Positions 1-64,000 of a DNA stretch of 64,000 bases are shown piece after piece. The stretch is taken from assembly GCA_965205165.1 (NCBI GenBank), contig OZ242037.1, positions 2,443,455-2,507,454 of the forward strand, read 5' to 3'. The notes beneath the pieces were generated by a model. The model had not been told where the DNA came from. It worked only from the letters and a program-made list of their open reading frames with translations, and searched no databases. A program made the position numbers and the translations under genes. Positions within the stretch are counted from its first letter, which is position 1, and each line of letters starts with the position of its first letter. This stretch comes from Dehalococcoidia bacterium (lineage in GTDB: Bacteria; Chloroflexota; Dehalococcoidia; Bin125).

Positions 1-165
1 TGCGAATGGCCGATCAGCACCGCGTCCGCGCGGGTGACGTCGCCCGCCGACATCCCTGCATCGGGGGCGGCCGGGACGCGATCCATGTACGCGTCGAGAA
101 AGATCACCGTGTCGTCCACCGCCAGCCGGAACGTCGCGCAGCCGAGCCAATCGAGCGTGACCGTC
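1..165 (-). CDS. MBL-fold metallo-hydrolase, N-terminal fragment (gene continues beyond window start)
   Basis: Reverse-strand ATG at 163-165 preceded by GGAGGTG RBS; translation MTVTLDWLGCATFRLAVDDTVIFLDAYMDRV...AVLIGHS matches the beta-lactamase-fold Zn-hydrolase N-terminus; lies 41 bp downstream of tyrS on the same strand. Confidence 0.55.
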
Positions 166-206
166 ATCGCGCACCTCCCGCCGCGGAGGCTAGCGGCCGC
201 CGCGCC

Positions 207-1478
207 TCAGCCGCCGGACGCGCGGATCCGCCGCCACTGCCGCTTGCCCACGCGCAGCACGTCGCCGTCGGAGATCATCGCCGTCGGCCCGGCTGCCTTC
301 TCGCCGTTGATCGAGACCGCCCCCTGCTTGATCAGCCGCTTCGCCTCGCCGTTGCTCGCTGCCGCCCCGGATGAAAGCACCAGCGTCGCGAGCTGCGCAT
401 CGATCGAATCCGCCCCCGCGAAATCGACTTCCACGTCCGGCATCTCGTCCGGCGCGTCCCGCTTGGAGAAGATGCTGGTCCACTCCCCGGCTGCGGCCGC
501 GGCCGCCTCTTCGCCGTGCCATTCAGACACGATCTCCGCCGCCAGCCGCCGCTTGGCCTCCATCGGCGGCACCCGGCCCGCCGCCATGTCGGCGAGCAGC
601 CGGTCGACCTGCTCCGGTGCCGTGCCGGTGCCGTGCACGAAGAACTCCTCGATCGCCGCGTCGGGGATCGACATCGCCTTGCCGTACTGCTCGATCGGCG
701 GCTCGTCGATCCCGATGTAATTGCCCGTGCTCTTGGACATCCGCTGCCTGCCGTCGGTGCCGACCAGGATCGGCGTCAGCACGGCCACCTGCGGGTTCTG
801 CCCCGTCCGCTCCTGCAGCGTCCGCCCGGCGCCGATGTTGAAGGTTTGGTCCGTGCCGCCCAGCTGCACGTCGGCGCGCAGCGCCACCGCGTCGTAGCCC
901 TGCATCAGCCCGTACATGAACTCATGCACGTAGACCGGCTGCTTGGCTGAAAGCCGCTTGGCGAAGGCGTCGCGCTCCGCGAACTGCTGCAGCGTGAAGT
1001 TGGCCGCCAGCCGGATCACGTCGCCGAAATCCAGCTTGGCCAGCCATTCGCTGTTGCGCCGTACCTCGGTCAGCTCCGGGTCGAGCAGCTTGAACGCCTG
1101 CTCGCGGTAGGTCCGCGCATTCCGCTCCAGCACCTCGGCCGCCTGCATCGGCCGGGCGCTGTCCTTGTCCGAAGGGTCCCCGACCAGGCCCGTGAAGTCC
1201 CCGATCAGCAGGATCGCCTGGTGCCCCAGCTGCTGGAACAGGCGCAGCTTGCGCAGCGTCACGCAGTGGCCGATGTGCAGGTCCGGCGAGGTCGGATCGA
1301 CCCCCAGGTAGACCCGCAGCGGCGTCCCGTCCGCGATCGAGCCGGTCAGCCGCTGCATCAGCTCGCGCGACATCGCGCGCCGCGTGCCCTCGTCGCCGTA
1401 GGCCGTGCCCCGCATGATCAGGCGGTGCTGCCGCTCCGCCTCGACCACCACCTGCCGGGGAACGGGCTGTTCGCTCAT
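207..1478 (-). CDS. tyrS: tyrosine--tRNA ligase
   Basis: ORF 207..1514(-); class I HIGH motif (DLHIGHCV) and KMSKS (RMSKSTGN), C-terminal S4-like domain; start placed at internal MSEQPVP (1478); upstream 12 codons look like a read-through artefact. Confidence 0.92.
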   Translation of the reverse strand: MSEQPVPRQVVVEAERQHRLIMRGTAYGDEGTRRAMSRELMQRLTGSIADGTPLRVYLGVDPTSPDLHIGHCVTLRKLRLFQQLGHQAILLIGDFTGLVGDPSDKDSARPMQAAEVLERNARTYREQAFKLLDPELTEVRRNSEWLAKLDFGDVIRLAANFTLQQFAERDAFAKRLSAKQPVYVHEFMYGLMQGYDAVALRADVQLGGTDQTFNIGAGRTLQERTGQNPQVAVLTPILVGTDGRQRMSKSTGNYIGIDEPPIEQYGKAMSIPDAAIEEFFVHGTGTAPEQVDRLLADMAAGRVPPMEAKRRLAAEIVSEWHGEEAAAAAAGEWTSIFSKRDAPDEMPDVEVDFAGADSIDAQLATLVLSSGAAASNGEAKRLIKQGAVSINGEKAAGPTAMISDGDVLRVGKRQWRRIRASGG

Positions 1479-2428
1479 CGCTGGGCCTCCAGTAGTCCGC
1501 GCGCCGCCGCGCAATCCTCCGCGATCTGGGCGGTGAGCTCATCGACCCCGCCGAACTTGCGCTCGCCGCGCAGCCGGGCCGCGAACTCCACCCGCAGGTC
1601 CGTCCCGTAGATGTCCCGTTCGAAATCGAAGATGTGGCACTCGATCGAAAGCGGCGCGCCGTCCTCGAAGGTCGGGCGCACCCCGATGTTGGTCACCGAC
1701 GGAAGCGCCTCGCTCGCCCCGCCTTCGAGGATGGCCCGGGTCGCGTACACGCCCGGCGCGGGGATCGCCCGATCGTTCCCGACGGCCACGTTGGCCGTCG
1801 GGAACCCGATCGTCCGCCCCCGCTCGAAGCCCAGCACGACCGGGCCGTGGATCGAGAAGCGGCGGCCGAGCAGCTCCGCGACCCGGACCACGTCGCCCTC
1901 CGCCAGGCTGCCGCGCACCTCGGTCGACGAGACCTTCTCCGCCCCGTCCCCGTCCGGCACCAGATCGATCACGTCGACCGCGAAGCCCAGCTCCGCGCCG
2001 AGCGCGCGCAGCGTTTCCGGATCCCCCCCGCGCTGCCGCCCCAGAGCGAAATCCTCGCCGATGATCAGCCGCGCCAGCGAGAACTCCTCGGCCAGCATCC
2101 GGACGAAGTCGCCCGCCTCGGTCTGCGCGAATTCCGAGGTGAAGCTCACCGTCGCCACCGCGTCCAGCCCCGTCTCCCGCAGCAGCCGCAGGCGATCTTC
2201 CAAGCTCGTCACGTACTCGATGGCCAGATCCGGTCGCAGCACTTGGCGCGGATGCGGATGGAAGGTCACGGCCGCCGCGGCGAGCCCCTCGGCCCGCGCC
2301 CGCCCGATCACGTCGCGCAACACCGCCTGGTGGCCGCGGTGGACGCCGTCGAAGACGCCGATCGTGAGCGCGGTGGGCCGTCCGGGCGCCGCGCGGCGCA
2401 GCTCCTCGCGCGCGAGCTCCGTGACCAC
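1475..2428 (-). CDS. ribF: bifunctional riboflavin kinase / FMN adenylyltransferase
   Basis: IGVFDGVHRGHQ nucleotidyltransferase motif near N-term, riboflavin kinase C-terminal half; GTG start at 2428 chosen so gene does not overlap scpA; ORF track extends to 2521. Confidence 0.82.
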   Translation of the reverse strand: MVTELAREELRRAAPGRPTALTIGVFDGVHRGHQAVLRDVIGRARAEGLAAAAVTFHPHPRQVLRPDLAIEYVTSLEDRLRLLRETGLDAVATVSFTSEFAQTEAGDFVRMLAEEFSLARLIIGEDFALGRQRGGDPETLRALGAELGFAVDVIDLVPDGDGAEKVSSTEVRGSLAEGDVVRVAELLGRRFSIHGPVVLGFERGRTIGFPTANVAVGNDRAIPAPGVYATRAILEGGASEALPSVTNIGVRPTFEDGAPLSIECHIFDFERDIYGTDLRVEFAARLRGERKFGGVDELTAQIAEDCAAARGLLEAQR

Positions 2429-2441
2429 CGTCCGGCTCCGT

Positions 2442-3308
2442 TCATTCGGGCGATGCCGCGAGCGTACCAGCCGCCTCCCCGCCCTCCCCACCCTCGCTCT
2501 CGTCCGCGCCGCCTTCGCCATCCGCCGGATCGCGTGCGATCGCCCAGGCTTCGGCCGACGCGGATGCCAGCTCGCGGATGCGGATGTCGCCCCAGTGCGC
2601 CTCCTGCTCCAGCGCCACCGCCCGCGACTTGTGCAGCTCCAGCACGGCCAGCAGCGAGACCACCACGAAGAGCCGCGAGCGGGCGTCGGCGATCCACTCG
2701 CGGAAGGACACCGCGCCGCTCCCGCGCAGGGCAGCGCGCAGATCCGCGACCCGCGAGCGGACGGTCACCCGATCCCGCTCCACCGCCCCGGCCGCCGCCT
2801 CGCGACGCTGCGCCTCGCGCTCGGCCGCCCGCCGCAGCGCCGTCTCCGCGATCCGCGTCAGCATCTGCAAGGTGACCGTCTCCGGCACCCCTTCCGGAAC
2901 CGGGCGCTCGGCCGGCGGCGGCGCGCCCGCGGCGTACGAGCGGACGGCGTCGCGATCGCGCGCGCCCAGCAGGTCGATCGCGTCGCGGTACCGGCGGTAT
3001 TCCTCGACCATCTCGACCAGTTCGCTCGCCGCCGCCTCCTCTTCGGGGTCGGGCTCCGACGGCGAAGGCGCGAGCGTGCGCGCCTTGAGCAGCATCAGGC
3101 GCGCCCCGATCACGAGGAACTCGGCCAGCGCGTCCGCCGCATCACCCGCGTCCGGCAGCGCGCCGGCCTGGATGCGGGCGACCTCCTCCAAGTACTGATC
3201 CGCCACTTGCGCGAGCGAGAGCTCTGTGATCTCCAAGCGCTGCGCCTCGATCAGTTCGAGCAGCAGCCCCAACGGACCTTCGTAGGTCGGCAGGCGGAGC
3301 TGGACCAC
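2442..3308 (-). CDS. scpA: segregation and condensation protein A
   Basis: N-terminus LELIEAQRLEITELSLAQVADQYL is the ScpA kleisin signature; acidic C-terminal tail; no scpB follows in this window. Confidence 0.82.
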   Translation of the reverse strand: MVQLRLPTYEGPLGLLLELIEAQRLEITELSLAQVADQYLEEVARIQAGALPDAGDAADALAEFLVIGARLMLLKARTLAPSPSEPDPEEEAAASELVEMVEEYRRYRDAIDLLGARDRDAVRSYAAGAPPPAERPVPEGVPETVTLQMLTRIAETALRRAAEREAQRREAAAGAVERDRVTVRSRVADLRAALRGSGAVSFREWIADARSRLFVVVSLLAVLELHKSRAVALEQEAHWGDIRIRELASASAEAWAIARDPADGEGGADESEGGEGGEAAGTLAASPE

Positions 3309-3324
3309 GCCGGACCGCTTCGGG

Positions 3325-5811
3325 CTACTTGGAAACGACGAAGTTGAGCAGGCGGTCCGGCACCCACACGACCCGCCGCTCCGTCATCCCGTCGAGGAAG
3401 CCGGCCACCCGCCCCGATGCCCGCGCCGCGGCTTCCGCCTCCGCCTGCGCCGTGCCCGCCGGCAGCGCCAGCTTGTCCCGCACCTTGCCGTTCACCTGCA
3501 CCACCAGCGTCACCGTCTCCGCCGCCGCCAGCGCTTCGTCCCACTGCGGCCAATCTTGCAGGTGGATCGACGCCTCCCCGCCCCGCTTGCGCCAGAGCTC
3601 CTCCGCGATATGCGGCGCGGAGGGCGCGAGGCAGAGCAGCAGCGCGTCCACCGCAGCCTTCCAACCGCCCGCGTCGACCGGCCCGGCGTCGCGGGCCGCG
3701 GCCAGCGCGTTGGTGAACTTCATCATCGCCGCGATCATCGTGTTGAAGCGGAACCGCTCCATGTCGTGCGAAACCTCGCGCACCATCCCGTGCCGCAGCC
3801 GCGCCAGAGCATCGGCCGACTCCGCGTCTGCAAAGTCACCCGCGTCCTCCAGCGCCAGCGACCAGACCCGGTTGAGCCAGCGCCAGAGCCCTTGGATGCC
3901 GGAGTCGTCCCAATCGCCGCCCGCCTCCCAGGGCCCGATGAACATCAGGTAGAGCCGCACGGTGTCCGCGCCGAACTTGCCGACCCATTCATCGGGGTTG
4001 ACCACGTTGCCCCGGCTCTTCGACATCTTCGCGCCGTCTTTGGTGATCGTGCCCTGGTTGAAGAGCCGTGTGAATGGCTCGCGGATCGGCAGCACCCCCA
4101 TGTCGTTCGCCGCCATGCAGAAGAAGCGCGCGTAGAGCAGGTGCATCACCGCGTGCTCGGCTCCGCCCGTGTATTGATCGATCGGCAGCCAGTCCGCCGC
4201 CAGCCCCGGGTCGATCGGCGCATTGTGGTTGCGCGGATCGATGTAGCGGTACATGTACCAATTCGAGCACATGAACGTGTCCATCGTGTCGGTCTCGCGC
4301 CGCGCCTCCGCTCCGCAGTTCGGGCAGGGGGCATCGCGGAATTCCGCGTGCCGCTCGAGCGGCGAGCCCCCGTCCGGCAGGAACTCCGCGTCGTCCGGCA
4401 GCAGCACCGGCAGCTCCGATTCGGGCACGGGCACGATCCCGCAGTCCCCGCAGTGGATCATCGGAATCGGCGCACCCCAGTAGCGCTGCCGCGAGATCAG
4501 CCAGTCGCGGATGCGGTAGGAAACCGCCGGCTCGCCCAAGCCTCGCGCCTGCAGGGCGGCCGCCACGGCCGCCTTGCCCTCTTCCGACGGCGTGCCGTCG
4601 AACTCGCCGGAGTTCACCATCGTGCCGTGCCCGGCGTAGGCCTCCGCCTCCAGCGGTTCCCCCTCCCAGCCCGGCGGCGCGATCACCACGGGCACGTCGA
4701 GGCCGTACTTCCGGGCGAACGCGAAGTCCCGCTCGTCATGCGCCGGAACCCCCATCACCGCGCCGGTCCCGTACGTGAGCAGCACGTAGTCCGCGACCCA
4801 GATCGGAATGCGCTGATCCGTGAGCGGATGCCGCACATGCGATCCGGTGAACACCCCCGTCTTCTCGCGCTCGGTGGACTGCCGATCGATCTCCGACTGC
4901 TGCCGCGCCCCGGCCGCGTACCGGGCGACCGCCTCGCGCTGTTCCGGCGCGGTCAGCGCATCCACCAGCGGGTGCTCCGGCGCGATCACCATGAAGGTGG
5001 CGCCGAACAGCGTGTCGGGCCGCGTCGTAAAAACCGTGATCCGGTCTTCCTCCCCGATCGCGCGTTCGAGCGGGAACGAAACCTCCGCGCCCTCCGAGCG
5101 CCCGATCCAGTTGGTCTGCATCGCCTGGATGCGCTCCGGCCAGTCGATCCCCGAGAAGTCCAGCAGCTCGTCCGCGTAGTTGGTGATCCGGAAGAACCAC
5201 TGCTCCAGATCCCGCGTCTCGACGACCGCTTCGCAGCGCTCGCAGACCCCGATCCCGTCGTCTCGGCGCTCGACCTGCTCGTTGGCCAGCACCGTGCTGC
5301 AGCTGGGGCACCAGTTGGCCGCGGCCCGGCCGCGGTAGGCCAGCCCATGCTCGTAGAGCTTCAGGAAGAACCACTGCGTCCAGCGGTAGTACTCCGGATC
5401 GGAGGTGGCGAACTCGCGGTTCCAGTCGAACGACGCCCCCATCGTTTTGAGCTGCCGGCGCATCGCCTCGATGTTGTTGTAGGTCCACTTCTTCGGATGC
5501 GTCTCGTTCGCGATCGCCGCATTCTCCGCCGGCAGCCCGAATGCGTCGAAGGCCACCGGGAACAGCACGTTCGTCCCCTGCATGCGCCGCCAGCGCGCCG
5601 CCGCGTCGGAGGGCGACATCGCGTACCAATGCCCGATGTGCAGATCCCCGCTGGTGTACGGCAGCATCGTCAGGAAGAAGTAGTTGGGCCGGCCGGGGTC
5701 TTCGTCGGGCGTGCGGTAGAGGCCGTCGATCTCCCATTGCCGCTGCCAGCGCGGCTCGATCTCGGTCGGCTCGTAGCGATCGCGGCGCGGGGTTTCGGTC
5801 TCGGACGGCAT
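3325..5811 (-). CDS. leuS: leucine--tRNA ligase
   Basis: HIGH (DLHIGHWYAM) and KMSKS (KMSKSRGN) motifs, ~828 aa, editing domain present; start taken at MPSETETP (5811), ORF track extends to 5949. Confidence 0.94.
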   Translation of the reverse strand: MPSETETPRRDRYEPTEIEPRWQRQWEIDGLYRTPDEDPGRPNYFFLTMLPYTSGDLHIGHWYAMSPSDAAARWRRMQGTNVLFPVAFDAFGLPAENAAIANETHPKKWTYNNIEAMRRQLKTMGASFDWNREFATSDPEYYRWTQWFFLKLYEHGLAYRGRAAANWCPSCSTVLANEQVERRDDGIGVCERCEAVVETRDLEQWFFRITNYADELLDFSGIDWPERIQAMQTNWIGRSEGAEVSFPLERAIGEEDRITVFTTRPDTLFGATFMVIAPEHPLVDALTAPEQREAVARYAAGARQQSEIDRQSTEREKTGVFTGSHVRHPLTDQRIPIWVADYVLLTYGTGAVMGVPAHDERDFAFARKYGLDVPVVIAPPGWEGEPLEAEAYAGHGTMVNSGEFDGTPSEEGKAAVAAALQARGLGEPAVSYRIRDWLISRQRYWGAPIPMIHCGDCGIVPVPESELPVLLPDDAEFLPDGGSPLERHAEFRDAPCPNCGAEARRETDTMDTFMCSNWYMYRYIDPRNHNAPIDPGLAADWLPIDQYTGGAEHAVMHLLYARFFCMAANDMGVLPIREPFTRLFNQGTITKDGAKMSKSRGNVVNPDEWVGKFGADTVRLYLMFIGPWEAGGDWDDSGIQGLWRWLNRVWSLALEDAGDFADAESADALARLRHGMVREVSHDMERFRFNTMIAAMMKFTNALAAARDAGPVDAGGWKAAVDALLLCLAPSAPHIAEELWRKRGGEASIHLQDWPQWDEALAAAETVTLVVQVNGKVRDKLALPAGTAQAEAEAAARASGRVAGFLDGMTERRVVWVPDRLLNFVVSK

Positions 5812-5850
5812 CGGCGCGTTCTCCGGCGGCGGGCGGAACGGATCGCCGCA

Positions 5851-5868
5851 AGCATACGCGGGTATGCT
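5851..5868. promoter_or_regulatory. perfect 7-bp inverted repeat AGCATAC-gcgg-GTATGCT in leuS/purE divergent intergenic region
   Basis: Read directly from sequence; sits in the 80-bp divergent promoter region; function unknown (operator or small hairpin). Confidence 0.25.
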
Positions 5869-5891
5869 GAATTGCCGATTGATCGAACCAG

Positions 5892-6407
5892 ATGGAGGGC
5901 AGCGGCGTGGCCGGACAACCGTTGGTCGGCGTGATGATGGGCTCCGCATCCGACTGGGAGACGATGCGCAACGCGGCCCAGACCCTGCGCGACCTGGGCA
6001 TCGCCCACGAAGTGCGCGTGCTCTCCGCGCATCGAACGCCCGATCAGGCCGCCGAGTACGCGGCCACGGCGGCGGAGCGCGGCCTGCGCGTGATCATCGC
6101 AGGCGCGGGCGGTGCGGCCGCATTGCCCGGCGCGGTCGCCGCCAAGACCGACCTCCCCGTGATCGGCGTGCCCGTCAAGGGCTGGGCCACCGACGGGCTC
6201 GATTCGCTGCTCTCGATGGCCCAGATGCCCCGCGGCTTCCCCGTCGCCACCGTCGCCATCGGGCGCACCGGCGCCGTCAACGCCGCCCTGCTCGCCGCGC
6301 GCATCCTGGGCTTGGCCGACGCGGAGATCGCCGCCTCCGTGCGCGCCTTCCGCGAGCGGCAGACCCGCGAGATCCTCGACGCCCCGCCTCCCTCCCTGGA
6401 CGACTGA
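5892..6407 (+). CDS. purE: N5-carboxyaminoimidazole ribonucleotide mutase
   Basis: PLVGVMMGSASD...IIAGAGGAAALPG motif set typical of PurE; 171 aa. Confidence 0.9.
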   Translation: MEGSGVAGQPLVGVMMGSASDWETMRNAAQTLRDLGIAHEVRVLSAHRTPDQAAEYAATAAERGLRVIIAGAGGAAALPGAVAAKTDLPVIGVPVKGWATDGLDSLLSMAQMPRGFPVATVAIGRTGAVNAALLAARILGLADAEIAASVRAFRERQTREILDAPPPSLDD

Positions 6408-6413
6408 TCCCCG

Positions 6414-6947
6414 ATGGCGGTCCGCAAGATCACCACGCTGCCGGGCGACGCGCATGTGCTGCGCGCCCCGGCCCGCCCGGTCACCCGCTTCGACGCGACC
6501 CTGCGCGCCCTGCTCGACGACATGGCCGACTCGATGCACGGCGCGCGGGGCGTCGGCCTGGCCGCCCCCCAGATCGGCGTGCCCCTGCGCGTGATCCTGC
6601 TCGGCCTGCCCGGCCGCCCGCCGTTCCCGCTGATCAACCCCGAAGTGCTCGAACGCGGCGGCGAGCGCGAGATGACCGAGGGCTGCCTCTCCGTGCCCGG
6701 TTACCGCGGCGCCGTCCTGCGCTCCGAAACCGTGCGCGTGCGCGCGCTGGATCCGCAGGGCCGCGAGATCGAGATCGCCGCCGCCGGCGACCTGCTCGCC
6801 CACGCCTTGGAACACGAGATCGACCACATCAACGGAACCGTCTACATCGATCACGTGCAATCACCTGACGAATTGTGGCATTTGGACGAGCTGGAGCCGG
6901 ACGACGAAGAGGATGAAGAAGGCGGCGATGCCCGAGACGATGAGTGA
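6414..6947 (+). CDS. def: peptide deformylase
   Basis: GVGLAAPQIG, EGCLS and HEIDH metal-binding motifs; acidic C-terminal tail. Confidence 0.9.
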   Translation: MAVRKITTLPGDAHVLRAPARPVTRFDATLRALLDDMADSMHGARGVGLAAPQIGVPLRVILLGLPGRPPFPLINPEVLERGGEREMTEGCLSVPGYRGAVLRSETVRVRALDPQGREIEIAAAGDLLAHALEHEIDHINGTVYIDHVQSPDELWHLDELEPDDEEDEEGGDARDDE

Positions 6948-8349
6948 AGCCCTGCCGGCGCTGGCCGCGCTCGGCGAAGCCTGGGTCGTCGGCGGAGCCG
7001 TCCGCGATGCCCTGCTCGGCGCGCCCACGACGGACATCGACATCGCCGCGCCGGACGCGCCGGCCTGGTCCGCCCGCGCCGGTGCATTGCTCGGCGCGCG
7101 CCCCGTTGACCTGGGCGGGCCCCTGCCCACCTTCCGCCTCGCCCTGAACGGCGGCACGCTGGACGTGGTCGACCTGCCGCACGGCCTCGACGCCGACTTG
7201 GCGCGGCGCGACTTCACCATCAACGCCCTGGCCGTGCCCTTGCCCGATTTCGCCGCCGGCCGCATCCCCGAATCCGTGATCGACCGGCATGGCGGCCTGG
7301 CCGACCTGCAAGCCGGGCGCTTGGAGATCGTCTCCGACTCTGCAATCGGCGACGAGCCAATCCGCGCCCTGCGCGGCGTCCGGCTGGAAGCGACGCGGAA
7401 TCTGCGGCTGACGCAGCGCGCCGAGCAGGCGATCCGCGCGGCCGCCGACCGTGCCGCCGAGGTCGCCCCCGAACGAACTTGGGCCGAACTGTCCCGCATC
7501 TTCGACGCCGATACGGCGTCCGACGCGGTTCGGCGGCTCGAACAGCTCGGCCTGCTGACCCCCCTGTTCCCCGAACTGGACGCCTGCCGGGGCGTAGACC
7601 AACGCCCGATCCACCGCCGCGACGTCTTCAACCACCAGCTCGACGCGCTGGAGTACTTGGACGGCCTGATCGCCGACGCCCCGCACGGCGCGACGGCTGC
7701 GCTGCCCCCGCCGCTCTGGTCGGCGCTCGGCGATGACGCCCGCGAACGGATCGCCGCGGATCGCCGCTCCCTGCGGATCGCCGTGCTGTTGCACGATCTG
7801 GGCAAGCCCGGCACGCGCACCGTCGGCGAGGACGGACGCACGCACTTCTACGGGCACTCGGAGCTGGGCGCTGACCTCGCCACCGCCCGCCTGCGACGGC
7901 TGCGGGCGCCGCGGCGGCTGATCGACCGCGTCGAGCGCCTGATCGCCGCCCACCTGCGGCCGGGGATGATCGCCTCCCCCGGCGCACCGCCGACTGAGCG
8001 GGCGCTCTACCGCTTCCACCGCGATCTCGGCCGCGAAGCCGCGCCCCTCTGCCTGCTCTTCCTCGCCGACGCGCTGGCCACCGTCGGCCCCGATGCGCTC
8101 GCGCCCCGCTGGAATGCGTACGTCGCCCACGTCTCGCGGATCATCCGCTGGCAGCCGCGCCGCGTCCCGCGCGCGGCCCACTTCCTCAGCGGAACGGCCG
8201 TGATGGACGCCACCGGCCTGTCCCCCGGCCCCGAAATCGGCCGCATTCTGGCGGCGCTGGATGAAGCCGCCGCGCTGGGCGAGATCACCACCCCGGATGC
8301 GGCGCGGGAGCGGGCCCGCGAACTCGCCGCGCCCCCGTCAACGGGCTGA
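6940..8349 (+). CDS. cca: CCA-adding tRNA nucleotidyltransferase with HD domain
   Basis: GGAVRDALLG...DIDIA and RRDFTINALA polymerase-beta-like motifs, C-terminal HD-type region (LHDLGK); start ambiguous between 6913, 6928 and 6940 (overlap with def). Confidence 0.78.
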   Translation: MSEALPALAALGEAWVVGGAVRDALLGAPTTDIDIAAPDAPAWSARAGALLGARPVDLGGPLPTFRLALNGGTLDVVDLPHGLDADLARRDFTINALAVPLPDFAAGRIPESVIDRHGGLADLQAGRLEIVSDSAIGDEPIRALRGVRLEATRNLRLTQRAEQAIRAAADRAAEVAPERTWAELSRIFDADTASDAVRRLEQLGLLTPLFPELDACRGVDQRPIHRRDVFNHQLDALEYLDGLIADAPHGATAALPPPLWSALGDDARERIAADRRSLRIAVLLHDLGKPGTRTVGEDGRTHFYGHSELGADLATARLRRLRAPRRLIDRVERLIAAHLRPGMIASPGAPPTERALYRFHRDLGREAAPLCLLFLADALATVGPDALAPRWNAYVAHVSRIIRWQPRRVPRAAHFLSGTAVMDATGLSPGPEIGRILAALDEAAALGEITTPDAARERARELAAPPSTG

Positions 8350-8361
8350 GGAGGCCGCGCA

Positions 8362-8733
8362 ATGACCGAAACGATCCTGATCACCCTGCTCGTGGTCGCG
8401 CTCTTCTACATCTTCTTCATCCGCCCCGCCCGTTCCGAGCAGCGCCAGCGCCAGCACCACCTGAACGAGCTGCGGATCGGCGACCAAGTGCTCACCCGCG
8501 GCGGCCTGATCGCCGAGGTCAGCGGCGTCGAAACCCCCGACGACGGCCCCATGATGATCCTGCTCACCTTGGCCGACGGCGTCGAGGTCCGCGCCCGCAC
8601 CACGGCGATCGAGGAGGTGCTCGTCCCCGCCGAGCCGGATGAAGACGAACTCCGCGAAGAGGCCGCCCCGGCCCAAATGGACGAGGATGAACTTGACGAG
8701 GCCCCCTCCGGGCCGGGCAAGCGCGGGGACTGA
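8362..8733 (+). CDS. yajC: preprotein translocase subunit YajC
   Basis: Single N-terminal TM helix followed by ERQRQHHLNELRIGDQVLTRGGLIAEV, typical YajC; directly upstream of secD. Confidence 0.8.
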   Translation: MTETILITLLVVALFYIFFIRPARSEQRQRQHHLNELRIGDQVLTRGGLIAEVSGVETPDDGPMMILLTLADGVEVRARTTAIEEVLVPAEPDEDELREEAAPAQMDEDELDEAPSGPGKRGD

Positions 8734-8822
8734 GCGCCCCGATGTGCAGCTAGCGGCGCGATCCTGCATAGTCGCTACTAGACATATGCTGCAACATCCC
8801 GCCCTTCAGAACGACGGATGAC

Positions 8823-10589
8823 GTGCGCCGCGTGATTCGCTTCTTCCGACGATTCAAGTTCCGCGACGCCTACGCGCTCGCGGTGATCCTGATCCTGACC
8901 GGATTCTCGATCGCCGCGACCTGGCCCGGACAGCCCGAGCGCTACTTGCCCAACTGGATCTCCTGGCCCCAGGGCGGCGGCGTCCGCGTCGGCGATTGGG
9001 AGCGCGCCGACTTCCGCCTCGGCCTCGACCTCAACGGCGGCGTCTCGATCACGCTCGAAGCCTCCGGCCAGGCCGCCCGCGTCCGACGTGGCGAATCGCT
9101 CGACGAATTCATCGCCCGCGAAAACTCCGAACTCGACTCCCCCATCTCCGCCGAGGACCTGATCTCCCGCAACCCCGCGCTCGAACAGCTCGCCCCGGAG
9201 GACTACGACCGCCCCCTGCCCGAAGAGATCGAGCAGCTGATCCTCCCCCTCGACGCCGATGCGGACGCGCTCTCCGCCTCCGTCGAGGAGGCCCGCCGCG
9301 TGATCGAGGAGCGCGTCAACGGCTTCGGCGTCTCCGAAGCCGAGGTCACGATCATCGGCGACGCCCGTATCAACGCCCAAATCCCCGGCGTCGACGCCGA
9401 TCAAGCCTCCGAACTCGTCGGCTCCACCGCACTGCTCGAATTCCGCGAACTCGACATCGTCAACGTCTCCGAACCCGGACCCGTCCCGCCCGAAACCGTC
9501 CGCGACGCCATCGACGACGTCTGGGTCGCCGCCGCCCGCGACGACCCCGTCCTGCTCGGCCTGCGCGCCCCCTCCTGGTTCGTCCCCGATCCCTCCGAGG
9601 ACGTGATCGTCGTCGAAAACCAGCGCTGGCTGCCCGCCACCGGCATCAACGAAGCCGGCGACACCGTCCAGCTGACCGGGCGCCACCTGCTGCCCGATTC
9701 GATCACCCGCACCCTCGACCAGGGCGCGGAGCCCGCGCTCGAGTTCGAGCTCGACGACGAGGGCGCGCGCCTGATGGAGCAGATCACCCGCCGCCTGCAG
9801 CCCCAGAACCTCCCGCTCGGCATCTTCGTCGACGGCGAACTCGTCAGCAGCCCCGGCGTGCAGGGCATCATCGTCAACCAGGGCGTCATCAACGGTTTGG
9901 ACGAAGAGGACGCGGTCACCCTGCGCCGCCAGCTCCGCGCCGGCGCGCTCCCCATCAACCTGCGCGTGCTCCAGAACACCGAGGTCGCCGCCACCCTGGG
10001 CGAGGACTCCGTCGTCGAAACCGTGCAGGCCGGCGCCGTCGCCTTCCTCGCCATCGTCGTCTTCATGATCATCTACTACCGCGTCCCGGGCCTGCTCGCC
10101 GCGCTCGCCCTGATCGTCTACGGCGCCGGCGTCCTCGCCACCTTCAAACTCGTCCCGATCACCCTCACCCTCGCCGGCGTCGCCGGCCTCGTCCTCTCGA
10201 TCGGCTTCGCCGTCGACGGCAACGTCCTGATCTTCGAGCGGCTCAAGGAAGAGCTCCGGCTGGGCCGCAGCCTGCAGGGCGCCGTCGACACCGCCTGGGC
10301 CCGCGCCTGGCCGGCCATCCGCGACGCCAACGTCTCCACCCTGATCACCGTCGCCGTGCTCTGGCTCTTCGCCGACGCGCTCAACCAGAACTTGATCAAG
10401 TCCTTCGCCCTCGCCCTGCTGGTCGGCACCGGCTTCAGCTTCGTCACCGTCATGTTCGTCACCCGCACCTTCATGAACCTCGCCGTCAGCAGCGGAATCA
10501 ACCCGGGCGCCCGCTCCTTCGGCGTGCGCCGGCTCTCGGTCGCCGCGACGGGACGCGGCCGGCGCGGCGCCGCGGAGGAGCAGCCGTGA
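8823..10589 (+). CDS. secD: protein translocase subunit SecD
   Basis: GTG start; N-terminal TM, large periplasmic domain, C-terminal 5-6 TM bundle with LSIGFAVDGNVLIFER motif. Confidence 0.9.
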   Translation: MRRVIRFFRRFKFRDAYALAVILILTGFSIAATWPGQPERYLPNWISWPQGGGVRVGDWERADFRLGLDLNGGVSITLEASGQAARVRRGESLDEFIARENSELDSPISAEDLISRNPALEQLAPEDYDRPLPEEIEQLILPLDADADALSASVEEARRVIEERVNGFGVSEAEVTIIGDARINAQIPGVDADQASELVGSTALLEFRELDIVNVSEPGPVPPETVRDAIDDVWVAAARDDPVLLGLRAPSWFVPDPSEDVIVVENQRWLPATGINEAGDTVQLTGRHLLPDSITRTLDQGAEPALEFELDDEGARLMEQITRRLQPQNLPLGIFVDGELVSSPGVQGIIVNQGVINGLDEEDAVTLRRQLRAGALPINLRVLQNTEVAATLGEDSVVETVQAGAVAFLAIVVFMIIYYRVPGLLAALALIVYGAGVLATFKLVPITLTLAGVAGLVLSIGFAVDGNVLIFERLKEELRLGRSLQGAVDTAWARAWPAIRDANVSTLITVAVLWLFADALNQNLIKSFALALLVGTGFSFVTVMFVTRTFMNLAVSSGINPGARSFGVRRLSVAATGRGRRGAAEEQP

Positions 10590-11878
10590 TCGACTTCATC
10601 GGCAAGCGCCGCTTCTACGCCCTGATCTCCTTCGCCCTGCTGATCCCGTCCCTGATCGCCCTCGGCCTCTGGCAGTTCGAGCCCGGCCTCGACTTCGCCG
10701 GCGGCCTCGAAACCGAAGTCCGCTTCGTCCAGGACGTCGGCCAGGACGACATCGAAGCCGCCGTTGAGGGCGCTGAGCTGCCCGAAGGCTCCGAAGTCGT
10801 CGTCTCCGACGAGGGCGAGGGCATCTTCCGAATCGAGGTGATCGCGCCCGAAGCACCGGCCGGGGACGCCGCCGGCGAAGAAGCCGATGACCCGGCGGAG
10901 GAGGATGCCGGCGACGCGGCGGCCGAAGGCGACGAAGCGGCCGAGTCCCCGCCCGATCCGGCGCTCGAGGCTGACGCCGCCCTCGGTTCCGCACTCAACT
11001 CCACGTTCGGGGACGTGGCCGTGACCGACTCCGCGATCGACGGCAACCGCGTCGTGCGCGCCGTCTGGTTCCCCTACGACGCGGTCCAGGACGAGGTGCG
11101 GGCTGCCCTCGAGACCGCCGCGTTCGGCGGCGCGCGCCTGCAGGAAACCGCCGCCGGCGACTTCCGCATCCGCGTCGAAGTCGATGACGACGACGACGTC
11201 GAGCTCATCCGCACCCGGATCAACGACGCCCTGCGGGCCGAGGTCTCCCCGATCGTCGTCCTCCAGTCCTCCTCCGTGAGCGCCGTGCTCTCCGTCGAGA
11301 TCGCCCGCGACGCCGGCATCGCCCTCGCCTGCGCCGCGCTCGCCGTCCTCGTCTACATCTCGCTCGCCTTCCGCCGCCTGCCCAACCCCGTCCTCTACGG
11401 CGGCGCTGCGATCATCGCCCTGGTCCACGACGTCGCCATCGTCGCCGGCGCCTTCGCCATCGCCGGCCGCTTCGGCGGGCTCGAGGTCAACGCCATGTTC
11501 GTGACCGCGCTGCTCGCCATCATCGGCTACAGCGTCAACGACACGATCGTCGTCTTCGACCGCATCCGCGAAAACCTCCTGCTCGACCCGCGCGAGGACT
11601 TCAAGCGCGTCGTCAACGCCGCGATCACCCAGACCCTGGGCCGCTCGCTCAACACCTCGATGACGCTCCTGCTCGCCGTCCTCGCGCTGCTCCTGATCGG
11701 CGGCGTCACCGTCCGCCCCTTCCTGATCGTGCTCCTGATCGGCACCGTCGCCGGCACCTACTCCTCGATTGCCGTGGCCAGCCAGATCGTCGTGCTCTGG
11801 CAGGACGGCAGCCTGCCGCGGCTGCTGCGCCTGGGCCGCACCCGCAGCGAAATCCGCCGCGTCCCCCGCCGCGCCTGA
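10586..11878 (+). CDS. secF: protein translocase subunit SecF (with ~120-aa acidic insertion in periplasmic domain)
   Basis: GTG start overlapping secD stop (GTGA coupling); N-term FIGKRRFYALISFALLIPSLIALG; C-terminal TM bundle with SVNDTIVVFDRIREN; ~430 aa versus ~300 typical. Confidence 0.86.
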   Translation: MIDFIGKRRFYALISFALLIPSLIALGLWQFEPGLDFAGGLETEVRFVQDVGQDDIEAAVEGAELPEGSEVVVSDEGEGIFRIEVIAPEAPAGDAAGEEADDPAEEDAGDAAAEGDEAAESPPDPALEADAALGSALNSTFGDVAVTDSAIDGNRVVRAVWFPYDAVQDEVRAALETAAFGGARLQETAAGDFRIRVEVDDDDDVELIRTRINDALRAEVSPIVVLQSSSVSAVLSVEIARDAGIALACAALAVLVYISLAFRRLPNPVLYGGAAIIALVHDVAIVAGAFAIAGRFGGLEVNAMFVTALLAIIGYSVNDTIVVFDRIRENLLLDPREDFKRVVNAAITQTLGRSLNTSMTLLLAVLALLLIGGVTVRPFLIVLLIGTVAGTYSSIAVASQIVVLWQDGSLPRLLRLGRTRSEIRRVPRRA

Positions 11879-11887
11879 TCCGTCCCC

Positions 11888-13756
11888 TCAGCCGCCGCGC
11901 AGCACCCGGTGGTCGCCCACCCGACGCGTAATCAGCCGCCGATCCATCTCCTCCAGCAGCGCCTGCGCGATCTTCCGGCTCGTGCCCAGCCGGTCCCGCG
12001 CCTCGGCCAGCGTTGCCCGCTCCCGCTCCGCGATCAGCGCACGCACCTCCTCCGTCATCCGCTCGCACACCTCGCTCAGCAGGATCACCCCCCCGCGCAG
12101 CCGGACGATCCGCCCCTGCCCTTCCAAGTACTCGAGCAAGTCCGCATCGAGCGACGGGTCCGCGTCCGTGCGCGCGTCCTGCTCGCGCAGCCGCGCCAGC
12201 AGCGCCTCGACCGCCCGCGCCTGCGCCTCCGTCAGCTCCGCCCTGCGACCGGGCAGGTCCAGCATGCCAGCGCGGGCCGCCAGCAGCCCCCGCTCGATCA
12301 GCCGCGCCTCCAGCGCTCCGAACGGCCGCCCGTCCAGCCCCAGCCGGCTGCGCAGGTCCTCGCGCGGCAGCCCGCCGCCCAGCGGATGCTCCCCGACGTG
12401 CGCCTCCACGATCGCCCGCGCCCGCTCCTGCAGCGCCTCGAACCCCTCCTCGCTGATCAGCACCGCCCCGTCCGACAGCGCCTCCACCCCCAGCAGCACC
12501 GCCGCCCCCGCCTCGATCTGCCGCCGGATCGCCGCTTCCGCCTCTCCCGCCTCCAGTTCGCTCGCCCGCGCCAGCTCCGACCAGGCGACCGGCTCCATCC
12601 GCCCCAGCAGCGTCAGCAGCGCGTCGTCCGCCGAGCCCTCCAGCAGCATCCGCAGCGCCTCCAGCGTCGATTGGTCGTTGCGGTGGTGCCGCCGCGGCTG
12701 CGTGTCCACGATCCGCCCCCCGGCGACCGTCTCGTTGCCGTTGCGCAGCACGAAGCGGTCGCCCCGCGCCACCGCCAGCGGCGCCGCCAGCCGCAGCTGC
12801 GCCCAGCCCTCGTCCCCCGGCTCGACCGCGTCGCCCTCCAACAGCCGCACCCGGGCCGCGATTTCGGCCGAGCCGCAATGCAGCGTCAGCGTCGCGTTGT
12901 GCCGCAGCGGACGCGGCTGCCGCGCCGCCGCCCGCAGCCGCACGTCGATCGCGTCCGCCGGCCGGATCAGACCCGGCGGCGCAAGCACCATCCCCCGCCG
13001 CACGTCCTGCACCGCGATCCCGCCCACGTTGATCGCCGTCCGCGCCCCCGGCTCCGCCGATTCGATCGGCTGCTCGTGCCGCTGGATCCCGCGAATCCGC
13101 CCCCGCAGCCCGCCCGGCTCGATCGCCGCCTGATCCCCGACCTCGAAGCGCCCGTCCACCAGCGTCCCCGTCACGACCGTCCCGAAGCCGCTGATCGTGA
13201 AGGCCCGATCGATCGGCATCCGCGGACGCCCCGCGTCCCGTGCCGACGGCAGCCCGTCGATCGCCTCGTCCAGCAGTCTCCGCAGCTCGTCCAGCCCCGC
13301 GCCCGTGACCGCCGAGCAGCGCGCCATCGGCGCTCCCGCCAGCGCCGTCCCCTCGCACAATTCCCGCACCTCCTCCGCCACCAGATCCAGCCAGTCATCT
13401 TCGGCCAGATCCGACTTGGTCAGCGCGATCACCCCCCGCCCGATCTCCAGCAGGTCGAGGATGTCCAAGTGCTCCCGCGTCTGCGGCATCACCCCCTCGT
13501 CCGCCGCCACCACCAGCAGCGCCACGTCGATCCCCCCGATCCCCGCCAGCATGTTGCGGATGAACCGCTCGTGCCCGGGCACGTCCACGATCGAAACCTC
13601 CCGCCCGCTCGGCAGCTCCGTCCACGCGAATCCGAGGTCGATCGTCAGCCCCCGTGCCTTCTCCTCCTCCCAGCGATCGGGGTCGATCCCGCTCAGCGCG
13701 CGCACCAGCGCGCTCTTCCCATGGTCCACATGCCCGGCCGTCCCGATCACGAACAT
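11888..13756 (-). CDS. selB: selenocysteine-specific translation elongation factor SelB
   Basis: G-domain GTAGHVDHGKS/DVPGHERF/TKSDL, beta-barrel domains (FVLRNGNETVAGGRIVD) and C-terminal tandem winged-helix region (LGTSRKIAQALLEEMDRRLI) characteristic of bacterial SelB; 622 aa. Confidence 0.85.
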   Translation of the reverse strand: MFVIGTAGHVDHGKSALVRALSGIDPDRWEEEKARGLTIDLGFAWTELPSGREVSIVDVPGHERFIRNMLAGIGGIDVALLVVAADEGVMPQTREHLDILDLLEIGRGVIALTKSDLAEDDWLDLVAEEVRELCEGTALAGAPMARCSAVTGAGLDELRRLLDEAIDGLPSARDAGRPRMPIDRAFTISGFGTVVTGTLVDGRFEVGDQAAIEPGGLRGRIRGIQRHEQPIESAEPGARTAINVGGIAVQDVRRGMVLAPPGLIRPADAIDVRLRAAARQPRPLRHNATLTLHCGSAEIAARVRLLEGDAVEPGDEGWAQLRLAAPLAVARGDRFVLRNGNETVAGGRIVDTQPRRHHRNDQSTLEALRMLLEGSADDALLTLLGRMEPVAWSELARASELEAGEAEAAIRRQIEAGAAVLLGVEALSDGAVLISEEGFEALQERARAIVEAHVGEHPLGGGLPREDLRSRLGLDGRPFGALEARLIERGLLAARAGMLDLPGRRAELTEAQARAVEALLARLREQDARTDADPSLDADLLEYLEGQGRIVRLRGGVILLSEVCERMTEEVRALIAERERATLAEARDRLGTSRKIAQALLEEMDRRLITRRVGDHRVLRGG

Positions 13757-13798
13757 GCCGAAAGCCTAAATTGGCGGCAACGGAAACGGAGGTGGGCA

Positions 13799-14788
13799 AT
13801 GCAGGCGATCGTGGTCACGGGCGACGGCAAGTCGGCCGACTCTCTCCAACTCGCGGAAGTTCCCGACCCGGTCCCGGGTGATGAGGAACTGCTGCTGCGC
13901 GTGCATGCGTCCGCGCTCAACCGCGCCGACATCCTCCAGCGCCTCGGCGGCTACCCGCCGTTGCCCGGCGGTTCCCCCATCCTCGGACTCGAACTGGCCG
14001 GCGAAGTGATCGGCCTCGGCGACCGCGTGCGCGGCTTTGAGCTCGGCGACCGCGTCTACGGACTCTCCGGCGGGGGTGGCTACGCCGAGATCGCGACGCT
14101 GCACCAATCCCTGGCCATGCACGTCCCCGAACCCCTCACCTGGCACGAGGCCGCCTCGATCCCCGAGGTCTTCTTCACCGCCAACACCGCCATCCGCTCC
14201 CTCGGCCGCGCCGAGCCCGGCGAACGCGTCCTGATCCACGCCGGCGGCAGCGGCGTCGGCATCGCCGCCATCCAGATCGCCGCCCTGATCGGCGCGGAAG
14301 TCTGGATCACCGCCGGCAGCGACGACAAGTGCGAGCACGCCGAACGGCTCGGCGCAGACGTCGCCATCAACTACCACGAAGACTCCTTCCAGGAAGTCGT
14401 CGAACAGCGCACCGGCGGCGACGGCGTCCACGTCATCCTCGATGTGATCGGCCGCGACTACCTCGATGCGAACCTGCACTCGCTCGCCCACCAGGGCCGC
14501 CTCGTGCTGGTCGGCCTGATGGGCGGCGCGACCGCCGAGGCGAACCTCGGCCTCGTCCTCCGCAAGCGCCTCCAGATCTTCGGCACCGTCATGCGCTCCA
14601 CACCCCTGATCGAGCGCGCCGCCGTCACCCGCGACTACCAGCGCCACCTCGAACCCGCCGTCGTCAACGGCGAACTCAAGCCCATCATCGACTCCGTGTT
14701 CCCCCTGCGCGACGCCGCCGGCGCCCACCGCTACATGGAGGAAAACCGCAACTTCGGTAAGATCGTGCTCGACTGCCTCGAGCTGTAG
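13799..14788 (+). CDS. qor: NADPH:quinone oxidoreductase (zinc-type alcohol dehydrogenase superfamily)
   Basis: MDR-family fold with GGSGVGIAAIQIA Rossmann motif; 329 aa; ATG at 13799 after GGAGGTG. Confidence 0.84.
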   Translation: MQAIVVTGDGKSADSLQLAEVPDPVPGDEELLLRVHASALNRADILQRLGGYPPLPGGSPILGLELAGEVIGLGDRVRGFELGDRVYGLSGGGGYAEIATLHQSLAMHVPEPLTWHEAASIPEVFFTANTAIRSLGRAEPGERVLIHAGGSGVGIAAIQIAALIGAEVWITAGSDDKCEHAERLGADVAINYHEDSFQEVVEQRTGGDGVHVILDVIGRDYLDANLHSLAHQGRLVLVGLMGGATAEANLGLVLRKRLQIFGTVMRSTPLIERAAVTRDYQRHLEPAVVNGELKPIIDSVFPLRDAAGAHRYMEENRNFGKIVLDCLEL

Positions 14789-14793
14789 CACCC

Positions 14794-15969
14794 TCAGGCC
14801 AGCGACGGATCGACGAAGCGCACGAACGCCTCGTTCGCCAGCCCGTGCCCCCGCGCGGTCAGCCGCAGCCGCGTGCCCTCGCGCTCGGCCAAGCCGTTCG
14901 CCTCAGCCCACTCGATCGCCGGCTCCAGCCGCCGCATCTGCGCGGGCCAGCGCTCCCCGCCGACCGCCAGATCGACCCCCTCCGCCAAGCGCAGCCCCAG
15001 CGTCAGGAAATCTACCGCCGCGTCCTCCTCCCCCACCCGCTCGCACTCCTCGATCGCCCCGCTCGGCAGCCCCTCCGGCCCGTCCCCGCCGAACACGCGC
15101 GAGACGTACGCCCGCGGCCGCCGCACCACCGAATAGCGGAAACCGTCGATGAACCCGTGCGCCCCCGGCCCGATCGCCGCGTACTCACCGCAGCGCCAGT
15201 AGTTCAGGTTGTGGCGGCATTCGCGCCCCGGCAGCGCGTAGTTGCTCGTCTCGTAGCGCGCGTAGCCCGCATCGCCCAGCCGCGCCGTCGTCCAATCCGC
15301 CAGCTCCGCCACTCGATCCACATCAGCCTCGCGCACCGCCCCGGATGCCACGCGGGACGCCAAGGGCGTCCCCTCCTCGACCGTCAGCGCGTAGCACGAG
15401 AGATGCTCCGGCCGCCACTCCAGTACCCCGTCGAGCGTCCGCTCCCAAGTCTCCCGCGATTGCCCCGGCAGCCCGTAGATCAAATCCACGCTCAGATTGT
15501 CGAACCCCGCCGCCCGCAGCTCCCCGAACGCCTCCCGCGCCCGCTCCGCGCCATGCACCCGATCCAGCCACTCCAGCTCCGCCCCGTCCAGCGACTGCAC
15601 CCCCATCGAGCCCCGGTTCACACCCGCCGTCCGCCACGCCTCCGCCTGCTCTCGCCCGACGCTCTCCGGATTCGCCTCCAGCGTGATTTCCGCCTCCGCC
15701 GAAACCGCGCAAACGCGCCGCGCCGTTTCCAGCAGCCGCGCGATCGCCGCCGGATCGACCAAGCTCGGCGTGCCGCCGCCGAAGAAGATCGTCGCGATCT
15801 CCCTCCCCGCCAAACGCGGCCCCCAAAGCTCCAGCTCCCGCGCCGCGGCCCGCTCCCAATCCCCTGCCAGATCCTCCATCCCGGCGTACGAATTGAAGTC
15901 GCAGTACGCGCATTTGACCGTGCAGAACGGCACGTGGATGTAGAGCCCGATCCCCGCCGCCGTCCGCAT
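14794..15969 (-). CDS. hemW: radical SAM heme chaperone HemW (coproporphyrinogen III oxidase-like)
   Basis: GLYIHVPFCTVKCAYCDF CxxxCxxC radical-SAM motif at N-terminus; HemW/HemN-like C-terminal domain. Confidence 0.85.
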   Translation of the reverse strand: MRTAAGIGLYIHVPFCTVKCAYCDFNSYAGMEDLAGDWERAAARELELWGPRLAGREIATIFFGGGTPSLVDPAAIARLLETARRVCAVSAEAEITLEANPESVGREQAEAWRTAGVNRGSMGVQSLDGAELEWLDRVHGAERAREAFGELRAAGFDNLSVDLIYGLPGQSRETWERTLDGVLEWRPEHLSCYALTVEEGTPLASRVASGAVREADVDRVAELADWTTARLGDAGYARYETSNYALPGRECRHNLNYWRCGEYAAIGPGAHGFIDGFRYSVVRRPRAYVSRVFGGDGPEGLPSGAIEECERVGEEDAAVDFLTLGLRLAEGVDLAVGGERWPAQMRRLEPAIEWAEANGLAEREGTRLRLTARGHGLANEAFVRFVDPSLA

Positions 15970-16027
15970 GCCGGGAGTTTATGCCCGCCGCGCTGCCCCA
16001 ATCGCCGATCGCGGATACGCTGAGCCC

Positions 16028-17857
16028 GTGCTCAAATCACACGCCTGCGGCGCTCTGCGCGCGGAACATGTCGGCCGCCGCGTCCAACTCGGCGGCTGGG
16101 TCGACCGTCGCCGCGACCACGGTGGCCTGATCTTCCTCGACCTCCGCGACCGCGACGGCGTCGTCCAAGTCGTCGTCCGCCCGGAAGGCGATGCCGATGC
16201 GCACGCCGCCGCCAGCACCGTCCGCGGCGAATACGTCCTCCAAGTCGCCGGCGAAGTCGTCGCCCGCGACCAATCCGCCGTCAACCCCAACCTCGCCACC
16301 GGCGAAATCGAGGTCGTGGCCGACGCGGTCGAAATCCTCAACCCCGCCAAAACTCCCCCGTTCGCCGTCAACGACGATTCCGCCGATGTCGACGAGCGCG
16401 TCCGCATGCAGTACCGCTACATCGACATCCGCCGTCCCGCCATGCTCCGCGCGCTCGAACTGCGCCATCGCCTCAACCAGGCCATCCGCGACTTCATGAC
16501 CTCCCGCGGCTTCCTCGAAGTCGAAACCCCCATGCTCGTCGCCGCCACCCCCGAGGGCGCGCGCGACTACGTCGTGCCCAGCCGCCTGCACCCGGGCTCC
16601 TTCTACGCCTTGCCCCAGGCCCCGCAGCAGTTCAAGCAGCTGCTGATGGTCGCCGGCGTCGAGCGTTACTTCCAAATCGCCCGCTGCTTCCGCGACGAAG
16701 ACCTCCGCGCCGACCGCCAGCCAGAATTCACCCAGCTCGACCTCGAATGGTCGTTCAGCGAAGAAGCAGACATCCTCGCCCTGCTCGAGGACCTCTTCAC
16801 CTCCGTGACCTCCCAACTGCGCCCCGACCTGACTGTCCCGTCCCCGTTCCCGCGCCTCACCTGGGCCGAGGCGATCGAACGCTACGGCTCCGACAAGCCC
16901 GACCTCCGCTACGGCCTCGAACTCGCCGACTGCTCCGACATCGCGCAACGCTCGCAGTTCGGCGTCTTCAGCGGCGCGGTCGCCGATGGCGGCAAGGTCC
17001 GCGGCATCACAATGCCCGGCGGCGCCGCCCTCTCGCGCAAGGAAGTCGACGCCTTCACCGCCCTCGCCCGCACCATGGGCGCACCCGGACTCGTCTCCTT
17101 CCAGTTCGCCGCCGCCCCCATCGACGCCGGCGAGGACGACGTCCGCTCACCCGTCCTGCGCCATGTCGGCATCGACGACGCCCGCGCAATTGGCGAGCGC
17201 TGCGGTGCCGGCGCGGGCGACCTCGTGCTGCTCGCCGCCGGCGAACCGGGCATGGTCTCCACCGTGCTCGACGGCATCCGCCGCGAGATCGCCGCCCGCC
17301 TGAACCTCGCCGATTCAAGCGTCCTCCAGTACGCCTTCATCACCGACTTCCCCCTCCTCGAATGGGACGAAGAAGAGAACCGCTGGGACTCCCTCCACCA
17401 CCCCTTCACCTCGCCCCGGGCCGACGACATGGCGCTGCTCGCCGACCAGCCCGGCAAGGTCCTGGCGCGCGCCTACGACACGATCGCCAACGGCTACGAG
17501 CTCGGCTCCGGCTCCATCCGCATCCACGACCGCGCCGTCCAAGAGCAGGTCTTCGCCTTGCTCGGCATCGGCCCCGAAGAGGCCCGCGCCCGCTTCGGCC
17601 ACATGCTCGAAGCCTTCGAGTACGGTGCTCCCCCCCACGGCGGTTTCGCCTTCGGAATGGACCGCGTCGCCATGCTGCTCGCCGGCGTCGCCAACATCCG
17701 CGAAGTGATCGCCTTCCCCAAGACCATGTCCGCATCCGACCCCATGATGGGCGCGCCGATGCCGATCGAACCCGCCCAACTCGACGAACTCTCGCTCGAA
17801 ATCCGCCGCCCCGAATCGGCCGAAGCCGGTGCTACAGTCCCATCGAGCGAGACATAA
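16028..17857 (+). CDS. aspS: aspartate--tRNA ligase
   Basis: OB-fold N-term, class II motifs (FRDEDLRADRQPEFTQLDLE; GGFAFGMDRVAMLL); start placed at GTG 16028 because ATG 15968 would overlap the divergent hemW start codon. Confidence 0.9.
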   Translation: MLKSHACGALRAEHVGRRVQLGGWVDRRRDHGGLIFLDLRDRDGVVQVVVRPEGDADAHAAASTVRGEYVLQVAGEVVARDQSAVNPNLATGEIEVVADAVEILNPAKTPPFAVNDDSADVDERVRMQYRYIDIRRPAMLRALELRHRLNQAIRDFMTSRGFLEVETPMLVAATPEGARDYVVPSRLHPGSFYALPQAPQQFKQLLMVAGVERYFQIARCFRDEDLRADRQPEFTQLDLEWSFSEEADILALLEDLFTSVTSQLRPDLTVPSPFPRLTWAEAIERYGSDKPDLRYGLELADCSDIAQRSQFGVFSGAVADGGKVRGITMPGGAALSRKEVDAFTALARTMGAPGLVSFQFAAAPIDAGEDDVRSPVLRHVGIDDARAIGERCGAGAGDLVLLAAGEPGMVSTVLDGIRREIAARLNLADSSVLQYAFITDFPLLEWDEEENRWDSLHHPFTSPRADDMALLADQPGKVLARAYDTIANGYELGSGSIRIHDRAVQEQVFALLGIGPEEARARFGHMLEAFEYGAPPHGGFAFGMDRVAMLLAGVANIREVIAFPKTMSASDPMMGAPMPIEPAQLDELSLEIRRPESAEAGATVPSSET

Positions 17858-17887
17858 CGACCCGTCACCCAACGGCTGGAGGCAACG

Positions 17888-19693
17888 ATGACCGCACTTT
17901 TGGCGCGTACCTTGCGCACCCGCCGCTCCCGCGCCGCAGTCCTGCTCGCGCCCCTTTTCCTCGCCTTCGCGCTCGCCCTCGCAGCCTGCGGCGGCGACGA
18001 TTCGCAAGACGATGCGCAGCCGCAAACCGCGTCCTCCGAACGAGCCGATCGCCAACCCGCATCCGACGACGCGCAAGATTCCGGCGACTCAGCCGGCTCC
18101 GCCGCCCCGGATCAGCAGGATCGCGGGCAACAATCATCCTCCGACCGCGATGACCGCGCATCCGGCAGCGCCGCCCGCTCCGCTCCGAGCTCGGACGGCG
18201 TCCTCCGCATCGCCCGCCGCGCTCCCCTCAACATGGACCCCGCCCAGGTCACCACCGTCGACTCCGCCGTCTTCGTCATCGAAATCTTCGGCGGCCTCCT
18301 CACCCTCGACCCGGAACTGCGGATCGCCCCCGACCTCGCCGAATCAGTCCCCGGACCGACCCTCAATTCCGACGGAACCGTCACCTACCGCTTCACCCTC
18401 CGCCGCAACGCCAGTTTCCACGACGGCCGACGCATCACCGCCGAGGACGTCAAGTGGAGCTTCGAGCGCCACGCGCACCCCGAAACGCTCTCCCCCACCG
18501 CGCCCGACTTCCTCGGCGACATCGTCGGCGCCCGCGAATTCACCCGCAACAGGATCGACGACATTCCCGGCATCGAAGTGATCGACGACCTCACAATCGA
18601 CATCACCATCGACGCCCCCAAGCCCTACTTCCTCTACAAGCTGACCTACCCCACCGCCTTCGTCGTCGACCGCAACGAAATCGAGGCCGACCCCGACGGC
18701 TGGAGCGCCCTGCCCAACGGCAGCGGCGCGTTCAAGCTGGCCGAGTGGACCGAAGGCGACCGCATCGTGCTCGAGCGCTTCGACGACTACCACCTCGAAC
18801 CCGCCAAAGTGCAGCGCGTCGAAGTCCGCTTCGCCGGCGGCGGCCTCGATCAATTCGAGAACGGCGAAATCGACATCGCCTCCGTCGGCGCCGCCGAACT
18901 CGAACGCGTCAAGGACCCCGCCGACCCGCTCAACGAACTCTTCGTTTCCCGCGCCGAACTCTCCGTCTTCTACATCGCCTTCAACACCACCATCCCGCCC
19001 TTCGACGATCCCCTCGTCCGCCGTGCCTTCGCCCACGCCATCGACAAGCAGACGCTCGCCGTCGACGTGCTGCTCGACGCGGTCAAGCCCGCCGCCGCCA
19101 TCGTCCCGCCCGGCCTCGCCGCCCACGACGCCGATTCCCGCGGCCTCCCCTTCGACCCCGAACTCGCCCTCGAACTGCTCGAACAATCGCAGTACTTCGG
19201 CACCTCCCTGCTCGAAGACGTCCGCCTCACCACCTCCGGCGGCGGCGCAACACCGGGCGGCACCGTCGAAGCCGTGCTCGCCATGTGGGAGCAGCACCTC
19301 GGCCTCTCCGTCCTCCCGCAGCAAGTCGAATTCGCCAGCTTCCTGACCGAACTCGACCGCTCCCAGCACGGCATGTTCCAAATCGGCTGGGTCATGGACT
19401 TCCCCGATCCGCAGAACATCCTCGACTACAAGTTCCACTCCGCCTCGCACGGCAACGACGTCGATCTCGACGACCCCCGAATCGACGCGCTGCTCGAAGA
19501 GGCCCGCGTCGAGCAGGATCTCGAACTGCGCACCGACATCTACCGCCGCGTCGACCGCATGCTGATCGATGATGCCGTCTGGGTCCCCCTCTTCTACGGC
19601 GTCAACAACGAGGTCGTCCAGTCCTACGTGGAGGGTTACGCGCCCACCCGCTCCATCGTCCCCTTCCTCCGCTTCGTCAGCATCGCCGGCTAG
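17888..19693 (+). CDS. ABC transporter substrate-binding lipoprotein, peptide/nickel (family 5, OppA/DppA-like)
   Basis: Signal peptide with lipobox LAACGG, Asp/Ser-rich low-complexity linker, then SBP family-5 body. Confidence 0.85.
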   Translation: MTALLARTLRTRRSRAAVLLAPLFLAFALALAACGGDDSQDDAQPQTASSERADRQPASDDAQDSGDSAGSAAPDQQDRGQQSSSDRDDRASGSAARSAPSSDGVLRIARRAPLNMDPAQVTTVDSAVFVIEIFGGLLTLDPELRIAPDLAESVPGPTLNSDGTVTYRFTLRRNASFHDGRRITAEDVKWSFERHAHPETLSPTAPDFLGDIVGAREFTRNRIDDIPGIEVIDDLTIDITIDAPKPYFLYKLTYPTAFVVDRNEIEADPDGWSALPNGSGAFKLAEWTEGDRIVLERFDDYHLEPAKVQRVEVRFAGGGLDQFENGEIDIASVGAAELERVKDPADPLNELFVSRAELSVFYIAFNTTIPPFDDPLVRRAFAHAIDKQTLAVDVLLDAVKPAAAIVPPGLAAHDADSRGLPFDPELALELLEQSQYFGTSLLEDVRLTTSGGGATPGGTVEAVLAMWEQHLGLSVLPQQVEFASFLTELDRSQHGMFQIGWVMDFPDPQNILDYKFHSASHGNDVDLDDPRIDALLEEARVEQDLELRTDIYRRVDRMLIDDAVWVPLFYGVNNEVVQSYVEGYAPTRSIVPFLRFVSIAG

Positions 19694-19730
19694 CGCGCCC
19701 GCGCCGGACGGCCGAATCGGGGCGGCTCGC

Positions 19731-20717
19731 GTGTCCGGCGGCGCGTTCGCCATCGTCGCCCGCCGCATCGTCCTGATGCCGGTCCAGCTATTCGTGATCC
19801 TCGCGATCACCTTCGCCCTCACCCAGGTTGCGCCGGGCGACCCCGTCAGCATCATCGGCGGCACCCGCTCCGTCGATCCCGAACAGGCCGAACTGATCCG
19901 CGAGGAGTTCGGCCTCGACGGCGGCTACTTCGAGCGCTTCGGCAACTACATCGTCGGCCTCGTCACCGAAGGCGACCTCGGACCGTCCTATTACTACCGC
20001 GCCCCGAAGCGCACCGTCGAGGATCTGCTCATCCCCCGCATCTGGATCTCGATGCAGATCAGCCTGATCGTGATGGCCGTCGTCTACGGACTCGGCATCC
20101 CCCTCGGCGTCTACGCCGCCGTCCGCCGCGGCACTTGGAAGGACCCCGCCGCCATCGGCGCGCTCAAACTGTTCGACTCCCTGCCCTCGCCGATCTTCGT
20201 CATCCTCACCATGGCGCTGATGGTCGAAGCCCTCGCCCCGATCTTCAACTTCTTCGGCTTCAACGTGCCCGAAGCCTGGGACGCCCGCGATCCCGCCCGC
20301 TTCATCGTCCCCGTCTTCGCCCTCAGCCTGCCCGTGATCGGCGGCATCGCCCGCTTCGTCCGCGTCAGCATGCTCACCGCGATGGACGACGACTACATCC
20401 GCACCGCCCGCGCCAAGGGCCTCGGCGAGCGCCGCATCCTCTACGTCCACGTCTTCCGCAACGCCATGCTCCCCCTCTCCACCTCCTTCGGCCTCGCCAT
20501 CATCGGCATCTTCACCGGCTCCATCGTGATCGAAACCGTCTACGGCGTCCCGGGCGTCGGACAATTCATCTTCCGCTCCATCACCCAGCGCGACTTCAAC
20601 GTCCTGCTCGGCTCCACCCTCTTCTATTCCTTCGTCCTGCTCGTCGCCGTGATGATCGTCGACATCCTCTACATCTTCATCGACCCCCGCATTCGCTACA
20701 CCGCGAGGGACGTATGA
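19731..20717 (+). CDS. ABC transporter permease (DppB/OppB-like)
   Basis: N-terminal ARRIVLMPVQLFVILAITFAL...APGDP signature of DppB/OppB, 6 TMS; GTG start at 19731 (ORF track starts further upstream, overlapping SBP gene). Confidence 0.84.
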   Translation: MSGGAFAIVARRIVLMPVQLFVILAITFALTQVAPGDPVSIIGGTRSVDPEQAELIREEFGLDGGYFERFGNYIVGLVTEGDLGPSYYYRAPKRTVEDLLIPRIWISMQISLIVMAVVYGLGIPLGVYAAVRRGTWKDPAAIGALKLFDSLPSPIFVILTMALMVEALAPIFNFFGFNVPEAWDARDPARFIVPVFALSLPVIGGIARFVRVSMLTAMDDDYIRTARAKGLGERRILYVHVFRNAMLPLSTSFGLAIIGIFTGSIVIETVYGVPGVGQFIFRSITQRDFNVLLGSTLFYSFVLLVAVMIVDILYIFIDPRIRYTARDV

Positions 20718-21868
20718 GCGCCGCCGCGATCGATGCGGCCGCCGCCGGCCAAACGGGCCAGCCCCCTTGGCGCCGCGCCCTGCGCGCGCTCCTGCGCAAG
20801 CGCGTTGCCGTCGCCTGCATGTTCGTCATCGCCCTCCTCTACGGCGCTGGCGCATACACCCTGCTCGACGCCTTCGGCGTCGATACCGGCTTGCAGGACC
20901 CCAACCAGACCAACCTCGCCGAGCGCCGCCCCTTCCGCGACGCCGATGGCACCCTCGCCGGCTTCGCCCAGCGCCAAGGCGTTGACGTCGCCGCCCTGAT
21001 CGCGCTCAACCCCCAACTCGCCGAATTCACCGAAGGCGGGCTCCGCCCGGACAGCGTCCTCCCCGCCGGCGAGCAGATCACTCTCGCCGCGGGCGAGGCC
21101 CGCCAAGGCCCCTCCTCGCGCCACTGGTTCGGCACCGACCGGCTCGGCCGCGACCTCTTCGCCCGCGTCATGTTCTCCCTCCGAACCACCCTGATCATCA
21201 GCGTCATGATCATCCTGCTCGGCAACATCTTCCTCGGCCTCGGCCTCGGCCTCCTCGCCGGCTACCGCGGCGGCATGATCGACGCCGTCATCATGCGCGC
21301 CGCCGAAACCGTGATGGCCCTCCCCGGCCTGCTCATCCTCATCGTCCTCGTCGCCGGACTCCGAGATCAAGTCGAATCCTGGTTCGCCTCGCTCGAAGAA
21401 GCGCTCGACTTCCCCTTCCTGATCGAGCAGGGCATCGACGACTACTTCATCATCATCTTCGCCATGTCCTTCGTCGAATGGGGCGGCGCTGCCCGCTTCT
21501 ACCGCGGCATCGCCCTCTCCCTGCGCGAAAGCGACTACATCCTCGCCGCCGAAGTCGTCGGCGCGGGCACTGCCCGCGTCCTCGTCCGCCACCTCTTCCC
21601 CGGCGTCGTGCCGTGGTTCATCGTCGGCCTCTCGGCCTCGCTCGGCGCGATCGCCGGCACCGAAGTCGTCCTCTCCTGGCTCGGCATCGGCATCACCCCG
21701 CCAACCTCCTCCTTCGGCACCGTCGTCTGGTCCGCCGGCTCCTGGGAATCGCTCGTCCGCCACCCCCACATGCTCCTCATCCCCGCCGCTTTCGTCGCCG
21801 CGCTGCTGCTCGCCTTCAACCTGCTCGGCGATGCTTTGAACGACGTAATCAATCCGCGCGGACGTTGA
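20714..21868 (+). CDS. ABC transporter permease (DppC/OppC-like) with LysM-like sequence in first periplasmic loop
   Basis: ATG overlaps upstream stop (ATGA); DppC-type TM core; loop residues ~53-128 contain DADGTLAGFAQRQGVDVAALIALNPQL...LPAGEQITL resembling a LysM motif. Confidence 0.82.
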   Translation: MSAAAIDAAAAGQTGQPPWRRALRALLRKRVAVACMFVIALLYGAGAYTLLDAFGVDTGLQDPNQTNLAERRPFRDADGTLAGFAQRQGVDVAALIALNPQLAEFTEGGLRPDSVLPAGEQITLAAGEARQGPSSRHWFGTDRLGRDLFARVMFSLRTTLIISVMIILLGNIFLGLGLGLLAGYRGGMIDAVIMRAAETVMALPGLLILIVLVAGLRDQVESWFASLEEALDFPFLIEQGIDDYFIIIFAMSFVEWGGAARFYRGIALSLRESDYILAAEVVGAGTARVLVRHLFPGVVPWFIVGLSASLGAIAGTEVVLSWLGIGITPPTSSFGTVVWSAGSWESLVRHPHMLLIPAAFVAALLLAFNLLGDALNDVINPRGR

Positions 21869-21892
21869 GCGATCCGCTGCTAGGCTGCCCAC

Positions 21893-23248
21893 GTGAAGGT
21901 CACTGCCGAACGCATCCCGCAGGCCCAAATGGAGCTCGTCGTCGAGCTCGAGGACGAGCGCGTCCAAAAGTCGCTCGACCAAGCCGCCCGCCGCCTCTCC
22001 AACCGCCTCCGCATCCCCGGCTTCCGCAAGGGCAAGGCCCCCCGCCGCGTCGTCGAGCAGATGCTCGGCGCCGACGCGCTCTACGACGAAGCCTCCGACC
22101 GCCTGATTCCCCAAGCCCTCCAAGAGGCGCTCGAGCAGGAAGAGATCACCCCCTCCGCCCTGCCCAACATCCAAGTCACCGGCCGCGAGCCCTTCACCTT
22201 CAAGGCCATCGTCCCGCTCCCCCCCGACGTCCAGCTCGGCGAGTACCGCGCCATCGCCGTGGCCAAGCCCGAAGTCGAGCTGGACGAAGCCGGTGTCGAG
22301 GAGCAGCTGCTCGACCTGCGCCGCCGGCACGCGATCCTCGAACCCGTCGACCGCCCCCCGCAGTACAACGACCGCATTACCGCCGACATCCGCGCCGAAG
22401 CCGATGGCGACGTAGTAGTCGAGCAGGAAGGCGCCGAGTTCGCCCTGCGCGAGGACGGCCCGCTGCTCGCCCCCGGCTTCACCGAGCGCGTGCTCGGCCT
22501 CGCCATCGGCGAACCCCATCAGATCGATGTCGAGGTCCCCGAGGACTGGCAGGATTCCCGCACCGCCGGCAAGACCCTCTCCGTCCAGCTCACGATTAAC
22601 ACCGTCCGCGCCGAGGAACTGCCCGACCCCGACGACGATTTCGCCGTCGACATCTCCGACGAGTTCGAAACCTACGACGCGCTCCGCCAGCGGATCGCCG
22701 ATGGGCTCCGCGAAGAGGCCGAGCAGTCCGCTGACGATCAGTTCCAGCGCTCCGTGCTGGAAGCCGTGATCTCCGCCGCCACCGTCGAGTACCCGCCCGC
22801 CCTGGTCGAGCACGAACTCGAACACCGCCGCGCCAACTTCGCCTCCCAAATGGGACAGGACGTCGAAACCTTCCTGCGCGGCGGCAGCGAGCAGGAGGAG
22901 CAGCTGCTCGCCTCCTTCCGCTCCCAAGCCTCCGAAAGCGTCATCTCCCAACTCGTGATCAACGCCATCGCCGACGCCGAGCAGATCGAAGTCACCGACG
23001 AAGAAGTGCAGGCCGGCATGCTCCAGGCGCTCGAGGGGGTGCCAGCCGAGCGACGCATGGATCTGCTCGAGGACGAATCCGCCCGTTCCGGCGTCCGCGG
23101 CCAGATTCGCCAGCGCCGCACCATCGAGCGCCTCGAGCAGATCGCCCTCGCCAACTACCTCGCCAACCCCGAAGCCGCCGCCTCCGAACCCGGAGGCGAC
23201 GATGATGGCGCCGCCGATGCGGAGCAATCCGAGGACGAAGAGGCGTAG
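21893..23248 (+). CDS. tig: trigger factor
   Basis: N-term ribosome-binding domain incl. [17 protein letters not shown] signature, PPIase middle domain, C-terminal arm; tig-clpP-clpX synteny. Confidence 0.92.
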
Positions 23249-23292
23249 CCCGGCCGCGGCGCGGGTATGCTCAATCGCGGAAAGGGAACCGA

Positions 23293-23964
23293 ATGACGAC
23301 ATCCCAACTGACCCACGCACTGCCGCAGGCGGCCGCCCCCGCGGGCCCGTCCAACATCATCCCGATGGTGGTCGAAAGCACCAACCGCGGCGAGCGCGCC
23401 TACGACATCTACTCCCTGCTTCTGCGCGAGCGCATCATCTTCCTCGGCACCGGCATCGACGACCAAGTCGCCAACGTCGTCGTCGCCCAGCTCCTCTACC
23501 TCGACCGCGAGGACCCCGACCGCGACATTCAGGTCTACATCAACTCCCCGGGCGGCGTGATCACCGCCGGCCTCGCCATCTACGACACCATGCAGCTGAT
23601 CAAGGCCGACGTCTCCACCATCTGCGTCGGCATGACCGCCTCCATGGGCACCGTCCTGCTCTCCGCGGGCACCGCCGGCAAGCGCTTCGCCCTCCCCCAT
23701 TCCACCATCCACATGCACCAGGCCATCGGCGGCGCGCGCGGACAGGCCTCCGACATCGAAATCGCCGCCCGCGAAATCCTCCGCAACAACGAAATCATCC
23801 GCGGCATCCTCGCCTCCCACACCGGCCAGCCGCTCGACCGCATCAAGACCGACACCGACCGCGATTTCTACCTCGACGCCGGCCAGGCAAAGGAGTACGG
23901 CCTCGTCGACGAAGTCCTCTCCACCGAAGCCGCGGGCGCAGGCGCCGCCGCGGCTGCCGGCTGA
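23293..23964 (+). CDS. clpP: ATP-dependent Clp protease proteolytic subunit
   Basis: Ser-His-Asp catalytic context ([15 protein letters not shown]; HSTIHMHQ); 223 aa. Confidence 0.93.
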
Positions 23965-23977
23965 TCCCCGTACTGCA

Positions 23978-25381
23978 ATGACCACCCGCTCCCGAAGCGG
24001 CGGCCCGGGACGCGGCGGCGGCGACGGCCGCGCCAGCTTCCACTGCTCCTTCTGCGCCAAGGACCAGAGCGTCGTCCGCCGCCTCGTCGCCGGACCCGGC
24101 GGTGTCTACATCTGCGATGAATGCGTCGAAGCCTGCCGCAACGTCATCCGCGAGGAATCCGGCGAGCAGCCCGCTCCCCCCAAGCAGCCCCCTGAACCCA
24201 CCGTCCTGCCTCCGCGCGAGCTCTACCGCCGCCTCGGCGAGCACGTCGTCGGCCAGGAAGAGGCCAAGCGCGTCCTCTCCGTCGCCGTCTACAACCACTA
24301 CAAGCGCATCGCCGGCAATACCGCCGATGACGACGGCGGTGTCGAACTCGAAAAAAGCAACATCATGCTCGTCGGCCCCACGGGCACCGGCAAGACCTTC
24401 CTCGCCGCCACCCTCGCCCGCATCCTCGACGTCCCCTTCTCGATCGCCGACGCCACCGCCCTCACCGAAGCCGGCTACGTCGGCGAAGACGTCGAAAACA
24501 TCCTCCTCCACCTGATCCAAGCCGCCGAATACGACATCCCCACCGCCGAGCGCGGCATCATCTACATCGACGAAATCGACAAGGTCGCCCGCAAGGCCGA
24601 CAACCCCTCGATCACCCGCGATGTCTCCGGCGAAGGCGTCCAGCAGGCCCTGCTCAAGATCATCGAGGGCACCAAGGCATCCGTCCCGCCCCAAGGCGGC
24701 CGCAAGCACCCCCACCAAGAATTCCTCCAGATCGACACCAGCAAAGTCCTCTTCATCCTCGGTGGCGCGTTCGAGGGCCTCGACGACGTGATCGCCAGGC
24801 GCGTCAAGACCGGCACCCGCATCGGCTACGGCCGCTACGCCGCCGCCGACGCCCAATCCCCCGGCGTTGACGAGGAGAACATCCTCCGCCAGCTCAGCCA
24901 CGACGACCTCCAGAAGTACGGCCTGATCCCCGAATTCGTCGGCCGCGTCCCCGTCGTCGTCGCCCTCGACCAACTCGACCAGGAGGCCATGGTCCAGATC
25001 CTCACCGAACCCAAGAACGCGCTCATCCGCCAGTACCAGAAGTTCTTCGACATGGACGACGTCGACCTTTCCTTCACCTCCGAAGCGCTCGAGGAGATCG
25101 CCTCCCGCGCCCTCGCCAAGGGCACCGGCGCGCGCGGCCTCCGCAGCGTCGTCGAAGACCTCCTGCTCGATGTCATGTTCGAGGTCCCCTCCCGCCGCGA
25201 CATCGCCAAGTGCATCGTCAATCTCGAAACCGTCCGCGACGGCGCTCCCCCCGAGATGTACGACGCCGACGGCGCGACCGTCGCCTATCTCGGAGTCAGC
25301 AACTTCGTACCGTCGGAGCCGGCCGTGGAACCCGCCGGCGCCGATGCTGATGACGCGGCCAAGCGCCAGGAAGTCGCCTGA
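23978..25381 (+). CDS. clpX: ATP-dependent Clp protease ATP-binding subunit ClpX
   Basis: N-terminal C4 zinc finger (CSFCAKDQ...CDEC), Walker A GPTGTGKT, ClpX family C-terminal domain. Confidence 0.93.
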
Positions 25382-25448
25382 CCGGCGGACCGCGCAGAGT
25401 CCGATGCCCGCCGCAACCGCCCCCCGCCAGCGCAAATCCCCCCGCACC

Positions 25449-26174
25449 ATGCGCGCCGACGAACTCGTCCTCGCCCGCGGCCACGCCGCCTCCCCCGCCG
25501 AAGCAGCCGCGCTGATCCTCGCCGGCCGCGTCCACGCGCCCGGCCGCCGCATCGCCAAGCCGGGCCTCCGCATCCCCGCCGACGCCGAACTCTCCGTCGC
25601 CCCAGTCCCCCGCTATGTCTCCCGCGGCGGCGACAAGCTCCGCGCCGCCCTCGCCGCCTGGCCCGTCGACCCCGCGGGGCGCGACTGCCTCGATGTCGGC
25701 GCGTCCACCGGCGGCTGCACCGATTGCTTGCTCCAACACGGCGCTGCCCGCGTCACCGCCGTCGACGTCGGCTACGGCCAGCTCCATCCCAGCCTTCGCG
25801 CCGATCCCCGCGTCCACTCCCGCGAGCGCACCCACATCCGCGATCTCGATCCCCCCGCTCCCCGCCCCTCCCTCGTCGTCGCCGACCTCTCCTTCATCTC
25901 CCTCCGCTCCGTGCTCTCTCACATCGCCGCCGTCGCCGCTCCCTCCGCCGACCTGCTCGCCCTGGTCAAGCCCCAATTCGAAGCGCCCCGCGCCGACGTT
26001 CCCCGCGACGGCGTCGTCCGCTCCCCCCTCGTCCGCTCAGCCGCGGTGGCCGCCGTGGCCGCCTCCGCGCTCGCCGACTGCTGGCGCATCGGCGGAGTCC
26101 TGCGCTCCCCCCTCCCCGGCCCGGCCGGCAACCGCGAGTACTGGCTCTGGCTGCGCGCCCCGGCGGAGCGCTGA
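25449..26174 (+). CDS. tlyA: TlyA-family rRNA (cytidine-2'-O)-methyltransferase
   Basis: S4-like N-term (RADELVLARGHAAS), FtsJ-like SAM-MTase core (LDVGASTGGCTDCLL, DLSFISL); start at MRADELV. Confidence 0.84.
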   Translation: MRADELVLARGHAASPAEAAALILAGRVHAPGRRIAKPGLRIPADAELSVAPVPRYVSRGGDKLRAALAAWPVDPAGRDCLDVGASTGGCTDCLLQHGAARVTAVDVGYGQLHPSLRADPRVHSRERTHIRDLDPPAPRPSLVVADLSFISLRSVLSHIAAVAAPSADLLALVKPQFEAPRADVPRDGVVRSPLVRSAAVAAVAASALADCWRIGGVLRSPLPGPAGNREYWLWLRAPAER

Positions 26175-26175
26175 C

Positions 26176-27090
26176 ATGCCCGAACGACCCTTCCGCTGCG
26201 TCGGCGTCTACTACCACCCCCGCCTCGACGACGCCCGCCAACTCGCCGAAGACGTCCAGCGCTGGTTCGCCCCCCACGTCGACCGCGTCTGGGCCTCCGA
26301 ACCCTGGGACCCCGACCACTCCACCGAGCACCTGCCCGCCACCGACCTCCTGATCTGCCTCGGCGGCGACGGCACCGTCCTCCGCGCCGCCCGCGCCGCC
26401 GCGCCCCACGGCGCCCTGATCCTCGGCGTCGACCACGGCCGCCTCGCCTTCCTCACCGAACTCCTCCCCGATTCCCTGCAAGACCACATCCCCAAGCTCC
26501 TCGCCCGCGACTTCGTCATCGAAGAGCGCGCCATGCTCCAGGCCGCTCCCGCCGGCGCGGCCGAGGCCGCCCCCGAAACCCTGCCCGCGCTCAACGACGT
26601 CATGCTCGGCCGCGGCTCCCTCGGCCAGCCCGCCTACCTCCACGTCCACGTCAACGGCGACCTCATCGGCGTCGTCCGCGCCGACGCCGTCGTCGTCGCC
26701 AGCGCCACCGGCAGCACCGGCTACTCGCTCTCCGCCGGCGGCCCCATCCTGCACCCCCGCGCGCGCAGCTTCGTGCTCACCCCCGTCGCCCCCCACCTCG
26801 CCGCCGCCGCACCGCTCGTCCTCCCCTCCGATGCCGAAATCCAGCTCGCCCTCGGCCGCGAGCACGCCGGCGCGCTCTCCGTCGACGGCCAGCGCCCCTA
26901 TGCCATTTCCCCCGGCGGCGGCGTCCGCGTCAAACTCAGCGAATCCATGGCCAAATTCGTCCGCTTCGGCGAGCGCCCCTTCTTCCCCCAGCTCGGCCGC
27001 CGCCTCGCCTGGCTCGACGAACGCCGCCTCCGCGCCGTCCAGCGCACCGGCGTCGAAGCCTTCGACCCCACCGACGCCGACCCCGCCTGA
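26176..27090 (+). CDS. nadK: NAD kinase
   Basis: GGDGT motif (LICLGGDGTVL), NAD-kinase C-terminal domain; ATG overlaps tlyA stop; conserved tlyA-nadK-recN order. Confidence 0.9.
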   Translation: MPERPFRCVGVYYHPRLDDARQLAEDVQRWFAPHVDRVWASEPWDPDHSTEHLPATDLLICLGGDGTVLRAARAAAPHGALILGVDHGRLAFLTELLPDSLQDHIPKLLARDFVIEERAMLQAAPAGAAEAAPETLPALNDVMLGRGSLGQPAYLHVHVNGDLIGVVRADAVVVASATGSTGYSLSAGGPILHPRARSFVLTPVAPHLAAAAPLVLPSDAEIQLALGREHAGALSVDGQRPYAISPGGGVRVKLSESMAKFVRFGERPFFPQLGRRLAWLDERRLRAVQRTGVEAFDPTDADPA

Positions 27091-27107
27091 GGGCTACGAT
27101 CGCCCCC

Positions 27108-28874
27108 GTGTTGAACGCCCTCCGTCTCCGTGATTTCGCCCTCGCGGCCCATGCCGAAATCGAGCTGCCGCCCGGCTTCTCCGTGATCACCGGCGAAACC
27201 GGCGCGGGCAAGAGCGTGCTCATCGCCGCGCTCTCCTTCGCGCTCGGCGCGCAAGCAGACCGCGCCGTGATCCGCCCCGGAGCCGCCCGTGCCGAAGTCG
27301 AGGCGGAGTTCGACCTTGGCGACTCCCCCGCCGCAACCTCCGTTGCCCGTGTGCTCGAGGACGCCGACATCCCGTTCGACGGCGGCCTAGTCCTCCGCCG
27401 CAGCGCCGGCGCATCCGACGGCGGCCGCCTGACCGGCAGAATCCGCGTCAACGACCGCGCCGCCGCTCGCGCCACCCTCGCCGCGCTCGCCGATCAACTC
27501 GCCGACATCCACGGCCAGCGCGAGCAGCTCGGCCTGCTCGACCCCGCCCGCCAGCTCGCCATCCTCGACCGCTACGCGGGCCTGATCCCCGCCCGCGAAC
27601 GCCTCGCCGCCTCCGTCGCCCGCCTGCGCGGACTCGATGCCCGCCTCGCCGATGCCGCCGACGCGCGCCTCCGCGCCCGCAAAATCGCCCAGCTCCGCTA
27701 CGAAGCCGCCGAAATCGAGGCCGCCGCCCTCCGACCGGGCGAGGAGCGCGATCTCCGCGCCGAGCTCGAACGCCTCGCCAACGCGCGCCAACTGCTCGAT
27801 GACGCCGCCACCGCCCGCGCCGCCCTCGAATCCGACGTGCTCGGCGACGCCCTCGCCGCCGTCCGCCGCATCGCCGAAATCGACCAAGCCGCCGCCCCGA
27901 TCTCCGACGCGCTGGAAATCGCGCTCGACCAAGCCGCCGCCGCTTCCCGCGACGTCCGCGCCTATGCCGACGGCATCGCCCTCGACCCGGCCCGCCAGGC
28001 CGACGTCGAGACCCGCATCGCCGCCATCGCCGACCTCCAGCGCCGCTACGGCGAAACCGTCGAGCAGATCATCGAGCACGGCCGCGCCGCCGAAGCCGAG
28101 GCCGATCAACTCGAAGCCGGCGCGGCCGACGCCGAAATGCTCCGCTCCGAAGCTGACGCCCTCGCCGCCGAAATCGCTTCCGACGCGCTCGCCCTCAGCC
28201 GCGAGCGCCGCGCCGCCGCCGCCCGCCTCGCCGCCGAAGTCGCAGCCGAATGCCAAGCCCTCCGGCTCGAAGGCGCATCGATCCAGTTCCGCTTCGACCC
28301 GCTCCCTCCTGCCTCGCGCTCCATCCCCGCCTGGCAGCCCGCCCTCGTCGACCGCCGCGGCGAGCATCCGCTGGTCGAACCCGCCGACTCCGGCTTCGAC
28401 CAGACCGGCGCGGATCGCCTCGAACTCGAAGCATCCTTCAACCCCGGCTCGCCCCCGCTCCCCCTGCGGCGCGTCGCCAGCGGCGGCGAAACCGCCCGCC
28501 TCACCCTCGCAGTCAAGGCCGTCCTCGGCCGCCGCGACGCCGTCCCCCTGCTCGTCTTCGACGAAATCGACGCCGGACTCGGCGGCCGCATGGGCCCGAC
28601 CCTCGGTCAGCGCCTCGCCCGCCTCGCCCAATCGCATCAAGTCCTCTGCATCACCCACCTCCCCCAGGTCGCCGCGGCCGCCGCGCACCATATCGTGGTG
28701 CGCAAGGCGCTCCTCGCCGGCGCGCCCGTCGTCGAGGCGCGCCCGCTCTCCCCCGACGAGCGCGTGCTCGAACTCGCCGACATGCTCGGCGGACGCTCCG
28801 AGGCCAACCTCGCCGGCGCCCGCGAACTGCTCGGCTCCCCCGCATCCCCCGAACCCGCGATAGTGCAGCGATGA
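27108..28874 (+). CDS. recN: DNA repair protein RecN
   Basis: SMC-like N-terminal Walker A (GETGAGKSVL), long coiled-coil, C-terminal signature/Walker B (LLVFDEIDAGLGG). Confidence 0.9.
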   Translation: MLNALRLRDFALAAHAEIELPPGFSVITGETGAGKSVLIAALSFALGAQADRAVIRPGAARAEVEAEFDLGDSPAATSVARVLEDADIPFDGGLVLRRSAGASDGGRLTGRIRVNDRAAARATLAALADQLADIHGQREQLGLLDPARQLAILDRYAGLIPARERLAASVARLRGLDARLADAADARLRARKIAQLRYEAAEIEAAALRPGEERDLRAELERLANARQLLDDAATARAALESDVLGDALAAVRRIAEIDQAAAPISDALEIALDQAAAASRDVRAYADGIALDPARQADVETRIAAIADLQRRYGETVEQIIEHGRAAEAEADQLEAGAADAEMLRSEADALAAEIASDALALSRERRAAAARLAAEVAAECQALRLEGASIQFRFDPLPPASRSIPAWQPALVDRRGEHPLVEPADSGFDQTGADRLELEASFNPGSPPLPLRRVASGGETARLTLAVKAVLGRRDAVPLLVFDEIDAGLGGRMGPTLGQRLARLAQSHQVLCITHLPQVAAAAAHHIVVRKALLAGAPVVEARPLSPDERVLELADMLGGRSEANLAGARELLGSPASPEPAIVQR

Positions 28875-29371
28875 CCAGCCCCCGATCCTCCCCCGAAGCC
28901 CTGATCGCCGAACGCGCATCGGTCGCCGACGCCCGCGAGATCCACCGCCTGATCCGCTATTGGGTCGACGAGACCGGCGATGTCCTCCCCCGCACCGAAG
29001 GCGAAATCTACGAAAACATCCGCGACTTCGTCGTCGTCCGCTCCCCCGGCGGCAAGCGCCTGCTAGCCGCTGGCGCACTCCACGTCGAATGGCTCGATCT
29101 CGCCGAAATCAAGTCCCTCGTCGTCGATCCCTCCGCCCAAGGCGAGGGCCTCGGCCGCGTCCTCGTTCAAGCCTGCCTCGACGAAGCCCGCCAGCTCGGC
29201 CTCAAGACCGTCTTCGCCCTCACCACCACCCCCGCCTTCTTCGAGCGCCTCGGCTTCCGCACCGCCGGCGTCAGCACCTTCCCCCGCAAAGTCTGGAACG
29301 AATGCTTCCGCTGCCCCAAATACGACCACTGCGACGAAGTAGCCGTCTCAATCGACCTCACCAAATTGTAG
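28871..29371 (+). CDS. GNAT family N-acetyltransferase (short amino-acid N-acetyltransferase / NAGS-like)
   Basis: Acetyl-CoA binding motif VVDPSAQGEGLGRVLV; resembles C-terminal GNAT domain of ArgA; ATG overlaps recN stop. Confidence 0.78.
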   Translation: MTSPRSSPEALIAERASVADAREIHRLIRYWVDETGDVLPRTEGEIYENIRDFVVVRSPGGKRLLAAGALHVEWLDLAEIKSLVVDPSAQGEGLGRVLVQACLDEARQLGLKTVFALTTTPAFFERLGFRTAGVSTFPRKVWNECFRCPKYDHCDEVAVSIDLTKL

Positions 29372-29388
29372 GCGCCGCCACCGCCCGC

Positions 29389-31184
29389 TCATTCATCAGC
29401 AGGCACCGCGTACTGGCACTCGACTGAGTGGTCCCGCGGGCGGCCCAGACGGATGACGCAAACGACGTGGCGTCCGGTACTGATCATCCGGTAGCCACTG
29501 CCCAAAAACGAGTCCAAGGTGTTTGCATGGAGCCCTCGGCAGACGACGTCGCCGCGCCTCCTGACACTACATGTCGTGTGGAATCCAGCATCTATCAGCT
29601 CGCCCCAGTATCCATCGCCGGTTTGCCCAAAAGTATTGCTTCCCCAGCACTCCGCCCGCCCGTTCATCGGGATGGCGCACGTGTGCAGATCTCCGGCGCT
29701 GATTGCGCGATATGCGCCCGAGGGCGGCGTCGATTGCCCGTGCTCGTCGCTGCCCCAGCACGAAATCCGCCCGGATCGGTCGAGCGCGCATGCATGCTCC
29801 CGCCCCACCGTGACTTCCGTGAACGCACCATCGGGCGGGTCTCCGAAGCGCGATTCGGCGGTGTCGAAACTCCAGCACGCCGCCTGCCCGTCCATCGAAA
29901 TGGCGCACGCGTCATCAACCCCGCGCTGACCATCGCGAATGTCCCATTCGGTCCGGCGACCTCTTCACCGGTATCGGTCTCCCAACATCGGATTTCGCCG
30001 CCGCTTGCCAGCGCGCATGCGTGCCGGCTCGCAACCGCGACCGACCTGTACCTCCCGTCGGGCGGAGCAGCCGGCCACGAGCGGGTGTTCGGAGCCGGAT
30101 TCCAGCACAGTAGCCGGCCACTCAGCTTGATGCCGCAAACCGTGGGCCCGCCTGCGCTGACCACGCGGAACTTGTCGTGCGCGCGCGGGTACGTCGTCGC
30201 ATCAAGTTGCGGATCCTGCCAGCACTCCAGGGCGTCGTCCGCCCGGATCGCGCAGATGACTCGCGTTCCCGCCGCCACGGCAACGTACTCGCCGTCCATA
30301 TTCTGCAGCGGCGTGCCGATCACTTGACCCCAGCACGCCAGACCGTCCTGTTCGGTGATCCCGCACGAAATACCGTCGCCCGCGCTCACCGACTTGAATC
30401 GCACGTCTTCCGGTGGCGGCGTCCCGAGCCACCAACCCTCGCCCCAGCACGTGACGCTGCCGGTCTCCAGAATCGCGCACGATCTCTGCCGCCCGGAGCT
30501 GATGCGGACTGCCCGACGCTCGTCGTATTCGTCGAACCGCAGGTCGCCTGGCGGCCGAGCGCGTCCTCCGGCCGTGCCGCCTGAACACTGGGTGATGCCC
30601 TGCTCTGAGTCTTCATCGCAAATCTCGGGACCGCTGAAGTTCCAGCATGAGACCTCCCCGCCCGCCGAGAGCGCGCAGGCATGCTGCTCATCGGCGCTGA
30701 TCGCTAGGAACGATTCTGTCGGCGGCTGCCCCACGGACGATGCGCCCCAACACTCGATCCGTCCGGTTCGCCGGACCCCGCAGGCCCGATGGCCCGCCGC
30801 CGCCACATCCCGGAACTCGCCATTCGGCGGCTCCAAATCCACGAGCTTGAGGCGCGACCAGCAGGTTGGCGTCCAGTCTTCCCGCAGCGCGCACGTGCTC
30901 GCCCCCGTTGCGCTGATCGAGCGGAACCGCCCGGTCGGCGCGTCGAGGTCGCGCCCGGTGTCATGCGCATAGCAGGAAATCCGGCCCTCACGGTCCAGCA
31001 CGCAGGCATGGGCCTCGCCCACGGCGAGCCGCCGCACCGGGTCCGCTTCAAACTCTGCCGTTCCAGCCGCTTCCTCACCCCGCTCTCCCCCTTCCCCGCC
31101 ATTCTCGGCCTCCTCACCCGAAGAGCACCCCGCCATCGCGCAGATCACAGCGACAAGCAGGCCCGCCAGTAGCAACACTCGCAC
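29389..31184 (-). pseudogene. RCC1-repeat (beta-propeller) lipoprotein gene interrupted by a -1 frameshift in a C4 homopolymer (29919-29922)
   Basis: Lipoprotein signal MRVLLLAGLLVAVICAMAGCSS; >10 repeats of ...H(A/T)CA(L/I)...G.I.CWG; frame of ORF 29664..31184 degenerates after FAMVSAG, and the repeat pattern continues in ORF 29389..29895 (VDDACAISMDGQAACW) in the frame reached by adding one G to the GGGG run. Confidence 0.7.
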
Positions 31185-31242
31185 CCTGCCCTCCCCTCTG
31201 CTCAGCCGACGCGCATAAGATACGGCCGCATCGGAGGCTGCG

Positions 31243-31842
31243 ATGGATGAATCTGGGCTGGAGCGCTTGACCGAAACCGTGATCGAATCCGACGCCGCCT
31301 ACCGCGGCATCCGCGTCAACGTCCGCGTCGACAAGCACCGCATGGCCGACGGCCGCGAAGCGACCCGCGAAGTCGTCGAGCACCCCGACTCGGTCGTCGT
31401 CCTCGCCCTCCGCGAGGACGGGATGATCCCCTTCGTCCGCCAGTGGCGCGCGCCCGCCGAAGGCATCCTGCTCGAACTGCCTGCCGGCAAGATCGATCCC
31501 GGCGAGGAACCCGAAGCCGCGGCCCGCCGCGAACTGCGCGAGGAGGTCGGCCTCGACCCCGCCGAGCTCGAACCGTTGCCAGCCTTCTACGTCGCGCCCG
31601 GCTGGGCCACCGAGCGCCTCTTCGCCTTCATCGCCCGCGGCTGCACCGAAGCGCCCCTCCCGCCCGACGACGACGAGGAACTCCTGATCGAATGGCTCTC
31701 GCTCGGCGAGGCGATGCAGCGCGTGGAAGCCGGCGAAATCATCGACGCCAAATCCCTCGTCCTCCTCCAAGCCCTCGCCCTCCAAGCCATCGGCCCCCTC
31801 GGCCGCAAAGTCGTCCACCACTACCGCGGCGAGCGACTCTGA
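31243..31842 (+). CDS. NUDIX hydrolase (ADP-ribose pyrophosphatase-like)
   Basis: Nudix box GKIDPGEEPEAAARRELREEVGL; GGAGG RBS upstream of ATG 31243. Confidence 0.85.
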   Translation: MDESGLERLTETVIESDAAYRGIRVNVRVDKHRMADGREATREVVEHPDSVVVLALREDGMIPFVRQWRAPAEGILLELPAGKIDPGEEPEAAARRELREEVGLDPAELEPLPAFYVAPGWATERLFAFIARGCTEAPLPPDDDEELLIEWLSLGEAMQRVEAGEIIDAKSLVLLQALALQAIGPLGRKVVHHYRGERL

Positions 31843-31934
31843 ACCCGCGGCACTACCCTCGATCGCAGATCGGTGCGACAATCTGATCAGCGCCCCGCGC
31901 AGCGCGCGTCGCGGAGCGCATTCGGAGGTTCCCC

Positions 31935-33671
<1,737 letters not shown>

Positions 33672-33687
33672 CAGCACGGAGTCCGCA

Positions 33688-34743
33688 ATGGCCGACCAGA
33701 CCTTCGTCATCCGCCGCTACGACCCCGACACGCGGGAAACCTACGACCAGTCCTTCGAGGTCGACGTCCAGCCCGGCCAGACCGTGCTCGACTGCCTCAA
33801 CGCCATCAAGTGGGAGCAGGACGGCACCCTCTCATTCCGCATGTCCTGCCGCCATGCCATCTGCGGCTCCTGCGCCATGAAGGTCAACGGCAGCTCCATG
33901 CTCGCCTGCCAGACCCAGGTCTCCGAGGCCGCCGCCGGTGGTGATCCCGTCCGCGTCGGACCCATGGGCAACCAGCCCGTGATCAAGGACCTCGTCGTCG
34001 ACACCGCCAAATTCGTCAGCCAGTTCGAGCGCGCTCAGACTTGGCTCGAACCTCCCGAAGACCAGGAACCCCCGGCCAAGGAGTACCGCCAGCCCGTCGA
34101 AGAGTTCGACCATTGGTCGCACGCCTCCACCTGCATCCACTGCGGCGCCTGCTACTCCGACTGCACCGTCGCCGCCGTCGACGAAAACTTCCTCGGCCCC
34201 GCCGCGCTGGCCAAGGCCTACCGCTTCGTCATGGACTCCCGCGACGCCCGCCGCGAGGAGCGCCTCAAGTTCCTCACCGAAACCGAAGGCGGCATCTGGG
34301 ACTGCACCCGCTGCTACATGTGCGTCCAGGCCTGCCCCAAGGACGTCCTCCCCATGGACGCTATCATGGAGCTCCGCACCCTCGCCATCGAAGCCGGCTA
34401 CACCAATAACCACGGCACTCGCCACCACAAGGGCTTCACCAGCGGCGTCCGCAAGCGCGGACGCCTCGACGAGGCCTCCCTGCCCGTCCAATCCGTCGGC
34501 ATCACCCGCCTCGCCACGCTCCAGCCCGCCGCCGTCAAGGAAATGCTGGCCTACACCCCGGGCGCCATCCGGCTGCTCAAGTCGCGCAAGCTCATCGCCG
34601 CCGCCCAGCGCCACGGTGCCAGCAAGGACGGACGCGGCCAAATCCAGCGCATCTTCGAGGAAGTCGAAGACGAAAAGCACCACCACGACGTAGACGCCGA
34701 GGCCTTCTCGGCCCAATTCGAAACCGCGCTCGGCAGCGGCTGA
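33688..34743 (+). CDS. sdhB: succinate dehydrogenase iron-sulfur subunit (with C-terminal extension)
   Basis: 2Fe-2S (CRHAICGSCAM...C), 4Fe-4S (CIHCGACYSDC) and 3Fe-4S (CTRCYMCVQACP) cysteine clusters; 351 aa, ~100 aa longer than canonical SdhB. Confidence 0.9.
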   Translation: MADQTFVIRRYDPDTRETYDQSFEVDVQPGQTVLDCLNAIKWEQDGTLSFRMSCRHAICGSCAMKVNGSSMLACQTQVSEAAAGGDPVRVGPMGNQPVIKDLVVDTAKFVSQFERAQTWLEPPEDQEPPAKEYRQPVEEFDHWSHASTCIHCGACYSDCTVAAVDENFLGPAALAKAYRFVMDSRDARREERLKFLTETEGGIWDCTRCYMCVQACPKDVLPMDAIMELRTLAIEAGYTNNHGTRHHKGFTSGVRKRGRLDEASLPVQSVGITRLATLQPAAVKEMLAYTPGAIRLLKSRKLIAAAQRHGASKDGRGQIQRIFEEVEDEKHHHDVDAEAFSAQFETALGSG

Positions 34744-34784
34744 CCGGCGCGCTCGGCAAAGCAGGCAACAGGGCGGAGGCAGCA

Positions 34785-35681
34785 ATGGCGGCGAACGGCA
34801 CTGGCGGCAAGTACGCGTTCTGGCCCGGCTGCGTCGCCCGCGGCGCCGCCCCGGAGCTTTACACCGCCACCCTCGCGGTGGCCGAGCACCTCGGCTTCGA
34901 ACTGGTGGAACTCGAAGCCGCCGCCTGCACCGGTGCCGGCATCATCTCCGACGGCGAGCCCTACCTCCAGGACGTCCTCAACGCACGTACCATGGCCTTC
35001 GCCGAGCAGATGGACCTCCCGCTCATGGACATCTGCTCCACCTGCGTCGGCGTCCACCGACTCGCCGCCGAAAAAATGCGCAACGTCGACTACCGCATCC
35101 GCATCAACTCCCACCTCGCGCCCGAAGGCCTCGAATACCGCGGCTCCGCAGACCCCCGCCACCTGCTCTGGATCCTGCTCGAAGACATCGGCGAGGACAA
35201 ACTCAACTCCCTGATCAAGAAGCCGCTCGACGAACTCAAGCTCGGCCCCTTCTACGGCTGCTACATCGTCCGCCCCGAACGCACCCTCGACTTCGAGCAG
35301 AATCCCACCCGCAAGGACAGCCTCGAACGCCTGATCAGCCTCGTCGGCGCGACCACCGTCACCTACGATGGCATGACCAAGTGCTGCGGCTTTCCCATCC
35401 TCACCACCAACAAGCGCAACTCCCTCGCCATGGCCGGCTCCCACATCGCCGAAGCGCAAGGCCTCGGTGCGGACGCGCTCGTCACCCCCTGCCCGCTCTG
35501 CCACCTCAACCTCGACGCGCAGCAGGCAGACGCCGCCAAAGTCATCGACCAGCGCCTCGAAACCCCGATCCTCCACGTCCCGCAGCTGCTCGGCCTCGCC
35601 ATGGGCCTCTCGCCGGAATCCCTCGGCCTCACCCGCCACGTCGTCGACGCCAACGGCCTGCTCAACCGAATCGGCGCGTAA
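34785..35681 (+). CDS. CCG-domain (HdrB-like) subunit of succinate dehydrogenase (type E SdhE/SdhC-like)
   Basis: Two cysteine-rich CCG-type motifs (WPGCVARG...CTGAG; KCCGFP...CPLCHLN) typical of heterodisulfide-reductase-B-like Sdh membrane-associated subunits; immediately downstream of sdhAB. Confidence 0.78.
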   Translation: MAANGTGGKYAFWPGCVARGAAPELYTATLAVAEHLGFELVELEAAACTGAGIISDGEPYLQDVLNARTMAFAEQMDLPLMDICSTCVGVHRLAAEKMRNVDYRIRINSHLAPEGLEYRGSADPRHLLWILLEDIGEDKLNSLIKKPLDELKLGPFYGCYIVRPERTLDFEQNPTRKDSLERLISLVGATTVTYDGMTKCCGFPILTTNKRNSLAMAGSHIAEAQGLGADALVTPCPLCHLNLDAQQADAAKVIDQRLETPILHVPQLLGLAMGLSPESLGLTRHVVDANGLLNRIGA

Positions 35682-35758
35682 GCGGAACGCGCCGCCCCCC
35701 GCATGGCGGTGCGGGAAGGCGGCGCGCAAGGACGGAGGGCTGCCGGGCGGCTTCACCA

Positions 35759-35780
35759 CCGGCCCCGAAAGGCCGGCTTT
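35759..35780 (+). terminator. candidate weak intrinsic terminator: CCGGCC-ccgaaa-GGCCGG followed by CTTT
   Basis: 6-bp GC stem with 6-nt loop ~80 nt after sdh CCG-subunit stop; T-tract only 3 nt, so weak. Confidence 0.25.
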
Positions 35781-35856
35781 GGGCGGGCGGGTCGGACGCC
35801 CCCGGCGACACGGGCCCTCCGAAAGAGCAAGACGCCCTCGGGCGGAAAAAAGTTCC

Positions 35857-36807
35857 CTACCCGCCGGATCCCGTTCCCCGCAGCCGCGGATCCAGCACGT
35901 CCCGCAGCGCGTCCCCGAACACGTTGAACGAAAACACGATCAGCGCGATCGCGGCCCCCGGCGCGAGCACCAGCCACGGCCACCGCGTGATCTGCCCCCG
36001 CGACGTCGACTCGAACAGAATGAACCCCCAAGTCGGATTCTCCGCCGAACTCGCCCCCAGCGACAGGAACGACAGCGCCGCCTCCGCCAAGATCGTCCCG
36101 CCGATCGTCACCGTCGCCAGCACCATCACCGGCGCCACGATGTTCGGCAGGATGTGCCGGAAGATGATCCTCGGCGCGCTCGCCCCCACCGTCCGCGCCG
36201 CCTCGATGTAGGTGAACTGCATCACCGAGAGCACCGTTCCCCGGATCACCCGCTGCGTCCCCGGTATCAGGAAAATCACGATCGCGAAGATCACCGTCGC
36301 CACCCCGGGTGACATCATCGTCACCAGCACCATCAGCAGCACCAGCGGCGGCAGCGCCTGCATCGAGTCCGACAGCCGCTGCACCACCATGTCCGCCGCC
36401 CCGCCGATGTACGGCGATACCGTTCCGATGATCGTCCCGATCGCGATCCCCAGCGCCGTCGCCGCCAAGCCCACGATCATCGCTGTCCGCGCGCCGAAGA
36501 TGATCCGGCTGAACATGTCCCGCCCCAGCGCGTCCGTGCCCGCGATGTGCGAGGCCGACGGCCCCGACAGCTTGTTCACCACGTCCGTCCGCTCCGCCGG
36601 GAACGGCGCGAAGCCCGGCACGATCACCTCGCCGCCGATCGTGATGTCCTGCCCGAACAGCGCCGTGATGATCAGGATCACGATGATCGCGCCCCCGAAC
36701 GCGCCCAGCGGCTTCTGCCGCGCGACGCGGCCCAGCCGCCGCAGCCTGCCCGGCCCCCGCTCTTCCGCGATCTCGACGGCCGGCGCCTCGGTGGCGATGG
36801 ATGTCAT
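35857..36807 (-). CDS. ABC transporter permease (DppC/OppC-like)
   Basis: DppC-type 6-TMS core with the conserved permease EAA loop region (YIEAARTVGAS). Confidence 0.85.
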   Translation of the reverse strand: MTSIATEAPAVEIAEERGPGRLRRLGRVARQKPLGAFGGAIIVILIITALFGQDITIGGEVIVPGFAPFPAERTDVVNKLSGPSASHIAGTDALGRDMFSRIIFGARTAMIVGLAATALGIAIGTIIGTVSPYIGGAADMVVQRLSDSMQALPPLVLLMVLVTMMSPGVATVIFAIVIFLIPGTQRVIRGTVLSVMQFTYIEAARTVGASAPRIIFRHILPNIVAPVMVLATVTIGGTILAEAALSFLSLGASSAENPTWGFILFESTSRGQITRWPWLVLAPGAAIALIVFSFNVFGDALRDVLDPRLRGTGSGG

Positions 36808-36820
36808 CGCTCGCTCCGCC

Positions 36821-37783
36821 TCAGCCGTACCTGATCCGCGGATCTATCGCCGCGTAGCTCAAATCCACCAGCAGGTTGATCAGCACCACCCCGAAGCCCA
36901 GCACCACCACGACGCCGACCACCACGTTGAAATCCGCCCGCCGGATCGCCGTCACCAGCAGCGCCCCCACCCCGTTGACCCGGAAGATGTACTCGATGAT
37001 CACCGCGCCGCTGATCAGGAAGGCCGCCTGATTGGCGAAGATCGTGAGCACCGGAATGAAGGAGTTCCGCAGCGCGTGCCGCAGCACCACGGCGCGCTCG
37101 TTCAGCCCCTTCGCCCGCGCCGTCCGCACGTAATCCTCGTGCACCACCTCCAGCATCTGCGAACGCTGCATCCGCATCAGCGTCGCCATCATCGACGCGC
37201 TCAGCACCAGCGCCGGCCCGATCATCGCCGCCAAATTCTGCAGCGGATCATCCCAGAAATAGGGCGAATCCAAGGTCGCCAGCGAGACCCCGACCCACTC
37301 CGCCACGAACGTGACGACCAGGATCGCCAGCAGGAAATTCGGGATCGCCAAGCCCAGGATCGTGAAGATCCGCCCCGCGTAGTCGGCCGCCGAATCCTGC
37401 CGCATCGCCGAGATGATCCCCACCGGAATCGCGACCAGGAACGAGATCACGCTCGCCAGCAACACCAGCTCGATGCTGCGCGGCAGGCGCAGCCCGATCT
37501 CGTCGACCACGCTCTCGCTCGTCGCGAACGAGCGCCCCAGATCCCCCTGCACCGCGTTCCAGAGCCACGTCCCGTAGCGCTCGAAGACCGGCTTGTCCAA
37601 GCCCAGCTGCTTGTTGTACTGCTCGATCGCCGCCTCGGTCAGCGACGCGCCCTGCGCCCCTTCGGCCAGCAGCCGCTCCGCCGTGCTCCCCGGAAACGCG
37701 TTCACCAGCATGAACGAGATGAACGAGAGCAGGAAGATCACGACCACGACGCCGATCAGGCGGCGGATGACGTAGCCGGTCAT
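36821..37783 (-). CDS. ABC transporter permease (DppB/OppB-like)
   Basis: N-term MTGYVIRRLIGVVVVIFLLSFISFMLVNAFPG; EAA loop (YVRTARAKGLNE); start at ATG 37783, ORF track extends upstream to 37924. Confidence 0.85.
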   Translation of the reverse strand: MTGYVIRRLIGVVVVIFLLSFISFMLVNAFPGSTAERLLAEGAQGASLTEAAIEQYNKQLGLDKPVFERYGTWLWNAVQGDLGRSFATSESVVDEIGLRLPRSIELVLLASVISFLVAIPVGIISAMRQDSAADYAGRIFTILGLAIPNFLLAILVVTFVAEWVGVSLATLDSPYFWDDPLQNLAAMIGPALVLSASMMATLMRMQRSQMLEVVHEDYVRTARAKGLNERAVVLRHALRNSFIPVLTIFANQAAFLISGAVIIEYIFRVNGVGALLVTAIRRADFNVVVGVVVVLGFGVVLINLLVDLSYAAIDPRIRYG

Positions 37784-37823
37784 GTGCGGTCGCGCGCGCG
37801 CTCGGGGTCGCGGGGGACCCCGA

Positions 37824-39806
37824 TCACGCGTTCTTCCAGACCCGCTCGACGTTGGTCGCGCCCCAGCCCGGGTTCCACGCGTTGTACGTGTCGATCCGGT
37901 TGTACAGGTAGCCGCGCCGCGCATACAAGCGGTACGGGTTCACCGCGAACACGCGCCACATGTTGTTCAGCTCCTTGATCCGGATCTTCTCCAAGATGTC
38001 CGAGCGCTTGTCGACGTCCAGCTCGCGCCGCTGGTCAAGGCACCATTGGTCGATCTCCGGATCGCTGATCCCGTACCAGTTGCTGGAGCTGTCGCTGTGC
38101 ATCTTGCCGTAGGCCAGCCCGTCCGCGTCCATCTCCGCGCCGATCAGCCATGTGAACAGCGCATCGGTGAAGTCGCGCGTCACCACCTTGGCGATCCAGT
38201 TCTCCACCTCGATCTGCTCGTGGTTCGCGGTCACGCCCAGGTTCCGCTTCCACTGGTCCCGCACCAGCTCGTACAGGTTCAGGTACGTGTTCGCCACGTT
38301 GTGCATCATGAACTGGAACTCGAGCGGATTCGCGTCGTTGTAGCCGGCCGCATCCAGCAGCATCCGGCCCTCCTGCGGATCGAACCGCGCGAAATCGCCC
38401 AGCTCCGCCTCCGTCCACGGCCACTCGCGGAAGCCCCAGTCCGATTCATCGTCGCGGAAGAAGGTCCAGTTCTGCCCGTAGCCCGCCGCCGCCAGCCCGT
38501 TGTACACCCCCTCCTTCTGCTCAGCCCGGTTCATCCCCACCGACAGCGCCTGCCGCACCCGCGGATCGCCGAACACGCCCGAGTTGATATCCAGGAAGTT
38601 CACGTACGGCTGCCAACCCGGGGGGGGGGCGGTCACTTGGATCACCGTGTCAGACTGCGCCGACATCGCGCGCTCCACGTCGAACGTGTCCCACATCACC
38701 ATCCCGTCGACGTCGCCCGCCTCCCAAGCCGCCCACTCCGACTCGCGCTGGTTGATGAAGTCCGGCCCGTGCAGCCCGTCCAAGAACGGCAGCCGCATGC
38801 CGGAGACCGGATCGTCCTTCCAGTAGTTCGGGTTCTTCGACGCGATCCACTCCTTGCCCTGCTCGACGAAATCGAGGATGAACGGCCCGGTGCCGGCCGC
38901 GTTCCGCCAGTCGTCCAGCTTCGTGTAGTCGTCGGTGATGATCTCCGGCGAGATCACCGTGTGGAACGGGTTCATCATGTTGTTGAACAGGTAGGCCGAC
39001 GGTTCGCTCAGGTTGAACGTCACCGTGTTCGCCGCGTTGTCGTGCTCGATCGTGGTCACCGCCGTGTAGGACGACTCCTGCACCGTGCTGTAGTCGGGCG
39101 CGAGCGTCGCCCCGTCGCGCAGCGCGTCGTACGCGATCTTCACGTCCTCCGCGGTCATCGCCCGTCCGTTGACCGGTTCCTTGTCCTGCCAGTTGACTCC
39201 GTCGCGCAGCTGGAAGACGACCGTGGTCGGATCCACCGCTTCCCAAGTCGCCGCCAAGTCGCCCTCGTTCTCGTAGTAGTGGGCGTTGGAGAAGTCGTCC
39301 ATCGGGAAGAGGATCAGCTGGCTGTAGAACATCGGCGCGAAGGCGGCCATCAGGCTCGCGTTCGGGCCCAGCACGTTCCAGTTCGCCGCCGGCAGGTGCG
39401 CCATCGTCCAGGTGCCGCCGTACTTCGGCCCGTCGCTCTGCCCCGGCAGATTCTGCAGCTTGCTCCAGTGGTACCGCAGCCGCCACTCCTCCTCCGGTGA
39501 CAGCCCCGCCGCCTCCTGCTCCGCCGTCAGCTCGCCCGGCAGCAGCCCCGTCGACGAGACCGCTTGCTGCGCCTGCCCGCTCTGCTGCTGGGTCGCCTGC
39601 TGCGCGGTCTGATCCGCGGCCTGCTGGACCTGCTGCTCCTGCGCCGCAGCGGTCGTCTGCTGCGCCTGATCGTCGCCGTCGTCGCTGCCGCAGCCCACCA
39701 GCGCCAAGCCGGCGGCCCCGACCCCGGCCCGCGTCGAGGCCGCGAGCACCGCGCGGCGGCTGAGACGCTTGCTCCGCATCCGGGTCCAGTAGTTGCGCTC
39801 GCTCAT
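37824..39806 (-). CDS. ABC transporter substrate-binding lipoprotein, family 5, Tat-type signal
   Basis: MSERNYWTRMRSKRLSRRAVLAAS twin-arginine motif, lipobox LVGCGS, Gln/Ala-rich low-complexity linker, then SBP family-5 body; start at ATG 39806. Confidence 0.84.
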   Translation of the reverse strand: MSERNYWTRMRSKRLSRRAVLAASTRAGVGAAGLALVGCGSDDGDDQAQQTTAAAQEQQVQQAADQTAQQATQQQSGQAQQAVSSTGLLPGELTAEQEAAGLSPEEEWRLRYHWSKLQNLPGQSDGPKYGGTWTMAHLPAANWNVLGPNASLMAAFAPMFYSQLILFPMDDFSNAHYYENEGDLAATWEAVDPTTVVFQLRDGVNWQDKEPVNGRAMTAEDVKIAYDALRDGATLAPDYSTVQESSYTAVTTIEHDNAANTVTFNLSEPSAYLFNNMMNPFHTVISPEIITDDYTKLDDWRNAAGTGPFILDFVEQGKEWIASKNPNYWKDDPVSGMRLPFLDGLHGPDFINQRESEWAAWEAGDVDGMVMWDTFDVERAMSAQSDTVIQVTAPPPGWQPYVNFLDINSGVFGDPRVRQALSVGMNRAEQKEGVYNGLAAAGYGQNWTFFRDDESDWGFREWPWTEAELGDFARFDPQEGRMLLDAAGYNDANPLEFQFMMHNVANTYLNLYELVRDQWKRNLGVTANHEQIEVENWIAKVVTRDFTDALFTWLIGAEMDADGLAYGKMHSDSSSNWYGISDPEIDQWCLDQRRELDVDKRSDILEKIRIKELNNMWRVFAVNPYRLYARRGYLYNRIDTYNAWNPGWGATNVERVWKNA

Positions 39807-39915
39807 CTCGGCCTCCGGTCCCCCGTCAACGACCGCTGCTCGGCCGCTGTTTCGGGTGCGCGTAAAGTAGGGAACTCGGAATCGGATTTCAACTGCCGCG
39901 GAGCGGGGGTCGGAC

Positions 39916-40407
39916 ATGGATGAATCTGCCGAGATCGAGAGCCGCGTGCGCGACGCCTTGGACGCTGCCGGCATTTCCTTCGACACCATCGTCTGTACGC
40001 CCGACCAGGCCGACACCGCGGTCTTCTGCGAGGTCTTCGACATCGCGCCCGAAGACTCTGTCAACACCATCCTCGTCGTCGGCAAGACCGAGCCGCGCGT
40101 CTACTCCGCCTGCCTCGTCCGCGCCGATACCCGCCTCGACGTCAACCGCGCGGTGCGCAAGGAGATGGGCGTCCGCAAGGCCTCATTCGCCGGTCTCGAC
40201 GAAGCCGTCGAAGTCACCGGCATGATGTACGGCGGCGTCACCCCCTTCGGCCTGCCCGGCGAAATCCCGATCCTGATCGACTCGCGCATCGCCGGCGACG
40301 GCGTCGTCTGGCTCGGCGGCGGCAGCCGCTCGCTCAAAGTCGGCGTCAAAGCCGATGATCTCCTCCGCCTGCCCAACTCCCGTTTGGTGGAAGACTTGGC
40401 AAAGTAG
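39916..40407 (+). CDS. ybaK: YbaK/ProX-family aminoacyl-tRNA deacylase
   Basis: 163 aa; YbaK/EbsC-type editing-domain sequence (GMMYGGVTPFGLPGEIPILIDSRI). Confidence 0.78.
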   Translation: MDESAEIESRVRDALDAAGISFDTIVCTPDQADTAVFCEVFDIAPEDSVNTILVVGKTEPRVYSACLVRADTRLDVNRAVRKEMGVRKASFAGLDEAVEVTGMMYGGVTPFGLPGEIPILIDSRIAGDGVVWLGGGSRSLKVGVKADDLLRLPNSRLVEDLAK

Positions 40408-40431
40408 TCGGAGATTTGGCCGAACGGCGCC

Positions 40432-41421
40432 TCAGATCAGCGACCGCTCGAGCTTCAAGATCGCCTCCAGCGGCGTCTCGCCCGTCCCCTGACCCTCCCG
40501 CAGCGCGCGTTTGGCTGCCACTTGCAGCGCCCGGTTCGCCGGCGTCGGCACCCCGTGCTCCAAGCCCAGCAGCACGATCTCCCCGTTCAGGTAGTCCGTC
40601 TCGATCTGCCCCACTCCCCGCCGGAAGGACTGCCAGGTCGAGCCGCCGCCGCGCTCGACGCCCTCGACCGGCTCCGCCGTGAACACCTCCGACCGCCGCT
40701 CATTCAGCTCATGCATCGGCATGTAGCGGATCCCCGCCATCGCGTAGCAGCTCTCCGCCTCGTGCCGCAGCCGGCGCGCGAACGCCTCCATCTGCGACCC
40801 GCCCGCCTCTTCGCGCACGCCGATCAGCGCGTGCAGCGCGTTGCGCAGATTGGTCATCAGCTTCCCGTACTTGAGCTGCATCACCTGCGCATCCGGCTTC
40901 GCCGAGAATCCTGCCGCCGTGATGTCGAGGCAGACCTCCGCGATCAGCTCGTCCGCGCCCGTCGGAAACCGCCCCGCATCCAGCAGCCCGGCCAGCGGCG
41001 CGCCATGCAGCGCCACCTCGCCCGGCACCAGGAACGTCGCCGGCATCACCACCAGCATCGCGTACACGTTCGAGAACCGCCGCGCCGCCGTTCGCTCGTT
41101 CGCCACCCCGTTCTGCGTGCAGATCACCGGTATCTCGTACCCGGCCGCCGCCTCCAAATCGTCCAGCGCCGCTTGCGTGTCCTGCCCCTTCATCGTCAGC
41201 AGCACGACGTCGTCCGGCCGGAAATCGATCTCCGACGGATGCCCTGCCGTCTGCACCTCCACGTTCGAGACCCCATCCGGCCGACGCACCGTCAGCCCCT
41301 GCTCGCGCATCGCCGTCAAATGTTCCCCGCGCGCGATCAGGATCGCCTCCCGCCCGGCCTGCGTTAGCAGCGCCCCGATCCCGCCTCCGATCCCGCCGGC
41401 TCCGTAGATGATGTACCGCAT
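40432..41421 (-). CDS. panE: 2-dehydropantoate 2-reductase (ketopantoate reductase)
   Basis: N-terminal Rossmann MRYIIYGAGGIGGGIGALL, ApbA/PanE C-terminal domain; start at MRYIIYG (41421). Confidence 0.8.
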   Translation of the reverse strand: MRYIIYGAGGIGGGIGALLTQAGREAILIARGEHLTAMREQGLTVRRPDGVSNVEVQTAGHPSEIDFRPDDVVLLTMKGQDTQAALDDLEAAAGYEIPVICTQNGVANERTAARRFSNVYAMLVVMPATFLVPGEVALHGAPLAGLLDAGRFPTGADELIAEVCLDITAAGFSAKPDAQVMQLKYGKLMTNLRNALHALIGVREEAGGSQMEAFARRLRHEAESCYAMAGIRYMPMHELNERRSEVFTAEPVEGVERGGGSTWQSFRRGVGQIETDYLNGEIVLLGLEHGVPTPANRALQVAAKRALREGQGTGETPLEAILKLERSLI

Positions 41422-41483
41422 CGCTCCCCCGTCCCGCGAGCGCGATAATACTCCCAGAGCCATTCAGGAACAGGGCGCGCAAC

Positions 41484-43736
41484 ATGACCACCGCAACCGC
41501 AGAAGCAACGCAAGTCGAACTCGCCGTCGACGGACTCGACGCACCCGTCCGAATCGTGCGCGACCACTGGGGCACGCCCCACGCCCGCGCCGAAAGCGCC
41601 CGCGACGCCTTCTTCGCCCAAGGCTTCTGCCTCGGCCTCGACCGCGCCTGGCAGCTCGAACTCTTCCGCCACATGGCCCACGGCCGCGCCGCCTCCCTGC
41701 TCAACGAGAAGCTCGTCCCCCTCGACAAGCTCAACCGAACCCTCGGCTACGGCCGCGACGCCGAACGCGAATGGCAGGCCCAATCCCCCGAAGCGCGGAT
41801 GATCCTCGACGCCTACGCCGCCGGCGTCAACGCCGGCATCGCCGTCGATCCCCCCGCCGAAGAGTTCGCGCTGCTCGAAAACGAGATGGCCCCTTGGACC
41901 CCCGTCGACTCCCTCGCCATCCTCAAAATGGTCTCCGCCAACCAGCATTGGGCGATCAAGCTCGCCAACGGCCGCGTCGCCGAACTGCTCGGCCCCGACG
42001 CGGTGCGCGCCGTCACCCCCGATGTTCCCGAGGACGCCGCCCTGATCGTCCCTTCAGGCGAGCGCTGGAGCGGCGGTCACCACGCTTGGGAAGACGCGCT
42101 CGCCCTCCTCGCCGAACAGCCCGACGTCCGCCGCAACGGGATCGACGGCTCCAACTGCTGGGTCGTCGACGCCGCCCACTCCGCCGCCGGCGCGGCCATC
42201 GTCTGCGGCGACCCCCATCTCCCGCTCAGCGTCCCGCCGCAGTGGTACGTGATGCACATGGACTGCCCCGATTTCAACGTCGCCGGCCCGTGCAGCCCCG
42301 GCTACCCGGGCCCCGTCTACTACGGCCACAACGGCCGCGTCGCCTGGACCATGACCCACGCGCAAGGCGACCGCTGGGACGTCTACCGCGAGCGCATCCG
42401 CCCAGGCGACGCCCCGACCGCCGAATACCTCGGCGAACAAGAGCCCCTCTCGCGCCGCGAAGAACGCATCGACGTCCGCGGCGGCGAGCCGGTTGCCCAC
42501 GTCGTCTGGGAAACCCGCCACGGCCCCGTCGTCGAAGGCGATCCGACCTCCGACGAGCAGGTGATGGCCGCCAAGTTCGCGCTCGCCGAACCCTGCCGCG
42601 ACTTCGACGCGCTCCTGCCCAAGTTCACCGCCTCCGGCATCGGCGATATCCACGCCGCCTTCCAGCGCTACGACTCCATCTCCGGCAACTTCTGCTTCGC
42701 CGACGCCGCCGGCGAAATCGGCTACCAGTACACCGGCCGCACCGTCATCCGCGATTGCGCGCTCACCCCCGTGCCCGGCTGGGACGGCGCGCACGAATGG
42801 AACGGCGAGGTCGCCAAGGACGAATTGCCGCAGCAGTCCAACCCCGCCAACGGCATCCTCTTCACCGCCAACAACCGCACCACTACGCCCGACTACCCGC
42901 ACTACCTCTCCTTCAGCCAGACCCCCTTCCGCGCCAACCGCCTCCGCCAGCTGCTGATCGAGCCCGACCGCGACGACTGGACCACCGGCGACATGCCCGC
43001 CATCCAAGGCGACCGCACCAGCCTCCACGCCCGAGCATTCGCCGCCGCCGTCCGTGCCCGCCGCGTCAGCGACGAAGCCGCCCCCTTCAAGCAGATGCTC
43101 TGCCATTGGGACGGCCGCCTCGAGCCCGACTCGCCCGAAGCCGCCCTCTACGCCGAAACCGTCGAGCAGCTCTCCAAGCGCACCATCCGCCCCTTCTTCG
43201 CCGAAACCCGCCGCCTCGAACCCGGCGCCTCCGAAGAGCGCCGCATCGTCCTTGAACAACTTGCCGCGGACGATCCCCTGACCCTGCCCGCCGGTGCGAC
43301 CTGGGAATCAACCCTCTCCGAGGCCTTGGTTACCGCCGCCGCCCGCCTCGATGAACTCTGCGGCGCGGGCGAATGGCGCTACGACGCCGTCCACTTCAGC
43401 GCTTGGCGCCACAACCTCGGCCGCGACCCCGAACACGCCAAACGCTTCAACCTCCGGAACATCCTCACCGGCGGCGACGATTTCACCGTCAACAACGCCG
43501 GCTACGCCTACGGCAAGCCCGGCGACCACGGCGTCTCCAATCGCTGGATCGCCAGCCTCGCCGACCTCGACAACGCCCGCTTCTGCCTCCCCCCCGGCAA
43601 CTCCGGCCGCCCCGACTCCCCCCACTACAGCGACAACCTCCAGCGTTGGCTGGACATCGAGTACCACCCCCTCCACATCGAGTGGCCGAACATCGAAGCC
43701 AACGCCGAATCCGAACTCCGCCTGGCCCCGCGCTGA
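41484..43736 (+). CDS. penicillin amidase / acylase family (Ntn hydrolase, peptidase S45-like) protein
   Basis: 750 aa; autoproteolytic nucleophile context NGIDGSNCWVVD; no recognisable signal peptide. Confidence 0.83.
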   Translation: MTTATAEATQVELAVDGLDAPVRIVRDHWGTPHARAESARDAFFAQGFCLGLDRAWQLELFRHMAHGRAASLLNEKLVPLDKLNRTLGYGRDAEREWQAQSPEARMILDAYAAGVNAGIAVDPPAEEFALLENEMAPWTPVDSLAILKMVSANQHWAIKLANGRVAELLGPDAVRAVTPDVPEDAALIVPSGERWSGGHHAWEDALALLAEQPDVRRNGIDGSNCWVVDAAHSAAGAAIVCGDPHLPLSVPPQWYVMHMDCPDFNVAGPCSPGYPGPVYYGHNGRVAWTMTHAQGDRWDVYRERIRPGDAPTAEYLGEQEPLSRREERIDVRGGEPVAHVVWETRHGPVVEGDPTSDEQVMAAKFALAEPCRDFDALLPKFTASGIGDIHAAFQRYDSISGNFCFADAAGEIGYQYTGRTVIRDCALTPVPGWDGAHEWNGEVAKDELPQQSNPANGILFTANNRTTTPDYPHYLSFSQTPFRANRLRQLLIEPDRDDWTTGDMPAIQGDRTSLHARAFAAAVRARRVSDEAAPFKQMLCHWDGRLEPDSPEAALYAETVEQLSKRTIRPFFAETRRLEPGASEERRIVLEQLAADDPLTLPAGATWESTLSEALVTAAARLDELCGAGEWRYDAVHFSAWRHNLGRDPEHAKRFNLRNILTGGDDFTVNNAGYAYGKPGDHGVSNRWIASLADLDNARFCLPPGNSGRPDSPHYSDNLQRWLDIEYHPLHIEWPNIEANAESELRLAPR

Positions 43737-43759
43737 GCGCGCTGCGGCAGAGCGGGGCC

Positions 43760-44938
43760 TCAGCCCCCGTTCTGCGCCAGGCCGAGCGTCTGCAGCCAGA
43801 GCCGCGCGGTGTTGAGGTCGACCAGCACCGGTTCGATCGAGATCAGCGTGATCGGCGCTGCTTCGTAGACCGCGGGAGTGAAGCCCAGCGCGGCGCCCTC
43901 CGTGTACATGTAGAGGTGCGTTGCCACGTAGCGCGCTTGCAGCCACCGCTGATCGGAGATCGAGAACGCCACCTTGCCGGCGACGATCTGCGCCGCCGCT
44001 CGGAGCCCGCCGAACGCGCCGATCACGATCTCGTCCCCGCTCAGCCGCGCCGCGTCCGACGGCGCCAGCATCAGCGACTCGTTCAGCGTCAGCACGCCTC
44101 CGACGCCGCCGGCCCCCAGCCGCTCCGCGATCTGCTCCGTCGTCCGCGCCGCATCAGACAAGCCGGCCACGTACAGCCGCTCCATCTCGCCGCCCGCGTA
44201 CTCCGCCTCGAGCGCGTCGCAGCGCTCCTCCAAGCCGATGTTGTCCGGCTCGTGCAGCACGCACAGCACCGTCCCTTCAGCGCCCGCCGCGTTGAACGCC
44301 GCGCCGGCCCGCTGCCCCGCGGCCGTCTCGTCGATCGACACGTGGATCGCCGAACCCAGGCGCTCGGCCGCTTCACGGCCCGAGTTGAACGTGACCACGA
44401 CCACGCCCGCATCGATCGCCTCGCGTACCGCGCCTTCCAGCACGTCGGGGTTCGGCAGCGTCGTCGCGATCCCTGCGACTCCGTCCGCGACGCATTGCCG
44501 GATCTGCTCCGCCTGCCGTTCGTGCTCGATCTCCCCCGCCACCCGCGCATCAAGCCCGTGGTGCCGCGCCGCATCCGCCGCGTCCCGCCCGAACCGGCCC
44601 CAGAACGCCGTGTCCGCCGGCCCGCCGTGATGGATGATGCAGACCGGCCGCAGCGCCCCGCCGACCCCCAGGGGCGAACTGTTGGACCAGCGTCCTGTTG
44701 GCGAATCCGCCGGCAGGATGTAGTTCGCCGGCAGCTCGCGCTCCTGCCAGGCGCCGCCCGCCCCCTGCTCCTGCAACCCGACCGCGACGCTCCCGCTCGC
44801 CAGCCGTTGCGCCGAGATCCGGACCGTGTACTGCTCGTCCCCGCCCGACCGATCCCCCTGCGCCAGCGTCGCGCCGATCACCCCCGCTCCGGCGACCATC
44901 GCCATCAGGGCCAAGACCAGCATCGCGTTCTTCAGCAT
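43760..44938 (-). CDS. periplasmic-binding-protein type I (sugar/amine SBP-like) fold protein with extra N-terminal ~70-aa domain
   Basis: Signal peptide MLKNAMLVLALMAMVAGAGVIGA; N-domain YTVRISAQRLASGSVAVGLQE...PTGRWSNSS; PBP-I body; paralog of next gene. Confidence 0.68.
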   Translation of the reverse strand: MLKNAMLVLALMAMVAGAGVIGATLAQGDRSGGDEQYTVRISAQRLASGSVAVGLQEQGAGGAWQERELPANYILPADSPTGRWSNSSPLGVGGALRPVCIIHHGGPADTAFWGRFGRDAADAARHHGLDARVAGEIEHERQAEQIRQCVADGVAGIATTLPNPDVLEGAVREAIDAGVVVVTFNSGREAAERLGSAIHVSIDETAAGQRAGAAFNAAGAEGTVLCVLHEPDNIGLEERCDALEAEYAGGEMERLYVAGLSDAARTTEQIAERLGAGGVGGVLTLNESLMLAPSDAARLSGDEIVIGAFGGLRAAAQIVAGKVAFSISDQRWLQARYVATHLYMYTEGAALGFTPAVYEAAPITLISIEPVLVDLNTARLWLQTLGLAQNGG

Positions 44939-44975
44939 CGGGCCCCCCCGTCCCATGGTCCTGCCGTCTTGCCGC

Positions 44976-46151
44976 TCAGCTGCCGAACTGCTCGGCGATG
45001 AACCGGGCCAGCTCGTCCAGCAGCTGCTGGCTGTTCTCGCGGTCCAGCACGATCGGCTCGATCTGCACCAGCGTGGTCGGGTTGAGCCCGATCGCCTCGA
45101 CGCTGATCCCCAAGTCGATCCCGCTCAGGTAGTTCTTGAGGCTCATCAGCACGTAGTCGCTCTGGAACCACGGTTGATCGGTCAGCGCGATGAAGACCTT
45201 GCCCGCGACGACCTGCCGGGCCGCTTCCAGCACGCCGACCGCGGCCACCTTGGCATCGCTCTCCGCCGCCGCGACCGCCTCCGTTGACGGGTTCATCAGC
45301 GCGCTGTTGAGCATCAGCAGGCCGCCCACCCCGCCTTCGCGCAGACGCTCCGTCATCTGCTGCGTCGAACGCTCGATGTCGGCCACCCCGGCCACGTTGA
45401 AGCGCTCCACCTCGCCGCCCGTGTACGCCCCCTCCAGCGCGTCGCAGCGCTCGTTCAGGCCCGAATTGTCCGGCTCGTGCAGCACGCACAGCACCGTGCC
45501 CGTCACCCCGGCCTCGCTGAACTCCTCCCCCGCCCGGCGCCCGATCGCCGCTTCGTCCAGCGACACGTGCACCGGCACCCCCAGGCTTTCCGCGTCGCCG
45601 CGCCCGGAGTTGTAGGTCACCACCACCACCCCCGACTCCTGCGCGTAGCCGATCGCCTCGCGCAGCGCATCCGCGTTCGGCACGCTGGTCGCGATCCCCC
45701 GGACCCCCTCTTCCACGCATTCCCGGATCAGCCGCGCCTGCGCCTCCGGATCCGGGTCCCCCTTGATCGTGAGATCGATCCCGATGTTGTCGCTCGAAAC
45801 GGTCGCGTTGAGGGTCAGCGACTCCCAGAACTCATCCGCCTCGTCGCCGTGGTGCACGAGGCAGACGGTGTGCGCCGGCCCCAGCGCCCCGCCGATCGAA
45901 ACCGCCGAACTGTTGAACCAGCGCCCGCTCGGCGCGTCCGCCGGCAGCCTGTTCAGCTCCGGCCGCTGCCGCTCGCCCCACTCCCCGTCCTCCCCCGCCT
46001 CCTGCAGCGCCACCGCGACCGCGCCGCTCTCCAGCTTCTGCACCGAAACGCGGACGTCATGATGTCCGCCGCCCGTCTGCGACGCGATCAGGCCGACTGC
46101 GGCCGCACCGATCGCCGCGCCCAAGAGAATCAGAGCAACGCGCTTCAACAT
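44976..46151 (-). CDS. periplasmic-binding-protein type I fold protein, paralog of 43760..44938
   Basis: Signal peptide MLKRVALILLGAAIGAAAVG; N-domain HDVRVSVQKLESGAVAVALQE...PSGRWFNSS; long colinear identity blocks with the downstream paralog (e.g. GTVLCVLHEPDN, ERCDALE). Confidence 0.68.
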   Translation of the reverse strand: MLKRVALILLGAAIGAAAVGLIASQTGGGHHDVRVSVQKLESGAVAVALQEAGEDGEWGERQRPELNRLPADAPSGRWFNSSAVSIGGALGPAHTVCLVHHGDEADEFWESLTLNATVSSDNIGIDLTIKGDPDPEAQARLIRECVEEGVRGIATSVPNADALREAIGYAQESGVVVVTYNSGRGDAESLGVPVHVSLDEAAIGRRAGEEFSEAGVTGTVLCVLHEPDNSGLNERCDALEGAYTGGEVERFNVAGVADIERSTQQMTERLREGGVGGLLMLNSALMNPSTEAVAAAESDAKVAAVGVLEAARQVVAGKVFIALTDQPWFQSDYVLMSLKNYLSGIDLGISVEAIGLNPTTLVQIEPIVLDRENSQQLLDELARFIAEQFGS

Positions 46152-46230
46152 CCCGGCCTCCTTCGCCCGCCGCGCTCCTCGCGGCGGTTGACGGAAGCGA
46201 GGATATTGCAGCAGCCGTCAAAGCGCCCGC

Positions 46231-47496
46231 TCAGCCTGCCGCGGCGGCGGCCGAAGCCGCCTCGCCCAGAATCCCCAGCCCCTCCGCCAGTTCGCCGTCG
46301 TCGATCGTCAGCGGCGGCATCAGCTTCACCACGTCGCTCTCCGCTCCCGACGTCTCGACCAGCAGCCCCCGCTCGTACGCGCCCGCCGCGATCCGCTCCG
46401 CCATCCCCTCCACCGGCGAATGCAGCCCGATCAGCAGCCCGCGCCCGCGGATCGAGCCGCGCAGCCGCTCCTCGCCCGCGATGATCCCGCCCAGCGCCTC
46501 CTCCACGATCGCCGACTTGCGCGCCACCTCCCGCGACAGCGCGTCGTCCGCCCACCACTCGCGCAGCGCGGCCGCCGCCGTCACGAACGCCGCGTTGTTC
46601 CCGCGGAACGTCCCGTTGTGCTCGCCCGGCGCCCACAAGTCCAAGTCCGGCCGCACCAGCGCCAGCGCCATCGGCTGCCCGATCCCCGAGATCGACTTCG
46701 ACAGGCAGATGATGTCCGGCTCGATCCCCGCGGGCTCGAACGAAAAGAACGTCCCCGTCCGCCCGCAGCCCGCCTGCACGTCGTCCGCGATCAGCAGCAT
46801 GTCGTGCGCCCGGCAGATCGCCTCCAAGCCCCGCAGCCAGCCCGCCGACGCGGCATGCAGCCCGCCCTCGCCCTGCACTGTCTCCACGATCACCGCCGCC
46901 GCCCGGTTCAACCCTCCGCCCGGGCGCAGCATCGACTCCAGCACCGCCAGCGAATCGCCCTCGCCGATCTGCCCCTCGTACGGCACCGTCGCCGCGTGGT
47001 TCAGGGGCACCCCCGCCGAGCGCCGCTTGTTCGGATTCGCGCTCACCGCCAGCGCCCCCAGCGTCATTCCGTGGAACGCGTTCGAAAACGCGATCACCGT
47101 CTCCCGCCCCGTCGCCTTCCGCGCCAGCTTCAGCGCCGCCTCCACCGCGTTCGCCCCCGTCGGCCCCGTGAACTGCAGCTTGTACGACATCCCGCGCGGG
47201 CGCAGGATCAACTCTTCGAACCGCAGCAGGAACTCCCGCTTCGCCCGCGTCGACATGTCGAGGGCGTGCAGCACCCCGTCATCTTCCAGGTAGGAAATCA
47301 GCGCCCGCTTCAGCGGCGGCGGATTGTGCCCGTAGTTCAGCGCCCCCGCGCCGCTGAAGAAGTCCAGGTACTCGCGCCCGTCCTCATCCTCCAGCCTCGC
47401 CCCCCGCGCCCGCGACCAGATCGCCGGCCAAGCCCTGCAATAGGAGCGGACATTCGATTCCAGCTCCGCGAACACGTCCACGGGCATCGTCACCAT
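46231..47496 (-). CDS. class III aminotransferase, diaminobutyrate--2-oxoglutarate transaminase-like (EctB/Dat family)
   Basis: N-terminus FAELESNVRSYCRAWPAIWSRARGARLEDEDGREYLDFFSGAGALNYGHN matches the EctB/Dat family signature; PLP-fold III core. Confidence 0.84.
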   Translation of the reverse strand: MVTMPVDVFAELESNVRSYCRAWPAIWSRARGARLEDEDGREYLDFFSGAGALNYGHNPPPLKRALISYLEDDGVLHALDMSTRAKREFLLRFEELILRPRGMSYKLQFTGPTGANAVEAALKLARKATGRETVIAFSNAFHGMTLGALAVSANPNKRRSAGVPLNHAATVPYEGQIGEGDSLAVLESMLRPGGGLNRAAAVIVETVQGEGGLHAASAGWLRGLEAICRAHDMLLIADDVQAGCGRTGTFFSFEPAGIEPDIICLSKSISGIGQPMALALVRPDLDLWAPGEHNGTFRGNNAAFVTAAAALREWWADDALSREVARKSAIVEEALGGIIAGEERLRGSIRGRGLLIGLHSPVEGMAERIAAGAYERGLLVETSGAESDVVKLMPPLTIDDGELAEGLGILGEAASAAAAAG

Positions 47497-47599
47497 GCCG
47501 ACCTCCGCGCCGAGCCGCCGCCCTCACTATGCACCATATCCCCGCCCCGCCGCAGCCCGGCGATGATCACCCGGTGAATTCCCCCGCCGCTGCCCGCCG

Positions 47600-49489
47600 C
47601 TAGTGCCCGCAATGCTCCGGCATCGGCACGTCCAGCGCCGGATTGCGGTCGAAGAACCCCCACGGCTTCATCTTGAAGCCCGCCCGCTGCACCGGCATCA
47701 CCGGCCAATCCTCCGGCCGCGCGACATGGTGCATCCCCACCGTGTACCAGAGCACCACGTCCGCATCCCGCAGGTTCCGCCCCGCCGCCGTCCACCTCGG
47801 CATCCCCTCGCCCGCCTCGCTCTGCGCCGGATAATCGCCGCCGGGATACCGCTCCGACGGATTATGCGCCGTCACCCACAGCTGCTTCCGCGCGAACGCC
47901 GCCCGCCGCGCCACCGACGACTCTCCGTCCGCCATCATCGCCACCGTCGCGCCCGGAATCAGCGCGTACGCCGGCGCTTCCCCCAGCCCGTTCCGCGCCC
48001 CGTCGTTGGCGATCCGCCAATGCCGCGCCGACGCCGCGTTGACCTCCCGCCCGCTTTCCGATTCGTCCGCGATCTCCCTCGCCCGCGACGTGAAAGCGTT
48101 CCCATGCGGATTCTCCGGCCCCCGCGGCAGCGGAACCGCATCCACCTCGTAGACCGTGTTCGCATCGCCGTCCACCGCCATGTCCAGCCGGAACGTGAGG
48201 AAGTGCTGGTGGATCGCGCCCGCCAGCCCCGGCCCGATCTTGTGCCGCGTCACCTCCGGCTCGTCCTCCGCGACCGCCATCGTTTGCACGATCCCCGTCG
48301 CCTTCACCTCGTGCTCCCAGCTCCCGTCCTGGTAGAAGTACCAGTAGAACCCGTAGTCGTAGTTGTCCACCGTCGCAACCGACGAAACGACCAGCCGCCG
48401 CGACCGCCGAACCCACGATCGCGGCTCGCCCGTCTCCTCGTCCCGGTACGTGTGCTTCCAGAGGATCCCGTGATCCTCCTCGTGGATGCAGATCGCGTTC
48501 TTGATCGTCTCCGCCCCGCCCCGCTCGTCCGTGATCACCCCGTCCATGTACGCGATCTCGCCCAAGCAGTCGCAGCCCAACTCCAGCGAGTTCGTCATCC
48601 GCCCCAAACCGCACTCGCCCGAATCGAACGCGTTCTTGAAGTACTGCCCGACGCTCGGATCCCCGTACGGCACCACCATCTCCGCCACCGACGCCCGCTC
48701 GCAGATGCGCCGCAAACGCCCCCCATCCTCGTACCCGATCTCGTGCAGCACCAGCCCCTCGCGCGGGTGCAGCGACACCCGCATCTGCCACTTCTGCCAG
48801 CGCAGCAGATGCCCCTCCAGCGTGAACGACGGCCCCTCCGCCTGCACGATCTCCAGCGGCTTCAAGTCCGTCCGCGCCGGCCCGCCGCAGTCGTGGTCGA
48901 ACCGCAGCGCCTCCCGCGGCGGCGGCGGATTCGGATGATCCTCCACCTCCAGCACCAGCCCGCCGATCAGATCGACGATCGCGACCAGCCCCTCCACCGG
49001 CCGCCCGTAGTAGCCGTCGTCGTCCGCCCCGTCCCGCAGGTACGCCAGCCCCTTCAAAATCCGGTGCTCCCTCTCCCACCTCGAGCCGAAGTTGCCGACC
49101 GGCCAGAGGTGCAGGAACGCCGAATCGATCTGCGCCTCGTCGAACCCCCGCGCCGCCATCGCCGCCCGCCAGCCCGCATCGGCCCGGATCCCCGCCTCCG
49201 CCCGCGCGTACTCCTCCCGCAGCGCGTACGGCTGCACCCCCGGCAGCCCGATCGCCGAAACCGCTTCCCCCGCATCGAGATCGACCACCACCTCCGCGGT
49301 ATCCCCCGAGATCGCATCGAAGCAGACCGCCTCCGCCAGCCGCGCCGGCGCTTCCGCCCCCTTGGGCGGATCCAGCGCAGCGATCAGCGGGAACCGCAGC
49401 GACAATCGTCTGCCCAAGCGCACCCCCGCGATCGCCGCCGTCCGCTCGATCTCCGCGGCCGACAGCGGGTCCAGCGGATGCGCCGTCAT
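47600..49489 (-). CDS. copper-containing primary-amine oxidase (TPQ cofactor)
   Basis: TPQ consensus TVDNYDYGFYWYF, His copper ligands, RASVAEMVVPYGDPS; colinear with Arthrobacter-type amine oxidases; start taken at MTAHPLDPL (49489), no signal peptide. Confidence 0.9.
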   Translation of the reverse strand: MTAHPLDPLSAAEIERTAAIAGVRLGRRLSLRFPLIAALDPPKGAEAPARLAEAVCFDAISGDTAEVVVDLDAGEAVSAIGLPGVQPYALREEYARAEAGIRADAGWRAAMAARGFDEAQIDSAFLHLWPVGNFGSRWEREHRILKGLAYLRDGADDDGYYGRPVEGLVAIVDLIGGLVLEVEDHPNPPPPREALRFDHDCGGPARTDLKPLEIVQAEGPSFTLEGHLLRWQKWQMRVSLHPREGLVLHEIGYEDGGRLRRICERASVAEMVVPYGDPSVGQYFKNAFDSGECGLGRMTNSLELGCDCLGEIAYMDGVITDERGGAETIKNAICIHEEDHGILWKHTYRDEETGEPRSWVRRSRRLVVSSVATVDNYDYGFYWYFYQDGSWEHEVKATGIVQTMAVAEDEPEVTRHKIGPGLAGAIHQHFLTFRLDMAVDGDANTVYEVDAVPLPRGPENPHGNAFTSRAREIADESESGREVNAASARHWRIANDGARNGLGEAPAYALIPGATVAMMADGESSVARRAAFARKQLWVTAHNPSERYPGGDYPAQSEAGEGMPRWTAAGRNLRDADVVLWYTVGMHHVARPEDWPVMPVQRAGFKMKPWGFFDRNPALDVPMPEHCGH

Positions 49490-49505
49490 CTCCAGCCCGG
49501 CCCGC

Positions 49506-51527
49506 TCAGCCGCGCCCGTTGCTCGACGCGCCGCCATGCCCATCCTCCTCTTCGTGCTCGTGCGCACAGTGCTCCGGCATCGGCACGTCCAGCCCCGGGT
49601 TGCGGTCGAAGAAGCCCCACGGCTTCATCGTGAACCCCGCCCGGTGCACCGGCGCCACCGGCCAATCCTCCGGCGTCGCCACGTGGTTCATCCCGACCGT
49701 GTACCACAGCACCACGTCCGCGTCCGTCAGCGGACGCCCCTGCGCCACCCACTTCGGCATCCCCTCGCCGCCATCGCTCTGATTCGGGTAGTCCCCCGCC
49801 GGATACCGCTCCGACGGGTCGTGCGCGGTCACCCAGAGCAGCCGGCGCGCGAACCGCGCCCGCTGCCCCACCGCCGAATCCTCCGCCGCCATCATGTCCA
49901 CCGTCTCCCCCGGCATCAGCGCGTACGCCGGCGGATTGCCCAGCGGATTGGCCGTCCCGTCGTTCGAGATCCGCCAGTGCCGCGCCGACGGCGAATGCAC
50001 CGACCTCCCGCTCTCCGCCTCGCTCGCGATCGCGACCGCCCGCGACGTGAAGGCGTTCCCGCGCGGATTCTCCGGCCCCCGCGGCAGCGGAACCGCGTCC
50101 ACCTCGTAGACCGTGTTCCGGCCGCCGTCCACCGCCATGTCCAGCCGGAAGCTGAAGAAGTGCTGGTGGATCGGCCCCGCCAGGTTCGGCGCCACCTTGT
50201 GCCGCGTGATCTGCGGATCATCGTCCGCGATCGCCGCCGTCTGGATGATCCCCGTCGCCTTCACCTCGTGTTCCCAGCTCCCGTCCTGGTAGAAGTACCA
50301 GTAGAAGCCGTAGTCGTAGTTGCCCACCGTCGCGATCGCCGACACCACCAGCCGCCGCGACCGCCGCACCCAGGACTCCGGCGCGCCCGTCTCCGGGTTC
50401 CGGTAGGTGTGCTTCCAGAGGATCCCGAAATCCTCCTCGTGGATGCAGATCGCGTTCTTGATCGTCCGCGCCCCTCCCCGCTCGTCCGTCACGACCCCGT
50501 CCATGTACGCGATCTCCCCCAGGCAGTCGCAGCCCAGCTCCAGCGAGTTGGTCAGCCGCCCCAGCCCCCCGACCTCGCCCGAATCGAACGCGTTCTTGAA
50601 GTACTGCGACGCGCCCGGATCCCCGTACGGAACCACCATCTCCGCCAGCGACGCCCGATGGCAGATCGACCGCAGCCGCGCCTCCGGCTTCCTCCCGTTC
50701 GGCGAATGCCCCGGCCCCGCCAGCGGGTCCGTCCCCGCATCGTCCCAGTACCCGATCTCGTGCAGCACCAGCCCCTCGCGCGGGTGCAGCGACACCCGCA
50801 TCTGCCACTTCTGCCAGCGCAGCAGGTGACCTTCCAGCGTGAACGACGGCCCCTCCGCCTGCACGATCTCCAGCGGCTTCACGTCCCCGCGCGGCGCGCC
50901 GCCGTGATCGTGGTCGAACCGCAGCGCCGTCTTCGGCGTCGGCCCGCCCGGCTCGTCGATGATCTCCAGCACCCGGTTCTCGACCAGGTCGACGATCGCC
51001 ACCAGCCCCTCGACAGGCCGCCCATAACCGTTGTCTTCCGGCTCGTCCCGCAGGTACGCGATCCCCTTCAGGATGCGGTGCCCCGTCTCCCACTCGCTGC
51101 CGAAGTTGCCGCCCGGCCACGGATCGATCTGGCACATCTCGAGCTCCGCCTCCGAAACGCCCCGCGCCCGCATCGCCGCACGCCAGCCCTCGTCCTCCCG
51201 GATCGCCGCCTCCGCCCGCCCGAACTCCTCCATCAGCGGAAACGCCTGCACGTCCGGCCGCGGCGTCGCCGACTCCACCACCCCCGCGTCCAAGTCGGCG
51301 ATCACTTCCGTCGCCAGACCCGTCGCCGTGTCCAGCACGATCAGCTCCGCCCGCCGCCGTGCGTCATCCGACCCCTTGGCCGGCTCCAGCCCCGCCACCA
51401 GCGGGAACCGCAGCGTCTCCGCGCCCCCCAGGTGCGCCGCTGCCAGCTCCGCCGCCCGCCCGATCTCCTCCCCCGAAAGTGGATCCAGCGGATGCACCCC
51501 CACCCGCTCCAGAGTCGCAGTCGCCAT
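49506..51527 (-). CDS. copper-containing primary-amine oxidase (TPQ cofactor), tandem paralog
   Basis: TVGNYDYGFYWYF TPQ motif, RASLAEMVVPYGDPG; GGAGG RBS upstream of ATG 51527; no signal peptide. Confidence 0.9.
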   Translation of the reverse strand: MATATLERVGVHPLDPLSGEEIGRAAELAAAHLGGAETLRFPLVAGLEPAKGSDDARRRAELIVLDTATGLATEVIADLDAGVVESATPRPDVQAFPLMEEFGRAEAAIREDEGWRAAMRARGVSEAELEMCQIDPWPGGNFGSEWETGHRILKGIAYLRDEPEDNGYGRPVEGLVAIVDLVENRVLEIIDEPGGPTPKTALRFDHDHGGAPRGDVKPLEIVQAEGPSFTLEGHLLRWQKWQMRVSLHPREGLVLHEIGYWDDAGTDPLAGPGHSPNGRKPEARLRSICHRASLAEMVVPYGDPGASQYFKNAFDSGEVGGLGRLTNSLELGCDCLGEIAYMDGVVTDERGGARTIKNAICIHEEDFGILWKHTYRNPETGAPESWVRRSRRLVVSAIATVGNYDYGFYWYFYQDGSWEHEVKATGIIQTAAIADDDPQITRHKVAPNLAGPIHQHFFSFRLDMAVDGGRNTVYEVDAVPLPRGPENPRGNAFTSRAVAIASEAESGRSVHSPSARHWRISNDGTANPLGNPPAYALMPGETVDMMAAEDSAVGQRARFARRLLWVTAHDPSERYPAGDYPNQSDGGEGMPKWVAQGRPLTDADVVLWYTVGMNHVATPEDWPVAPVHRAGFTMKPWGFFDRNPGLDVPMPEHCAHEHEEEDGHGGASSNGRG

Positions 51528-51615
51528 AACGCACCTCCTCGGGCCCGATCTCCCGCGAGCATAGCGATCCCTGCACCCCTAATCCCGCCCATACCAGCTG
51601 CGGACATCTCTCCGC

Positions 51616-51900
51616 CCCCGAACTGCCAAACAACTGCAACAGCTGCAAACCCGCCCATGGCAGTCCGAATCAGCGTCAAACGACGGCGTTCCCCCCGTTT
51701 CCGCCCTGTACTGCCAACCTGCTGTCAACGCTGCAAACCCTTCCGCGACAGCCCCGATCCGCGCCAGCGCCGGACCCCCGCCCCGTACTGCCAAACAACT
51801 GCAACAGCTGTAAAACCACCCTTGACACCTCGGCTTCCCAAGGAATTCCGCGCCCGAACCGCGCACCGGGCCCCTACTGCAACGCCAACTGTCAAACTCC
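51616..51900. repeat. four degenerate ~30-bp direct repeats (TACTGCCAA-n-CTGCAAC-n-CTGCAAACC type) in the promoter region of the amine-oxidase operon
   Basis: Copies at ~51622-51651, 51709-51740, 51786-51817 (near-identical to copy 1) and 51875-51900; each made of three CTGCAA-like heptamers spaced ~10 bp. Confidence 0.5.
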
Positions 51901-51917
51901 TGCCTCTCCCCCGCCCG

Positions 51918-53327
51918 TCAATTGCCGAGCGTCCAGTACGCCCGCGGATCATTGCGGCTGCCGCCCACCCGCCGCGCCAGCTCCGCCTCGGCCAGCCGGG
52001 TCAGGTGCCGCAGCGCCGTCGGCCGCGAGACCCCCTCCAGCGCCGCCGCCTCCGCCGTCCCCAGCCGCCCCGCCCGCTTCAGGTGCTCGTACACCCGCTG
52101 CGTCGCCGCCGGCAGCTCGGCCAGCCGCCTCAGCTCGGGCGCCGGCGCGCGCAGCGTGATCTTGACCCCGCCCGCCGTCTGCCGGATCTCCGGCGGCGGG
52201 CGCCGGTTCGACTCCATCACCTCCGCCATCCGCCGCAGCCCCTCGCCCACGTCCTGCCCGTACCGCAGCTGCCCCATCACCCGCGCGATCCGCGGGTTCC
52301 GCGCCGCCCGCCGCACGTTCGCCAAGTCCCGCGGCGGCGGCCCGCTCGCGAACCGGCCCGGACTCGACACCTCGATCCGGTCGTCGAAGATCTGCACCCG
52401 GACGTGATCCCCGAAATCGCTGTACGCCCGGTGCAGCACCGCGTTCACCAGCGCTTCCATCCACGCCGCGTCCGGCACGATCGGAAACCAGTCGAAGCGC
52501 CCGTCCGCCCCAAGCTGCCGCCACTTCGGCAGCTGCTCCCGGATGAAGCCCGCCGCCTCGTCGATCTGCCGCGGCAGCGGCCCTTGGCAGTAGCGGTCCG
52601 CCCGCAAATTCTGATCCTCCCCCGTCCGCGCCTCCTTCCCCTCGTAGCGCAGCGTCCGCACCAGCGCCTGCGGAAACGCCCGCTGCGGATTCACCCCGAA
52701 CAGCAGCGCTCCCGCCGTCAGCAGCTGCCCGTCGCCGCCCACCAGCGGCATCGCGTTCAGCACCCGCCCGGGATCCGGATGCCCTATCTGCTCCGCGTAC
52801 GACGCCAGCGCCCCCTCGTCCAGCTCGATCTCCGATCCCGCCGGCACCGGCCGCAGCTCGAACGCGATCTCCCCCCGCTCGTACTCCAGCAGCAGCCGCT
52901 CGTCGAATGTCAGCTTGTGGTTCGAGTCGCCCACCCGCGCGAACACCTCGTCCTTGCGGTTCGCATGCACCCGGTCCCCCGGCGGCACCTCGATCACGAA
53001 CACGTGATCGGCATCGCCCGCCCGGTTGACGCAGTCCAGCAGCGAAGCCTCGTAGGGCACCGGCGGAACCGTGAACTGCACCCCCGCCCGCCGCCAGTCG
53101 TTCTGGACCCGCTCCTTCGAATCGACCCCCTCGCACTCGCCCCCGCTCAGCCCGATCACCAGCACCCCGCCGTCCGCGTTGGCCAGCGCCACCAGCGGAT
53201 TCGCCAACTCCCGCGCCTTGATCCGCGCCGACTTGCGGTCGTACCACTGCCCCTCCGGCTCTCCCAGCAGCACCCGCGTCACCTCATCGGGCGGCATCAA
53301 CCTCAGGCGTTCGACCGGCGGCAGCAT
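51918..53327 (-). CDS. Schlafen-like AlbA_2 (divergent AAA) / HATPase_c_4 / C-terminal wHTH protein (putative DNA-binding regulator, RecG-C-like)
   Basis: N-terminal AlbA_2-like block (PLVALANADGGVLVIGL), central HATPase_c_4 block (NAVLHRAYSDFGDHVRVQIFDDRIEVSSPG...RNPRIARVM), C-terminal HTH (VYEHLKRAGRLGTAEAAALEGVSRPTALRHLTRL); start at ATG 53327 (track ORF begins at TTG 53351). Confidence 0.78.
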   Translation of the reverse strand: MLPPVERLRLMPPDEVTRVLLGEPEGQWYDRKSARIKARELANPLVALANADGGVLVIGLSGGECEGVDSKERVQNDWRRAGVQFTVPPVPYEASLLDCVNRAGDADHVFVIEVPPGDRVHANRKDEVFARVGDSNHKLTFDERLLLEYERGEIAFELRPVPAGSEIELDEGALASYAEQIGHPDPGRVLNAMPLVGGDGQLLTAGALLFGVNPQRAFPQALVRTLRYEGKEARTGEDQNLRADRYCQGPLPRQIDEAAGFIREQLPKWRQLGADGRFDWFPIVPDAAWMEALVNAVLHRAYSDFGDHVRVQIFDDRIEVSSPGRFASGPPPRDLANVRRAARNPRIARVMGQLRYGQDVGEGLRRMAEVMESNRRPPPEIRQTAGGVKITLRAPAPELRRLAELPAATQRVYEHLKRAGRLGTAEAAALEGVSRPTALRHLTRLAEAELARRVGGSRNDPRAYWTLGN

Positions 53328-53342
53328 CGTTCCAGTGTAATC

Positions 53343-53443
53343 TACTGCCAAATTGTTGCACTACACCTCACGCAGTCTCCGCCTCTGAACCGGCACCGAT
53401 GAAGCGCAACTGCAACAAGCTGCCAAATTGTTGCACCTCAGCT
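53343..53443. repeat. two further copies of the CTGCCAA..TTGCAC repeat immediately upstream of the AlbA_2/HATPase_c_4 gene
   Basis: CTGCCAAATTGTTGCAC at 53346-53362 (16-34 bp upstream of the ATG) and again at 53420-53436, the second preceded by AACTGCAACAAG. Confidence 0.45.
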
Positions 53444-53477
53444 GATTCCGAACGTGAACCGTCGCGACCGCTGCCGC

Positions 53478-53520
53478 GGAAAAGGTGAACGGGGCGCGGG
53501 CGATCCGCCCGCGCCCCGTT
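53478..53520 (-). terminator. intrinsic terminator candidate: perfect 15-bp GC-rich hairpin followed (minus strand) by CTTTTCC
   Basis: AACGGGGCGCGGGCG-atc-CGCCCGCGCCCCGTT (53488-53520) located ~30 nt downstream of thiolase stop on minus strand; T-tract 53480-53483 on minus strand. Confidence 0.55.
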
Positions 53521-53550
53521 CCTCGGTGCGCTCTTGCGCCGGCGGCGCCG

Positions 53551-54855
53551 CTAGACGGCTTCGAGGATGGTGCTGATCCCCATCCCCGCGCCGATGCACT
53601 GCGTCGCCAGCCCGTACTTGCTGCCGCTCCGCTGCAGCTCGCGGGCCACCGTCGTGACCAGCCGCGTCCCCGTCGCGCCCAGCGGGTGCCCGATCGCCAA
53701 GCTGCCGCCGTTCACGTTCACCGCGTCCGGGTTCAGCCCGATCTCCTGCACGCTCGGGATCACCTGCGCCGCGAACGCCTCGTTGAACTCGATCCGGTCG
53801 ATCTCGCCCGCTTCCACGCCCGCGTGCGCCAGCGCCTTCCGCGTCGCCGGCACCGGGCCCAGCCCCATGATCTGCGGCTTCACGCCGCCGACCCCGAAGC
53901 CGATCAGCCGCGCCAGCGGCTCCAAGCCCAGCTCCGCCGCCTTCCGCTCGCTCATCAGCAGCGCCGCCGTGAACCCGTCGTTCGTCGGGCAGCTGTTGCC
54001 CGCCGTGATCCGGATCTCCTCCTGCTGGTGGCTCACCGTCCCGCGGACCGTCCGCAGCCCGCTCAGCCCCTCGAAGTTCGTCCCCGGCCGGAAGCCCTCG
54101 TCGACGTCCACCACCTTCTTCTCGCCCCGCTCCTCCAGCAGCAGGTTGCCCTCGTCGTCGAACACCGGCAGCTCGACCTCGACCGGCACGATCTCGTCCT
54201 TGTAGAATCCCGCCGCCGTCGCCGCGCCGTACTTGCGGTGGCTCTCCACCGCGAACTCGTCCAGCGTCTCGCGGCTCAGGTCGTACATCTCCGCCACGTT
54301 CTGCGCCGTTTGCAGCATCGAGCAGACCGGCGACGAATCCAGGATCGCGTCCGGGATCGGCACCGAGAAGTCCAGCCCGTGGTCGTGCGCCAAGTTGCGC
54401 TGCTGCTCCGTCATCTCGTGCCGCTTCGAGTTGAACTCGGTGATCCGGTTCGGCTCCGCGCCGCCCCCGCCGCCGAGCTGCCGCCCCATCCGCTCCACGC
54501 CCAGCGCGATCCCCACGTCGATCGCCCCGACCATCACCTCCTGCGCCACCCGGTGCAGCGTCTCCATCGACGACCCGCACTGCCGGTTCGAGTCGAACGT
54601 GCAGACCGACTCCGGCAGCCCCGCCAGCCGTGCGATGTGGTTCGCGCCGATCCCCGCCAGCTCGGCCACGCCGCCGACGCAGCCCATGCCCACGTCCTCG
54701 ATCATCTCCGGCTTCACCTCGGGGTTCCGGTTCAGCAGCGCCTGCAGCACCTGCACCCCCACGTCGTCGAGCCGGGTCGCGGTGAACGCCCCCCGCCCTC
54801 CGCGCGTGAAGGCCGAGCGCGCACCGTCCACGATCACCACATTCTGGAGTTCCAT
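53551..54855 (-). CDS. acetyl-CoA C-acyltransferase (thiolase)
   Basis: Thiolase active-site Cys context (NRQCGSSMETL), C-terminal His/Cys motifs (NVNGGSLAIGHPLGATG; CIGAGMG). Confidence 0.9.
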   Translation of the reverse strand: MELQNVVIVDGARSAFTRGGRGAFTATRLDDVGVQVLQALLNRNPEVKPEMIEDVGMGCVGGVAELAGIGANHIARLAGLPESVCTFDSNRQCGSSMETLHRVAQEVMVGAIDVGIALGVERMGRQLGGGGGAEPNRITEFNSKRHEMTEQQRNLAHDHGLDFSVPIPDAILDSSPVCSMLQTAQNVAEMYDLSRETLDEFAVESHRKYGAATAAGFYKDEIVPVEVELPVFDDEGNLLLEERGEKKVVDVDEGFRPGTNFEGLSGLRTVRGTVSHQQEEIRITAGNSCPTNDGFTAALLMSERKAAELGLEPLARLIGFGVGGVKPQIMGLGPVPATRKALAHAGVEAGEIDRIEFNEAFAAQVIPSVQEIGLNPDAVNVNGGSLAIGHPLGATGTRLVTTVARELQRSGSKYGLATQCIGAGMGISTILEAV

Positions 54856-54909
54856 CTCTGCGTCCTTTCGCCGGTCCGGCGTCCGTTCCTTCTCCGCGCG
54901 CGTGCGCGG

Positions 54910-56094
54910 TCAGTCCACCTCGTGATGATAGACCCGCGCCGCGTTCCGCTGCAGCACGTTCCGCAGGTCCTCCTCGGGCAGCGCGCTCAGCACCTGCTCC
55001 ACGTGGTCCTTCGGCGCCAGCGCGGTCGACGCCGGCCCCGGCGAAATGCTGGTCGGGTGCGGGAAGTCCGTCTCGAACAGCAGGTTCTCCGAGCCGATCA
55101 TCTCAATCGACTTCAGCGCCGACGCGCCCTCGAACCAGAAGCAGGCGTAGCACTGCCGCTTGAAGTACTCGCTCGGCAGCAGGTCCATCTCGGGGTGCTC
55201 CTCGATGCAGCCCGAATTCTCCCACTGCCAGTCCATCGCCTCCAGCAGGTACGGCACCCAGCCCACCCCGCTCTCCACCGACACGAAATTCAGCTTCGGG
55301 AAGCGGTGGCACATCCCCGACAAGATCACGTCCAGCACCGCGTTCGAGTTGTCCAGGAACAGCTTCACCGTCGACTTCGCGTACGCCGCCTGCCGCCCGT
55401 TGTCCACCGTGATGTTGCGCAGCTCCGTCAGATCCCCCGATCCGATGTGGAAGTTGATCGACAGCCCCATGTCCTCCGCCTGGTGCCACAGCGGATCCCA
55501 GTGCCGTTCCGTCAGCCGCGGCAGCCCGAAGACGTGCGGCTGATTCGTCATCAGCACGCCCTTGTGCCCAAGCCCGTGCGCCCGCTGCATCTCCTCCACG
55601 CACGCCTGCACGTCCCAGAACGGCATCGCCATGATCGGAATGAACCGCTCCGGCGCCGCGCTCGTCCACTCGATCAGGAAGTCGTTGTAGGCCCGCACGC
55701 ACTCCAGCCGCAGCGCCTCGTCCGTCAGCGTCAGGAAATTCCCGCTGCCGAACCCGCCCACGTTCGGGTACACCACCTGCGCCCACATCCCGTACTCGTC
55801 CATCCGCTCCAGCCGGTCGCGCATGTCGAACGAGCCGTGGTCCGCCTCGCGCAGGCTCGGCGGATGGCTCGGCGGCGGCTCCTTCCAGCCCGCCATCGCC
55901 GCGCCCGCCGTCGGCATGAACTTCTTCCCGCCCATCACCCAGCGGTCCTCGTTGATCTCCGGATCGAAGATCACGTGCGGCACCAAATCCCCCCACTTCT
56001 TCGTCGACACCCGCTCCGTCCACAGCGTCTCCGGCTCCGACACGTGCGTGTCCGCATCGATCACCTTGATCCGATCGACGATCATCTCGGCCAT
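54910..56094 (-). CDS. amidohydrolase-2 family (TIM-barrel metal-dependent hydrolase/decarboxylase)
   Basis: N-terminal IDADTHV metal-binding His pair, C-terminal FETDFPH; PF04909-like. Confidence 0.78.
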   Translation of the reverse strand: MAEMIVDRIKVIDADTHVSEPETLWTERVSTKKWGDLVPHVIFDPEINEDRWVMGGKKFMPTAGAAMAGWKEPPPSHPPSLREADHGSFDMRDRLERMDEYGMWAQVVYPNVGGFGSGNFLTLTDEALRLECVRAYNDFLIEWTSAAPERFIPIMAMPFWDVQACVEEMQRAHGLGHKGVLMTNQPHVFGLPRLTERHWDPLWHQAEDMGLSINFHIGSGDLTELRNITVDNGRQAAYAKSTVKLFLDNSNAVLDVILSGMCHRFPKLNFVSVESGVGWVPYLLEAMDWQWENSGCIEEHPEMDLLPSEYFKRQCYACFWFEGASALKSIEMIGSENLLFETDFPHPTSISPGPASTALAPKDHVEQVLSALPEEDLRNVLQRNAARVYHHEVD

Positions 56095-56211
56095 CTTCGA
56101 TCTCCGTCCCGCCGCCCCGAACGCTCCGCCGGCGGCTCTGCATAAGCTAACAACTCCGCCAAGTCAACGCCTCCCGCCCGAGCGGTACCATCACCCCCGG
56201 AGGCTCTCCCG

Positions 56212-56871
56212 ATGGTCATGGCAGCCGAAACCCCGTTGGCGCGGATCGACGCGGCCGCCCAATCCGCCCGCGCCCGCGGCAAAGCCCGAATCCGCCCGGG
56301 CTGCCCGGTCACCGTCGACCTCCTCGAGCGACTCTCGATCCGCCACGACGACCTCTGGTTCGAAGGCGGCTCAAGGGAGGAGATCATCATCAGCGCTGCA
56401 TCGCGCGGCCGCGTGCCCCAAGTGCTGCTGGGCATCGCCGGCCAGCTGTTCAACTGGTTCGTCCAACGCGGCATCACTTGGGGCCGAACGACCGACGGCG
56501 CGTTCCACCCGCCCGGCTGGGTGCCCAAAATCCCGGACATCAGCTGGGTCAGCCCCGAACGCGAAGCGCTCGCCAAGGTGGACGGCAAACTCCCCGCCTT
56601 CTGGCCCATCGCCCCCGATTTCGTCGTCGAAATCGTCTCCGAAACCGACTCCCTCGCCGACCAGCTCGAAAAGATGGCCGGCTGGATCGAGCACGGTTCC
56701 CTGCTCGGCCTAGTCGTCGACCCCGCCGCCCGAACCGTCTACATCCACCGCCCCGGCGAACCCGCTGATCGCCGCGTCCGCCCCGCCCAGATCGACTGCG
56801 ACCCGGAAGTCCCCGGCTTCAAGATCGACTTCGCCCTGATCTGGCAGTTCCTCGATCAATCCGGCGACTGA
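56212..56871 (+). CDS. Uma2-family (DUF820, PD-(D/E)xK fold) putative endonuclease
   Basis: Conserved ...PDFVVEIVSETD...(D/E) motif typical of Uma2; 219 aa. Confidence 0.78.
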   Translation: MVMAAETPLARIDAAAQSARARGKARIRPGCPVTVDLLERLSIRHDDLWFEGGSREEIIISAASRGRVPQVLLGIAGQLFNWFVQRGITWGRTTDGAFHPPGWVPKIPDISWVSPEREALAKVDGKLPAFWPIAPDFVVEIVSETDSLADQLEKMAGWIEHGSLLGLVVDPAARTVYIHRPGEPADRRVRPAQIDCDPEVPGFKIDFALIWQFLDQSGD

Positions 56872-56919
56872 CTTTCCCCGGGCTCCCCTGCCGGCCGACG
56901 TTCACCAAGCCCAAGTAAG

Positions 56920-57594
56920 ATGTCTCTCGGAGGATCGCCGATGGTGACCGCAACGGCACAGCCGCTCGATCAAGTCGAGGCAGCCGCGCAATCAGCCCTC
57001 GCGCACGGCAAGGCGCGCGTGTACCTCGGCTGCCCGATCACCGCCGACCTCCTCGAACTGCTGTCGGCGCGGCACGACGGCCTCGCCTTCGAAGGCGGGC
57101 GGGAAGGCGAGGTCATCATCAGCGGGGCAACGCCCGGTCTCATCCCCGAAGTCGGATCGCTCCTCAACGCCCAAGTCGGCAACTGCCTGCTCGCTCAAGG
57201 CGAGCGCGTCTCCCGCGCTCAAGACGGCGCATTCGATCCGCCCGGTTGGACGCCCAAAATCCCCGACCTCAGCTGGGTCAGCGCCCAACGCCGCGCCCTC
57301 GCCCTGCGCGACGGCAAGCTTCCCCCCTATTGGCCCGTCGCACCCGACTTCGTCGTCGAAATCGTCTCCGAAACTGACTCCCTCGCCGACCAGCTCGAAA
57401 AGATGGCTGGTTGGATCGAGCACGGCTCCCTGCTCGGCTTGGTCGTCGACCCACGCAGCGAAACCGTCTACGTCCACCGCCCCGGCAGCCCTGCCGAAGA
57501 ACACGCCAGCCCCGACGAGATTGACTGCCGCCCCGAGGTCCCGAACCTGATCCTCGACTTCGCCTCGATCTGGCGCTACCTGGCCGACGCCTGA
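56920..57594 (+). CDS. Uma2-family putative endonuclease, tandem paralog
   Basis: Same architecture; shares a >90% identical ~110-nt block (56621-56730 vs 57343-57452) with the upstream copy. Confidence 0.78.
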   Translation: MSLGGSPMVTATAQPLDQVEAAAQSALAHGKARVYLGCPITADLLELLSARHDGLAFEGGREGEVIISGATPGLIPEVGSLLNAQVGNCLLAQGERVSRAQDGAFDPPGWTPKIPDLSWVSAQRRALALRDGKLPPYWPVAPDFVVEIVSETDSLADQLEKMAGWIEHGSLLGLVVDPRSETVYVHRPGSPAEEHASPDEIDCRPEVPNLILDFASIWRYLADA

Positions 57595-57603
57595 CGCAGC
57601 CCG

Positions 57604-58848
57604 CTACTCCCCGAACTCCGCCGCTACCGCGTCGAACGCCTCGTCCGTCGCTTCCAGCGTCCGCGCCATGTCCTCCTCCGTCAGCGCCGTCGACAGGAAC
57701 CCATTGTGCCACGGGTGGATGTACACGCCCCGCGCCGCCGCCTCCGCGCTGAACCGCGACCCCCGCGGCAGCCCCTCCGCCCTCGTGTCGCCGTCGAACA
57801 GGATCATCGGAATCTGCACCGGCCCCGTCTGCCGCAGCCCCAGCCCATGGCTTGCCGCCTGTTCCGCCAAGCCCTCCCGCAGCAGCCCGCCGATCCGCTC
57901 CAGATGCGAAATCCCGTCCGTCTCCTGCATCGTCGTGATCGTCGCGATCGCCGCCGCCATCGGCGCGCCCGCGAACCAGTACGAGCCCGTTGCCATGGTC
58001 TGCCCGACCGCCTCCTCCAGCGCGTCCGTCCCCAGCAGCGCGGAGATCGGATGCCCGTTCCCGATCGCCTTGCAGTACGCGCTCAAGTCCGGCGACACCC
58101 CCAGCGGCGCCCAGCTCCCGCGCATGTCCAGCCGGAACCCGCCCCGCACGTCGTCCAAAATCAGCACCGCACCGTGCGCGGTACACAAATCACGCACCCC
58201 CTCCGCGAACTCCCGCGTCGGCAGCTCCTGATCCTCGAACACGTCGTGCTTGAACGCCGACACGATCAGCCCCGCCGCATCACCATCGGCCTCCTCGAAC
58301 GCCGCCCGCACCGACGCCAAGTCGTTGTACTCGTACTCCACGGTCCCCGGCGCCTTCGACCCCCGCTCCCGCCCCATCCACGCCGGCGATGCCCCGTGGT
58401 ACGCCTCCCGTGCGCGCAGAATCGTCCCGCGCCCCGTCGCCGTCCGCGCCACCGACGCCGCGTACACCGTCGCGTCCGTCCCGTTCTTCGCGAACCACGC
58501 CCAATCCGCCCACGGCGTGATCCCCACCAGCAGCTCCGCCAGCTCCACCATCTTCGCCGTCGGACCGTTGAACCCGTCTCCGATCCCCTGCTGCTCCGCC
58601 GCCGCAGCCTCCACCGTCGGATGCCGGTGCCCCAGCAGAATCGGCCCGTACGAGCACAGGTAATCGATGTACTCGTTCCCGTCCACGTCCCAGATCCGCG
58701 CCCCATCCCCCCGCTCGAAGAACTGCGGAAACCCCTCCGGCAGCAGCCCCGCATTCTGATGCCCGTACATCCCTCCCGGAATCACCGCCGCCGCCCGCTC
58801 CCGCAGCTCCCCATCCACCCGCAACTTCCGCTCGTTCTCCTGCGCCAT
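57604..58848 (-). CDS. class III aminotransferase, glutamate-1-semialdehyde 2,1-aminomutase-like
   Basis: N-term RAAAVIPGGMYGHQ, PLP-fold III core; 414 aa. Confidence 0.82.
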   Translation of the reverse strand: MAQENERKLRVDGELRERAAAVIPGGMYGHQNAGLLPEGFPQFFERGDGARIWDVDGNEYIDYLCSYGPILLGHRHPTVEAAAAEQQGIGDGFNGPTAKMVELAELLVGITPWADWAWFAKNGTDATVYAASVARTATGRGTILRAREAYHGASPAWMGRERGSKAPGTVEYEYNDLASVRAAFEEADGDAAGLIVSAFKHDVFEDQELPTREFAEGVRDLCTAHGAVLILDDVRGGFRLDMRGSWAPLGVSPDLSAYCKAIGNGHPISALLGTDALEEAVGQTMATGSYWFAGAPMAAAIATITTMQETDGISHLERIGGLLREGLAEQAASHGLGLRQTGPVQIPMILFDGDTRAEGLPRGSRFSAEAAARGVYIHPWHNGFLSTALTEEDMARTLEATDEAFDAVAAEFGE

Positions 58849-58958
58849 GACAGCCCTCCGTTCCTTCCGCAGTCTAGGGACTGCTCAGCCGCTCCTGGGC
58901 CAAGCGCTGGACTCCACGCCGGCCGGCGCTTACCTTGCCGCAGCGGAAGGGGGCGGCA

Positions 58959-60095
58959 ATGGGCGGGAAGGCGCTAATCAGGCGGGCCGCGGGGCTGCTG
59001 GCCGCGGGCGTGTTGTTCGCCGCAGCGGCGACGGGCGTCTCCGCGGATGGAGGGGATGAAGAGGCCGCGGCTGAGGCCGCCCTGCAGCCGACGCAGGTGG
59101 TGGCGGAGATCCCCGACGGATACGGCGATCTCTTCCCGCTGGAATGGGGAGGAGGATCCCTCTTGCACCTCAAAGGACGACTCGCGACAATGGGTTGCAT
59201 TGCAGACACCATATGGGTGTACGACAACAATCAATGGCATCCATACAATCAATACCAAGTGCCTCACACGCTTGACATAATTCAAAGCTTCAAAAATCAA
59301 TACTCAGATTACATCCCTCCCACAACCATATATGCAGATTGCACAAACATCTGCGAATTCAACAACAACCGATGCATTCCTTTTCACGAGATGAGGGAAC
59401 AAAACAACAACTATGAAAACAGCTCTTTATTTATTGTTCCTCTCTCAGAAAACGACTCCTGCACCAGAAACTTCAACCCCAAAGTAACCACCCAAGTTCT
59501 CCCAACTCTTCCCGCCAGACCAGATGCCTGCATCGTAACCAAACAACGCATAAGCGGAAGAGGAATCAGAGGCGTTGCTCCCGGTCTTCCCGTTAACACA
59601 AATCCCTTTTTTGTGGTCTACGACGAATCCACCGCGTATCGCACCCCAACTGAACACTCAGACATTCTTCTTACAAGCGAAATCCACGAACTGTGTCACA
59701 TCAACCAAAATTGGCACTGGGTTCAACAACTCACGCACAATGCGTCCATCCAATACAAACCTCTTACTTACTTCTACGCCTCCCCCCACGGACAAACCTT
59801 CATACATATGGTAGGATACCAACGCAACAACGGCGGAACCTGGCTTCTTCCTCAAAACAGCGTGTACCGAGATATTTACTCAAAAGAACCAACTGAACTT
59901 GCGGCAGAACTCTGTTCAATGTATTTACTGGACAGAATGGGAGAACGAAGTAATTATGATTATGAAAAGTATAATTATGATGGAGTATATTATGAAGAAA
60001 TCCCTATTCGCAATACCAACCTCAGCAAATACCTCACCCCAGACATAACAGAATGGCTTGAAACCCATATGATCCTGCCGGAGATCGCCGATTAG
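58959..60095 (+). CDS. secreted Cys/Asn-rich protein with HExxH(x5)H zincin-like motif; C-terminal ~300 aa encoded by AT-rich foreign-looking DNA
   Basis: ATG 58959 after GGAAGGGGG RBS; signal peptide MGGKALIRRAAGLLAAGVLFAAAATGVSA; HELCHINQNWH at nt 59685-59717; ≥8 Cys; the listed ORF begins at TTG 58935. Confidence 0.72.
   Translation: MGGKALIRRAAGLLAAGVLFAAAATGVSADGGDEEAAAEAALQPTQVVAEIPDGYGDLFPLEWGGGSLLHLKGRLATMGCIADTIWVYDNNQWHPYNQYQVPHTLDIIQSFKNQYSDYIPPTTIYADCTNICEFNNNRCIPFHEMREQNNNYENSSLFIVPLSENDSCTRNFNPKVTTQVLPTLPARPDACIVTKQRISGRGIRGVAPGLPVNTNPFFVVYDESTAYRTPTEHSDILLTSEIHELCHINQNWHWVQQLTHNASIQYKPLTYFYASPHGQTFIHMVGYQRNNGGTWLLPQNSVYRDIYSKEPTELAAELCSMYLLDRMGERSNYDYEKYNYDGVYYEEIPIRNTNLSKYLTPDITEWLETHMILPEIAD
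59170..60075. other. compositionally anomalous AT-rich segment (~40% GC vs ~70% flanks) lying entirely inside one ORF and in frame at both junctions
   Basis: Sampled 60-nt stretches gave ~35% and ~45% GC by manual count; codon usage switches to AAT/AAA/TAT-rich; sharp transitions at ~59165 and ~60075. Confidence 0.8.
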
Positions 60096-60168
60096 CGGCT
60101 CCCGCCGCCTCAGGTCCGCGGTGTTGGTGACAGTACCGCCCTGAGCGCACTACGGCTAACCTCCCCGA

Positions 60169-62010
60169 ATGTCCCGTCTTCCAACGGCTGCCCCCGCCGA
60201 TGACCAGCGCCCGCTCGGCATGGACCTCCCGCGCCGGGCCAAGGCGCTCATTCTCGCCGGCTCGATGCTGGCCATGTTCATGTCCGCGCTCGAACAGAGC
60301 ATCGTCGGGCCCGCGCTCCCGCGCATCGTCTCCGACCTCGGCGGGCTCGACCTCTACCCCTGGCTCCTGCAGGCCTACATCACCGCGCAGATCGTCGCCA
60401 TCCCCGTCGCCGCGCGCCTCAGCGACCGCGCCGGGCGCAAGCGCGTCCTCGTCGCCGGCCTGCTCATTTTCCTCGCCGGCTCCGCGGCCTGCGGCGCTGC
60501 TCCGGGCATCTACTCCCTGATCGCCTTCCGCGCCGTGCAGGGCGCCGGCGCGGGCATCCTCGCCACGCTCTCCTTCGCCGTCGTCGGCGACCTCTTCCCG
60601 CCCGCCGAGCGCGGACGCTACATCGGGCTCTTCGGCGGCGTTTTCGCCCTCTCCAGCCTGATCGGCGCGCCGCTCGGCGGCGTCCTCACCGAGTTCGCCG
60701 GCTGGCGCTGGGTCTTTTGGGCGATGCTCCCCGCCGGCTTCGCCGCCGCCGCCCTGATCGCCCTGCGCATGCCCGCCCTCAAGCCGCGCGTGAGCGCCGC
60801 CCTCCGCTTCGACTACCTCGGCCTGATCGCGATGGCCGGCTTCCTCCTCCCCGTCATGTTCGCGCTCTCCCTCGCCGGCCCGCTCGGCTGGGCCTCCCCG
60901 CCCGTGCTCGCCCTGTTCCTCGTCTCCGCCGCCTCCCTCGCGCTCTTCATCGCCGTCGAGCGCCGCGCCGCCGAGCCCATCGTCCCCTTCCACCTCTTCC
61001 GCATCCGCAACGTCGCGGTCACCGCCGTTTCCATGCTCGTCATCGGCCTCGGCATGTTCGGCTCCATGATCTACCTGCAATTCTTCCTCCAGGTCGGCCT
61101 CGGCGCCGACGCCACCACGGCCGGCGCGGTGATGGGGCCGATGGTGATCTTCGTGGTCGTCTTCTCCGTCATCGCCGGCCAGATCATGTCACGCACCGGC
61201 CGCTACAAGTTCATCGCCGTCATCGGCGCGATCCTCATGCTCGCCGGCATGCTCCTGCTCGCCGCCATGTCCCGCCACACGCCCGTCCCCGCCGTGCTGC
61301 TCCGCCTCGGCCTCTTCGGCGCGGGCATGGGCATGCTGATGCCGGTCCTCACGCTCGGCGCGCAGAACGCCGCGCCCCAGCGCTACCTCGGCACCATCTC
61401 CGGCTTCACCCAGTTCTTCCAGCTCGCCGGCGGAGCGGTCGGCATCGGCGTGATCGGCGCGCTCTTCAACTCCCGCCTCGCCGCCGGCCTCCAGTCCCGC
61501 CTCGACCCCGCCGCGGCCGCTCTCATCCGCCCCGAGAAACTCGTCGACCCGATCTTCCGCGACAACCTCCTCGCCGACCTCGGCCCCGAAGCCTGGGCCG
61601 CCGCCGAACCCCAGGTCCAAGCCGCCGTCGCCGACGCGGCCACGGCCAACTTCCTGCTCGGCGCGGCCATCCTCGTCGTCGCCCTCCTCGCCGTCCTCTG
61701 GATCCGCGAACTCCCCCTCCGCACCGGCAATGAAGGCGCAGCCGCCGCGCCCGCTCCTCCCCCGCCGCGCCTCGACCGGCCGAATCAGCCGCCCGCCCCG
61801 CCCATGCCTCTTCCGAACGCCGCAGCGCCCGCGACCGCCCCCTTCGCCGCCGTCGCCCTGCAAGCCGCCCCCCGCTCGCCTCCGCGAATCGACCGCCCTC
61901 GCGCGTCCTCTCCGTCCCGCGCCCTCGCCGCCGTCCTGCTCGCCGCCGGCGCGGGCGTCGCGATCGCCCTCGCCTTCCCCGGGCTGCCGACCCTCCGCCC
62001 GCGCCGATGA
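60169..62010 (+). CDS. MFS transporter, 14-TMS drug:H+ antiporter (DHA2/EmrB-QacA-like) with Pro/Ala-rich C-terminal tail
   Basis: MFS motif A-like RLSDRAGRKRVL, 14 predicted helices; ~110-aa low-complexity PAPPPP tail plus a final hydrophobic segment. Confidence 0.86.
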   Translation: MSRLPTAAPADDQRPLGMDLPRRAKALILAGSMLAMFMSALEQSIVGPALPRIVSDLGGLDLYPWLLQAYITAQIVAIPVAARLSDRAGRKRVLVAGLLIFLAGSAACGAAPGIYSLIAFRAVQGAGAGILATLSFAVVGDLFPPAERGRYIGLFGGVFALSSLIGAPLGGVLTEFAGWRWVFWAMLPAGFAAAALIALRMPALKPRVSAALRFDYLGLIAMAGFLLPVMFALSLAGPLGWASPPVLALFLVSAASLALFIAVERRAAEPIVPFHLFRIRNVAVTAVSMLVIGLGMFGSMIYLQFFLQVGLGADATTAGAVMGPMVIFVVVFSVIAGQIMSRTGRYKFIAVIGAILMLAGMLLLAAMSRHTPVPAVLLRLGLFGAGMGMLMPVLTLGAQNAAPQRYLGTISGFTQFFQLAGGAVGIGVIGALFNSRLAAGLQSRLDPAAAALIRPEKLVDPIFRDNLLADLGPEAWAAAEPQVQAAVADAATANFLLGAAILVVALLAVLWIRELPLRTGNEGAAAAPAPPPPRLDRPNQPPAPPMPLPNAAAPATAPFAAVALQAAPRSPPRIDRPRASSPSRALAAVLLAAGAGVAIALAFPGLPTLRPRR

Positions 62011-62012
62011 CG

Positions 62013-62034
62013 ATATTTCGCGGATGCGAAATAT
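62013..62034. promoter_or_regulatory. AT-rich perfect palindrome ATATTTCGC-ggat-GCGAAATAT between MFS gene and CoA-transferase gene
   Basis: 9-bp arms, 4-nt spacer, begins 3 nt after MFS stop and ends 65 nt before CoA-transferase ATG; no T-tract follows, so operator-like rather than terminator-like. Confidence 0.4.
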
Positions 62035-62098
62035 TCGCCTCGCCCGCTAGCATAGCGATCCGCGCACGCGCGTGTCGGCAGCGCGACGGGAGCAGCCA

Positions 62099-64000
62099 AT
62101 GCCGGGACCCTTGGACGGACTCCAAGTCCTCGACCTCTCCCGCAATGTCGCCGGTCCCTACGCGACCAAGCTGCTCGCCGACTACGGCGCGCGCGTGATC
62201 AAGGTCGAGCCGCGCGGCGGCGACCCCGCCCGCGCCTTCGGCCCCTTCCCCGACGGCAAGCCCGATCCCGAAGCCTCCGGCCTCTTCCTCCACCTCAACA
62301 CCAGCAAGCAGTCCGTCGTCCTCGACGCGCACACCGACGACGGCGCGGCCACCGTCCGCCGCCTCGCCTCCCAAGTCCACGTCGTCGTCGAAGACCTCGC
62401 CCCGGGCGAAGCCGCGCGCTACGGCTGGGGCTGGGACCAGCTCCGCGCCATCAACCCCTCGCTCATCCTCTGCTCCATCACCCCATTCGGGCAGGAAGGC
62501 CCCTACGCGCCCTACCGCGGCTCCGAACTCGCCCTCCAAGCCATCGGCGGCCCGCTCCACGCCACCGGCAACGCCGCCCGCGAACCCCTCAAGCTCGCCG
62601 GCCACTACGCCGCCTACCACGCCGGCGCGACCGCCGCGCTCGCCATCCTGCTCGCCCTCCGCCGCTCAGAATCAGCCTCCGGCGCCGCTCATGCCCGAGC
62701 CGCCGGCGACTGGCTCGACATCTCCATCTACCGCTGCCAAGCCGGTTGCCGCGACCGCCGCACCATCCAGCTCACCAGCGCGGCCTACTCCGGCATCAAC
62801 CCCGGCCGCGCCGTCAAGGGCGGGCGCCGCGTCGGCTTCGGCATCTACCCCTGCGCCGACGGACACGTCAACATCATGGGCGCGGGCACCCGCCTCCCGC
62901 GCCTGCTCAAATGGATCGGCGCAAAATCCCTCCTCGACCAGCTCGACGCCGACGGCCTCCCGCCCGGCGGCCCCGAATTCGGCGACCAAGTCGACCAAGC
63001 CGTCGAAGACTTCCTCTCCGACATCGCCAAACTCGACGCCGTCGCCCGCGCCCAAGACGCCGGCCTCCTCGCCGGCGCGGTCATGACCGTCCCCGACATT
63101 TTCCAAGACCCCCAGCTCCTCGCCCGCGACTGGTGGCATGAAATCACCCACTGGCACGGCGCTCCCCTCCGCTACCCCGGCCTCCCCTTCCGCTTCTCCG
63201 ACTCCGCCTCAGATCCGCCCAAGCGCTCCCCTCGCCTCGGCGAACACGCCCGCGTCGTCCTCGACTTCGCGCCGCCCGACGCCGACGAACGCGCCCCGGC
63301 GCCCGAACCCGATCCGGACCCGCCCAACCTCCCGCTCCCGCTCCAGGGCATCCGCGTCGCCGCCGTCACCGTCGTCTGGGCCGGCCCGCACGTCGCCCAG
63401 CTGCTCGCCGAATGGGGCGCGGACGTCGTCAACGTCGAACCCGTCAACCGCATCCAGCCCTACACCCGCGGCGCCGAAAGCGCCCCCACGACCGCACAAA
63501 TTCACCGCTACGCCGAACGCGGCATCCAGCCCCAATACCCCGACTCCGACCCAGGCCCGGATCCTTGGAACCGCTTCGCCTCCTTCAACTCCCACGCCCG
63601 CAACAAGCGCTCCATGACCTGCGACATCATGTCCCCCGAAGGCCGCGAGGCTTTCCTCAAGCTGATCGAACACTGCGACGTCCTCGTCGAAAACAACGTC
63701 CCCACCACCATCGACAAGGCCGGCATCGCCTACGAACAGCTCCGCGAAATCAACCCCCGCCTGATCATGCTCCGCATGCCCGCCTTCGGACTGCAAGGCC
63801 CCTACTCCGGCTTCCGAGCCTTCGGCCTCCACGTCGAAGCCATGGTCGGCCACACCCACCTCCGCGGCTACCCCGACATGGGCCCCGACGAAATCGGCGA
63901 AACGCTCGCCTCCGACGGCATCTCCGGCGTCCAAGGCGCGGTCGCCGTCCTCATGGCCCTCCGCCACCGCGAACGCACCGGCCAAGGCCAAATGATCGAA
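62099..64000 (+). CDS. family III CoA-transferase (CaiB/BaiF-like), tandem two-domain fusion; 3' end beyond window
   Basis: Hand translation from ATG 62099 is open to nt 64000; domain 1 opens LDGLQVLDLSRNVAGPYATKLLADYGARVIKVEP, after a Pro/Asp linker (~63290-63340) domain 2 opens LQGIRVAAVTVVWAGPHVAQLLAEWGADVVNVEP. Confidence 0.82.
   Translation, partial: MPGPLDGLQVLDLSRNVAGPYATKLLADYGARVIKVEPRGGDPARAFGPFPDGKPDPEASGLFLHLNTSKQSVVLDAHTDDGAATVRRLASQVHVVVEDLAPGEAARYGWGWDQLRAINPSLILCSITPFGQEGPYAPYRGSELALQAIGGPLHATGNAAREPLKLAGHYAAYHAGATAALAILLALRRSESASGAAHARAAGDWLDISIYRCQAGCRDRRTIQLTSAAYSGINPGRAVKGGRRVGFGIYPCADGHVNIMGAGTRLPRLLKWIGAKSLLDQLDADGLPPGGPEFGDQVDQAVEDFLSDIAKLDAVARAQDAGLLAGAVMTVPDIFQDPQLLARDWWHEITHWHGAPLRYPGLPFRFSDSASDPPKRSPRLGEHARVVLDFAPPDADERAPAPEPDPDPPNLPLPLQGIRVAAVTVVWAGPHVAQLLAEWGADVVNVEPVNRIQPYTRGAESAPTTAQIHRYAERGIQPQYPDSDPGPDPWNRFASFNSHARNKRSMTCDIMSPEGREAFLKLIEHCDVLVENNVPTTIDKAGIAYEQLREINPRLIMLRMPAFGLQGPYSGFRAFGLHVEAMVGHTHLRGYPDMGPDEIGETLASDGISGVQGAVAVLMALRHRERTGQGQMIE

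Follow-up and report, generated by a model that had tools for sequence, protein, structure and literature searches.

The question raised by this locus is what two tandem copper amine oxidases, an EctB-type aminotransferase and two binding proteins could be doing together in the genome of an uncultured Dehalococcoidia bacterium. Each of these components belongs to a known family, and the novelty of the cluster lies in their combination. Nothing relevant was found in the literature on this combination, or on amine oxidases in SAR202 or sponge Chloroflexi, which agrees with the initial annotation, where the cluster was not recognized as a described operon. We studied it within a window of 64,000 nucleotides, the whole stretch of DNA that was analysed, and compared it with 24 other species-level Chloroflexota/Dehalococcoidia loci. 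Our best explanation, to which we give a probability of roughly 45%, is that it is a lineage-specific catabolic cluster used for scavenging nitrogen and carbon from an imported primary amine in uncultured, probably sponge-associated Dehalococcoidia. This explanation builds on the protein families, their catalytic residues and predicted location, the tight spacing of the genes and their conserved linkage.

Organization of the locus

Five genes are packed on the minus strand between positions 43760 and 51527, in the order cuAO2, cuAO1, EctB-type aminotransferase (AT), SBP-A and SBP-B, with gaps of 16, 103, 79 and 19 bp. These coordinates agree with the five co-directional genes, spaced by 16 to 103 bp, that had been described initially. 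No intrinsic terminator is predicted within the gaps, and for sigma-70 promoters and intrinsic terminators we obtained nothing exceeding chance expectation. An Rfam search of the cluster and its leader gave no credible match to a riboswitch or other RNA element. The tight spacing and the lack of a predicted terminator in the gaps speak for our best explanation, in which the five genes would be co-transcribed; the intact catalytic residues of the oxidases and the EctB score and hallmarks of the AT do so as well.

The AT has an oxidase on one side and SBP-A on the other. As already remarked in the initial annotation, ectA- and ectC-like genes are absent from the cluster, and so are an ABC permease and an ABC ATPase; nor did we find an aldehyde dehydrogenase, a catalase or a dedicated permease inside it. 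An Opp/Dpp-type binding protein and two permeases are encoded about 4 kb away (35857 to 40085), so that these permeases come with a binding protein of their own.

The copper amine oxidases

Both cuAO2 (49506 to 51527, minus strand, 673 amino acids) and cuAO1 (47600 to 49489, minus strand, 629 amino acids) resemble AGAO, the phenylethylamine oxidase of Arthrobacter globiformis. For cuAO1 we took the ATG that gives a protein starting with MTAHPLDPLS; the mechanical start of the open reading frame, a GTG at 49567, would overlap cuAO2. The two oxidases match Cu_amine_oxid with E values of 1e-152 and 1e-145 (PF01179, 509 and 486 bits, cut-off 27) and the primary-amine oxidase model PRK11504 with 804 and 791 bits (cut-off 651), and cuAO2 scores 480 bits against AGAO structures. 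They are 71% identical to each other, and in their alignment cuAO2 carries an insertion of about 20 amino acids after EIGYWDD. A paralogue tree shows that two ancient oxidase lineages have been kept in the clade; cuAO2 belongs to the "first-copy" paralogues and cuAO1 to the "second-copy" paralogues, which form a single clade across the lineage.

Residues Y382, D298, H431, H433 and H592 of AGAO are matched in both paralogues by NYDY, FDSGE, HQH and a histidine of MHHV/MNHV. The catalytic set, consisting of the tyrosine precursor of TPQ, the aspartate base and three histidines, is thus intact in both proteins. No N-terminal hydrophobic segment could be read from the sequences of cuAO1, cuAO2, the AT or the neighbouring amidase, and we predict that both oxidases are cytoplasmic. 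The earlier description of two oxidases with an NYDYG motif and no signal peptide therefore holds, with the motif now aligned to AGAO. The oxidases share with AGAO the same catalytic residues, the TPQ type of enzyme, the N2, N3 and catalytic domains and the cytoplasmic form, but the identity is about 45 to 50% and the aromatic channel residues are substituted, with Y296, Y302 and Y307 of AGAO being replaced by Ala, Cys and Met in cuAO1. Because these channel residues differ, the substrate range of AGAO cannot be assumed for these oxidases.

A presumed nutritional role, with a primary amine as the nutrient, would also be common to this cluster, AGAO and the tynA-feaB amine-utilization loci of Escherichia coli. 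The cluster differs from these systems in having two ancient tandem paralogues, in missing the aldehyde dehydrogenase partner and in the constant pairing of oxidase and EctB-type transaminase, a pairing seen in 0 of 82 other cuAO loci examined.

The EctB-type aminotransferase

The third gene (46231 to 47496, minus strand) encodes a class III aminotransferase of 421 amino acids that matches Aminotran_3 and is of the EctB, or L-2,4-diaminobutyrate (DABA):2-oxoglutarate, type. It scores 604 bits with TIGR02407 (ectoine_ectB), which is above the equivalog cut-off of 552 and upholds the initial call of an EctB-like enzyme; the scores with PRK09264 (619 bits, cut-off 438) and with the EctB structure 6RL5 (472 bits) point in the same direction, and NCBI and JGI label its orthologues as diaminobutyrate--2-oxoglutarate transaminases. 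The hallmarks of EctB are the HGM, SKS and NGTFRG motifs, with a PLP-binding lysine, a methionine that replaces an arginine of GABA-TA and an Asn/Thr loop (PMC6915088). The AT contains CLSKS, FHGMT and NGTFRG, and it has the PLP lysine, the methionine in place of the carboxylate-binding arginine of GABA-TA and the Asn/Thr loop. What seemed to be a second, separate EctB paralogue (a 416-amino-acid class) was this gene again, under another start call.

The curated cut-off and the names given to the orthologues would fit an enzyme that is simply the ectoine-biosynthetic EctB of this organism, or one that provides DABA to some other product; ectA and ectC would then be encoded elsewhere, and the adjacency to the oxidases would be incidental. 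The genomic context argues against this, and we consider it very unlikely. The ect genes are usually organized as an ectABC operon. Here, the AT is flanked by an oxidase and by a binding protein or the amidase, all 24 related loci have an oxidase next to it, and no genes of the size of ectA or ectC flank it in any gene map. Neither an Ectoine_synth nor an acetyltransferase domain occurs in the Pfam-annotated maps of the window and the 24 related loci. The likeness to EctB, DoeD and Dat (the latter from the Dat/Ddc 1,3-diaminopropane pathway) thus lies in the EctB equivalog score, the methionine, the PLP lysine and the NGT loop; the difference is that ectA, ectC, doe and ddc do not adjoin the AT, and that all genomes of the clade carry it downstream of copper amine oxidases. 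An "EctB" annotation alone does not imply ectoine synthesis, a caution that bears on metagenomic inferences about osmoadaptation.

A purely speculative case can be made for an amine/aldehyde shuttle, as the two reactions complement each other in stoichiometry and the two enzymes are invariably paired. In such a shuttle the AT would aminate an aldehyde, for example aspartate semialdehyde (ASA), using glutamate, and the oxidase would re-oxidize the product, the net effect being an O2-dependent deamination of glutamate to 2-oxoglutarate, NH3 and H2O2. This would be without precedent, cytoplasmic H2O2 is costly and brings no obvious benefit, and the binding proteins and the amidase would be left unexplained, so we regard it as extremely improbable.

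The amidase and other neighbours

A convergent gene on the plus strand (41484 to 43736) encodes an Ntn acylase of 750 amino acids that belongs to the penicillin amidase family (Pfam E value of 1e-177) and lacks an export signal. Among solved structures, it is most similar to glutaryl-7-ACA acylase and D-succinylase (about 230 bits). Copper amine oxidases act on R-CH2-NH2 groups, and the gamma-amine of DABA is, as we reason here, a group of this type. Together with the EctB equivalog score and the EctB active-site hallmarks of the AT, and with an acylase resembling glutaryl and succinyl amidases, this allows one to picture a dedicated DABA catabolic module. The oxidases (with O2) and the AT (with 2-oxoglutarate) would both convert DABA to aspartate semialdehyde, and the acylase would release DABA from N-acyl-DABA derived from ectoine breakdown, DAB-containing peptides or cell walls. 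We find this quite improbable, as we know of no copper amine oxidase that uses DABA, doeA/doeB-type genes were not found nearby and the binding proteins fall outside the amino acid and ectoine types.

Upstream of cuAO2, a 390-bp region contains three to four direct repeats (35 to 47 nt; 51616 to 51827) of TTGCAG-like 9-mers, to which Rfam gave no match. Related motifs were found in the closest relative, L001. Between the thiolase gene and the cluster lies a gene for a Schlafen-AlbA_2/HATPase_c_4/wHTH protein (51918 to 53351, minus strand). This Slfn-like gene was found only in the window and in L001, and the repeats are limited to the same two loci. A role for the repeats as an operon-wide operator was ruled out on the basis of this confinement to two loci with the Slfn-like insertion. 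An open reading frame of 386 amino acids (58935 to 60095) lies outside the conserved block, because none of the related loci has a homologue of it.

Conservation of the cluster

About two dozen species of uncultured Dehalococcoidia share the cluster, among them closed chromosomes from metagenome-assembled genomes such as OZ244071.1, OZ251457.1, OZ241849.1 and OY820591.1. In 24/24 related loci, the gene that comes directly after an oxidase is the AT, with both on one strand, and this adjacency is constant although other parts of the block have taken up unrelated genes. The hypothesis of a cluster, which would have failed if orthologues were never co-localized in other genomes, has therefore survived this test. 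The amidase has stayed in the vicinity in all 24 loci; in 23 of them it is immediately downstream and convergent, the exception being L005, in which the amidase and the oxidase/AT unit lie apart. In 23/24 loci, a binding protein and an oxidase are 0.2 to 5.4 kb from each other, in at least three gene orders. The invariant oxidase-AT pair, the two ancient oxidase lineages, the separate clade formed by the linked binding proteins and the constant presence of the amidase support a conserved unit. The whole neighbourhood of about 27 kb, from a second aminotransferase to the Opp-type permeases, is also syntenic in the clade, so conservation may partly reflect inheritance (phylogenetic inertia). Outside the clade, copper amine oxidases with EctB-like partners were found in 0/80 metagenomic and 0/2 plasmid cuAO loci, and the combination is lineage specific.

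The binding proteins

SBP-A (44976 to 46151, minus strand, 391 amino acids) and its paralogue SBP-B (43760 to 44956, minus strand, 398 amino acids, with a true start that may be the ATG at 44938) are 48% identical. Both match Peripla_BP_4 (PF13407; E values of 1e-26 and 1e-23, 94 and 82 bits), and SBP-A resembles the CUT2-type protein 4RU1 in a profile comparison (E value of 1e-36) and in Foldseek (TM score of 0.91), based on an AlphaFold model with a pLDDT of 82.7 and a core above 90. A type I periplasmic binding protein fold is thus well supported by the models. Each protein has a hydrophobic helix at its N-terminus, modelled in SBP-A at residues 2 to 24 (46080 to 46148), with neither a lipobox cysteine nor a clear AxA site; it would fit a signal peptide that is cleaved as well as an anchor that is not. 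Of the initial picture of two paralogous PBP-I proteins bearing signal peptides, the paralogy and the fold stand, and the helix is present as either a signal peptide or an anchor.

The nature of the ligand had been suggested to be a diamine or polyamine, and this finds no support at the family level. Only Peripla_BP_4 and sugar-type models matched, not the class II fold (SBP_bac_1/SBP_bac_8) of PotD and PotF, and the closest solved relative, 4RU1 (ACEI_1806), binds myo-inositol. With 4RU1, the ribose-binding protein and the rhizopine-binding MocB, the two proteins share the type I fold and the pocket/scaffold motifs D-x-F-W, N-x-G, LCVL...RC and D-Q. They are unlike these CUT2 binding proteins in having a putative transmembrane helix in place of a lipobox, a repeat module added at the N-terminus and no nearby CUT2 permease or ATPase; neither BPD_transp_2 nor an ABC ATPase was found in the cluster or its surroundings. 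H195, H225, E226 and a second cysteine pair are invariant in the family and missing from 4RU1.

The family is large, and its members that are not linked to the cluster adjoin unrelated genes such as those for histidine kinases, CoA-transferases, DUF169 proteins and nucleoside transporters. ABC_tran occurs in just 2 of 71 neighbours of these paralogues, and BPD_transp_2 is not among their top families. Some members adjoin histidine kinases and response regulators, which, together with the membrane association of a Peripla_BP-type protein without its own transporter, recalls the XylFII-LytS sensor co-receptors (PDB 5XSJ). The cluster-linked proteins differ in having no adjacent kinase, and the similarity to XylFII is marginal (E value of 2e-3).

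An alternative is that the functional unit consists of the oxidase(s) and the transaminase only. The binding proteins, like the amidase, would then be neighbours that were inherited together in a conserved syntenic block, and the binding proteins would belong to a general family of surface receptors or sensors for sugars and cyclitols, without a role in amine oxidation. The expansion of the family next to unrelated genes, with so few ABC ATPases, and the myo-inositol-binding relative would agree with this, as would the variable gene order, the HNH, Uma2 or unassigned open reading frames between binding protein and oxidase in several genomes, the orthologue in L004 that is away from any oxidase and the lack of a binding protein in L057. 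Against it, the linked proteins form their own clade, distinct from about 35 unlinked paralogues, and have stayed near an oxidase in 23/24 loci through at least three rearrangements, they share additional invariant residues (H100, D106 and D325), which would be clade-specific pocket residues, and in the window they follow the AT on the same strand with gaps of 79 and 19 bp. We consider this alternative rather unlikely.

A proposed amine-utilization pathway

That the cluster breaks down an amine is the most likely interpretation, and from the data above we infer the direction of flux, the substrate and the roles of the binding proteins and the acylase as follows. In the operon core, the EctB-type omega-transaminase would come after one or two cytoplasmic TPQ copper amine oxidases. 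The oxidases would carry out the reaction R-CH2-NH2 + O2 + H2O -> R-CHO + NH3 + H2O2, and the transaminase would perform the same amine/aldehyde interconversion without oxygen, passing the nitrogen to glutamate, with a second amino group or an amino-acid-like four-carbon intermediate of the diaminobutyrate/aspartate-semialdehyde type as its possible substrate. The binding proteins may act as extracytoplasmic receptors, held at the membrane by the N-terminal helix and extended by a surface module of about 55 amino acids. Their ligand would probably be the substrate itself or a polyhydroxylated compound related to it, similar to a cyclitol or a sugar, which they would pass to a transporter or sensor whose gene lies elsewhere. 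For the convergent cytoplasmic Ntn acylase, a possible role is to free the amine from an N-acylated precursor. Points against this scheme are the missing aldehyde dehydrogenase, catalase and permease, the sugar/cyclitol type of the binding proteins, their scattered paralogues, the partly inherited synteny and the restriction of the combination to one clade.

If this is a real pathway, it would represent a new route of amine use, in which an O2-dependent oxidase is paired with a glutamate-forming transaminase. Its carriers are abundant, uncultured Dehalococcoidia that apparently live in sponges, so such a pathway would suggest that members of this community exchange a nitrogen source. In a more far-reaching version, tandem cytoplasmic copper amine oxidases would have acquired the EctB-type transaminase as their obligate partner, and together they would process an amino-cyclitol, a diamine or a DABA-like compound supplied by the host or the community, in a pathway that is new. 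This pathway would be served by a new kind of membrane-anchored CUT2-like receptor without a transporter, carrying a family-specific His/His/His/Glu cluster (possibly a metal site) and the undescribed surface repeat domain of about 55 amino acids. In this full form we think that the proposal is unlikely. A useful by-product of the analysis is the expanded family of sugar-type binding proteins, which mostly lack adjacent transporter genes and carry unusual invariant His and Glu residues.

The N-terminal module

An extra N-terminal domain of about 70 amino acids had been noted in both binding proteins. The domain exists, but its length is about 55 amino acids. In SBP-A, it follows the transmembrane/signal helix at residues 31 to 86, approximately (45894 to 46061, minus strand); in SBP-B, an hmmsearch of the six-frame translation and the module alignment place it at about residues 44 to 98 (44663 to 44827, minus strand). 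The module is modelled with a pLDDT of 91.6, and no fold match for it was found in the PDB. A profile search found this repeat domain in 1386 proteins (more than 1300 protein clusters), and its fusion partners include eukaryote-like proteins (LRR, ankyrin and RCC1) and proteases from Chloroflexota and Acidimicrobiia. These lineages are largely represented here by metagenome-assembled genomes, apparently sponge derived. The domain is an unannotated family and, given its presence in so many protein clusters, merits a family model.

Gene organization and conservation

The cluster comprises five minus-strand genes at 43760-51527. These encode two tandem copper amine oxidases, cuAO2 (49506-51527, 673-aa open reading frame [ORF]) and cuAO1 (47600-49489, 629 aa), an EctB-type aminotransferase (46231-47496, 421 aa), and two paralogous binding proteins, SBP-A (44976-46151, 391 aa) and SBP-B (43760-44956, 398 aa). 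The start chosen for cuAO1 is the ATG giving MTAHPLDPLS; a longer mechanical ORF from the GTG at 49567 would run into cuAO2. The genes are separated by 16, 103, 79, and 19 bp, and no intrinsic-terminator-like sites were found within these four gaps.

We compared related loci, each from a different species-level Chloroflexota genome, by searching the proteins of the window against the fetched loci with tblastn. The initial annotation had made the grouping depend on orthologues being found together elsewhere, and they are indeed co-localized in 24 other loci. The oxidase is present in all of these, in two copies in 17 and in one copy in 7, and the EctB-type aminotransferase is the next gene on the same strand in 24 of 24, with a tblastn gap of 105 to 300 bp (702 bp in one locus). 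HNH_2, Uma2, Mrr_N, and Schlafen-like genes intrude between the thiolase, SBP, and oxidase genes in various genomes, and no insertions between oxidase and aminotransferase were found in the related loci. The oxidase(s) and the aminotransferase are the most secure unit of the cluster. A penicillin-amidase-family gene (41484-43736, plus strand, in the window) is also kept near the cluster in 24/24 loci, and in 23 it is the immediate downstream neighbor of the aminotransferase or the last SBP, in convergent orientation; in locus L005 it is apart from the oxidase/aminotransferase unit. At least one SBP is encoded within 5.4 kb of the oxidase in 23 of the 24. Three gene orders occur: that of the window (cuAO-cuAO-aminotransferase-SBP-SBP), SBP(-SBP)-cuAO-cuAO-aminotransferase with a further SBP past the amidase, and one with the oxidase/aminotransferase unit inverted. 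Synteny across the clade extends over the whole block, which reaches from a second class-III aminotransferase and a thiolase via ApbA to an Opp-type transporter, so the conservation of the cluster is explained partly by inheritance. Outside the clade, an EctB-like aminotransferase, such an SBP, or such an amidase was found near a copper amine oxidase in neither of two plasmid loci (Rubrobacter and Rhizobium) and in none of 80 metagenomic oxidase loci (43 to 53% identity, 710 kb).

Every part of the cluster belongs to a known family. The combination of an EctB-type aminotransferase, tandem cytoplasmic copper amine oxidases, and transporter-less, presumably anchored CUT2-like proteins is lineage specific and undescribed, and we found no description of it in the literature. 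The lineage is probably that of sponge-associated Dehalococcoidia, judging from the names of the metagenome-assembled genomes (MAGs) among the family matches and from PMC7883664, where SB066x bins are listed together with sponge Entoporibacteria.

Binding proteins

The initial annotation proposed a cluster for sensing, binding, and oxidizing a diamine or polyamine. The gene grouping that it observed holds, and its interpretation is supported in part. The sole Pfam match of SBP-A and SBP-B is Peripla_BP_4. The family profile matches PDB 4RU1 (Acidothermus ACEI_1806, CUT2 family) with an E value of 1e-36, and the AlphaFold model (pLDDT 82.7, core above 90) gives a TM-score of 0.91 when superimposed on 4RU1. 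In PMC10747050, 4RU1 is described as a verified component of a myo-inositol transporter. The best NCBIfam match, a weak one, is a rhizopine (inosamine) binding protein. Together these matches mark SBP-A and SBP-B as binders of the sugar/cyclitol type rather than the PotD/PotF polyamine type. Across 84 family members, unlinked paralogues included, C97, C145, C222, C236, H101, H195, H225, E226, N181-S-G, R235, and F108-W109 are invariant or nearly so, whereas 4RU1, the nearest solved relative, lacks H195, H225, E226, and the C97/C145 pair. The conserved His and Glu residues may form a metal or special ligand site, and C97/C145 may be an extra disulfide.

The family is narrow, with just 38 clusters among 5.8 billion proteins in a word-indexed search, and its genomic matches come exclusively from Dehalococcoidia/Chloroflexota MAGs, frequently with several paralogues per genome. 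An alternative is that the SBPs have nothing to do with the cluster enzymes. The neighbors of about 30 unlinked paralogues are mixed (of 71, 6 histidine kinases, 5 CoA-transferases, 4 DUF169 proteins, 3 response regulators, and only 2 ABC ATPases), indicating that the family is, as a rule, encoded without a transporter. The linked SBPs of the first two gene orders form sister clades apart from the unlinked paralogues in a neighbor-joining tree, and H100, D106, and D325 are additionally invariant in them.

Each SBP begins with a hydrophobic helix (residues 2 to 24) followed by a module of about 55 aa (45894-46061 in SBP-A and 44663-44827 in SBP-B, minus strand), with the consensus EVRIxARRLxDGRxEFALQQRxxDGxWGERxLPxxRFFPAxAxVGRWLxSSPLT. 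It is an unannotated repeat domain with no model in Pfam or NCBIfam: a profile search of 1.84 billion proteins returned 1386 cluster representatives (926 at an E value of 1e-10 or better), mostly with 2 to 5 tandem copies near the N terminus, preceded by a hydrophobic segment. The domains fused to it are characteristic of proteins that are secreted or displayed at the surface and include RCC1-like propellers (12/88), trypsin-like proteases (12/88), leucine-rich repeats (8/88), PD40, SLH, ankyrin, fn3, and Big domains, and a cell-wall amidase. AlphaFold, run on a 77-sequence alignment, confidently predicted a small beta structure (pLDDT 91.6), for which Foldseek returned no significant PDB match. 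We infer that the module serves generically as an extracytoplasmic stalk or anchor. The module is also present in P0038 and P0159-P0308.

Enzymes and proposed function

In domain searches, each oxidase gave matches to the copper amine oxidase catalytic domain and to N2/N3 domains like those of the Arthrobacter globiformis phenylethylamine oxidase (AGAO). AGAO is their nearest solved structure (480 to 512 bits), and both surpass the cutoff of NCBIfam PRK11504 (primary-amine oxidase). On residue-by-residue alignment with AGAO, both copies retain the TPQ tyrosine (NYDY), the catalytic Asp, the two histidines of the HxH pair, and the third His. At the positions of the AGAO channel aromatics Y296, Y302, and Y307 the two oxidases have Ala, Cys/Val, and Met/Leu, and the substrate preference of AGAO is therefore not transferable. 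The two oxidases are 71% identical, cuAO2 having an extra insertion of about 20 residues, and a paralogue tree traces them to an old duplication. Upon inspection of the sequences, the oxidases, the aminotransferase, and the amidase showed no N-terminal hydrophobic segment and are therefore assigned to the cytoplasm.

The aminotransferase scores 604 bits against the EctB equivalog model TIGR02407 (curated cutoff, 552), its best solved relative is EctB 6RL5, and it has all the reported EctB hallmarks, namely the PLP lysine, a Met replacing the GABA-transaminase arginine, and an Asn/Thr loop (PMC6915088). These are the features from which it could be taken for a true ectoine EctB, or the cluster for a pathway specific for 2,4-diaminobutyrate; in all 24 related loci this gene stands next to an oxidase. 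Read most economically, the cluster would serve to catabolize an imported amine or to scavenge nitrogen from it. The oxidase and the aminotransferase both convert between terminal amine and aldehyde, the former consuming O2 and giving off NH3 and H2O2, the latter handing nitrogen to glutamate; alternatively, the pair may act as an amine/aldehyde shuttle. For catabolism or scavenging, the imported amine would bear two amino groups or give an intermediate like 2,4-diaminobutyrate or aspartate semialdehyde. The cytoplasmic acylase, nearest to glutaryl-7-ACA acylase and D-succinylase, could strip an acyl group from a precursor, and the presumably anchored SBPs could serve a transporter or sensor with genes elsewhere by catching a polyhydroxylated substrate. 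The cluster itself lacks genes for an aldehyde dehydrogenase, a catalase, or a dedicated permease.

Flanking sequences

The stops of SBP-B and the convergent amidase are 23 bp apart (43737-43759), and the junction is spanned by a GC-rich inverted repeat (GGCCCCGC ... GCGGGGCC) that could be a bidirectional terminator without a T-run. Upstream of cuAO2 (51528-51917) lie direct repeats of 35 to 47 nt, spaced by 77 to 89 bp and made of TTGCAG-like 9-mers (51616-51662, 51704-51750, and 51781-51827, with a weaker copy at about 51870-51905). Among the related loci, similar motifs, perfect palindromes included, occur only in L001 (4150-4560), the closest relative, which besides the window alone carries the Schlafen-AlbA_2/HATPase_c_4/HTH gene. 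The repeats may be an operator array of this gene or a relic of the inserted element. The cluster junctions are hotspots for small nuclease/defense-type or mobile genes that vary by genome (window, 51918-53351 and 56212-57594; related loci L002, 957-2892, and L069, 951-1502 and 4986-5702), among them the Schlafen-AlbA_2 ATPase-HTH gene, two tandem Uma2 genes, HNH_2, and Mrr_N. Beside the second class-III aminotransferase, a 386-aa ORF (58935-60095, plus strand) has 50% G+C compared to about 70% for the window, a signal-peptide-like N terminus, and an Asn/Tyr-rich composition; it has no Pfam or NCBIfam match and no homologue in the related loci, and looks like a recent foreign insertion. An Opp/Dpp-type binding protein and two permease genes (35857-40085, minus strand) have no adjacent ATPase genes in the window, an arrangement that recurs in the related loci L001, L002, L023, and L057. 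Finally, GC skew is very strongly and uniformly negative across 1-64000: each 2-kb bin lies between about -0.1 and -0.28, the cumulative value reaches -6.5, and gene orientation makes no difference. This pattern suggests a compositional bias of the replication strand that is unusually strong.

Follow-up and report, generated by a model that had tools for sequence, protein, structure and literature searches.

In the autoregulated SopB/sopC operon of the F plasmid and ParB/parS operon of P1, the gene of a DNA-binding protein is followed by a tandem array of units carrying its site; sopC consists of 12 units of 43 bp. The Omega repressor of pSM19035, a ribbon-helix-helix protein, cooperatively reads contiguous 7-bp heptads that are direct or inverted, vary in number, and are present at several promoters. 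In the immunity regions of temperate phages, as with the stoperators of mycobacteriophage L5, repressor and operators are exchanged as a module between similar genomes, and some sites are located at gene ends rather than at promoters. OmpR/PhoB and SARP regulators bind direct 6- to 7-bp repeats with a 10- to 11-bp period. MarR/ArsR-type autorepressors use a winged helix-turn-helix (wHTH) fold and a palindromic operator over their own promoter.

Here, we describe a chromosomal locus of a Dehalococcoidia bacterium that resembles each of these systems in part. The window (the whole 64-kb stretch of DNA that was analyzed) encodes on its minus strand a 469–amino acid protein, referred to below as the regulator, in which a Schlafen-like AlbA_2 domain at the N terminus is followed by a HATPase_c_4 (GHKL-like ATP-binding) domain and a MarR/ArsR-like wHTH at the C terminus. 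As in MarR/ArsR-type autorepressors, a wHTH is combined with a palindrome, of about 21 bp in this case, over −35/−10 of the gene’s own promoter, but here the wHTH is the tail of a large protein with Schlafen-like and ATP-binding domains, additional multi–half-site arrays stand behind the gene, and the half-sites in the window arrays are direct. A tandem array follows the gene, as in sopC and parS; however, its units are 77 to 110 bp long with three to four half-sites, no partner ATPase of the ParA/SopA type is encoded nearby, the locus is chromosomal, and the GC skew is flat. As with Omega, short half-sites recur at several promoters, differ in orientation and number, and may be read cooperatively, but they are one helical turn apart rather than contiguous. 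The window units are direct hexamer/heptamer repeats 9 to 11 bp apart on one helix face, like OmpR/PhoB and SARP sites, whereas the regulator has no receiver or BTAD domain and the ancestral site of the family is palindromic. Module exchange and sites at gene ends recall phage immunity regions and stoperators, and homologs of the regulator reside in the immunity/integration region of actinophages. In those phages, however, the homolog is distinct from the annotated immunity repressor, which is a separate gene, and the sites considered here are confined to the gene’s own flanks instead of being dispersed as in L5.

The regulator shares its domain family with DIP2311 of Corynebacterium diphtheriae, whose structure (3LMM) was deposited as that of an uncharacterized protein, and with Photorhabdus TrlG. 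TrlG, which carries AlbA_2 and HATPase_c_4, is the one bacterial protein of this kind known to have been studied. It restricts growth, and the available part of the preprint describes no DNA site (10.1101/2020.06.02.129163). Literature searches with the motif, COG2865, and the domain names returned no description of the operator and no defined DNA target or function for AlbA_2/HATPase_c_4 proteins. The regulator-site-array cassette presented below is newly described for this large uncharacterized family.

Results

Half-site clusters are confined to the flanks of the regulator gene

An earlier note, made from the sequence alone, had described six copies of a degenerate repeat in the intergenic regions on either side of the AlbA_2/HATPase_c_4/wHTH gene. 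All six were recovered where it had placed them. They are clusters of TTGCAG, TTGGCAG, and TTGACAG half-sites that are absent from the rest of the 64 kb, and every copy reads CTGCAA on the plus strand, i.e., TTGCAG in the direction of the genes. Start-to-start spacing of half-sites was 8 to 13 bp, mostly 9 to 11 bp, in agreement with the ~10-bp period proposed before. When same-strand pairs of TTGCAG, TTGGCAG, TTGACAG, TTACAG, or TTGCAC located 1 to 7 nt apart were counted on both strands, eight were found in the two intergenic regions and none elsewhere. TGCCAAA occurs four times in the 64 kb, always in these regions, and four of the five occurrences of ACTGCCAA also fall there. The 17-mer CTGCCAAATTGTTGCAC has exactly two matches, at 53345 and 53420, and no further match with up to three mismatches in the 64 kb (chance expectation, 0.05).

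The reported near-identity of copies 1 and 3 is borne out by the 29-mer TACTGCCAAACAACTGCAACAGCTGCAAA, which matches at 51621 and 51786 with one mismatch each (chance expectation, 0.00). A repeat search yielded family D1, with copies at 51616, 51704, and 51781 (spacing of 88 and 77), and the two-copy family D5, whose members end in a common TACTGC at 51786 and 51875; the latter pair places a fourth copy ~89 bp further on. TRF did not detect this ~85-bp array in the window because its units are too diverged, while it detects 90- to 110-bp arrays in relatives. The window units are 70 to 87% alike and their spacers are themselves repeated, and no cas gene was found among the nine neighboring genes scanned; a CRISPR array was rejected on these grounds.

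The regulator is a Schlafen-like ATP-binding protein with a winged helix

The regulator gene is located at 51918 to 53327 on the minus strand. The gene annotations of the earlier note proved correct by Pfam. The start, ATG at 53327, was fixed by the 99% identical protein P0001, which places the proximal 17-mer 18 to 34 nt upstream of the start codon, close to it as had been noted. An AlphaFold model (pLDDT of 87) searched with Foldseek matched 3LMM, Schlafen cores, and MarR/ArsR wHTH proteins: the N-terminal domain matched Schlafen nuclease cores, and the C terminus, where the wHTH occupies about residues 395 to 469, matched MarR/ArsR/CadC structures. Pfam matches of the C terminus to HTH_20 and DIP2311-like_C were both below threshold. 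3LMM was the sole sequence match in PDB as well as the best fold match; NCBIfam contained no family for the regulator, and an exact look-up of the window proteins gave no record. PADLOC produced a partial match to positions 65 to 440 (the Schlafen-type region) of a 1121-position pAgo model and weak Aga and CARF matches; no defense-system model was matched by the whole protein. Across loci, the neighboring genes encode thiolase, copper amine oxidase (CuAO), aminotransferase, S58 peptidase, SurE, and PfkB.

A candidate palindromic operator overlaps the putative regulator promoter

The candidate primary operator (53343 to 53363, minus strand) is a 21-bp imperfect palindrome, TAGTGCAACA-A-TTTGGCAGTA, with 7 of 10 positions symmetric; its length and position match those of the family palindrome described below. 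It spans about −16 to −36 of the regulator promoter and occurs in locus L001 and, in a variant form, in L002. A −10–like hexamer, TACACT (53334 to 53339, minus strand), lies 6 nt before the ATG, which suggests a leaderless mRNA starting at 53327. A simple σ70 scan gave no match at the regulator promoter, and a σ70 reading of the motif itself was rejected for want of a match in the same scan. A σ54 promoter (TGGCAC-N5-TTGCW) was also rejected, since TTGCAG stands before TTGGCAG on the gene strand, the reverse of the σ54 order, and the spacing is wrong; the GG of a −24 element is, besides, not conserved in L002.

Further upstream, 83 to 110 nt before the start codon, an auxiliary site that we call unit 0 (53410 to 53437, minus strand) reads GTGCAAC-AAT-TTGGCAG-CTTG-TTGCAG. 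It was delimited by repeats D9 and I11, the 17-mer, and the pair count and consists of one inverted and two direct half-sites; the same (− + +) arrangement recurs in 3′ units of other lineages. A perfect 16-bp inverted repeat, I2 (53487 to 53521), conserved in L002, L006, and L007, probably serves as the thiolase terminator. It lies outside the motif system and forms its upstream boundary.

Four units follow the stop codon

Downstream of the gene, four units were distinguished on the minus strand. U1 (51877 to 51895) is TTGACAG-N6-TTGCAG, of type A, with a degenerate first half-site. U2 (51788 to 51813), of type B, is TTACAG-N3-TTGCAG-N4-TTGGCAG and includes the exact operator 10-mer TTTGGCAGTA. 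U3 (51711 to 51736) is TTGCAG-N2-TTGACAG-N4-TTGGCAG, and U4 (51623 to 51648), TTGCAG-N3-TTGCAG-N4-TTGGCAG, is nearly identical to U2. The end of U4 is 60 nt before TATGCT (51558 to 51563, minus strand), the putative −10 of the CuAO operon, which is followed by GGAGGTG and an ATG at 51527. This hexamer is inside the block GATCGCTATGCT, kept in L001, L002, L006, and L007. In the window lineage, the array therefore also forms the region upstream of the amine-oxidase promoter. Open reading frames over the window array are typical high-GC artifacts. In L019, the array contains a 28-codon leaderless open reading frame that has no conserved counterpart in L014 or L048.

The same kind of site accompanies homologs

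The comparison covered 86 homologous loci, drawn from Dehalococcoidia, Latescibacterota, Actinomycetota, and temperate actinophages. Downstream genes were confirmed by Pfam or taken from called genes because longest-ORF calling picked wrong-strand shadow ORFs in high-GC loci. In most homologs, a 21-bp palindrome, typically TACTCTAAA-N3-TTTAGAGTA, is located directly before the start codon; gene 31 of Mycobacterium phage Squirty (gp31) carries this palindrome as well. In 56 of 86 loci, a TAnnnT hexamer precedes the start codon by exactly 6 nt (by 5 to 8 nt in 70), and a Shine-Dalgarno–like sequence was seen in only 4 of 86. The family operator thus appears to overlap a leaderless promoter.

The density of the degenerate pattern T[TC]NN[GC]AGT[AT], derived from a subset of the loci later counted, is 8.3 per kb over the 80 nt that precede the start codon and 5.2 per kb over the 400 nt that follow the stop codon, compared with 0.3 per kb within the gene and in the remaining locus sequence. 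In the close loci (the window and L001 to L040), 19 matches in the upstream 80 nt and 123 in the downstream 400 nt compare with 2.3 and 11.6 expected from dinucleotide shuffles. The distant loci (L041 to L086), which added little to the derivation of the pattern, gave 40 and 54 matches against 3.2 and 8.2 expected from shuffles. In 28 of 86 loci, clusters lie no more than 150 nt past the stop codon; in none are they intragenic. The motif search in related genomes called for by the earlier note turned up hardly any further copies in the ±4 kb around the 86 loci. A metagenome scan for close relatives returned only homologs of at most 51% identity and no additional arrays of the window type.

Between the window, L001 (99% identical protein), and L002 (87%), half-sites are kept while spacers have diverged, and array copy number changes from four to five. 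Likewise, the conserved columns among units of the window, L002, and L007 are the half-sites. In L006 and L007, 3′ units are present but a 5′ operator is not recognizable. The 3′ clusters stand just after the stop codon whichever gene is next: CuAO, surE, or a convergent pfkB. In L014, L019, L029, L030, and L048, they lie 5 to 60 nt after the stop and the next gene (pfkB or a TPP enzyme gene) is convergent. In Dehalococcoidia, they grow to tandem arrays of up to 7.5 × 90 bp, with copy number differing between near-identical alleles (3.5 versus 5.6; 4.4 versus 7.5). Arrays of at least three units were seen only where the next gene, surE or CuAO, is codirectional, and in L005, L008, L011, L013, L016, and L017 the last unit overlaps a putative leaderless surE promoter downstream.

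Half-site sequence tends to track the recognition helix

Half-sites of the TTT(C/T)A(A/T)GTA type pair with the helix P(V/T)(A/V)(Q/R)REL in 8 of 8 loci, and TTT(G/C)CAGTA pairs with PHALKVL in 2 of 2. Overall, three helix classes match three half-site classes, although the classes are clades too and the association is partly clade structure. The homologs without a wHTH, L034, L035, and L037, have neither an operator nor a 3′ cluster. The window and L021 share the helix SRPTALRHL, yet their half-sites differ (TTGGCAGTA and TTGAGAGTA), so specificity must also lie elsewhere. In L031, the array is closer to the L003 operator than to L031’s own. Because a symmetric dimer cannot read the direct repeats of the window and the palindrome of the family alike, a flexible linker or a higher oligomer would be needed.

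Regulator, sites, and array form a hypervariable cassette

Windowed identity between the window and L007 is 90 to 97% outside and 11 to 79% inside a region of approximately 51570 to 53480 (minus strand) that comprises unit 0, the operator, the gene, and the 3′ array. This region is bounded by the conserved thiolase terminator and by the conserved CuAO promoter, where hypervariability stops at the −10 region. In four independent groups, the operator-gene-array block is 55 to 72% identical between genomes whose flanks are 91 to 98% identical, with sharp boundaries. In Latescibacterota and Solirubrobacterales, divergence of the gene does not exceed that of the flanks. The array accompanies the regulator gene in three different contexts and diverges with it, and alleles with and without the wHTH occupy the same pfkB locus. 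Temperate actinophages carry homologs at 40 to 41% identity in their integrase/immunity region; in Squirty, gene 31 adjoins genes 29 and 30, the former annotated as RelA/SpoT-like. Overall, regulator, sites, and tandem 3′ array form one fast-diverging cassette.

Discussion

Our results are best explained if the repeats are cognate wHTH sites that serve autorepression and, behind the gene, an auxiliary array, the whole being exchanged as one cassette; from the sequence comparisons, we consider this explanation probable. The sites themselves very probably belong to the AlbA_2/HATPase_c_4/wHTH protein encoded between them. The earlier note had named this protein as the obvious candidate for reading operator half-sites in both promoters, and both that assignment and autoregulation are strongly favored by the 86 homologs, by the association of half-sites with helix classes, and by the site-free homologs that lack the wHTH.

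According to this model, the winged-helix domain would bind the palindrome at 53343 to 53363 over the −35/spacer region of its own promoter. The location of the operator on a probably leaderless promoter (TACACT, 6 nt, ATG) suggests that the protein represses itself, and it is likely that it does. An auxiliary three–half-site unit would act ~60 bp further upstream, and the four three–half-site units after the stop codon, 77 to 89 bp apart, probably originated by tandem duplication. The 3′ units could provide high-avidity auxiliary sites for an oligomeric regulator, either through cooperative binding or through looping with the promoter operator. Regulator, operator, and array would evolve and be exchanged as a single cassette. 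Since the 3′ units end 60 nt before the amine-oxidase −10, they would in this scheme probably couple that operon to the regulator; with the nearest unit at that distance, any effect there would not be simple occlusion. Taken by itself, an influence of the array on the CuAO operon is a tentative proposal.

The earlier note had suggested that the protein might also control the CuAO operon. Control is plausible, given this distance and the surE relatives, but the array follows the regulator and not the oxidase promoter. The corresponding alternative, that the array is chiefly the CuAO upstream regulatory region, through which the regulator would activate or repress amine catabolism, with its position behind the regulator gene incidental, is unlikely. 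It would account for the proximity to the conserved CuAO −10 block, the restriction of arrays of at least three units to codirectional surE or CuAO, and the overlap of the last unit with the surE promoter in the group of L005, L008, and L017. Type B spacers also hold GCCGCTGATCG-like blocks resembling the CuAO promoter block GCTGATCGCTATCCT, which suggests joint duplication of operator and promoter. However, the same clusters precede convergent genes in five loci where no promoter is available, the array remains next to the regulator although the downstream gene changes from clade to clade, and array divergence goes with the regulator and not with CuAO genes.

Less probable still is a conflict or defense-type module in which a Schlafen-like ATP-binding protein, diversified through its interaction with factors of phages or mobile elements, would be held on its own flanking arrays, control of neighbors being secondary. 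The sharply bounded hypervariability in four independent groups, the occurrence of wHTH-bearing and wHTH-less alleles at one pfkB locus, the actinophage homologs in the integrase/immunity region (in Squirty, near a RelA/SpoT-like gene), the Schlafen nuclease-core and pAgo-model matches, and the growth restriction by TrlG (10.1101/2020.06.02.129163) are consistent with such a role. Against it stand the lack of a whole-protein match to a defense-system model, the housekeeping or catabolic nature of the chromosomal neighbors, and the Latescibacterota and Solirubrobacterales, where the gene shows no excess divergence over its flanks.

A decaying minisatellite or small dispersed repeat with no sequence-specific function is very improbable, and the remnant of a repeat element considered in the earlier note finds no support. 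Tandem units at 77- to 89-bp spacing and variable copy number in near-identical alleles would be expected of a minisatellite, but conservation rests in the half-sites while spacers diverge, the promoter palindrome is built from the same half-site, and copies are absent elsewhere in the 64 kb and almost so around the 86 loci. A REP/RAYT-like dispersed repeat was rejected for the same lack of dispersed copies across these regions. We give hardly any credence to the array acting as RNA (a small RNA, 3′-UTR structure, or processed repeat transcript): units lie in a would-be 3′ UTR and the long palindromes of several lineages would form hairpins (an 18-bp perfect stem in L019), but the window array has only direct repeats that fold no better than shuffles (z = −1.5 and −0.3 on the two strands), Rfam returned only a chance DnaX match on the thiolase terminator, lineages differ in half-site orientation but retain the spacing, which fits protein-DNA recognition, and the same sequence stands upstream of a leaderless start, where transcription is not expected. 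A partition centromere (ParB-parS, SopB-sopC) was rejected because no ParA-type ATPase gene is among the neighbors examined, and a replication origin or terminus (iterons, Ter) because GC skew stays at about −0.2 throughout the 64 kb; the nine neighboring genes scanned include no rep, dnaA, or tus-like gene.

The proposal of a self-matched regulator and its sites matters beyond this locus. AlbA_2/HATPase_c_4 proteins abound in bacteria, archaea, and phages and are usually misannotated as “RecG-like helicase” or “ATP-binding protein.” For the wHTH-bearing branch, the present analysis supplies a testable DNA site, TACTCTAAA-N3-TTTAGAGTA with lineage variants; a promoter architecture in which a leaderless promoter would be overlapped by an operator; and an unusual cis-architecture of tandem arrays behind the gene, exchanged together with it. 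A broader speculation, which we think doubtful, is that COG2865-type proteins (Schlafen-like AlbA_2, GHKL-like ATPase, wHTH) form self-contained, hypervariable gene-plus-array cassettes in bacterial chromosomes and temperate phages. The tandem 3′ array would then serve for loading or sequestration, keeping a potentially nucleolytic effector under ATP control at its own locus until infection, DNA damage, a metabolite, or another signal sets it free, and genetic conflict involving the protein would explain why cassettes are swapped in the manner of phage immunity regions. Should conflict underlie the hypervariability, the family would represent a bacterial counterpart to the antiviral Schlafens, with its own DNA anchor built in. 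Otherwise, the cassette would still be a portable, self-matched regulator/operator unit that may place functions as different as surE-ruv and amine oxidases under one ATP-binding sensor.

Repeats flanking the regulator gene

The gene for the 469–amino acid AlbA_2/HATPase_c_4/winged-helix (wHTH) protein, here called the regulator, occupies positions 51918 to 53327 on the minus strand of the window, in DNA of ~70% G+C where the surrounding genes are all on the minus strand. Its ATG at 53327 is also the start on record for a 99% identical 469–amino acid protein (P0001). First in transcription order is a thiolase gene (53551 to 54855, minus strand), followed, ahead of the regulator gene, by a perfect 16-bp inverted repeat at 53487 to 53521, which is kept in the homologous loci L002, L006, and L007 and is likely the thiolase terminator; an Rfam DnaX match to it (19.8 bits against a 35-bit threshold) was rejected as spurious. 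Behind the regulator gene, a 390-bp spacer leads to two copper amine oxidase (CuAO) genes (49506 to 51527 and 47600 to 49567), which are followed by genes for a class III aminotransferase and a periplasmic binding protein, all on the minus strand. Annotated open reading frames (ORFs) between 45 and 59 kb are mostly on that strand. A plus-strand ORF at 58935 to 60095 has a G+C-rich, signal peptide–like N-terminal part followed by a body (especially 59150 to 60095) far below ~70% G+C, contains an A+T-rich tandem repeat at 59959 to 59996, and, judged by composition, looks horizontally acquired.

The repeat copies on either side of the regulator gene, pointed out in the earlier note, are real: a 17-mer occurs exactly twice in the window (0.05 expected) and a 29-mer twice with one mismatch each (0.00 expected). 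Copies were found at 51616, 51704, and 51781, and a separate two-copy family ending in a common TACTGC places a fourth ~89 bp further. Confinement of the motif to two intergenic regions also held, with eight same-strand pairs of half-sites (TTGCAG, TTGGCAG, TTGACAG, TTACAG, or TTGCAC; gaps of 1 to 7 nt) there versus none elsewhere in the 64 kb. Each downstream unit consists of three direct half-sites in the direction of the gene, 8 to 13 bp apart from start to start, arranged as (TTGCAG)-N2-TTGACAG-N6-TTGCAG (type A) or TT(G/A)CAG-N3-TTGCAG-N4-TTGGCAG (type B). The two upstream copies differ in kind: The proximal one (53343 to 53363) is a 21-bp imperfect palindrome, TAGTGCAACA-A-TTTGGCAGTA, while the distal one (53410 to 53437) is a mixed-orientation unit with one inverted and two direct half-sites. 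A lone exact half-site lies inside the regulator coding sequence at 52584 to 52592 (TACTGCCAA on the gene strand, the reverse complement of TTGGCAGTA); one such 9-mer per 64 kb is within chance.

Two metagenome contigs, L001 (regulator 99% identical) and L002 (87%), are syntenic with the window. L002 has five downstream units versus the window's four; its types A and B alternate, and a stretch of ~180 bp is duplicated. In an alignment of eleven units (window, L002, and L007), the conserved columns were the three CAG-centered half-sites (consensus TTgCAG-ct-TT..CAGTtGgT....GCAGTtcGGGg), and the spacers diverged save for two short type-specific blocks. The block common to type B spacers, GCCGTC-N-TTTG(A/C)CGCTGAT(C/T)(C/G)G, contains GATC and is found at 51650 to 51710 in the window (the spacer of the third unit, U3), at ~2580 to 2625 and ~2755 to 2800 in L002, and at ~5745 to 5790 in L007; it resembles a conserved CuAO promoter block, GCTGATCGCTATCCT, and may be either the remains of a promoter copy or the site of a second factor. 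L001 and L002 each have one intragenic match to the degenerate half-site pattern. In L001 (3820 to 5756), the second CuAO gene is split between two called ORFs (313 and 332 amino acids), where the window has a single 655–amino acid ORF; a frameshift, a pseudogene, or a faulty assembly could account for this.

Operators and downstream sites in the protein family

A scan of one genome per species yielded 80 loci encoding proteins 44 to 58% identical to the regulator; Dehalococcoidia account for most of them, and Latescibacterota, Acidimicrobiia, Solirubrobacterales, and other groups for the rest. Five more metagenome loci were added through exact look-ups. Whether homologous loci elsewhere carry the motif had been raised as a question in the earlier note, and most of them have a palindrome upstream of the start codon, with only a few bases in between. 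Its typical form is TACTCTAAA-N3-TTTAGAGTA, and lineage variants include TTTCAAGTA, TTTATAGTA, TTTACAGTA, and TTGAGAGTA, the window having TTTGGCAGTA. Of the 86 loci, 56 have a TAnnnT hexamer at a distance of exactly 6 nt from the start codon, 70 have one 5 to 8 nt upstream of it, and only 4 have a Shine-Dalgarno–like sequence. From these sequences, we infer that the transcripts are leaderless and that the operator covers the −10, spacer, and −35 of their promoters, which is the standard autorepression layout. The putative −10 of the regulator is TACACT (53334 to 53339, minus strand), and the operator spans about −16 to −36 of this putative promoter.

The degenerate pattern T[TC]NN[GC]AGT[AT] has a density of 8.3 per kb ahead of the start codon and 5.2 per kb behind the stop codon, compared with 0.3 per kb elsewhere. 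In close loci (the window and L001 to L040), there were 19 matches in the upstream 80 nt (2.3 ± 1.4 expected, mean ± SD of dinucleotide-preserving shuffles) and 123 in the downstream 400 nt (11.6 ± 3.5 expected). The corresponding counts in distant loci (L041 to L086), which contributed little to deriving the pattern, were 40 (3.2 ± 1.8) and 54 (8.2 ± 2.8).

In 28 of 86 loci, a cluster of the same half-sites begins no more than 150 nt past the stop codon; the lineage of the window, where the strict pattern misses some half-sites, is left out of this count. For comparison, clusters were found inside the gene in 0 of 86 loci and in the kilobase further upstream in 6 of 83. A common 3′ unit comprises one or two inverted half-sites and, after 5 to 6 nt, a pair of direct half-sites spaced by one helical turn. 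In Dehalococcoidia, these clusters are expanded to tandem arrays, for example, 7.5 × 90 bp with 94% identity in L025, 4.3 × 104 bp in L031, and 2.5 × 110 bp in L008. Near-identical alleles vary in copy number (3.5 in L021 versus 5.6 in L023, with proteins 98.5% identical).

The four downstream copies had been placed in the amine oxidase promoter region in the earlier note. The array belongs to the protein family rather than to that operon. The downstream gene varies: surE (then yebC and ruvC/ruvA) is next in ~17 loci, the CuAO operon in five (the window, L001, L002, L006, and L007), and a convergent pfkB kinase or thiamine pyrophosphate (TPP) enzyme gene in others. In L014, L019, L029, L030, and L048, the units sit between two 3′ ends, which rules out the basic 3′ cluster as a promoter element for the gene that follows. 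All arrays seen with three or more units precede a co-directional gene, and in L005, L008, L011, L013, L016, and L017 the last unit overlaps the predicted leaderless surE promoter. The surE context (L003, 1 to 13437; L005) has DNA repair neighbors, with polA and fpg upstream and ruvC, ruvA, and uvrB downstream, and Photorhabdus trlG also adjoins polA (10.1101/2020.06.02.129163); this neighborhood may be accidental or may point to a connection with DNA damage.

The alternative that the copies are remnants of a repeat element is not supported, since the rest of the 64 kb has no copies and the flanks of the 86 loci are nearly free of them. An RNA function of the window array was rejected, as its folding on either strand was no better than that of shuffles (z = −1.5 and −0.3) and it had no Rfam match. 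A CRISPR array was rejected because the units repeat together with their spacers and there are no cas genes among the nine neighboring genes scanned, a sigma-54 promoter because its elements are in the wrong order, and an origin, terminus, or centromere because GC skew is flat (strongly and uniformly negative, about −0.1 to −0.27, with no strand-composition switch anywhere in 1 to 64000) and there is no ParA or rep gene among these neighbors.

Divergence of the gene and its sites within conserved flanks

Between the window and L006/L007, flanking DNA is 87 to 91% identical versus 69 to 70% for the gene and ~58% for the protein. The same holds for L002 and L006/L007 (flanks 89 to 97%, gene 68 to 69%), for L003 and the three alleles L031, L033, and L032 (flanks 92 to 96%, gene 66 to 70%, protein 56 to 59%), and for L008 and L017 (flanks 95 to 98%, gene 67%, protein 61%). 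Identity profiles fall sharply 100 to 220 nt before the start codon and recover 220 to 350 nt past the stop. The divergent block of the window, ~51570 to 53480, runs from just past the thiolase terminator to the CuAO core promoter and almost exactly equals the interval marked in the earlier note. The regulator and its sites thus behave together as an exchangeable cassette at a fixed locus. Breakpoints vary: L003 and L031 keep the array though their genes are 56% identical, and L007 combines palindromic units of the L006 type with direct units of the window type in one hybrid array. In Latescibacterota and Solirubrobacterales, gene divergence is not above that of the flanks. Such a cassette resembles phage immunity regions, where a repressor and its sites move between genomes as a unit.

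Full-length homologues (40 to 41% identity) are encoded by temperate actinophages, in Mycobacterium phage Squirty by gene 31 and in Gordonia phages by, e.g., Nymphadora gene 38 (L096, 3956 to 5386), between lysis/tail genes and the integrase and immunity repressor. In the Squirty region (L095, 3926 to 6688), gene 31 adjoins gene 29 (annotated as RelA/SpoT-like) and gene 30 (hypothetical) and is preceded by TACTGTAAA-AGG-TTTACAGTA, 5 nt, and a GTG start; upstream of Nymphadora gene 38 is TACTCTAAA-ATT-TTGAGAGTA, with further half-sites beyond. The labels “DNA helicase” and “RecG-like” that these homologues bear in records are probably wrong.

The protein and its link to the sites

The AlphaFold model of the regulator (pLDDT of 87) has three parts: The N-terminal domain matches Schlafen cores (SLFN5, 11, 12, 13, and 14), the middle one is HATPase_c_4, and the C-terminal winged helix matches MarR/ArsR/CadC proteins. 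Over the whole model, the fold is matched best by uncharacterized DIP2311 (3LMM), which is also the sole PDB entry matched by sequence. Half-sites of the TTT(C/T)A(A/T)GTA type pair with the helix P(V/T)(A/V)(Q/R)REL (8 of 8 loci), TTT(G/C)CAGTA half-sites with PHALKVL (2 of 2), and the AG and AT classes mostly with PxxLRxL-type helices. Half-site classes therefore appear to follow the predicted recognition helix, an association that is partly clade structure. A natural control is provided by L034, L035, and L037, whose proteins end before the wHTH (~393 amino acids): The −10-like hexamer is present, and the palindrome and 3′ cluster are absent. At the pfkB locus, these alleles and full-length ones (L019 and L048) occur in common flanks. 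One Dehalococcoidia metagenome-assembled genome (contig CBDESM010000003.1) has three paralogues (L007, L036, and L042), each with its own flanking site (TGACAGTAG, a GACTAGAGTG-type long palindrome, and CTGGAAAAC), which suggests diverged specificities that would avoid cross-talk.

Discussion

We propose that the wHTH of the regulator would read TTG(N)CAGT-type half-sites. Its binding to the 21-bp palindrome over the predicted leaderless promoter quite probably represses the regulator's own gene. The multi–half-site units, upstream and behind the gene, would be auxiliary sites for an oligomeric, probably ATP-controlled regulator, raising local occupancy, possibly by looping across the 1.4-kb gene. 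In the window's lineage, the duplicated units would double as the upstream region of the amine oxidase promoter, and we tentatively suggest that they might couple that promoter to the regulator.

Our literature search found no DNA site or regulatory architecture described for the AlbA_2/HATPase_c_4/wHTH family. Of the bacterial members, the search turned up a study of one, Photorhabdus TrlG, a determinant of growth restriction, and no DNA site is described for it in the available text of that report (10.1101/2020.06.02.129163). An autoregulated winged-helix factor with operators is an ordinary kind of system; the apparent novelty is an operator specific to this family, tandem arrays that follow the gene, and the joint exchange of gene, operator, and array. 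In the most interesting, if rather improbable, reading, the hypervariability of the cassette might reflect a role in conflict or defense.

Follow-up and report, generated by a model that had tools for sequence, protein, structure and literature searches.

Why would a gene in a genome that is 70% GC begin in native codons and then continue, within the same reading frame, in DNA of a very different composition? This question is raised by one open reading frame (ORF) in a 64,000-nucleotide stretch of DNA from a Dehalococcoidia bacterium, hereafter called the window. The original prediction was that the AT-rich part of this ORF is a recently acquired cassette, taken from a low-GC bacterium or even from a eukaryote, that became joined to a resident secretion leader. 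Our analysis favors a different answer. With a probability of about 0.72, what we see is the variable body of a single member of a family of secreted, disulfide-rich, zincin-like proteins that is restricted to one lineage and present in several copies per genome, and the AT-type body is old and is reshuffled between copies.

A compositional switch within one reading frame

The ORF extends from an ATG at 58959 (or a TTG at 58935) to a stop at 60095, encodes 378 amino acids, and is in frame throughout. The AT-rich stretch lies entirely within this single ORF. When GC content is computed in 200-nt windows, values of 0.69-0.75 (58900-59199) give way to values of 0.38-0.51 (59200-60099) and then return to 0.69-0.75. 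The kilobase that holds the AT-rich stretch has a GC content of 0.484 and is the sole one in the 64-kb window that falls below 0.64, with the others ranging from 0.65 to 0.77. Thus, GC content is not uniform when it is actually computed, and positions 59160-60075 are ~44% GC compared to 70% for the genome.

Codon usage follows the same division. Codons 1-70 have a GC3 of 0.81, against 0.48 for all later codons, and the coding-strand base fractions of the body are A.34, C.28, G.16, and T.22. With the 28 native ORFs of the window (GC3 0.83-0.98) as the reference, codon adaptation is 0.67-0.87 for native ORFs, 0.54 for the leader, and 0.225 for the body. The share of rare codons is 31.5% in the body, compared to 2.9% in the leader and 2.3% in native genes. 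The computed GC, GC3, and codon adaptation values therefore bear out the claim that a compositional chimera exists in frame within one ORF. Of the two junctions originally proposed, that at 60075 agrees with the return to high GC at ~60070-60075, whereas the 5′ switch occurs at ~59145-59200, slightly upstream of the proposed position 59170. The parts of the gene are listed in Table 1.

Table 1. Modules, motifs, and junction sequences of the window gene and its copied flanks
Feature	Position	Strand	Residues	Description
GC-type upstream module	58884..58958	+		Common to paralogs elsewhere; blastn similarity to L016 starts at 58884
Promoter-like elements	58908-58913; 58931-58936	+		TGGACT, 17-nt spacer, TACCTT; putative promoter, judged from sequence
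SD-like sequence	58945-58953	+		GGAAGGGGG, in upstream module
Predicted Sec signal peptide	58959..59045	+	1-29	MGGKALIRRAAGLLAAGVLFAAAATGVSA/D; native GC-rich codons, GC3 0.87-0.93
GC-type linker and first N-module strands	59046..59159	+		Ends at WGGGS-coding TGGGGAGGAGGATCC (59145-59159)
N-module	59082..59375	+	42-139	Alpha/beta domain without fold match
AT-type body	59160..60053	+		GC ~0.44, GC3 ~0.48
HELCH	59685..59699	+	H243, E244, C246, H247	Invariant HExxH; invariant E241 and Q250 close by
ELAAELC	59895..59915	+	E313-C319	Candidate third-ligand 'glutamate helix'
3′ recombination anchor	60054..60074	+		TGGCTTGAAACCCATATGATC, encodes WLETHMI; nearly invariant nucleotides among AT-type copies
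GC-type 3′ tail module	60075..60148	+		Last 6 codons, stop (60093-60095), and ~53 nt beyond

Composition boundaries are recombination junctions

The gene is modular. A blastn comparison with L016, a paralog at another locus, defines a copied unit of 58884-60148, which reaches from ~75 nt before the ORF to ~53 nt past it; the similarity stops at 60148. In an alignment of upstream regions, the TA.C.T pattern and the SD-like sequence are kept in 7 copies. The N-terminus looks like a Sec signal peptide, as was originally proposed, with the usual n, h, and c regions (..ATGVSA/DG, called by eye) and an acidic linker next. The N-module that follows is present in one to three copies per family member and carries four invariant cysteines (C80, C128, C132, and C139). 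Within the body, the first ~150 nt are conserved, and positions 59308-60057 are hypervariable and mosaic.

In every AT-type paralog, GC3 drops after the WGGGS motif. For genes with one N-module, this drop occurs at ~codon 62-75. For genes with two modules, the first module is wholly GC-type, and GC3 drops after the second WGGGS. The nucleotides of this motif are conserved across GC-type genes, AT-type genes, and genes of low-GC hosts, and TGGGGAGGNGG together with the next ~60 nt is common to AT-type genes and low-GC-host genes. Codons upstream of the motif are GC-type only in GC-rich hosts.

A comparable change occurs at the 3′ end. After the anchor TGGCTTGAAACCYATATGAT, the window gene, its counterpart at the L020 locus, L016, and the distantly related L001 have one GC-type tail. 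L015 and L018 carry AT-type tails although their bodies are nearer to that of the window gene, and the L015 protein is 89% identical to the window protein. In both copies, AT-rich DNA runs 250-300 nt past the stop, which in L018 includes an AT-type hairpin terminator. The tail type changes exactly at the anchor, and the GC-type tail is common to paralogs of different body clades. Because both the GC3 drops and the tail swap fall at conserved motifs, we conclude that the composition boundaries are in-frame recombination junctions that do not lie at the signal-peptide boundary. The 5′ junction is inside the conserved N-module, just after WGGGS.

A multi-copy family in GC-rich hosts

There are at least 185 homologs, all of them without names, and nearly all are found in ENA assemblies, with several per 2.6-2.85 Mb chromosome. 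A profile search of 1.84e9 cluster representatives yielded 157 clusters. In a collection of species-representative genomes, 12 of 13 loci are in Dehalococcoidia MAGs, and the 13th is in a low-GC MAG, SB0662_bin_43. Each genome carries at least 4-6 copies. We found no family members in the JGI metagenome collection and no relatives in IMG/VR; a genome scan with one single sequence as query gave no match, and looking up the window protein and the protein next to it by exact match yielded nothing. Our search of the literature found no source that names the family, and no description of it or of the phenomenon. The hosts are probably sponge-associated GC-rich Dehalococcoidia, as judged from the SB0662 sample naming of L013; further SB0662 bins appear in a list of Entoporibacteria associated with sponges (PMC7883664).

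The chimeric layout is a recurring property of this family. At 12 loci from independent assemblies, a GC-rich start is joined to a body of 36-45% GC, and the flanks are 63-71% GC. Four ENA samples show the same architecture, as do several GenBank MAGs, some of them closed chromosomes. Other Dehalococcoidia have copies with bodies of ~59-60% GC, and one paralog, L011, is wholly GC-type (GC 0.69, GC3 0.89) in a genome that also holds AT-type copies. Among 170 full-length members, 97 have a GC-type leader and an AT-type body, 29 are GC-type in both parts, and 23 are AT-type in both, where leader and body amino-acid composition serves as a proxy for nucleotide composition that was checked on ~20 loci with DNA. 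The family also occurs on a 151-kb contig of 41% GC from the same sample as L018, where two tandem copies have AT-type leaders and bodies of 44% GC.

A probably secreted, zincin-like protein

The window protein has no match in Pfam or NCBIfam, and profile searches of PDB sequences gave no protease match. An AF2 model of the protein is confident (pLDDT 85.8, pTM 0.84), with residues 1-38 disordered or helical. A fold search returned zincin proteases as all of its top matches. Foldseek against the PDB found nothing, and there was no sequence-level link to any peptidase family, including MEROPS M34 / Pfam ATLF. At the fold level, the closest known proteins are the M34 gluzincins (anthrax lethal factor / Pro-Pro endopeptidase, ATLF-like) and the minimal zincins SprT/Wss1.

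The sequence HELCHINQNWH, to which the original prediction had drawn attention, is indeed present at residues 243-253. Residues H243, E244, and H247 are invariant in 69 sequences and are located in a predicted helix (230-257). They are part of a C-terminal domain motif, EIHELCHxNQ, in which E241, C246, and Q250 are also invariant. A second conserved region, P.ELSAELC, has invariant E313, L314, A316, and C319, as well as an E317 that is conserved in at least 90% of members, and is predicted to form a helix (311-327). Both motifs are on long helices in the AF2 model, and the family has eight invariant cysteines overall.

Of the metzincin-type metalloprotease originally suggested, the HExxH survives as an invariant motif and a zincin-like fold is suggested by the top fold matches, but the metzincin spacing and the Met-turn do not hold. 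Residue 253 varies between H, Y, and Q, and the position of the metzincin Gly is occupied by the invariant Q250. The Met of FIHMVGY, the proposed Met-turn, is not conserved; the consensus is FIxLVGF, in which only F281 and G286 are nearly invariant. With no conservation of the third His, the Gly, or the Met-turn, the metzincin assignment is rejected.

The simplest interpretation is that of an extracellular, gluzincin-like metalloprotease, with putative metal binding and activity. The product is most likely an extracellular protease of the gluzincin type or a protease-like binder, with a surface that is pressed to vary. A disulfide between C246 and C319 may hold the two helices of the active site together. 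The gene has a dN/dS of 0.1-0.3 and is under purifying selection. These features define an unnamed protein family with a signal peptide, the one to three copies of a module without fold match, and a HExxH/ExxAE domain with the predicted disulfide staple. This zincin-like family, in which the compositional chimerism lies within the gene and is conserved among members, is new.

Mosaic gene conversion and whole-gene replacement

The L020 locus is syntenic with the window, with two Uma2 genes and an Aminotran_3 gene on one side of the family gene and an MFS gene on the other. A comparison of orthologous loci had been suggested to see whether the AT-rich part is strain-specific. The gene is present at L020, where the flanks are 97-99% identical to those of the window, and positions 59308-60057 are 79-87% identical without gaps. 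For the neighbouring aminotransferase, dS is 0.083 and dN is 0.004 between the two loci. Gene codons 0-115 are similar in this respect (dS 0.056), whereas codons 115-378 have a dS of 0.47 and a dN of 0.119. The body therefore exceeds the adjacent gene by 30x in dN and by ~6x in dS.

The 140 differences between the window and L020 are clustered, with, for example, 18 within 30 nt. Mosaic painting revealed many 45-nt windows in which the window gene is nearer to L015 or L019, paralogs at another locus, than to its own ortholog. These patchy differences that match other paralogs are evidence of mosaic gene conversion.

A second locus, flanked by DAO and AIRS genes, exhibits a whole-gene replacement by a different family member. 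The flanks of L001 and L016 are 96.5-98% identical at this locus, but the family members inside are different. One is a 490-amino-acid protein with two modules and the other is a 377-amino-acid protein with one module, and the two proteins are only 49% identical over the leader and 42% over the body. Homology at this locus resumes 43 nt before the stop. Within genomes, leaders that are 89-100% identical precede bodies that are 30-44% identical. Minor leader variants are common to copies from the same sample and not to orthologs, which argues for concerted evolution of the 5′ module. When 20 loci, each covering ~10 kb around a copy, were searched by tblastn with 14 family proteins, only full-length copies came up, and no promoterless silent donor cassettes. 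No synteny was found between species.

Several known classes of variable elements were considered and set aside. A diversity-generating retroelement is not indicated because no part of the unit has a second copy in the 64-kb window (there is no template repeat) and because the differences involve all four bases and are not adenine-specific. A polymorphic toxin or CDI system does not fit, as all bodies are homologous and have the same motifs, and the neighbours differ per locus and are housekeeping-like; the earlier remark that no immunity-like gene is adjacent was also correct. For a phage or defence origin, IMG/VR offers no relatives, and neither PHROG nor PADLOC gives a match. Terminal repeats are not convincing enough to define a transposon-like unit. 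Some paralogs have a conserved insert in the 5′ UTR for which there is no Rfam match, and the four sequences offer too little covariation.

Origin, age, and stationarity of the AT-type body

A low-GC bacterial source, as first suggested, is plausible given that low-GC contigs carry the family in native composition and that AT-rich DNA extends past the stop in L018 and L015. Nothing supports the eukaryotic source that had also been proposed. In a neighbor-joining tree that is rough and could be distorted by composition, members from low-GC hosts are scattered, and each major clade from GC-rich hosts has one at 51-53% identity. These low-GC-host relatives are nearer to each major GC-host clade than the GC-host clades are to each other. 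No low-GC-host gene was found that is more than 53% identical to any GC-host copy, and no close pair of this kind was found among 5.8e9 proteins, even in samples with both host types. Since the native-composition copies of low-GC bacteria reach 53% identity at most, a low-GC origin would have to be old. This pattern agrees with several ancient exchanges between hosts of low and high GC and speaks against a recent one.

The body composition is stationary. We polarised substitutions by using six genes of the window clade with L018 as the outgroup and by scoring ingroup singletons, a sample with modest counts in which some changes are imports by conversion. Body singletons comprise 32 AT>GC and 31 GC>AT changes, whereas 91% AT>GC is expected under amelioration (p ~1e-17). 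At third positions the corresponding numbers are 17 and 15 (p ~4e-8). The polarised substitutions imply an equilibrium GC of 0.45-0.51 for the body. Thus, substitutions are balanced, and there is no amelioration toward a GC3 of ~0.9.

The silent sites of the body have a strand bias in which C greatly exceeds G (C3.38, G3.10), as is also true of native plus-strand genes (C3.67, G3.21). The skew of the body tracks that of the flanks (rho 0.89, n=12 loci), a correlation to be taken as no more than a hint, since the loci are not independent in their phylogeny.

The claim of recent acquisition is contradicted by these results, given the syntenic gene at L020, the ~100 members with the same layout, low-GC relatives at no more than 53% identity, and the lack of amelioration.

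How the chimeric genes might have arisen

Each copy is built from a GC-type 5′ module (promoter-like site, SD, signal peptide, and N-module up to WGGGS) and an AT-type body, to which a GC-type 3′ tail is often added. We propose that low-GC bacteria that share the family are the most likely source of this body, whose entry would have occurred long ago. Homologous recombination at the WGGGS-coding motif may have joined it to 5′ modules that were already resident, and the chimeric genes have since multiplied inside GC-rich Dehalococcoidia to at least 5 per genome. Segmental gene conversion and whole-gene replacement between loci diversify the copies, with the conserved ends acting as recombination anchors and with leaders becoming homogenised within a genome. 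The body is stationary at ~45-50% GC, perhaps by escaping or resisting the force that holds the rest of the genome GC-rich. Our leading idea for this stasis is that the body escapes a genome-wide fixation bias that favors GC because exchange between the conserved anchors moves it in the form of divergent cassettes.

A broader proposal, which we regard as tentative and less likely than not, is that AT-type bodies are a stable compositional state that is actively kept in single genes. On one version, a GC fixation bias linked to recombination could not act on a segment that is swapped as whole cassettes between anchors. On the other, AT-richness might be read by an undescribed silencing system of Chloroflexota, which could result in variegated expression of host-facing, hypervariable secreted proteases. 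If the former is true, the family would be a natural experiment that lays bare the equilibrium to which AT-biased mutation alone would bring a high-GC bacterium.

One alternative is that first proposed for this locus, in which this strain recently joined a foreign low-GC cassette to a secretion leader that it already had. The sharp switch in composition and codon usage, the occurrence of the family in low-GC bacteria of the same sample, and the AT-rich DNA that extends beyond the ORF in L018 and L015 are what such an event could leave behind. Nevertheless, we consider it very improbable, as the syntenic locus of a related strain also holds the gene, the layout recurs in other species and in paralogs that diverged deeply, and the best low-GC-host relative is only 51-53% identical. 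Moreover, the composition is stationary and not ameliorating, and the silent sites already have the local C>G strand bias. Another alternative holds that AT-type bodies are repeatedly re-imported through the two anchors from unsampled low-GC donors, such that the apparent stasis is replenishment. It would explain why junctions coincide with nucleotide motifs common to GC-host and low-GC-host genes, why every major GC-host clade has a relative of ~50% identity in a low-GC host that is closer than other GC-host clades, and why some copies have AT-type tails beyond the stop. We judge it quite unlikely, since the 5.8e9 proteins include no close pair from the two host types, and leader type and body clade travel together across at least three loci. 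This co-travel indicates that already-chimeric genes have spread inside GC-rich hosts.

It is also conceivable, albeit unlikely, that AT-richness itself is selected, either as a platform for a nucleoid-associated silencer or as a rare-codon translation brake on a Cys-rich secreted protein. A stationary composition in the face of a genome-wide GC3 of 0.83-0.98 is consistent with selection of this type, as is the coexistence of the fully GC-type L011 with AT-type copies in one genome, which demonstrates that the AT state is gene-specific. Promoter-like sites are also in excess in the body, and such sites usually explain why silencers target AT-rich DNA; the H-NS and Lsr2 regulons offer an analogy. 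However, we know of no silencer in Chloroflexota, which counts against this reading, and clades with bodies of 59-60% GC, and one of 69%, keep every motif. AT-richness is therefore not a strict requirement of the protein or of its expression. Finally, the chance that the gene is a pseudogene or a product of chimeric assembly or binning is practically negligible. Nothing speaks for such an artifact except the abrupt composition change, and against it are an intact ORF with a dN/dS of 0.1-0.3, identical architecture in independent assemblies that include closed chromosomes, and a junction that falls inside a conserved protein motif. Our preferred reading remains that of an old AT-type body reshuffled between the copies of a resident family.

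Comparison with other variable gene systems

Multigene families diversified by segmental gene conversion include Neisseria pilE/pilS, Borrelia vlsE, and Anaplasma msp2. Conotoxins and the mycoplasma Vsp/Vlp proteins have conserved leaders and hypervariable mature regions built on cysteine frameworks. The family described here resembles pilE, vlsE, msp2, and the conotoxin-type families in having many paralogs, mosaic patches, conserved leaders, and a conserved cysteine framework. Unlike pilE, vlsE, and msp2, every copy examined here is full length, and the copies that align upstream have a promoter-like site. The product also differs from those of pilE and Vsp-type systems in that it is an enzyme-like globular protein and not a pilin or a lipoprotein. 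The compositional chimerism of the family has no counterpart in the pilE, vlsE, msp2, conotoxin, or Vsp systems.

Enterobacterial O-antigen and capsule clusters are persistently low-GC, hypervariable loci that are replaced through conserved flanks. Like O-antigen clusters and silenced AT islands, the bodies studied here combine low GC without amelioration, allelic diversity, and replacement via conserved flanks. In contrast to O-antigen clusters, the unit here is part of a single gene with in-frame junctions that is present in multiple copies in a host of ~70% GC. A eukaryotic parallel has also been described. Brovkina et al. 2023 (PMC10463633) describe mammalian 'outward-looking' gene arrays as AT-biased, which they explain by a tolerance for variation together with little recombination. 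The arrays are similar to the present family in that a rapidly diversifying, environment-facing gene family is AT-rich relative to its genome. They differ in being eukaryotic and a matter of isochores, whereas the genes here are bacterial, recombine, and have an intragenic compositional boundary.

Because these genes diverge far faster than their neighbours, the family is a prime candidate for interaction with a host, a competitor, or phage in a largely uncultured symbiont lineage. Leaders in native codons are joined here to long-resident, non-ameliorating AT-rich bodies, with junctions at in-frame recombination anchors. The family thereby offers a compact test case for what maintains high GC in bacteria and for how long a 'foreign' composition can persist. 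It also calls for caution, in that a segment of atypical GC inside a gene need not mean recent transfer.

One further observation concerns positions 59194-59283, which are 100% identical among five copies yet AT-rich. A simple link in which homogenisation by conversion leads to high GC fits poorly with this stretch.

Additional features of the family genes and their surroundings

Additional AT-rich DNA extends for ~300 nt beyond the stop codon of two paralogs that share another locus (L015 and L019). This DNA carries a small ORF for a Cys-rich and strongly basic protein of 91 amino acids (MRSMHCKNCGRKCY...), whose sole match is a weak one to a PHROG endonuclease (E 0.035). In a relative with an AT-type tail (L018), the family gene is followed immediately by an intrinsic terminator of AT style, in a host genome of 70% GC. 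It consists of a hairpin (CAACCAAAAGAACGCC / GGCGTTCTTTTGGTTG) with a T-rich run on its 3′ side. This hairpin looks like a remnant of a low-GC donor context. The sample that contains the GC-rich locus L018 also yielded a contig of 41% GC (L017) on which two family copies with native AT-type leaders are arranged in tandem.

Within the AT-rich body of the window gene, six sigma-70-like hexamer pairs are present versus 1.0 in shuffled sequences, which raises the possibility that spurious transcripts arise within the gene. The family copy in the CBDESM01 genome (L012) appears from its sequence to be disrupted. Its longest ORF stops at position 5942 and the tblastn match extends to 6357, and this copy may be a pseudogene or carry a frameshift.

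Some paralogs have a conserved GC-rich insert of ~70 nt between a promoter-like site and the SD, which is absent from the window copy. Two hairpins are predicted for this insert, one of which is GCCGGC-GAGA-GCCGGC. Rfam gave no match to the insert, and its four sequences contain too little covariation to assess the predicted hairpins.

Coordinates of features within and near family genes
Feature	Locus	Positions
AT-rich DNA 3′ of stop codon	L015	7150-7430
AT-rich DNA 3′ of stop codon	L019	7140-7420
AT-style terminator	L018	7160-7200
Tandem family copies	L017	6001-7203, 7349-8482
Family copy, CBDESM01	L012	5001-6357
GC-rich insert	L001	5913-5985
GC-rich insert	L002, L004, L008	about 4910-4985
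Hexamer pairs, AT-rich body	window	59221-60073
Uma2-family genes	window	56920-57594
Uma2-family genes	L020	3254-4636
Uma2-family genes	L001	1-308
MFS transporter ORF	window	60169-62010

Neighboring genes and strand composition

Several family loci are adjoined by Uma2-family genes, which encode putative restriction-endonuclease-like proteins. One such gene is in the ORF list of the window, and a pair is present at the syntenic ortholog locus (L020). The MFS transporter encoded downstream of the family gene carries a long Pro/Ala-rich C-terminal extension (..AAAPAPPPPRLDRPNQPPAPPMPLP..), and its ortholog as called in L020 has 596 amino acids versus 613 in the window.

Extreme strand asymmetry is evident throughout the window (1-64000), with C at.418 versus G at.277 on the plus strand. 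Third codon positions are C.67 and G.21 in plus-strand genes, and G.60 and C.33 in minus-strand genes when read on their own coding strand.
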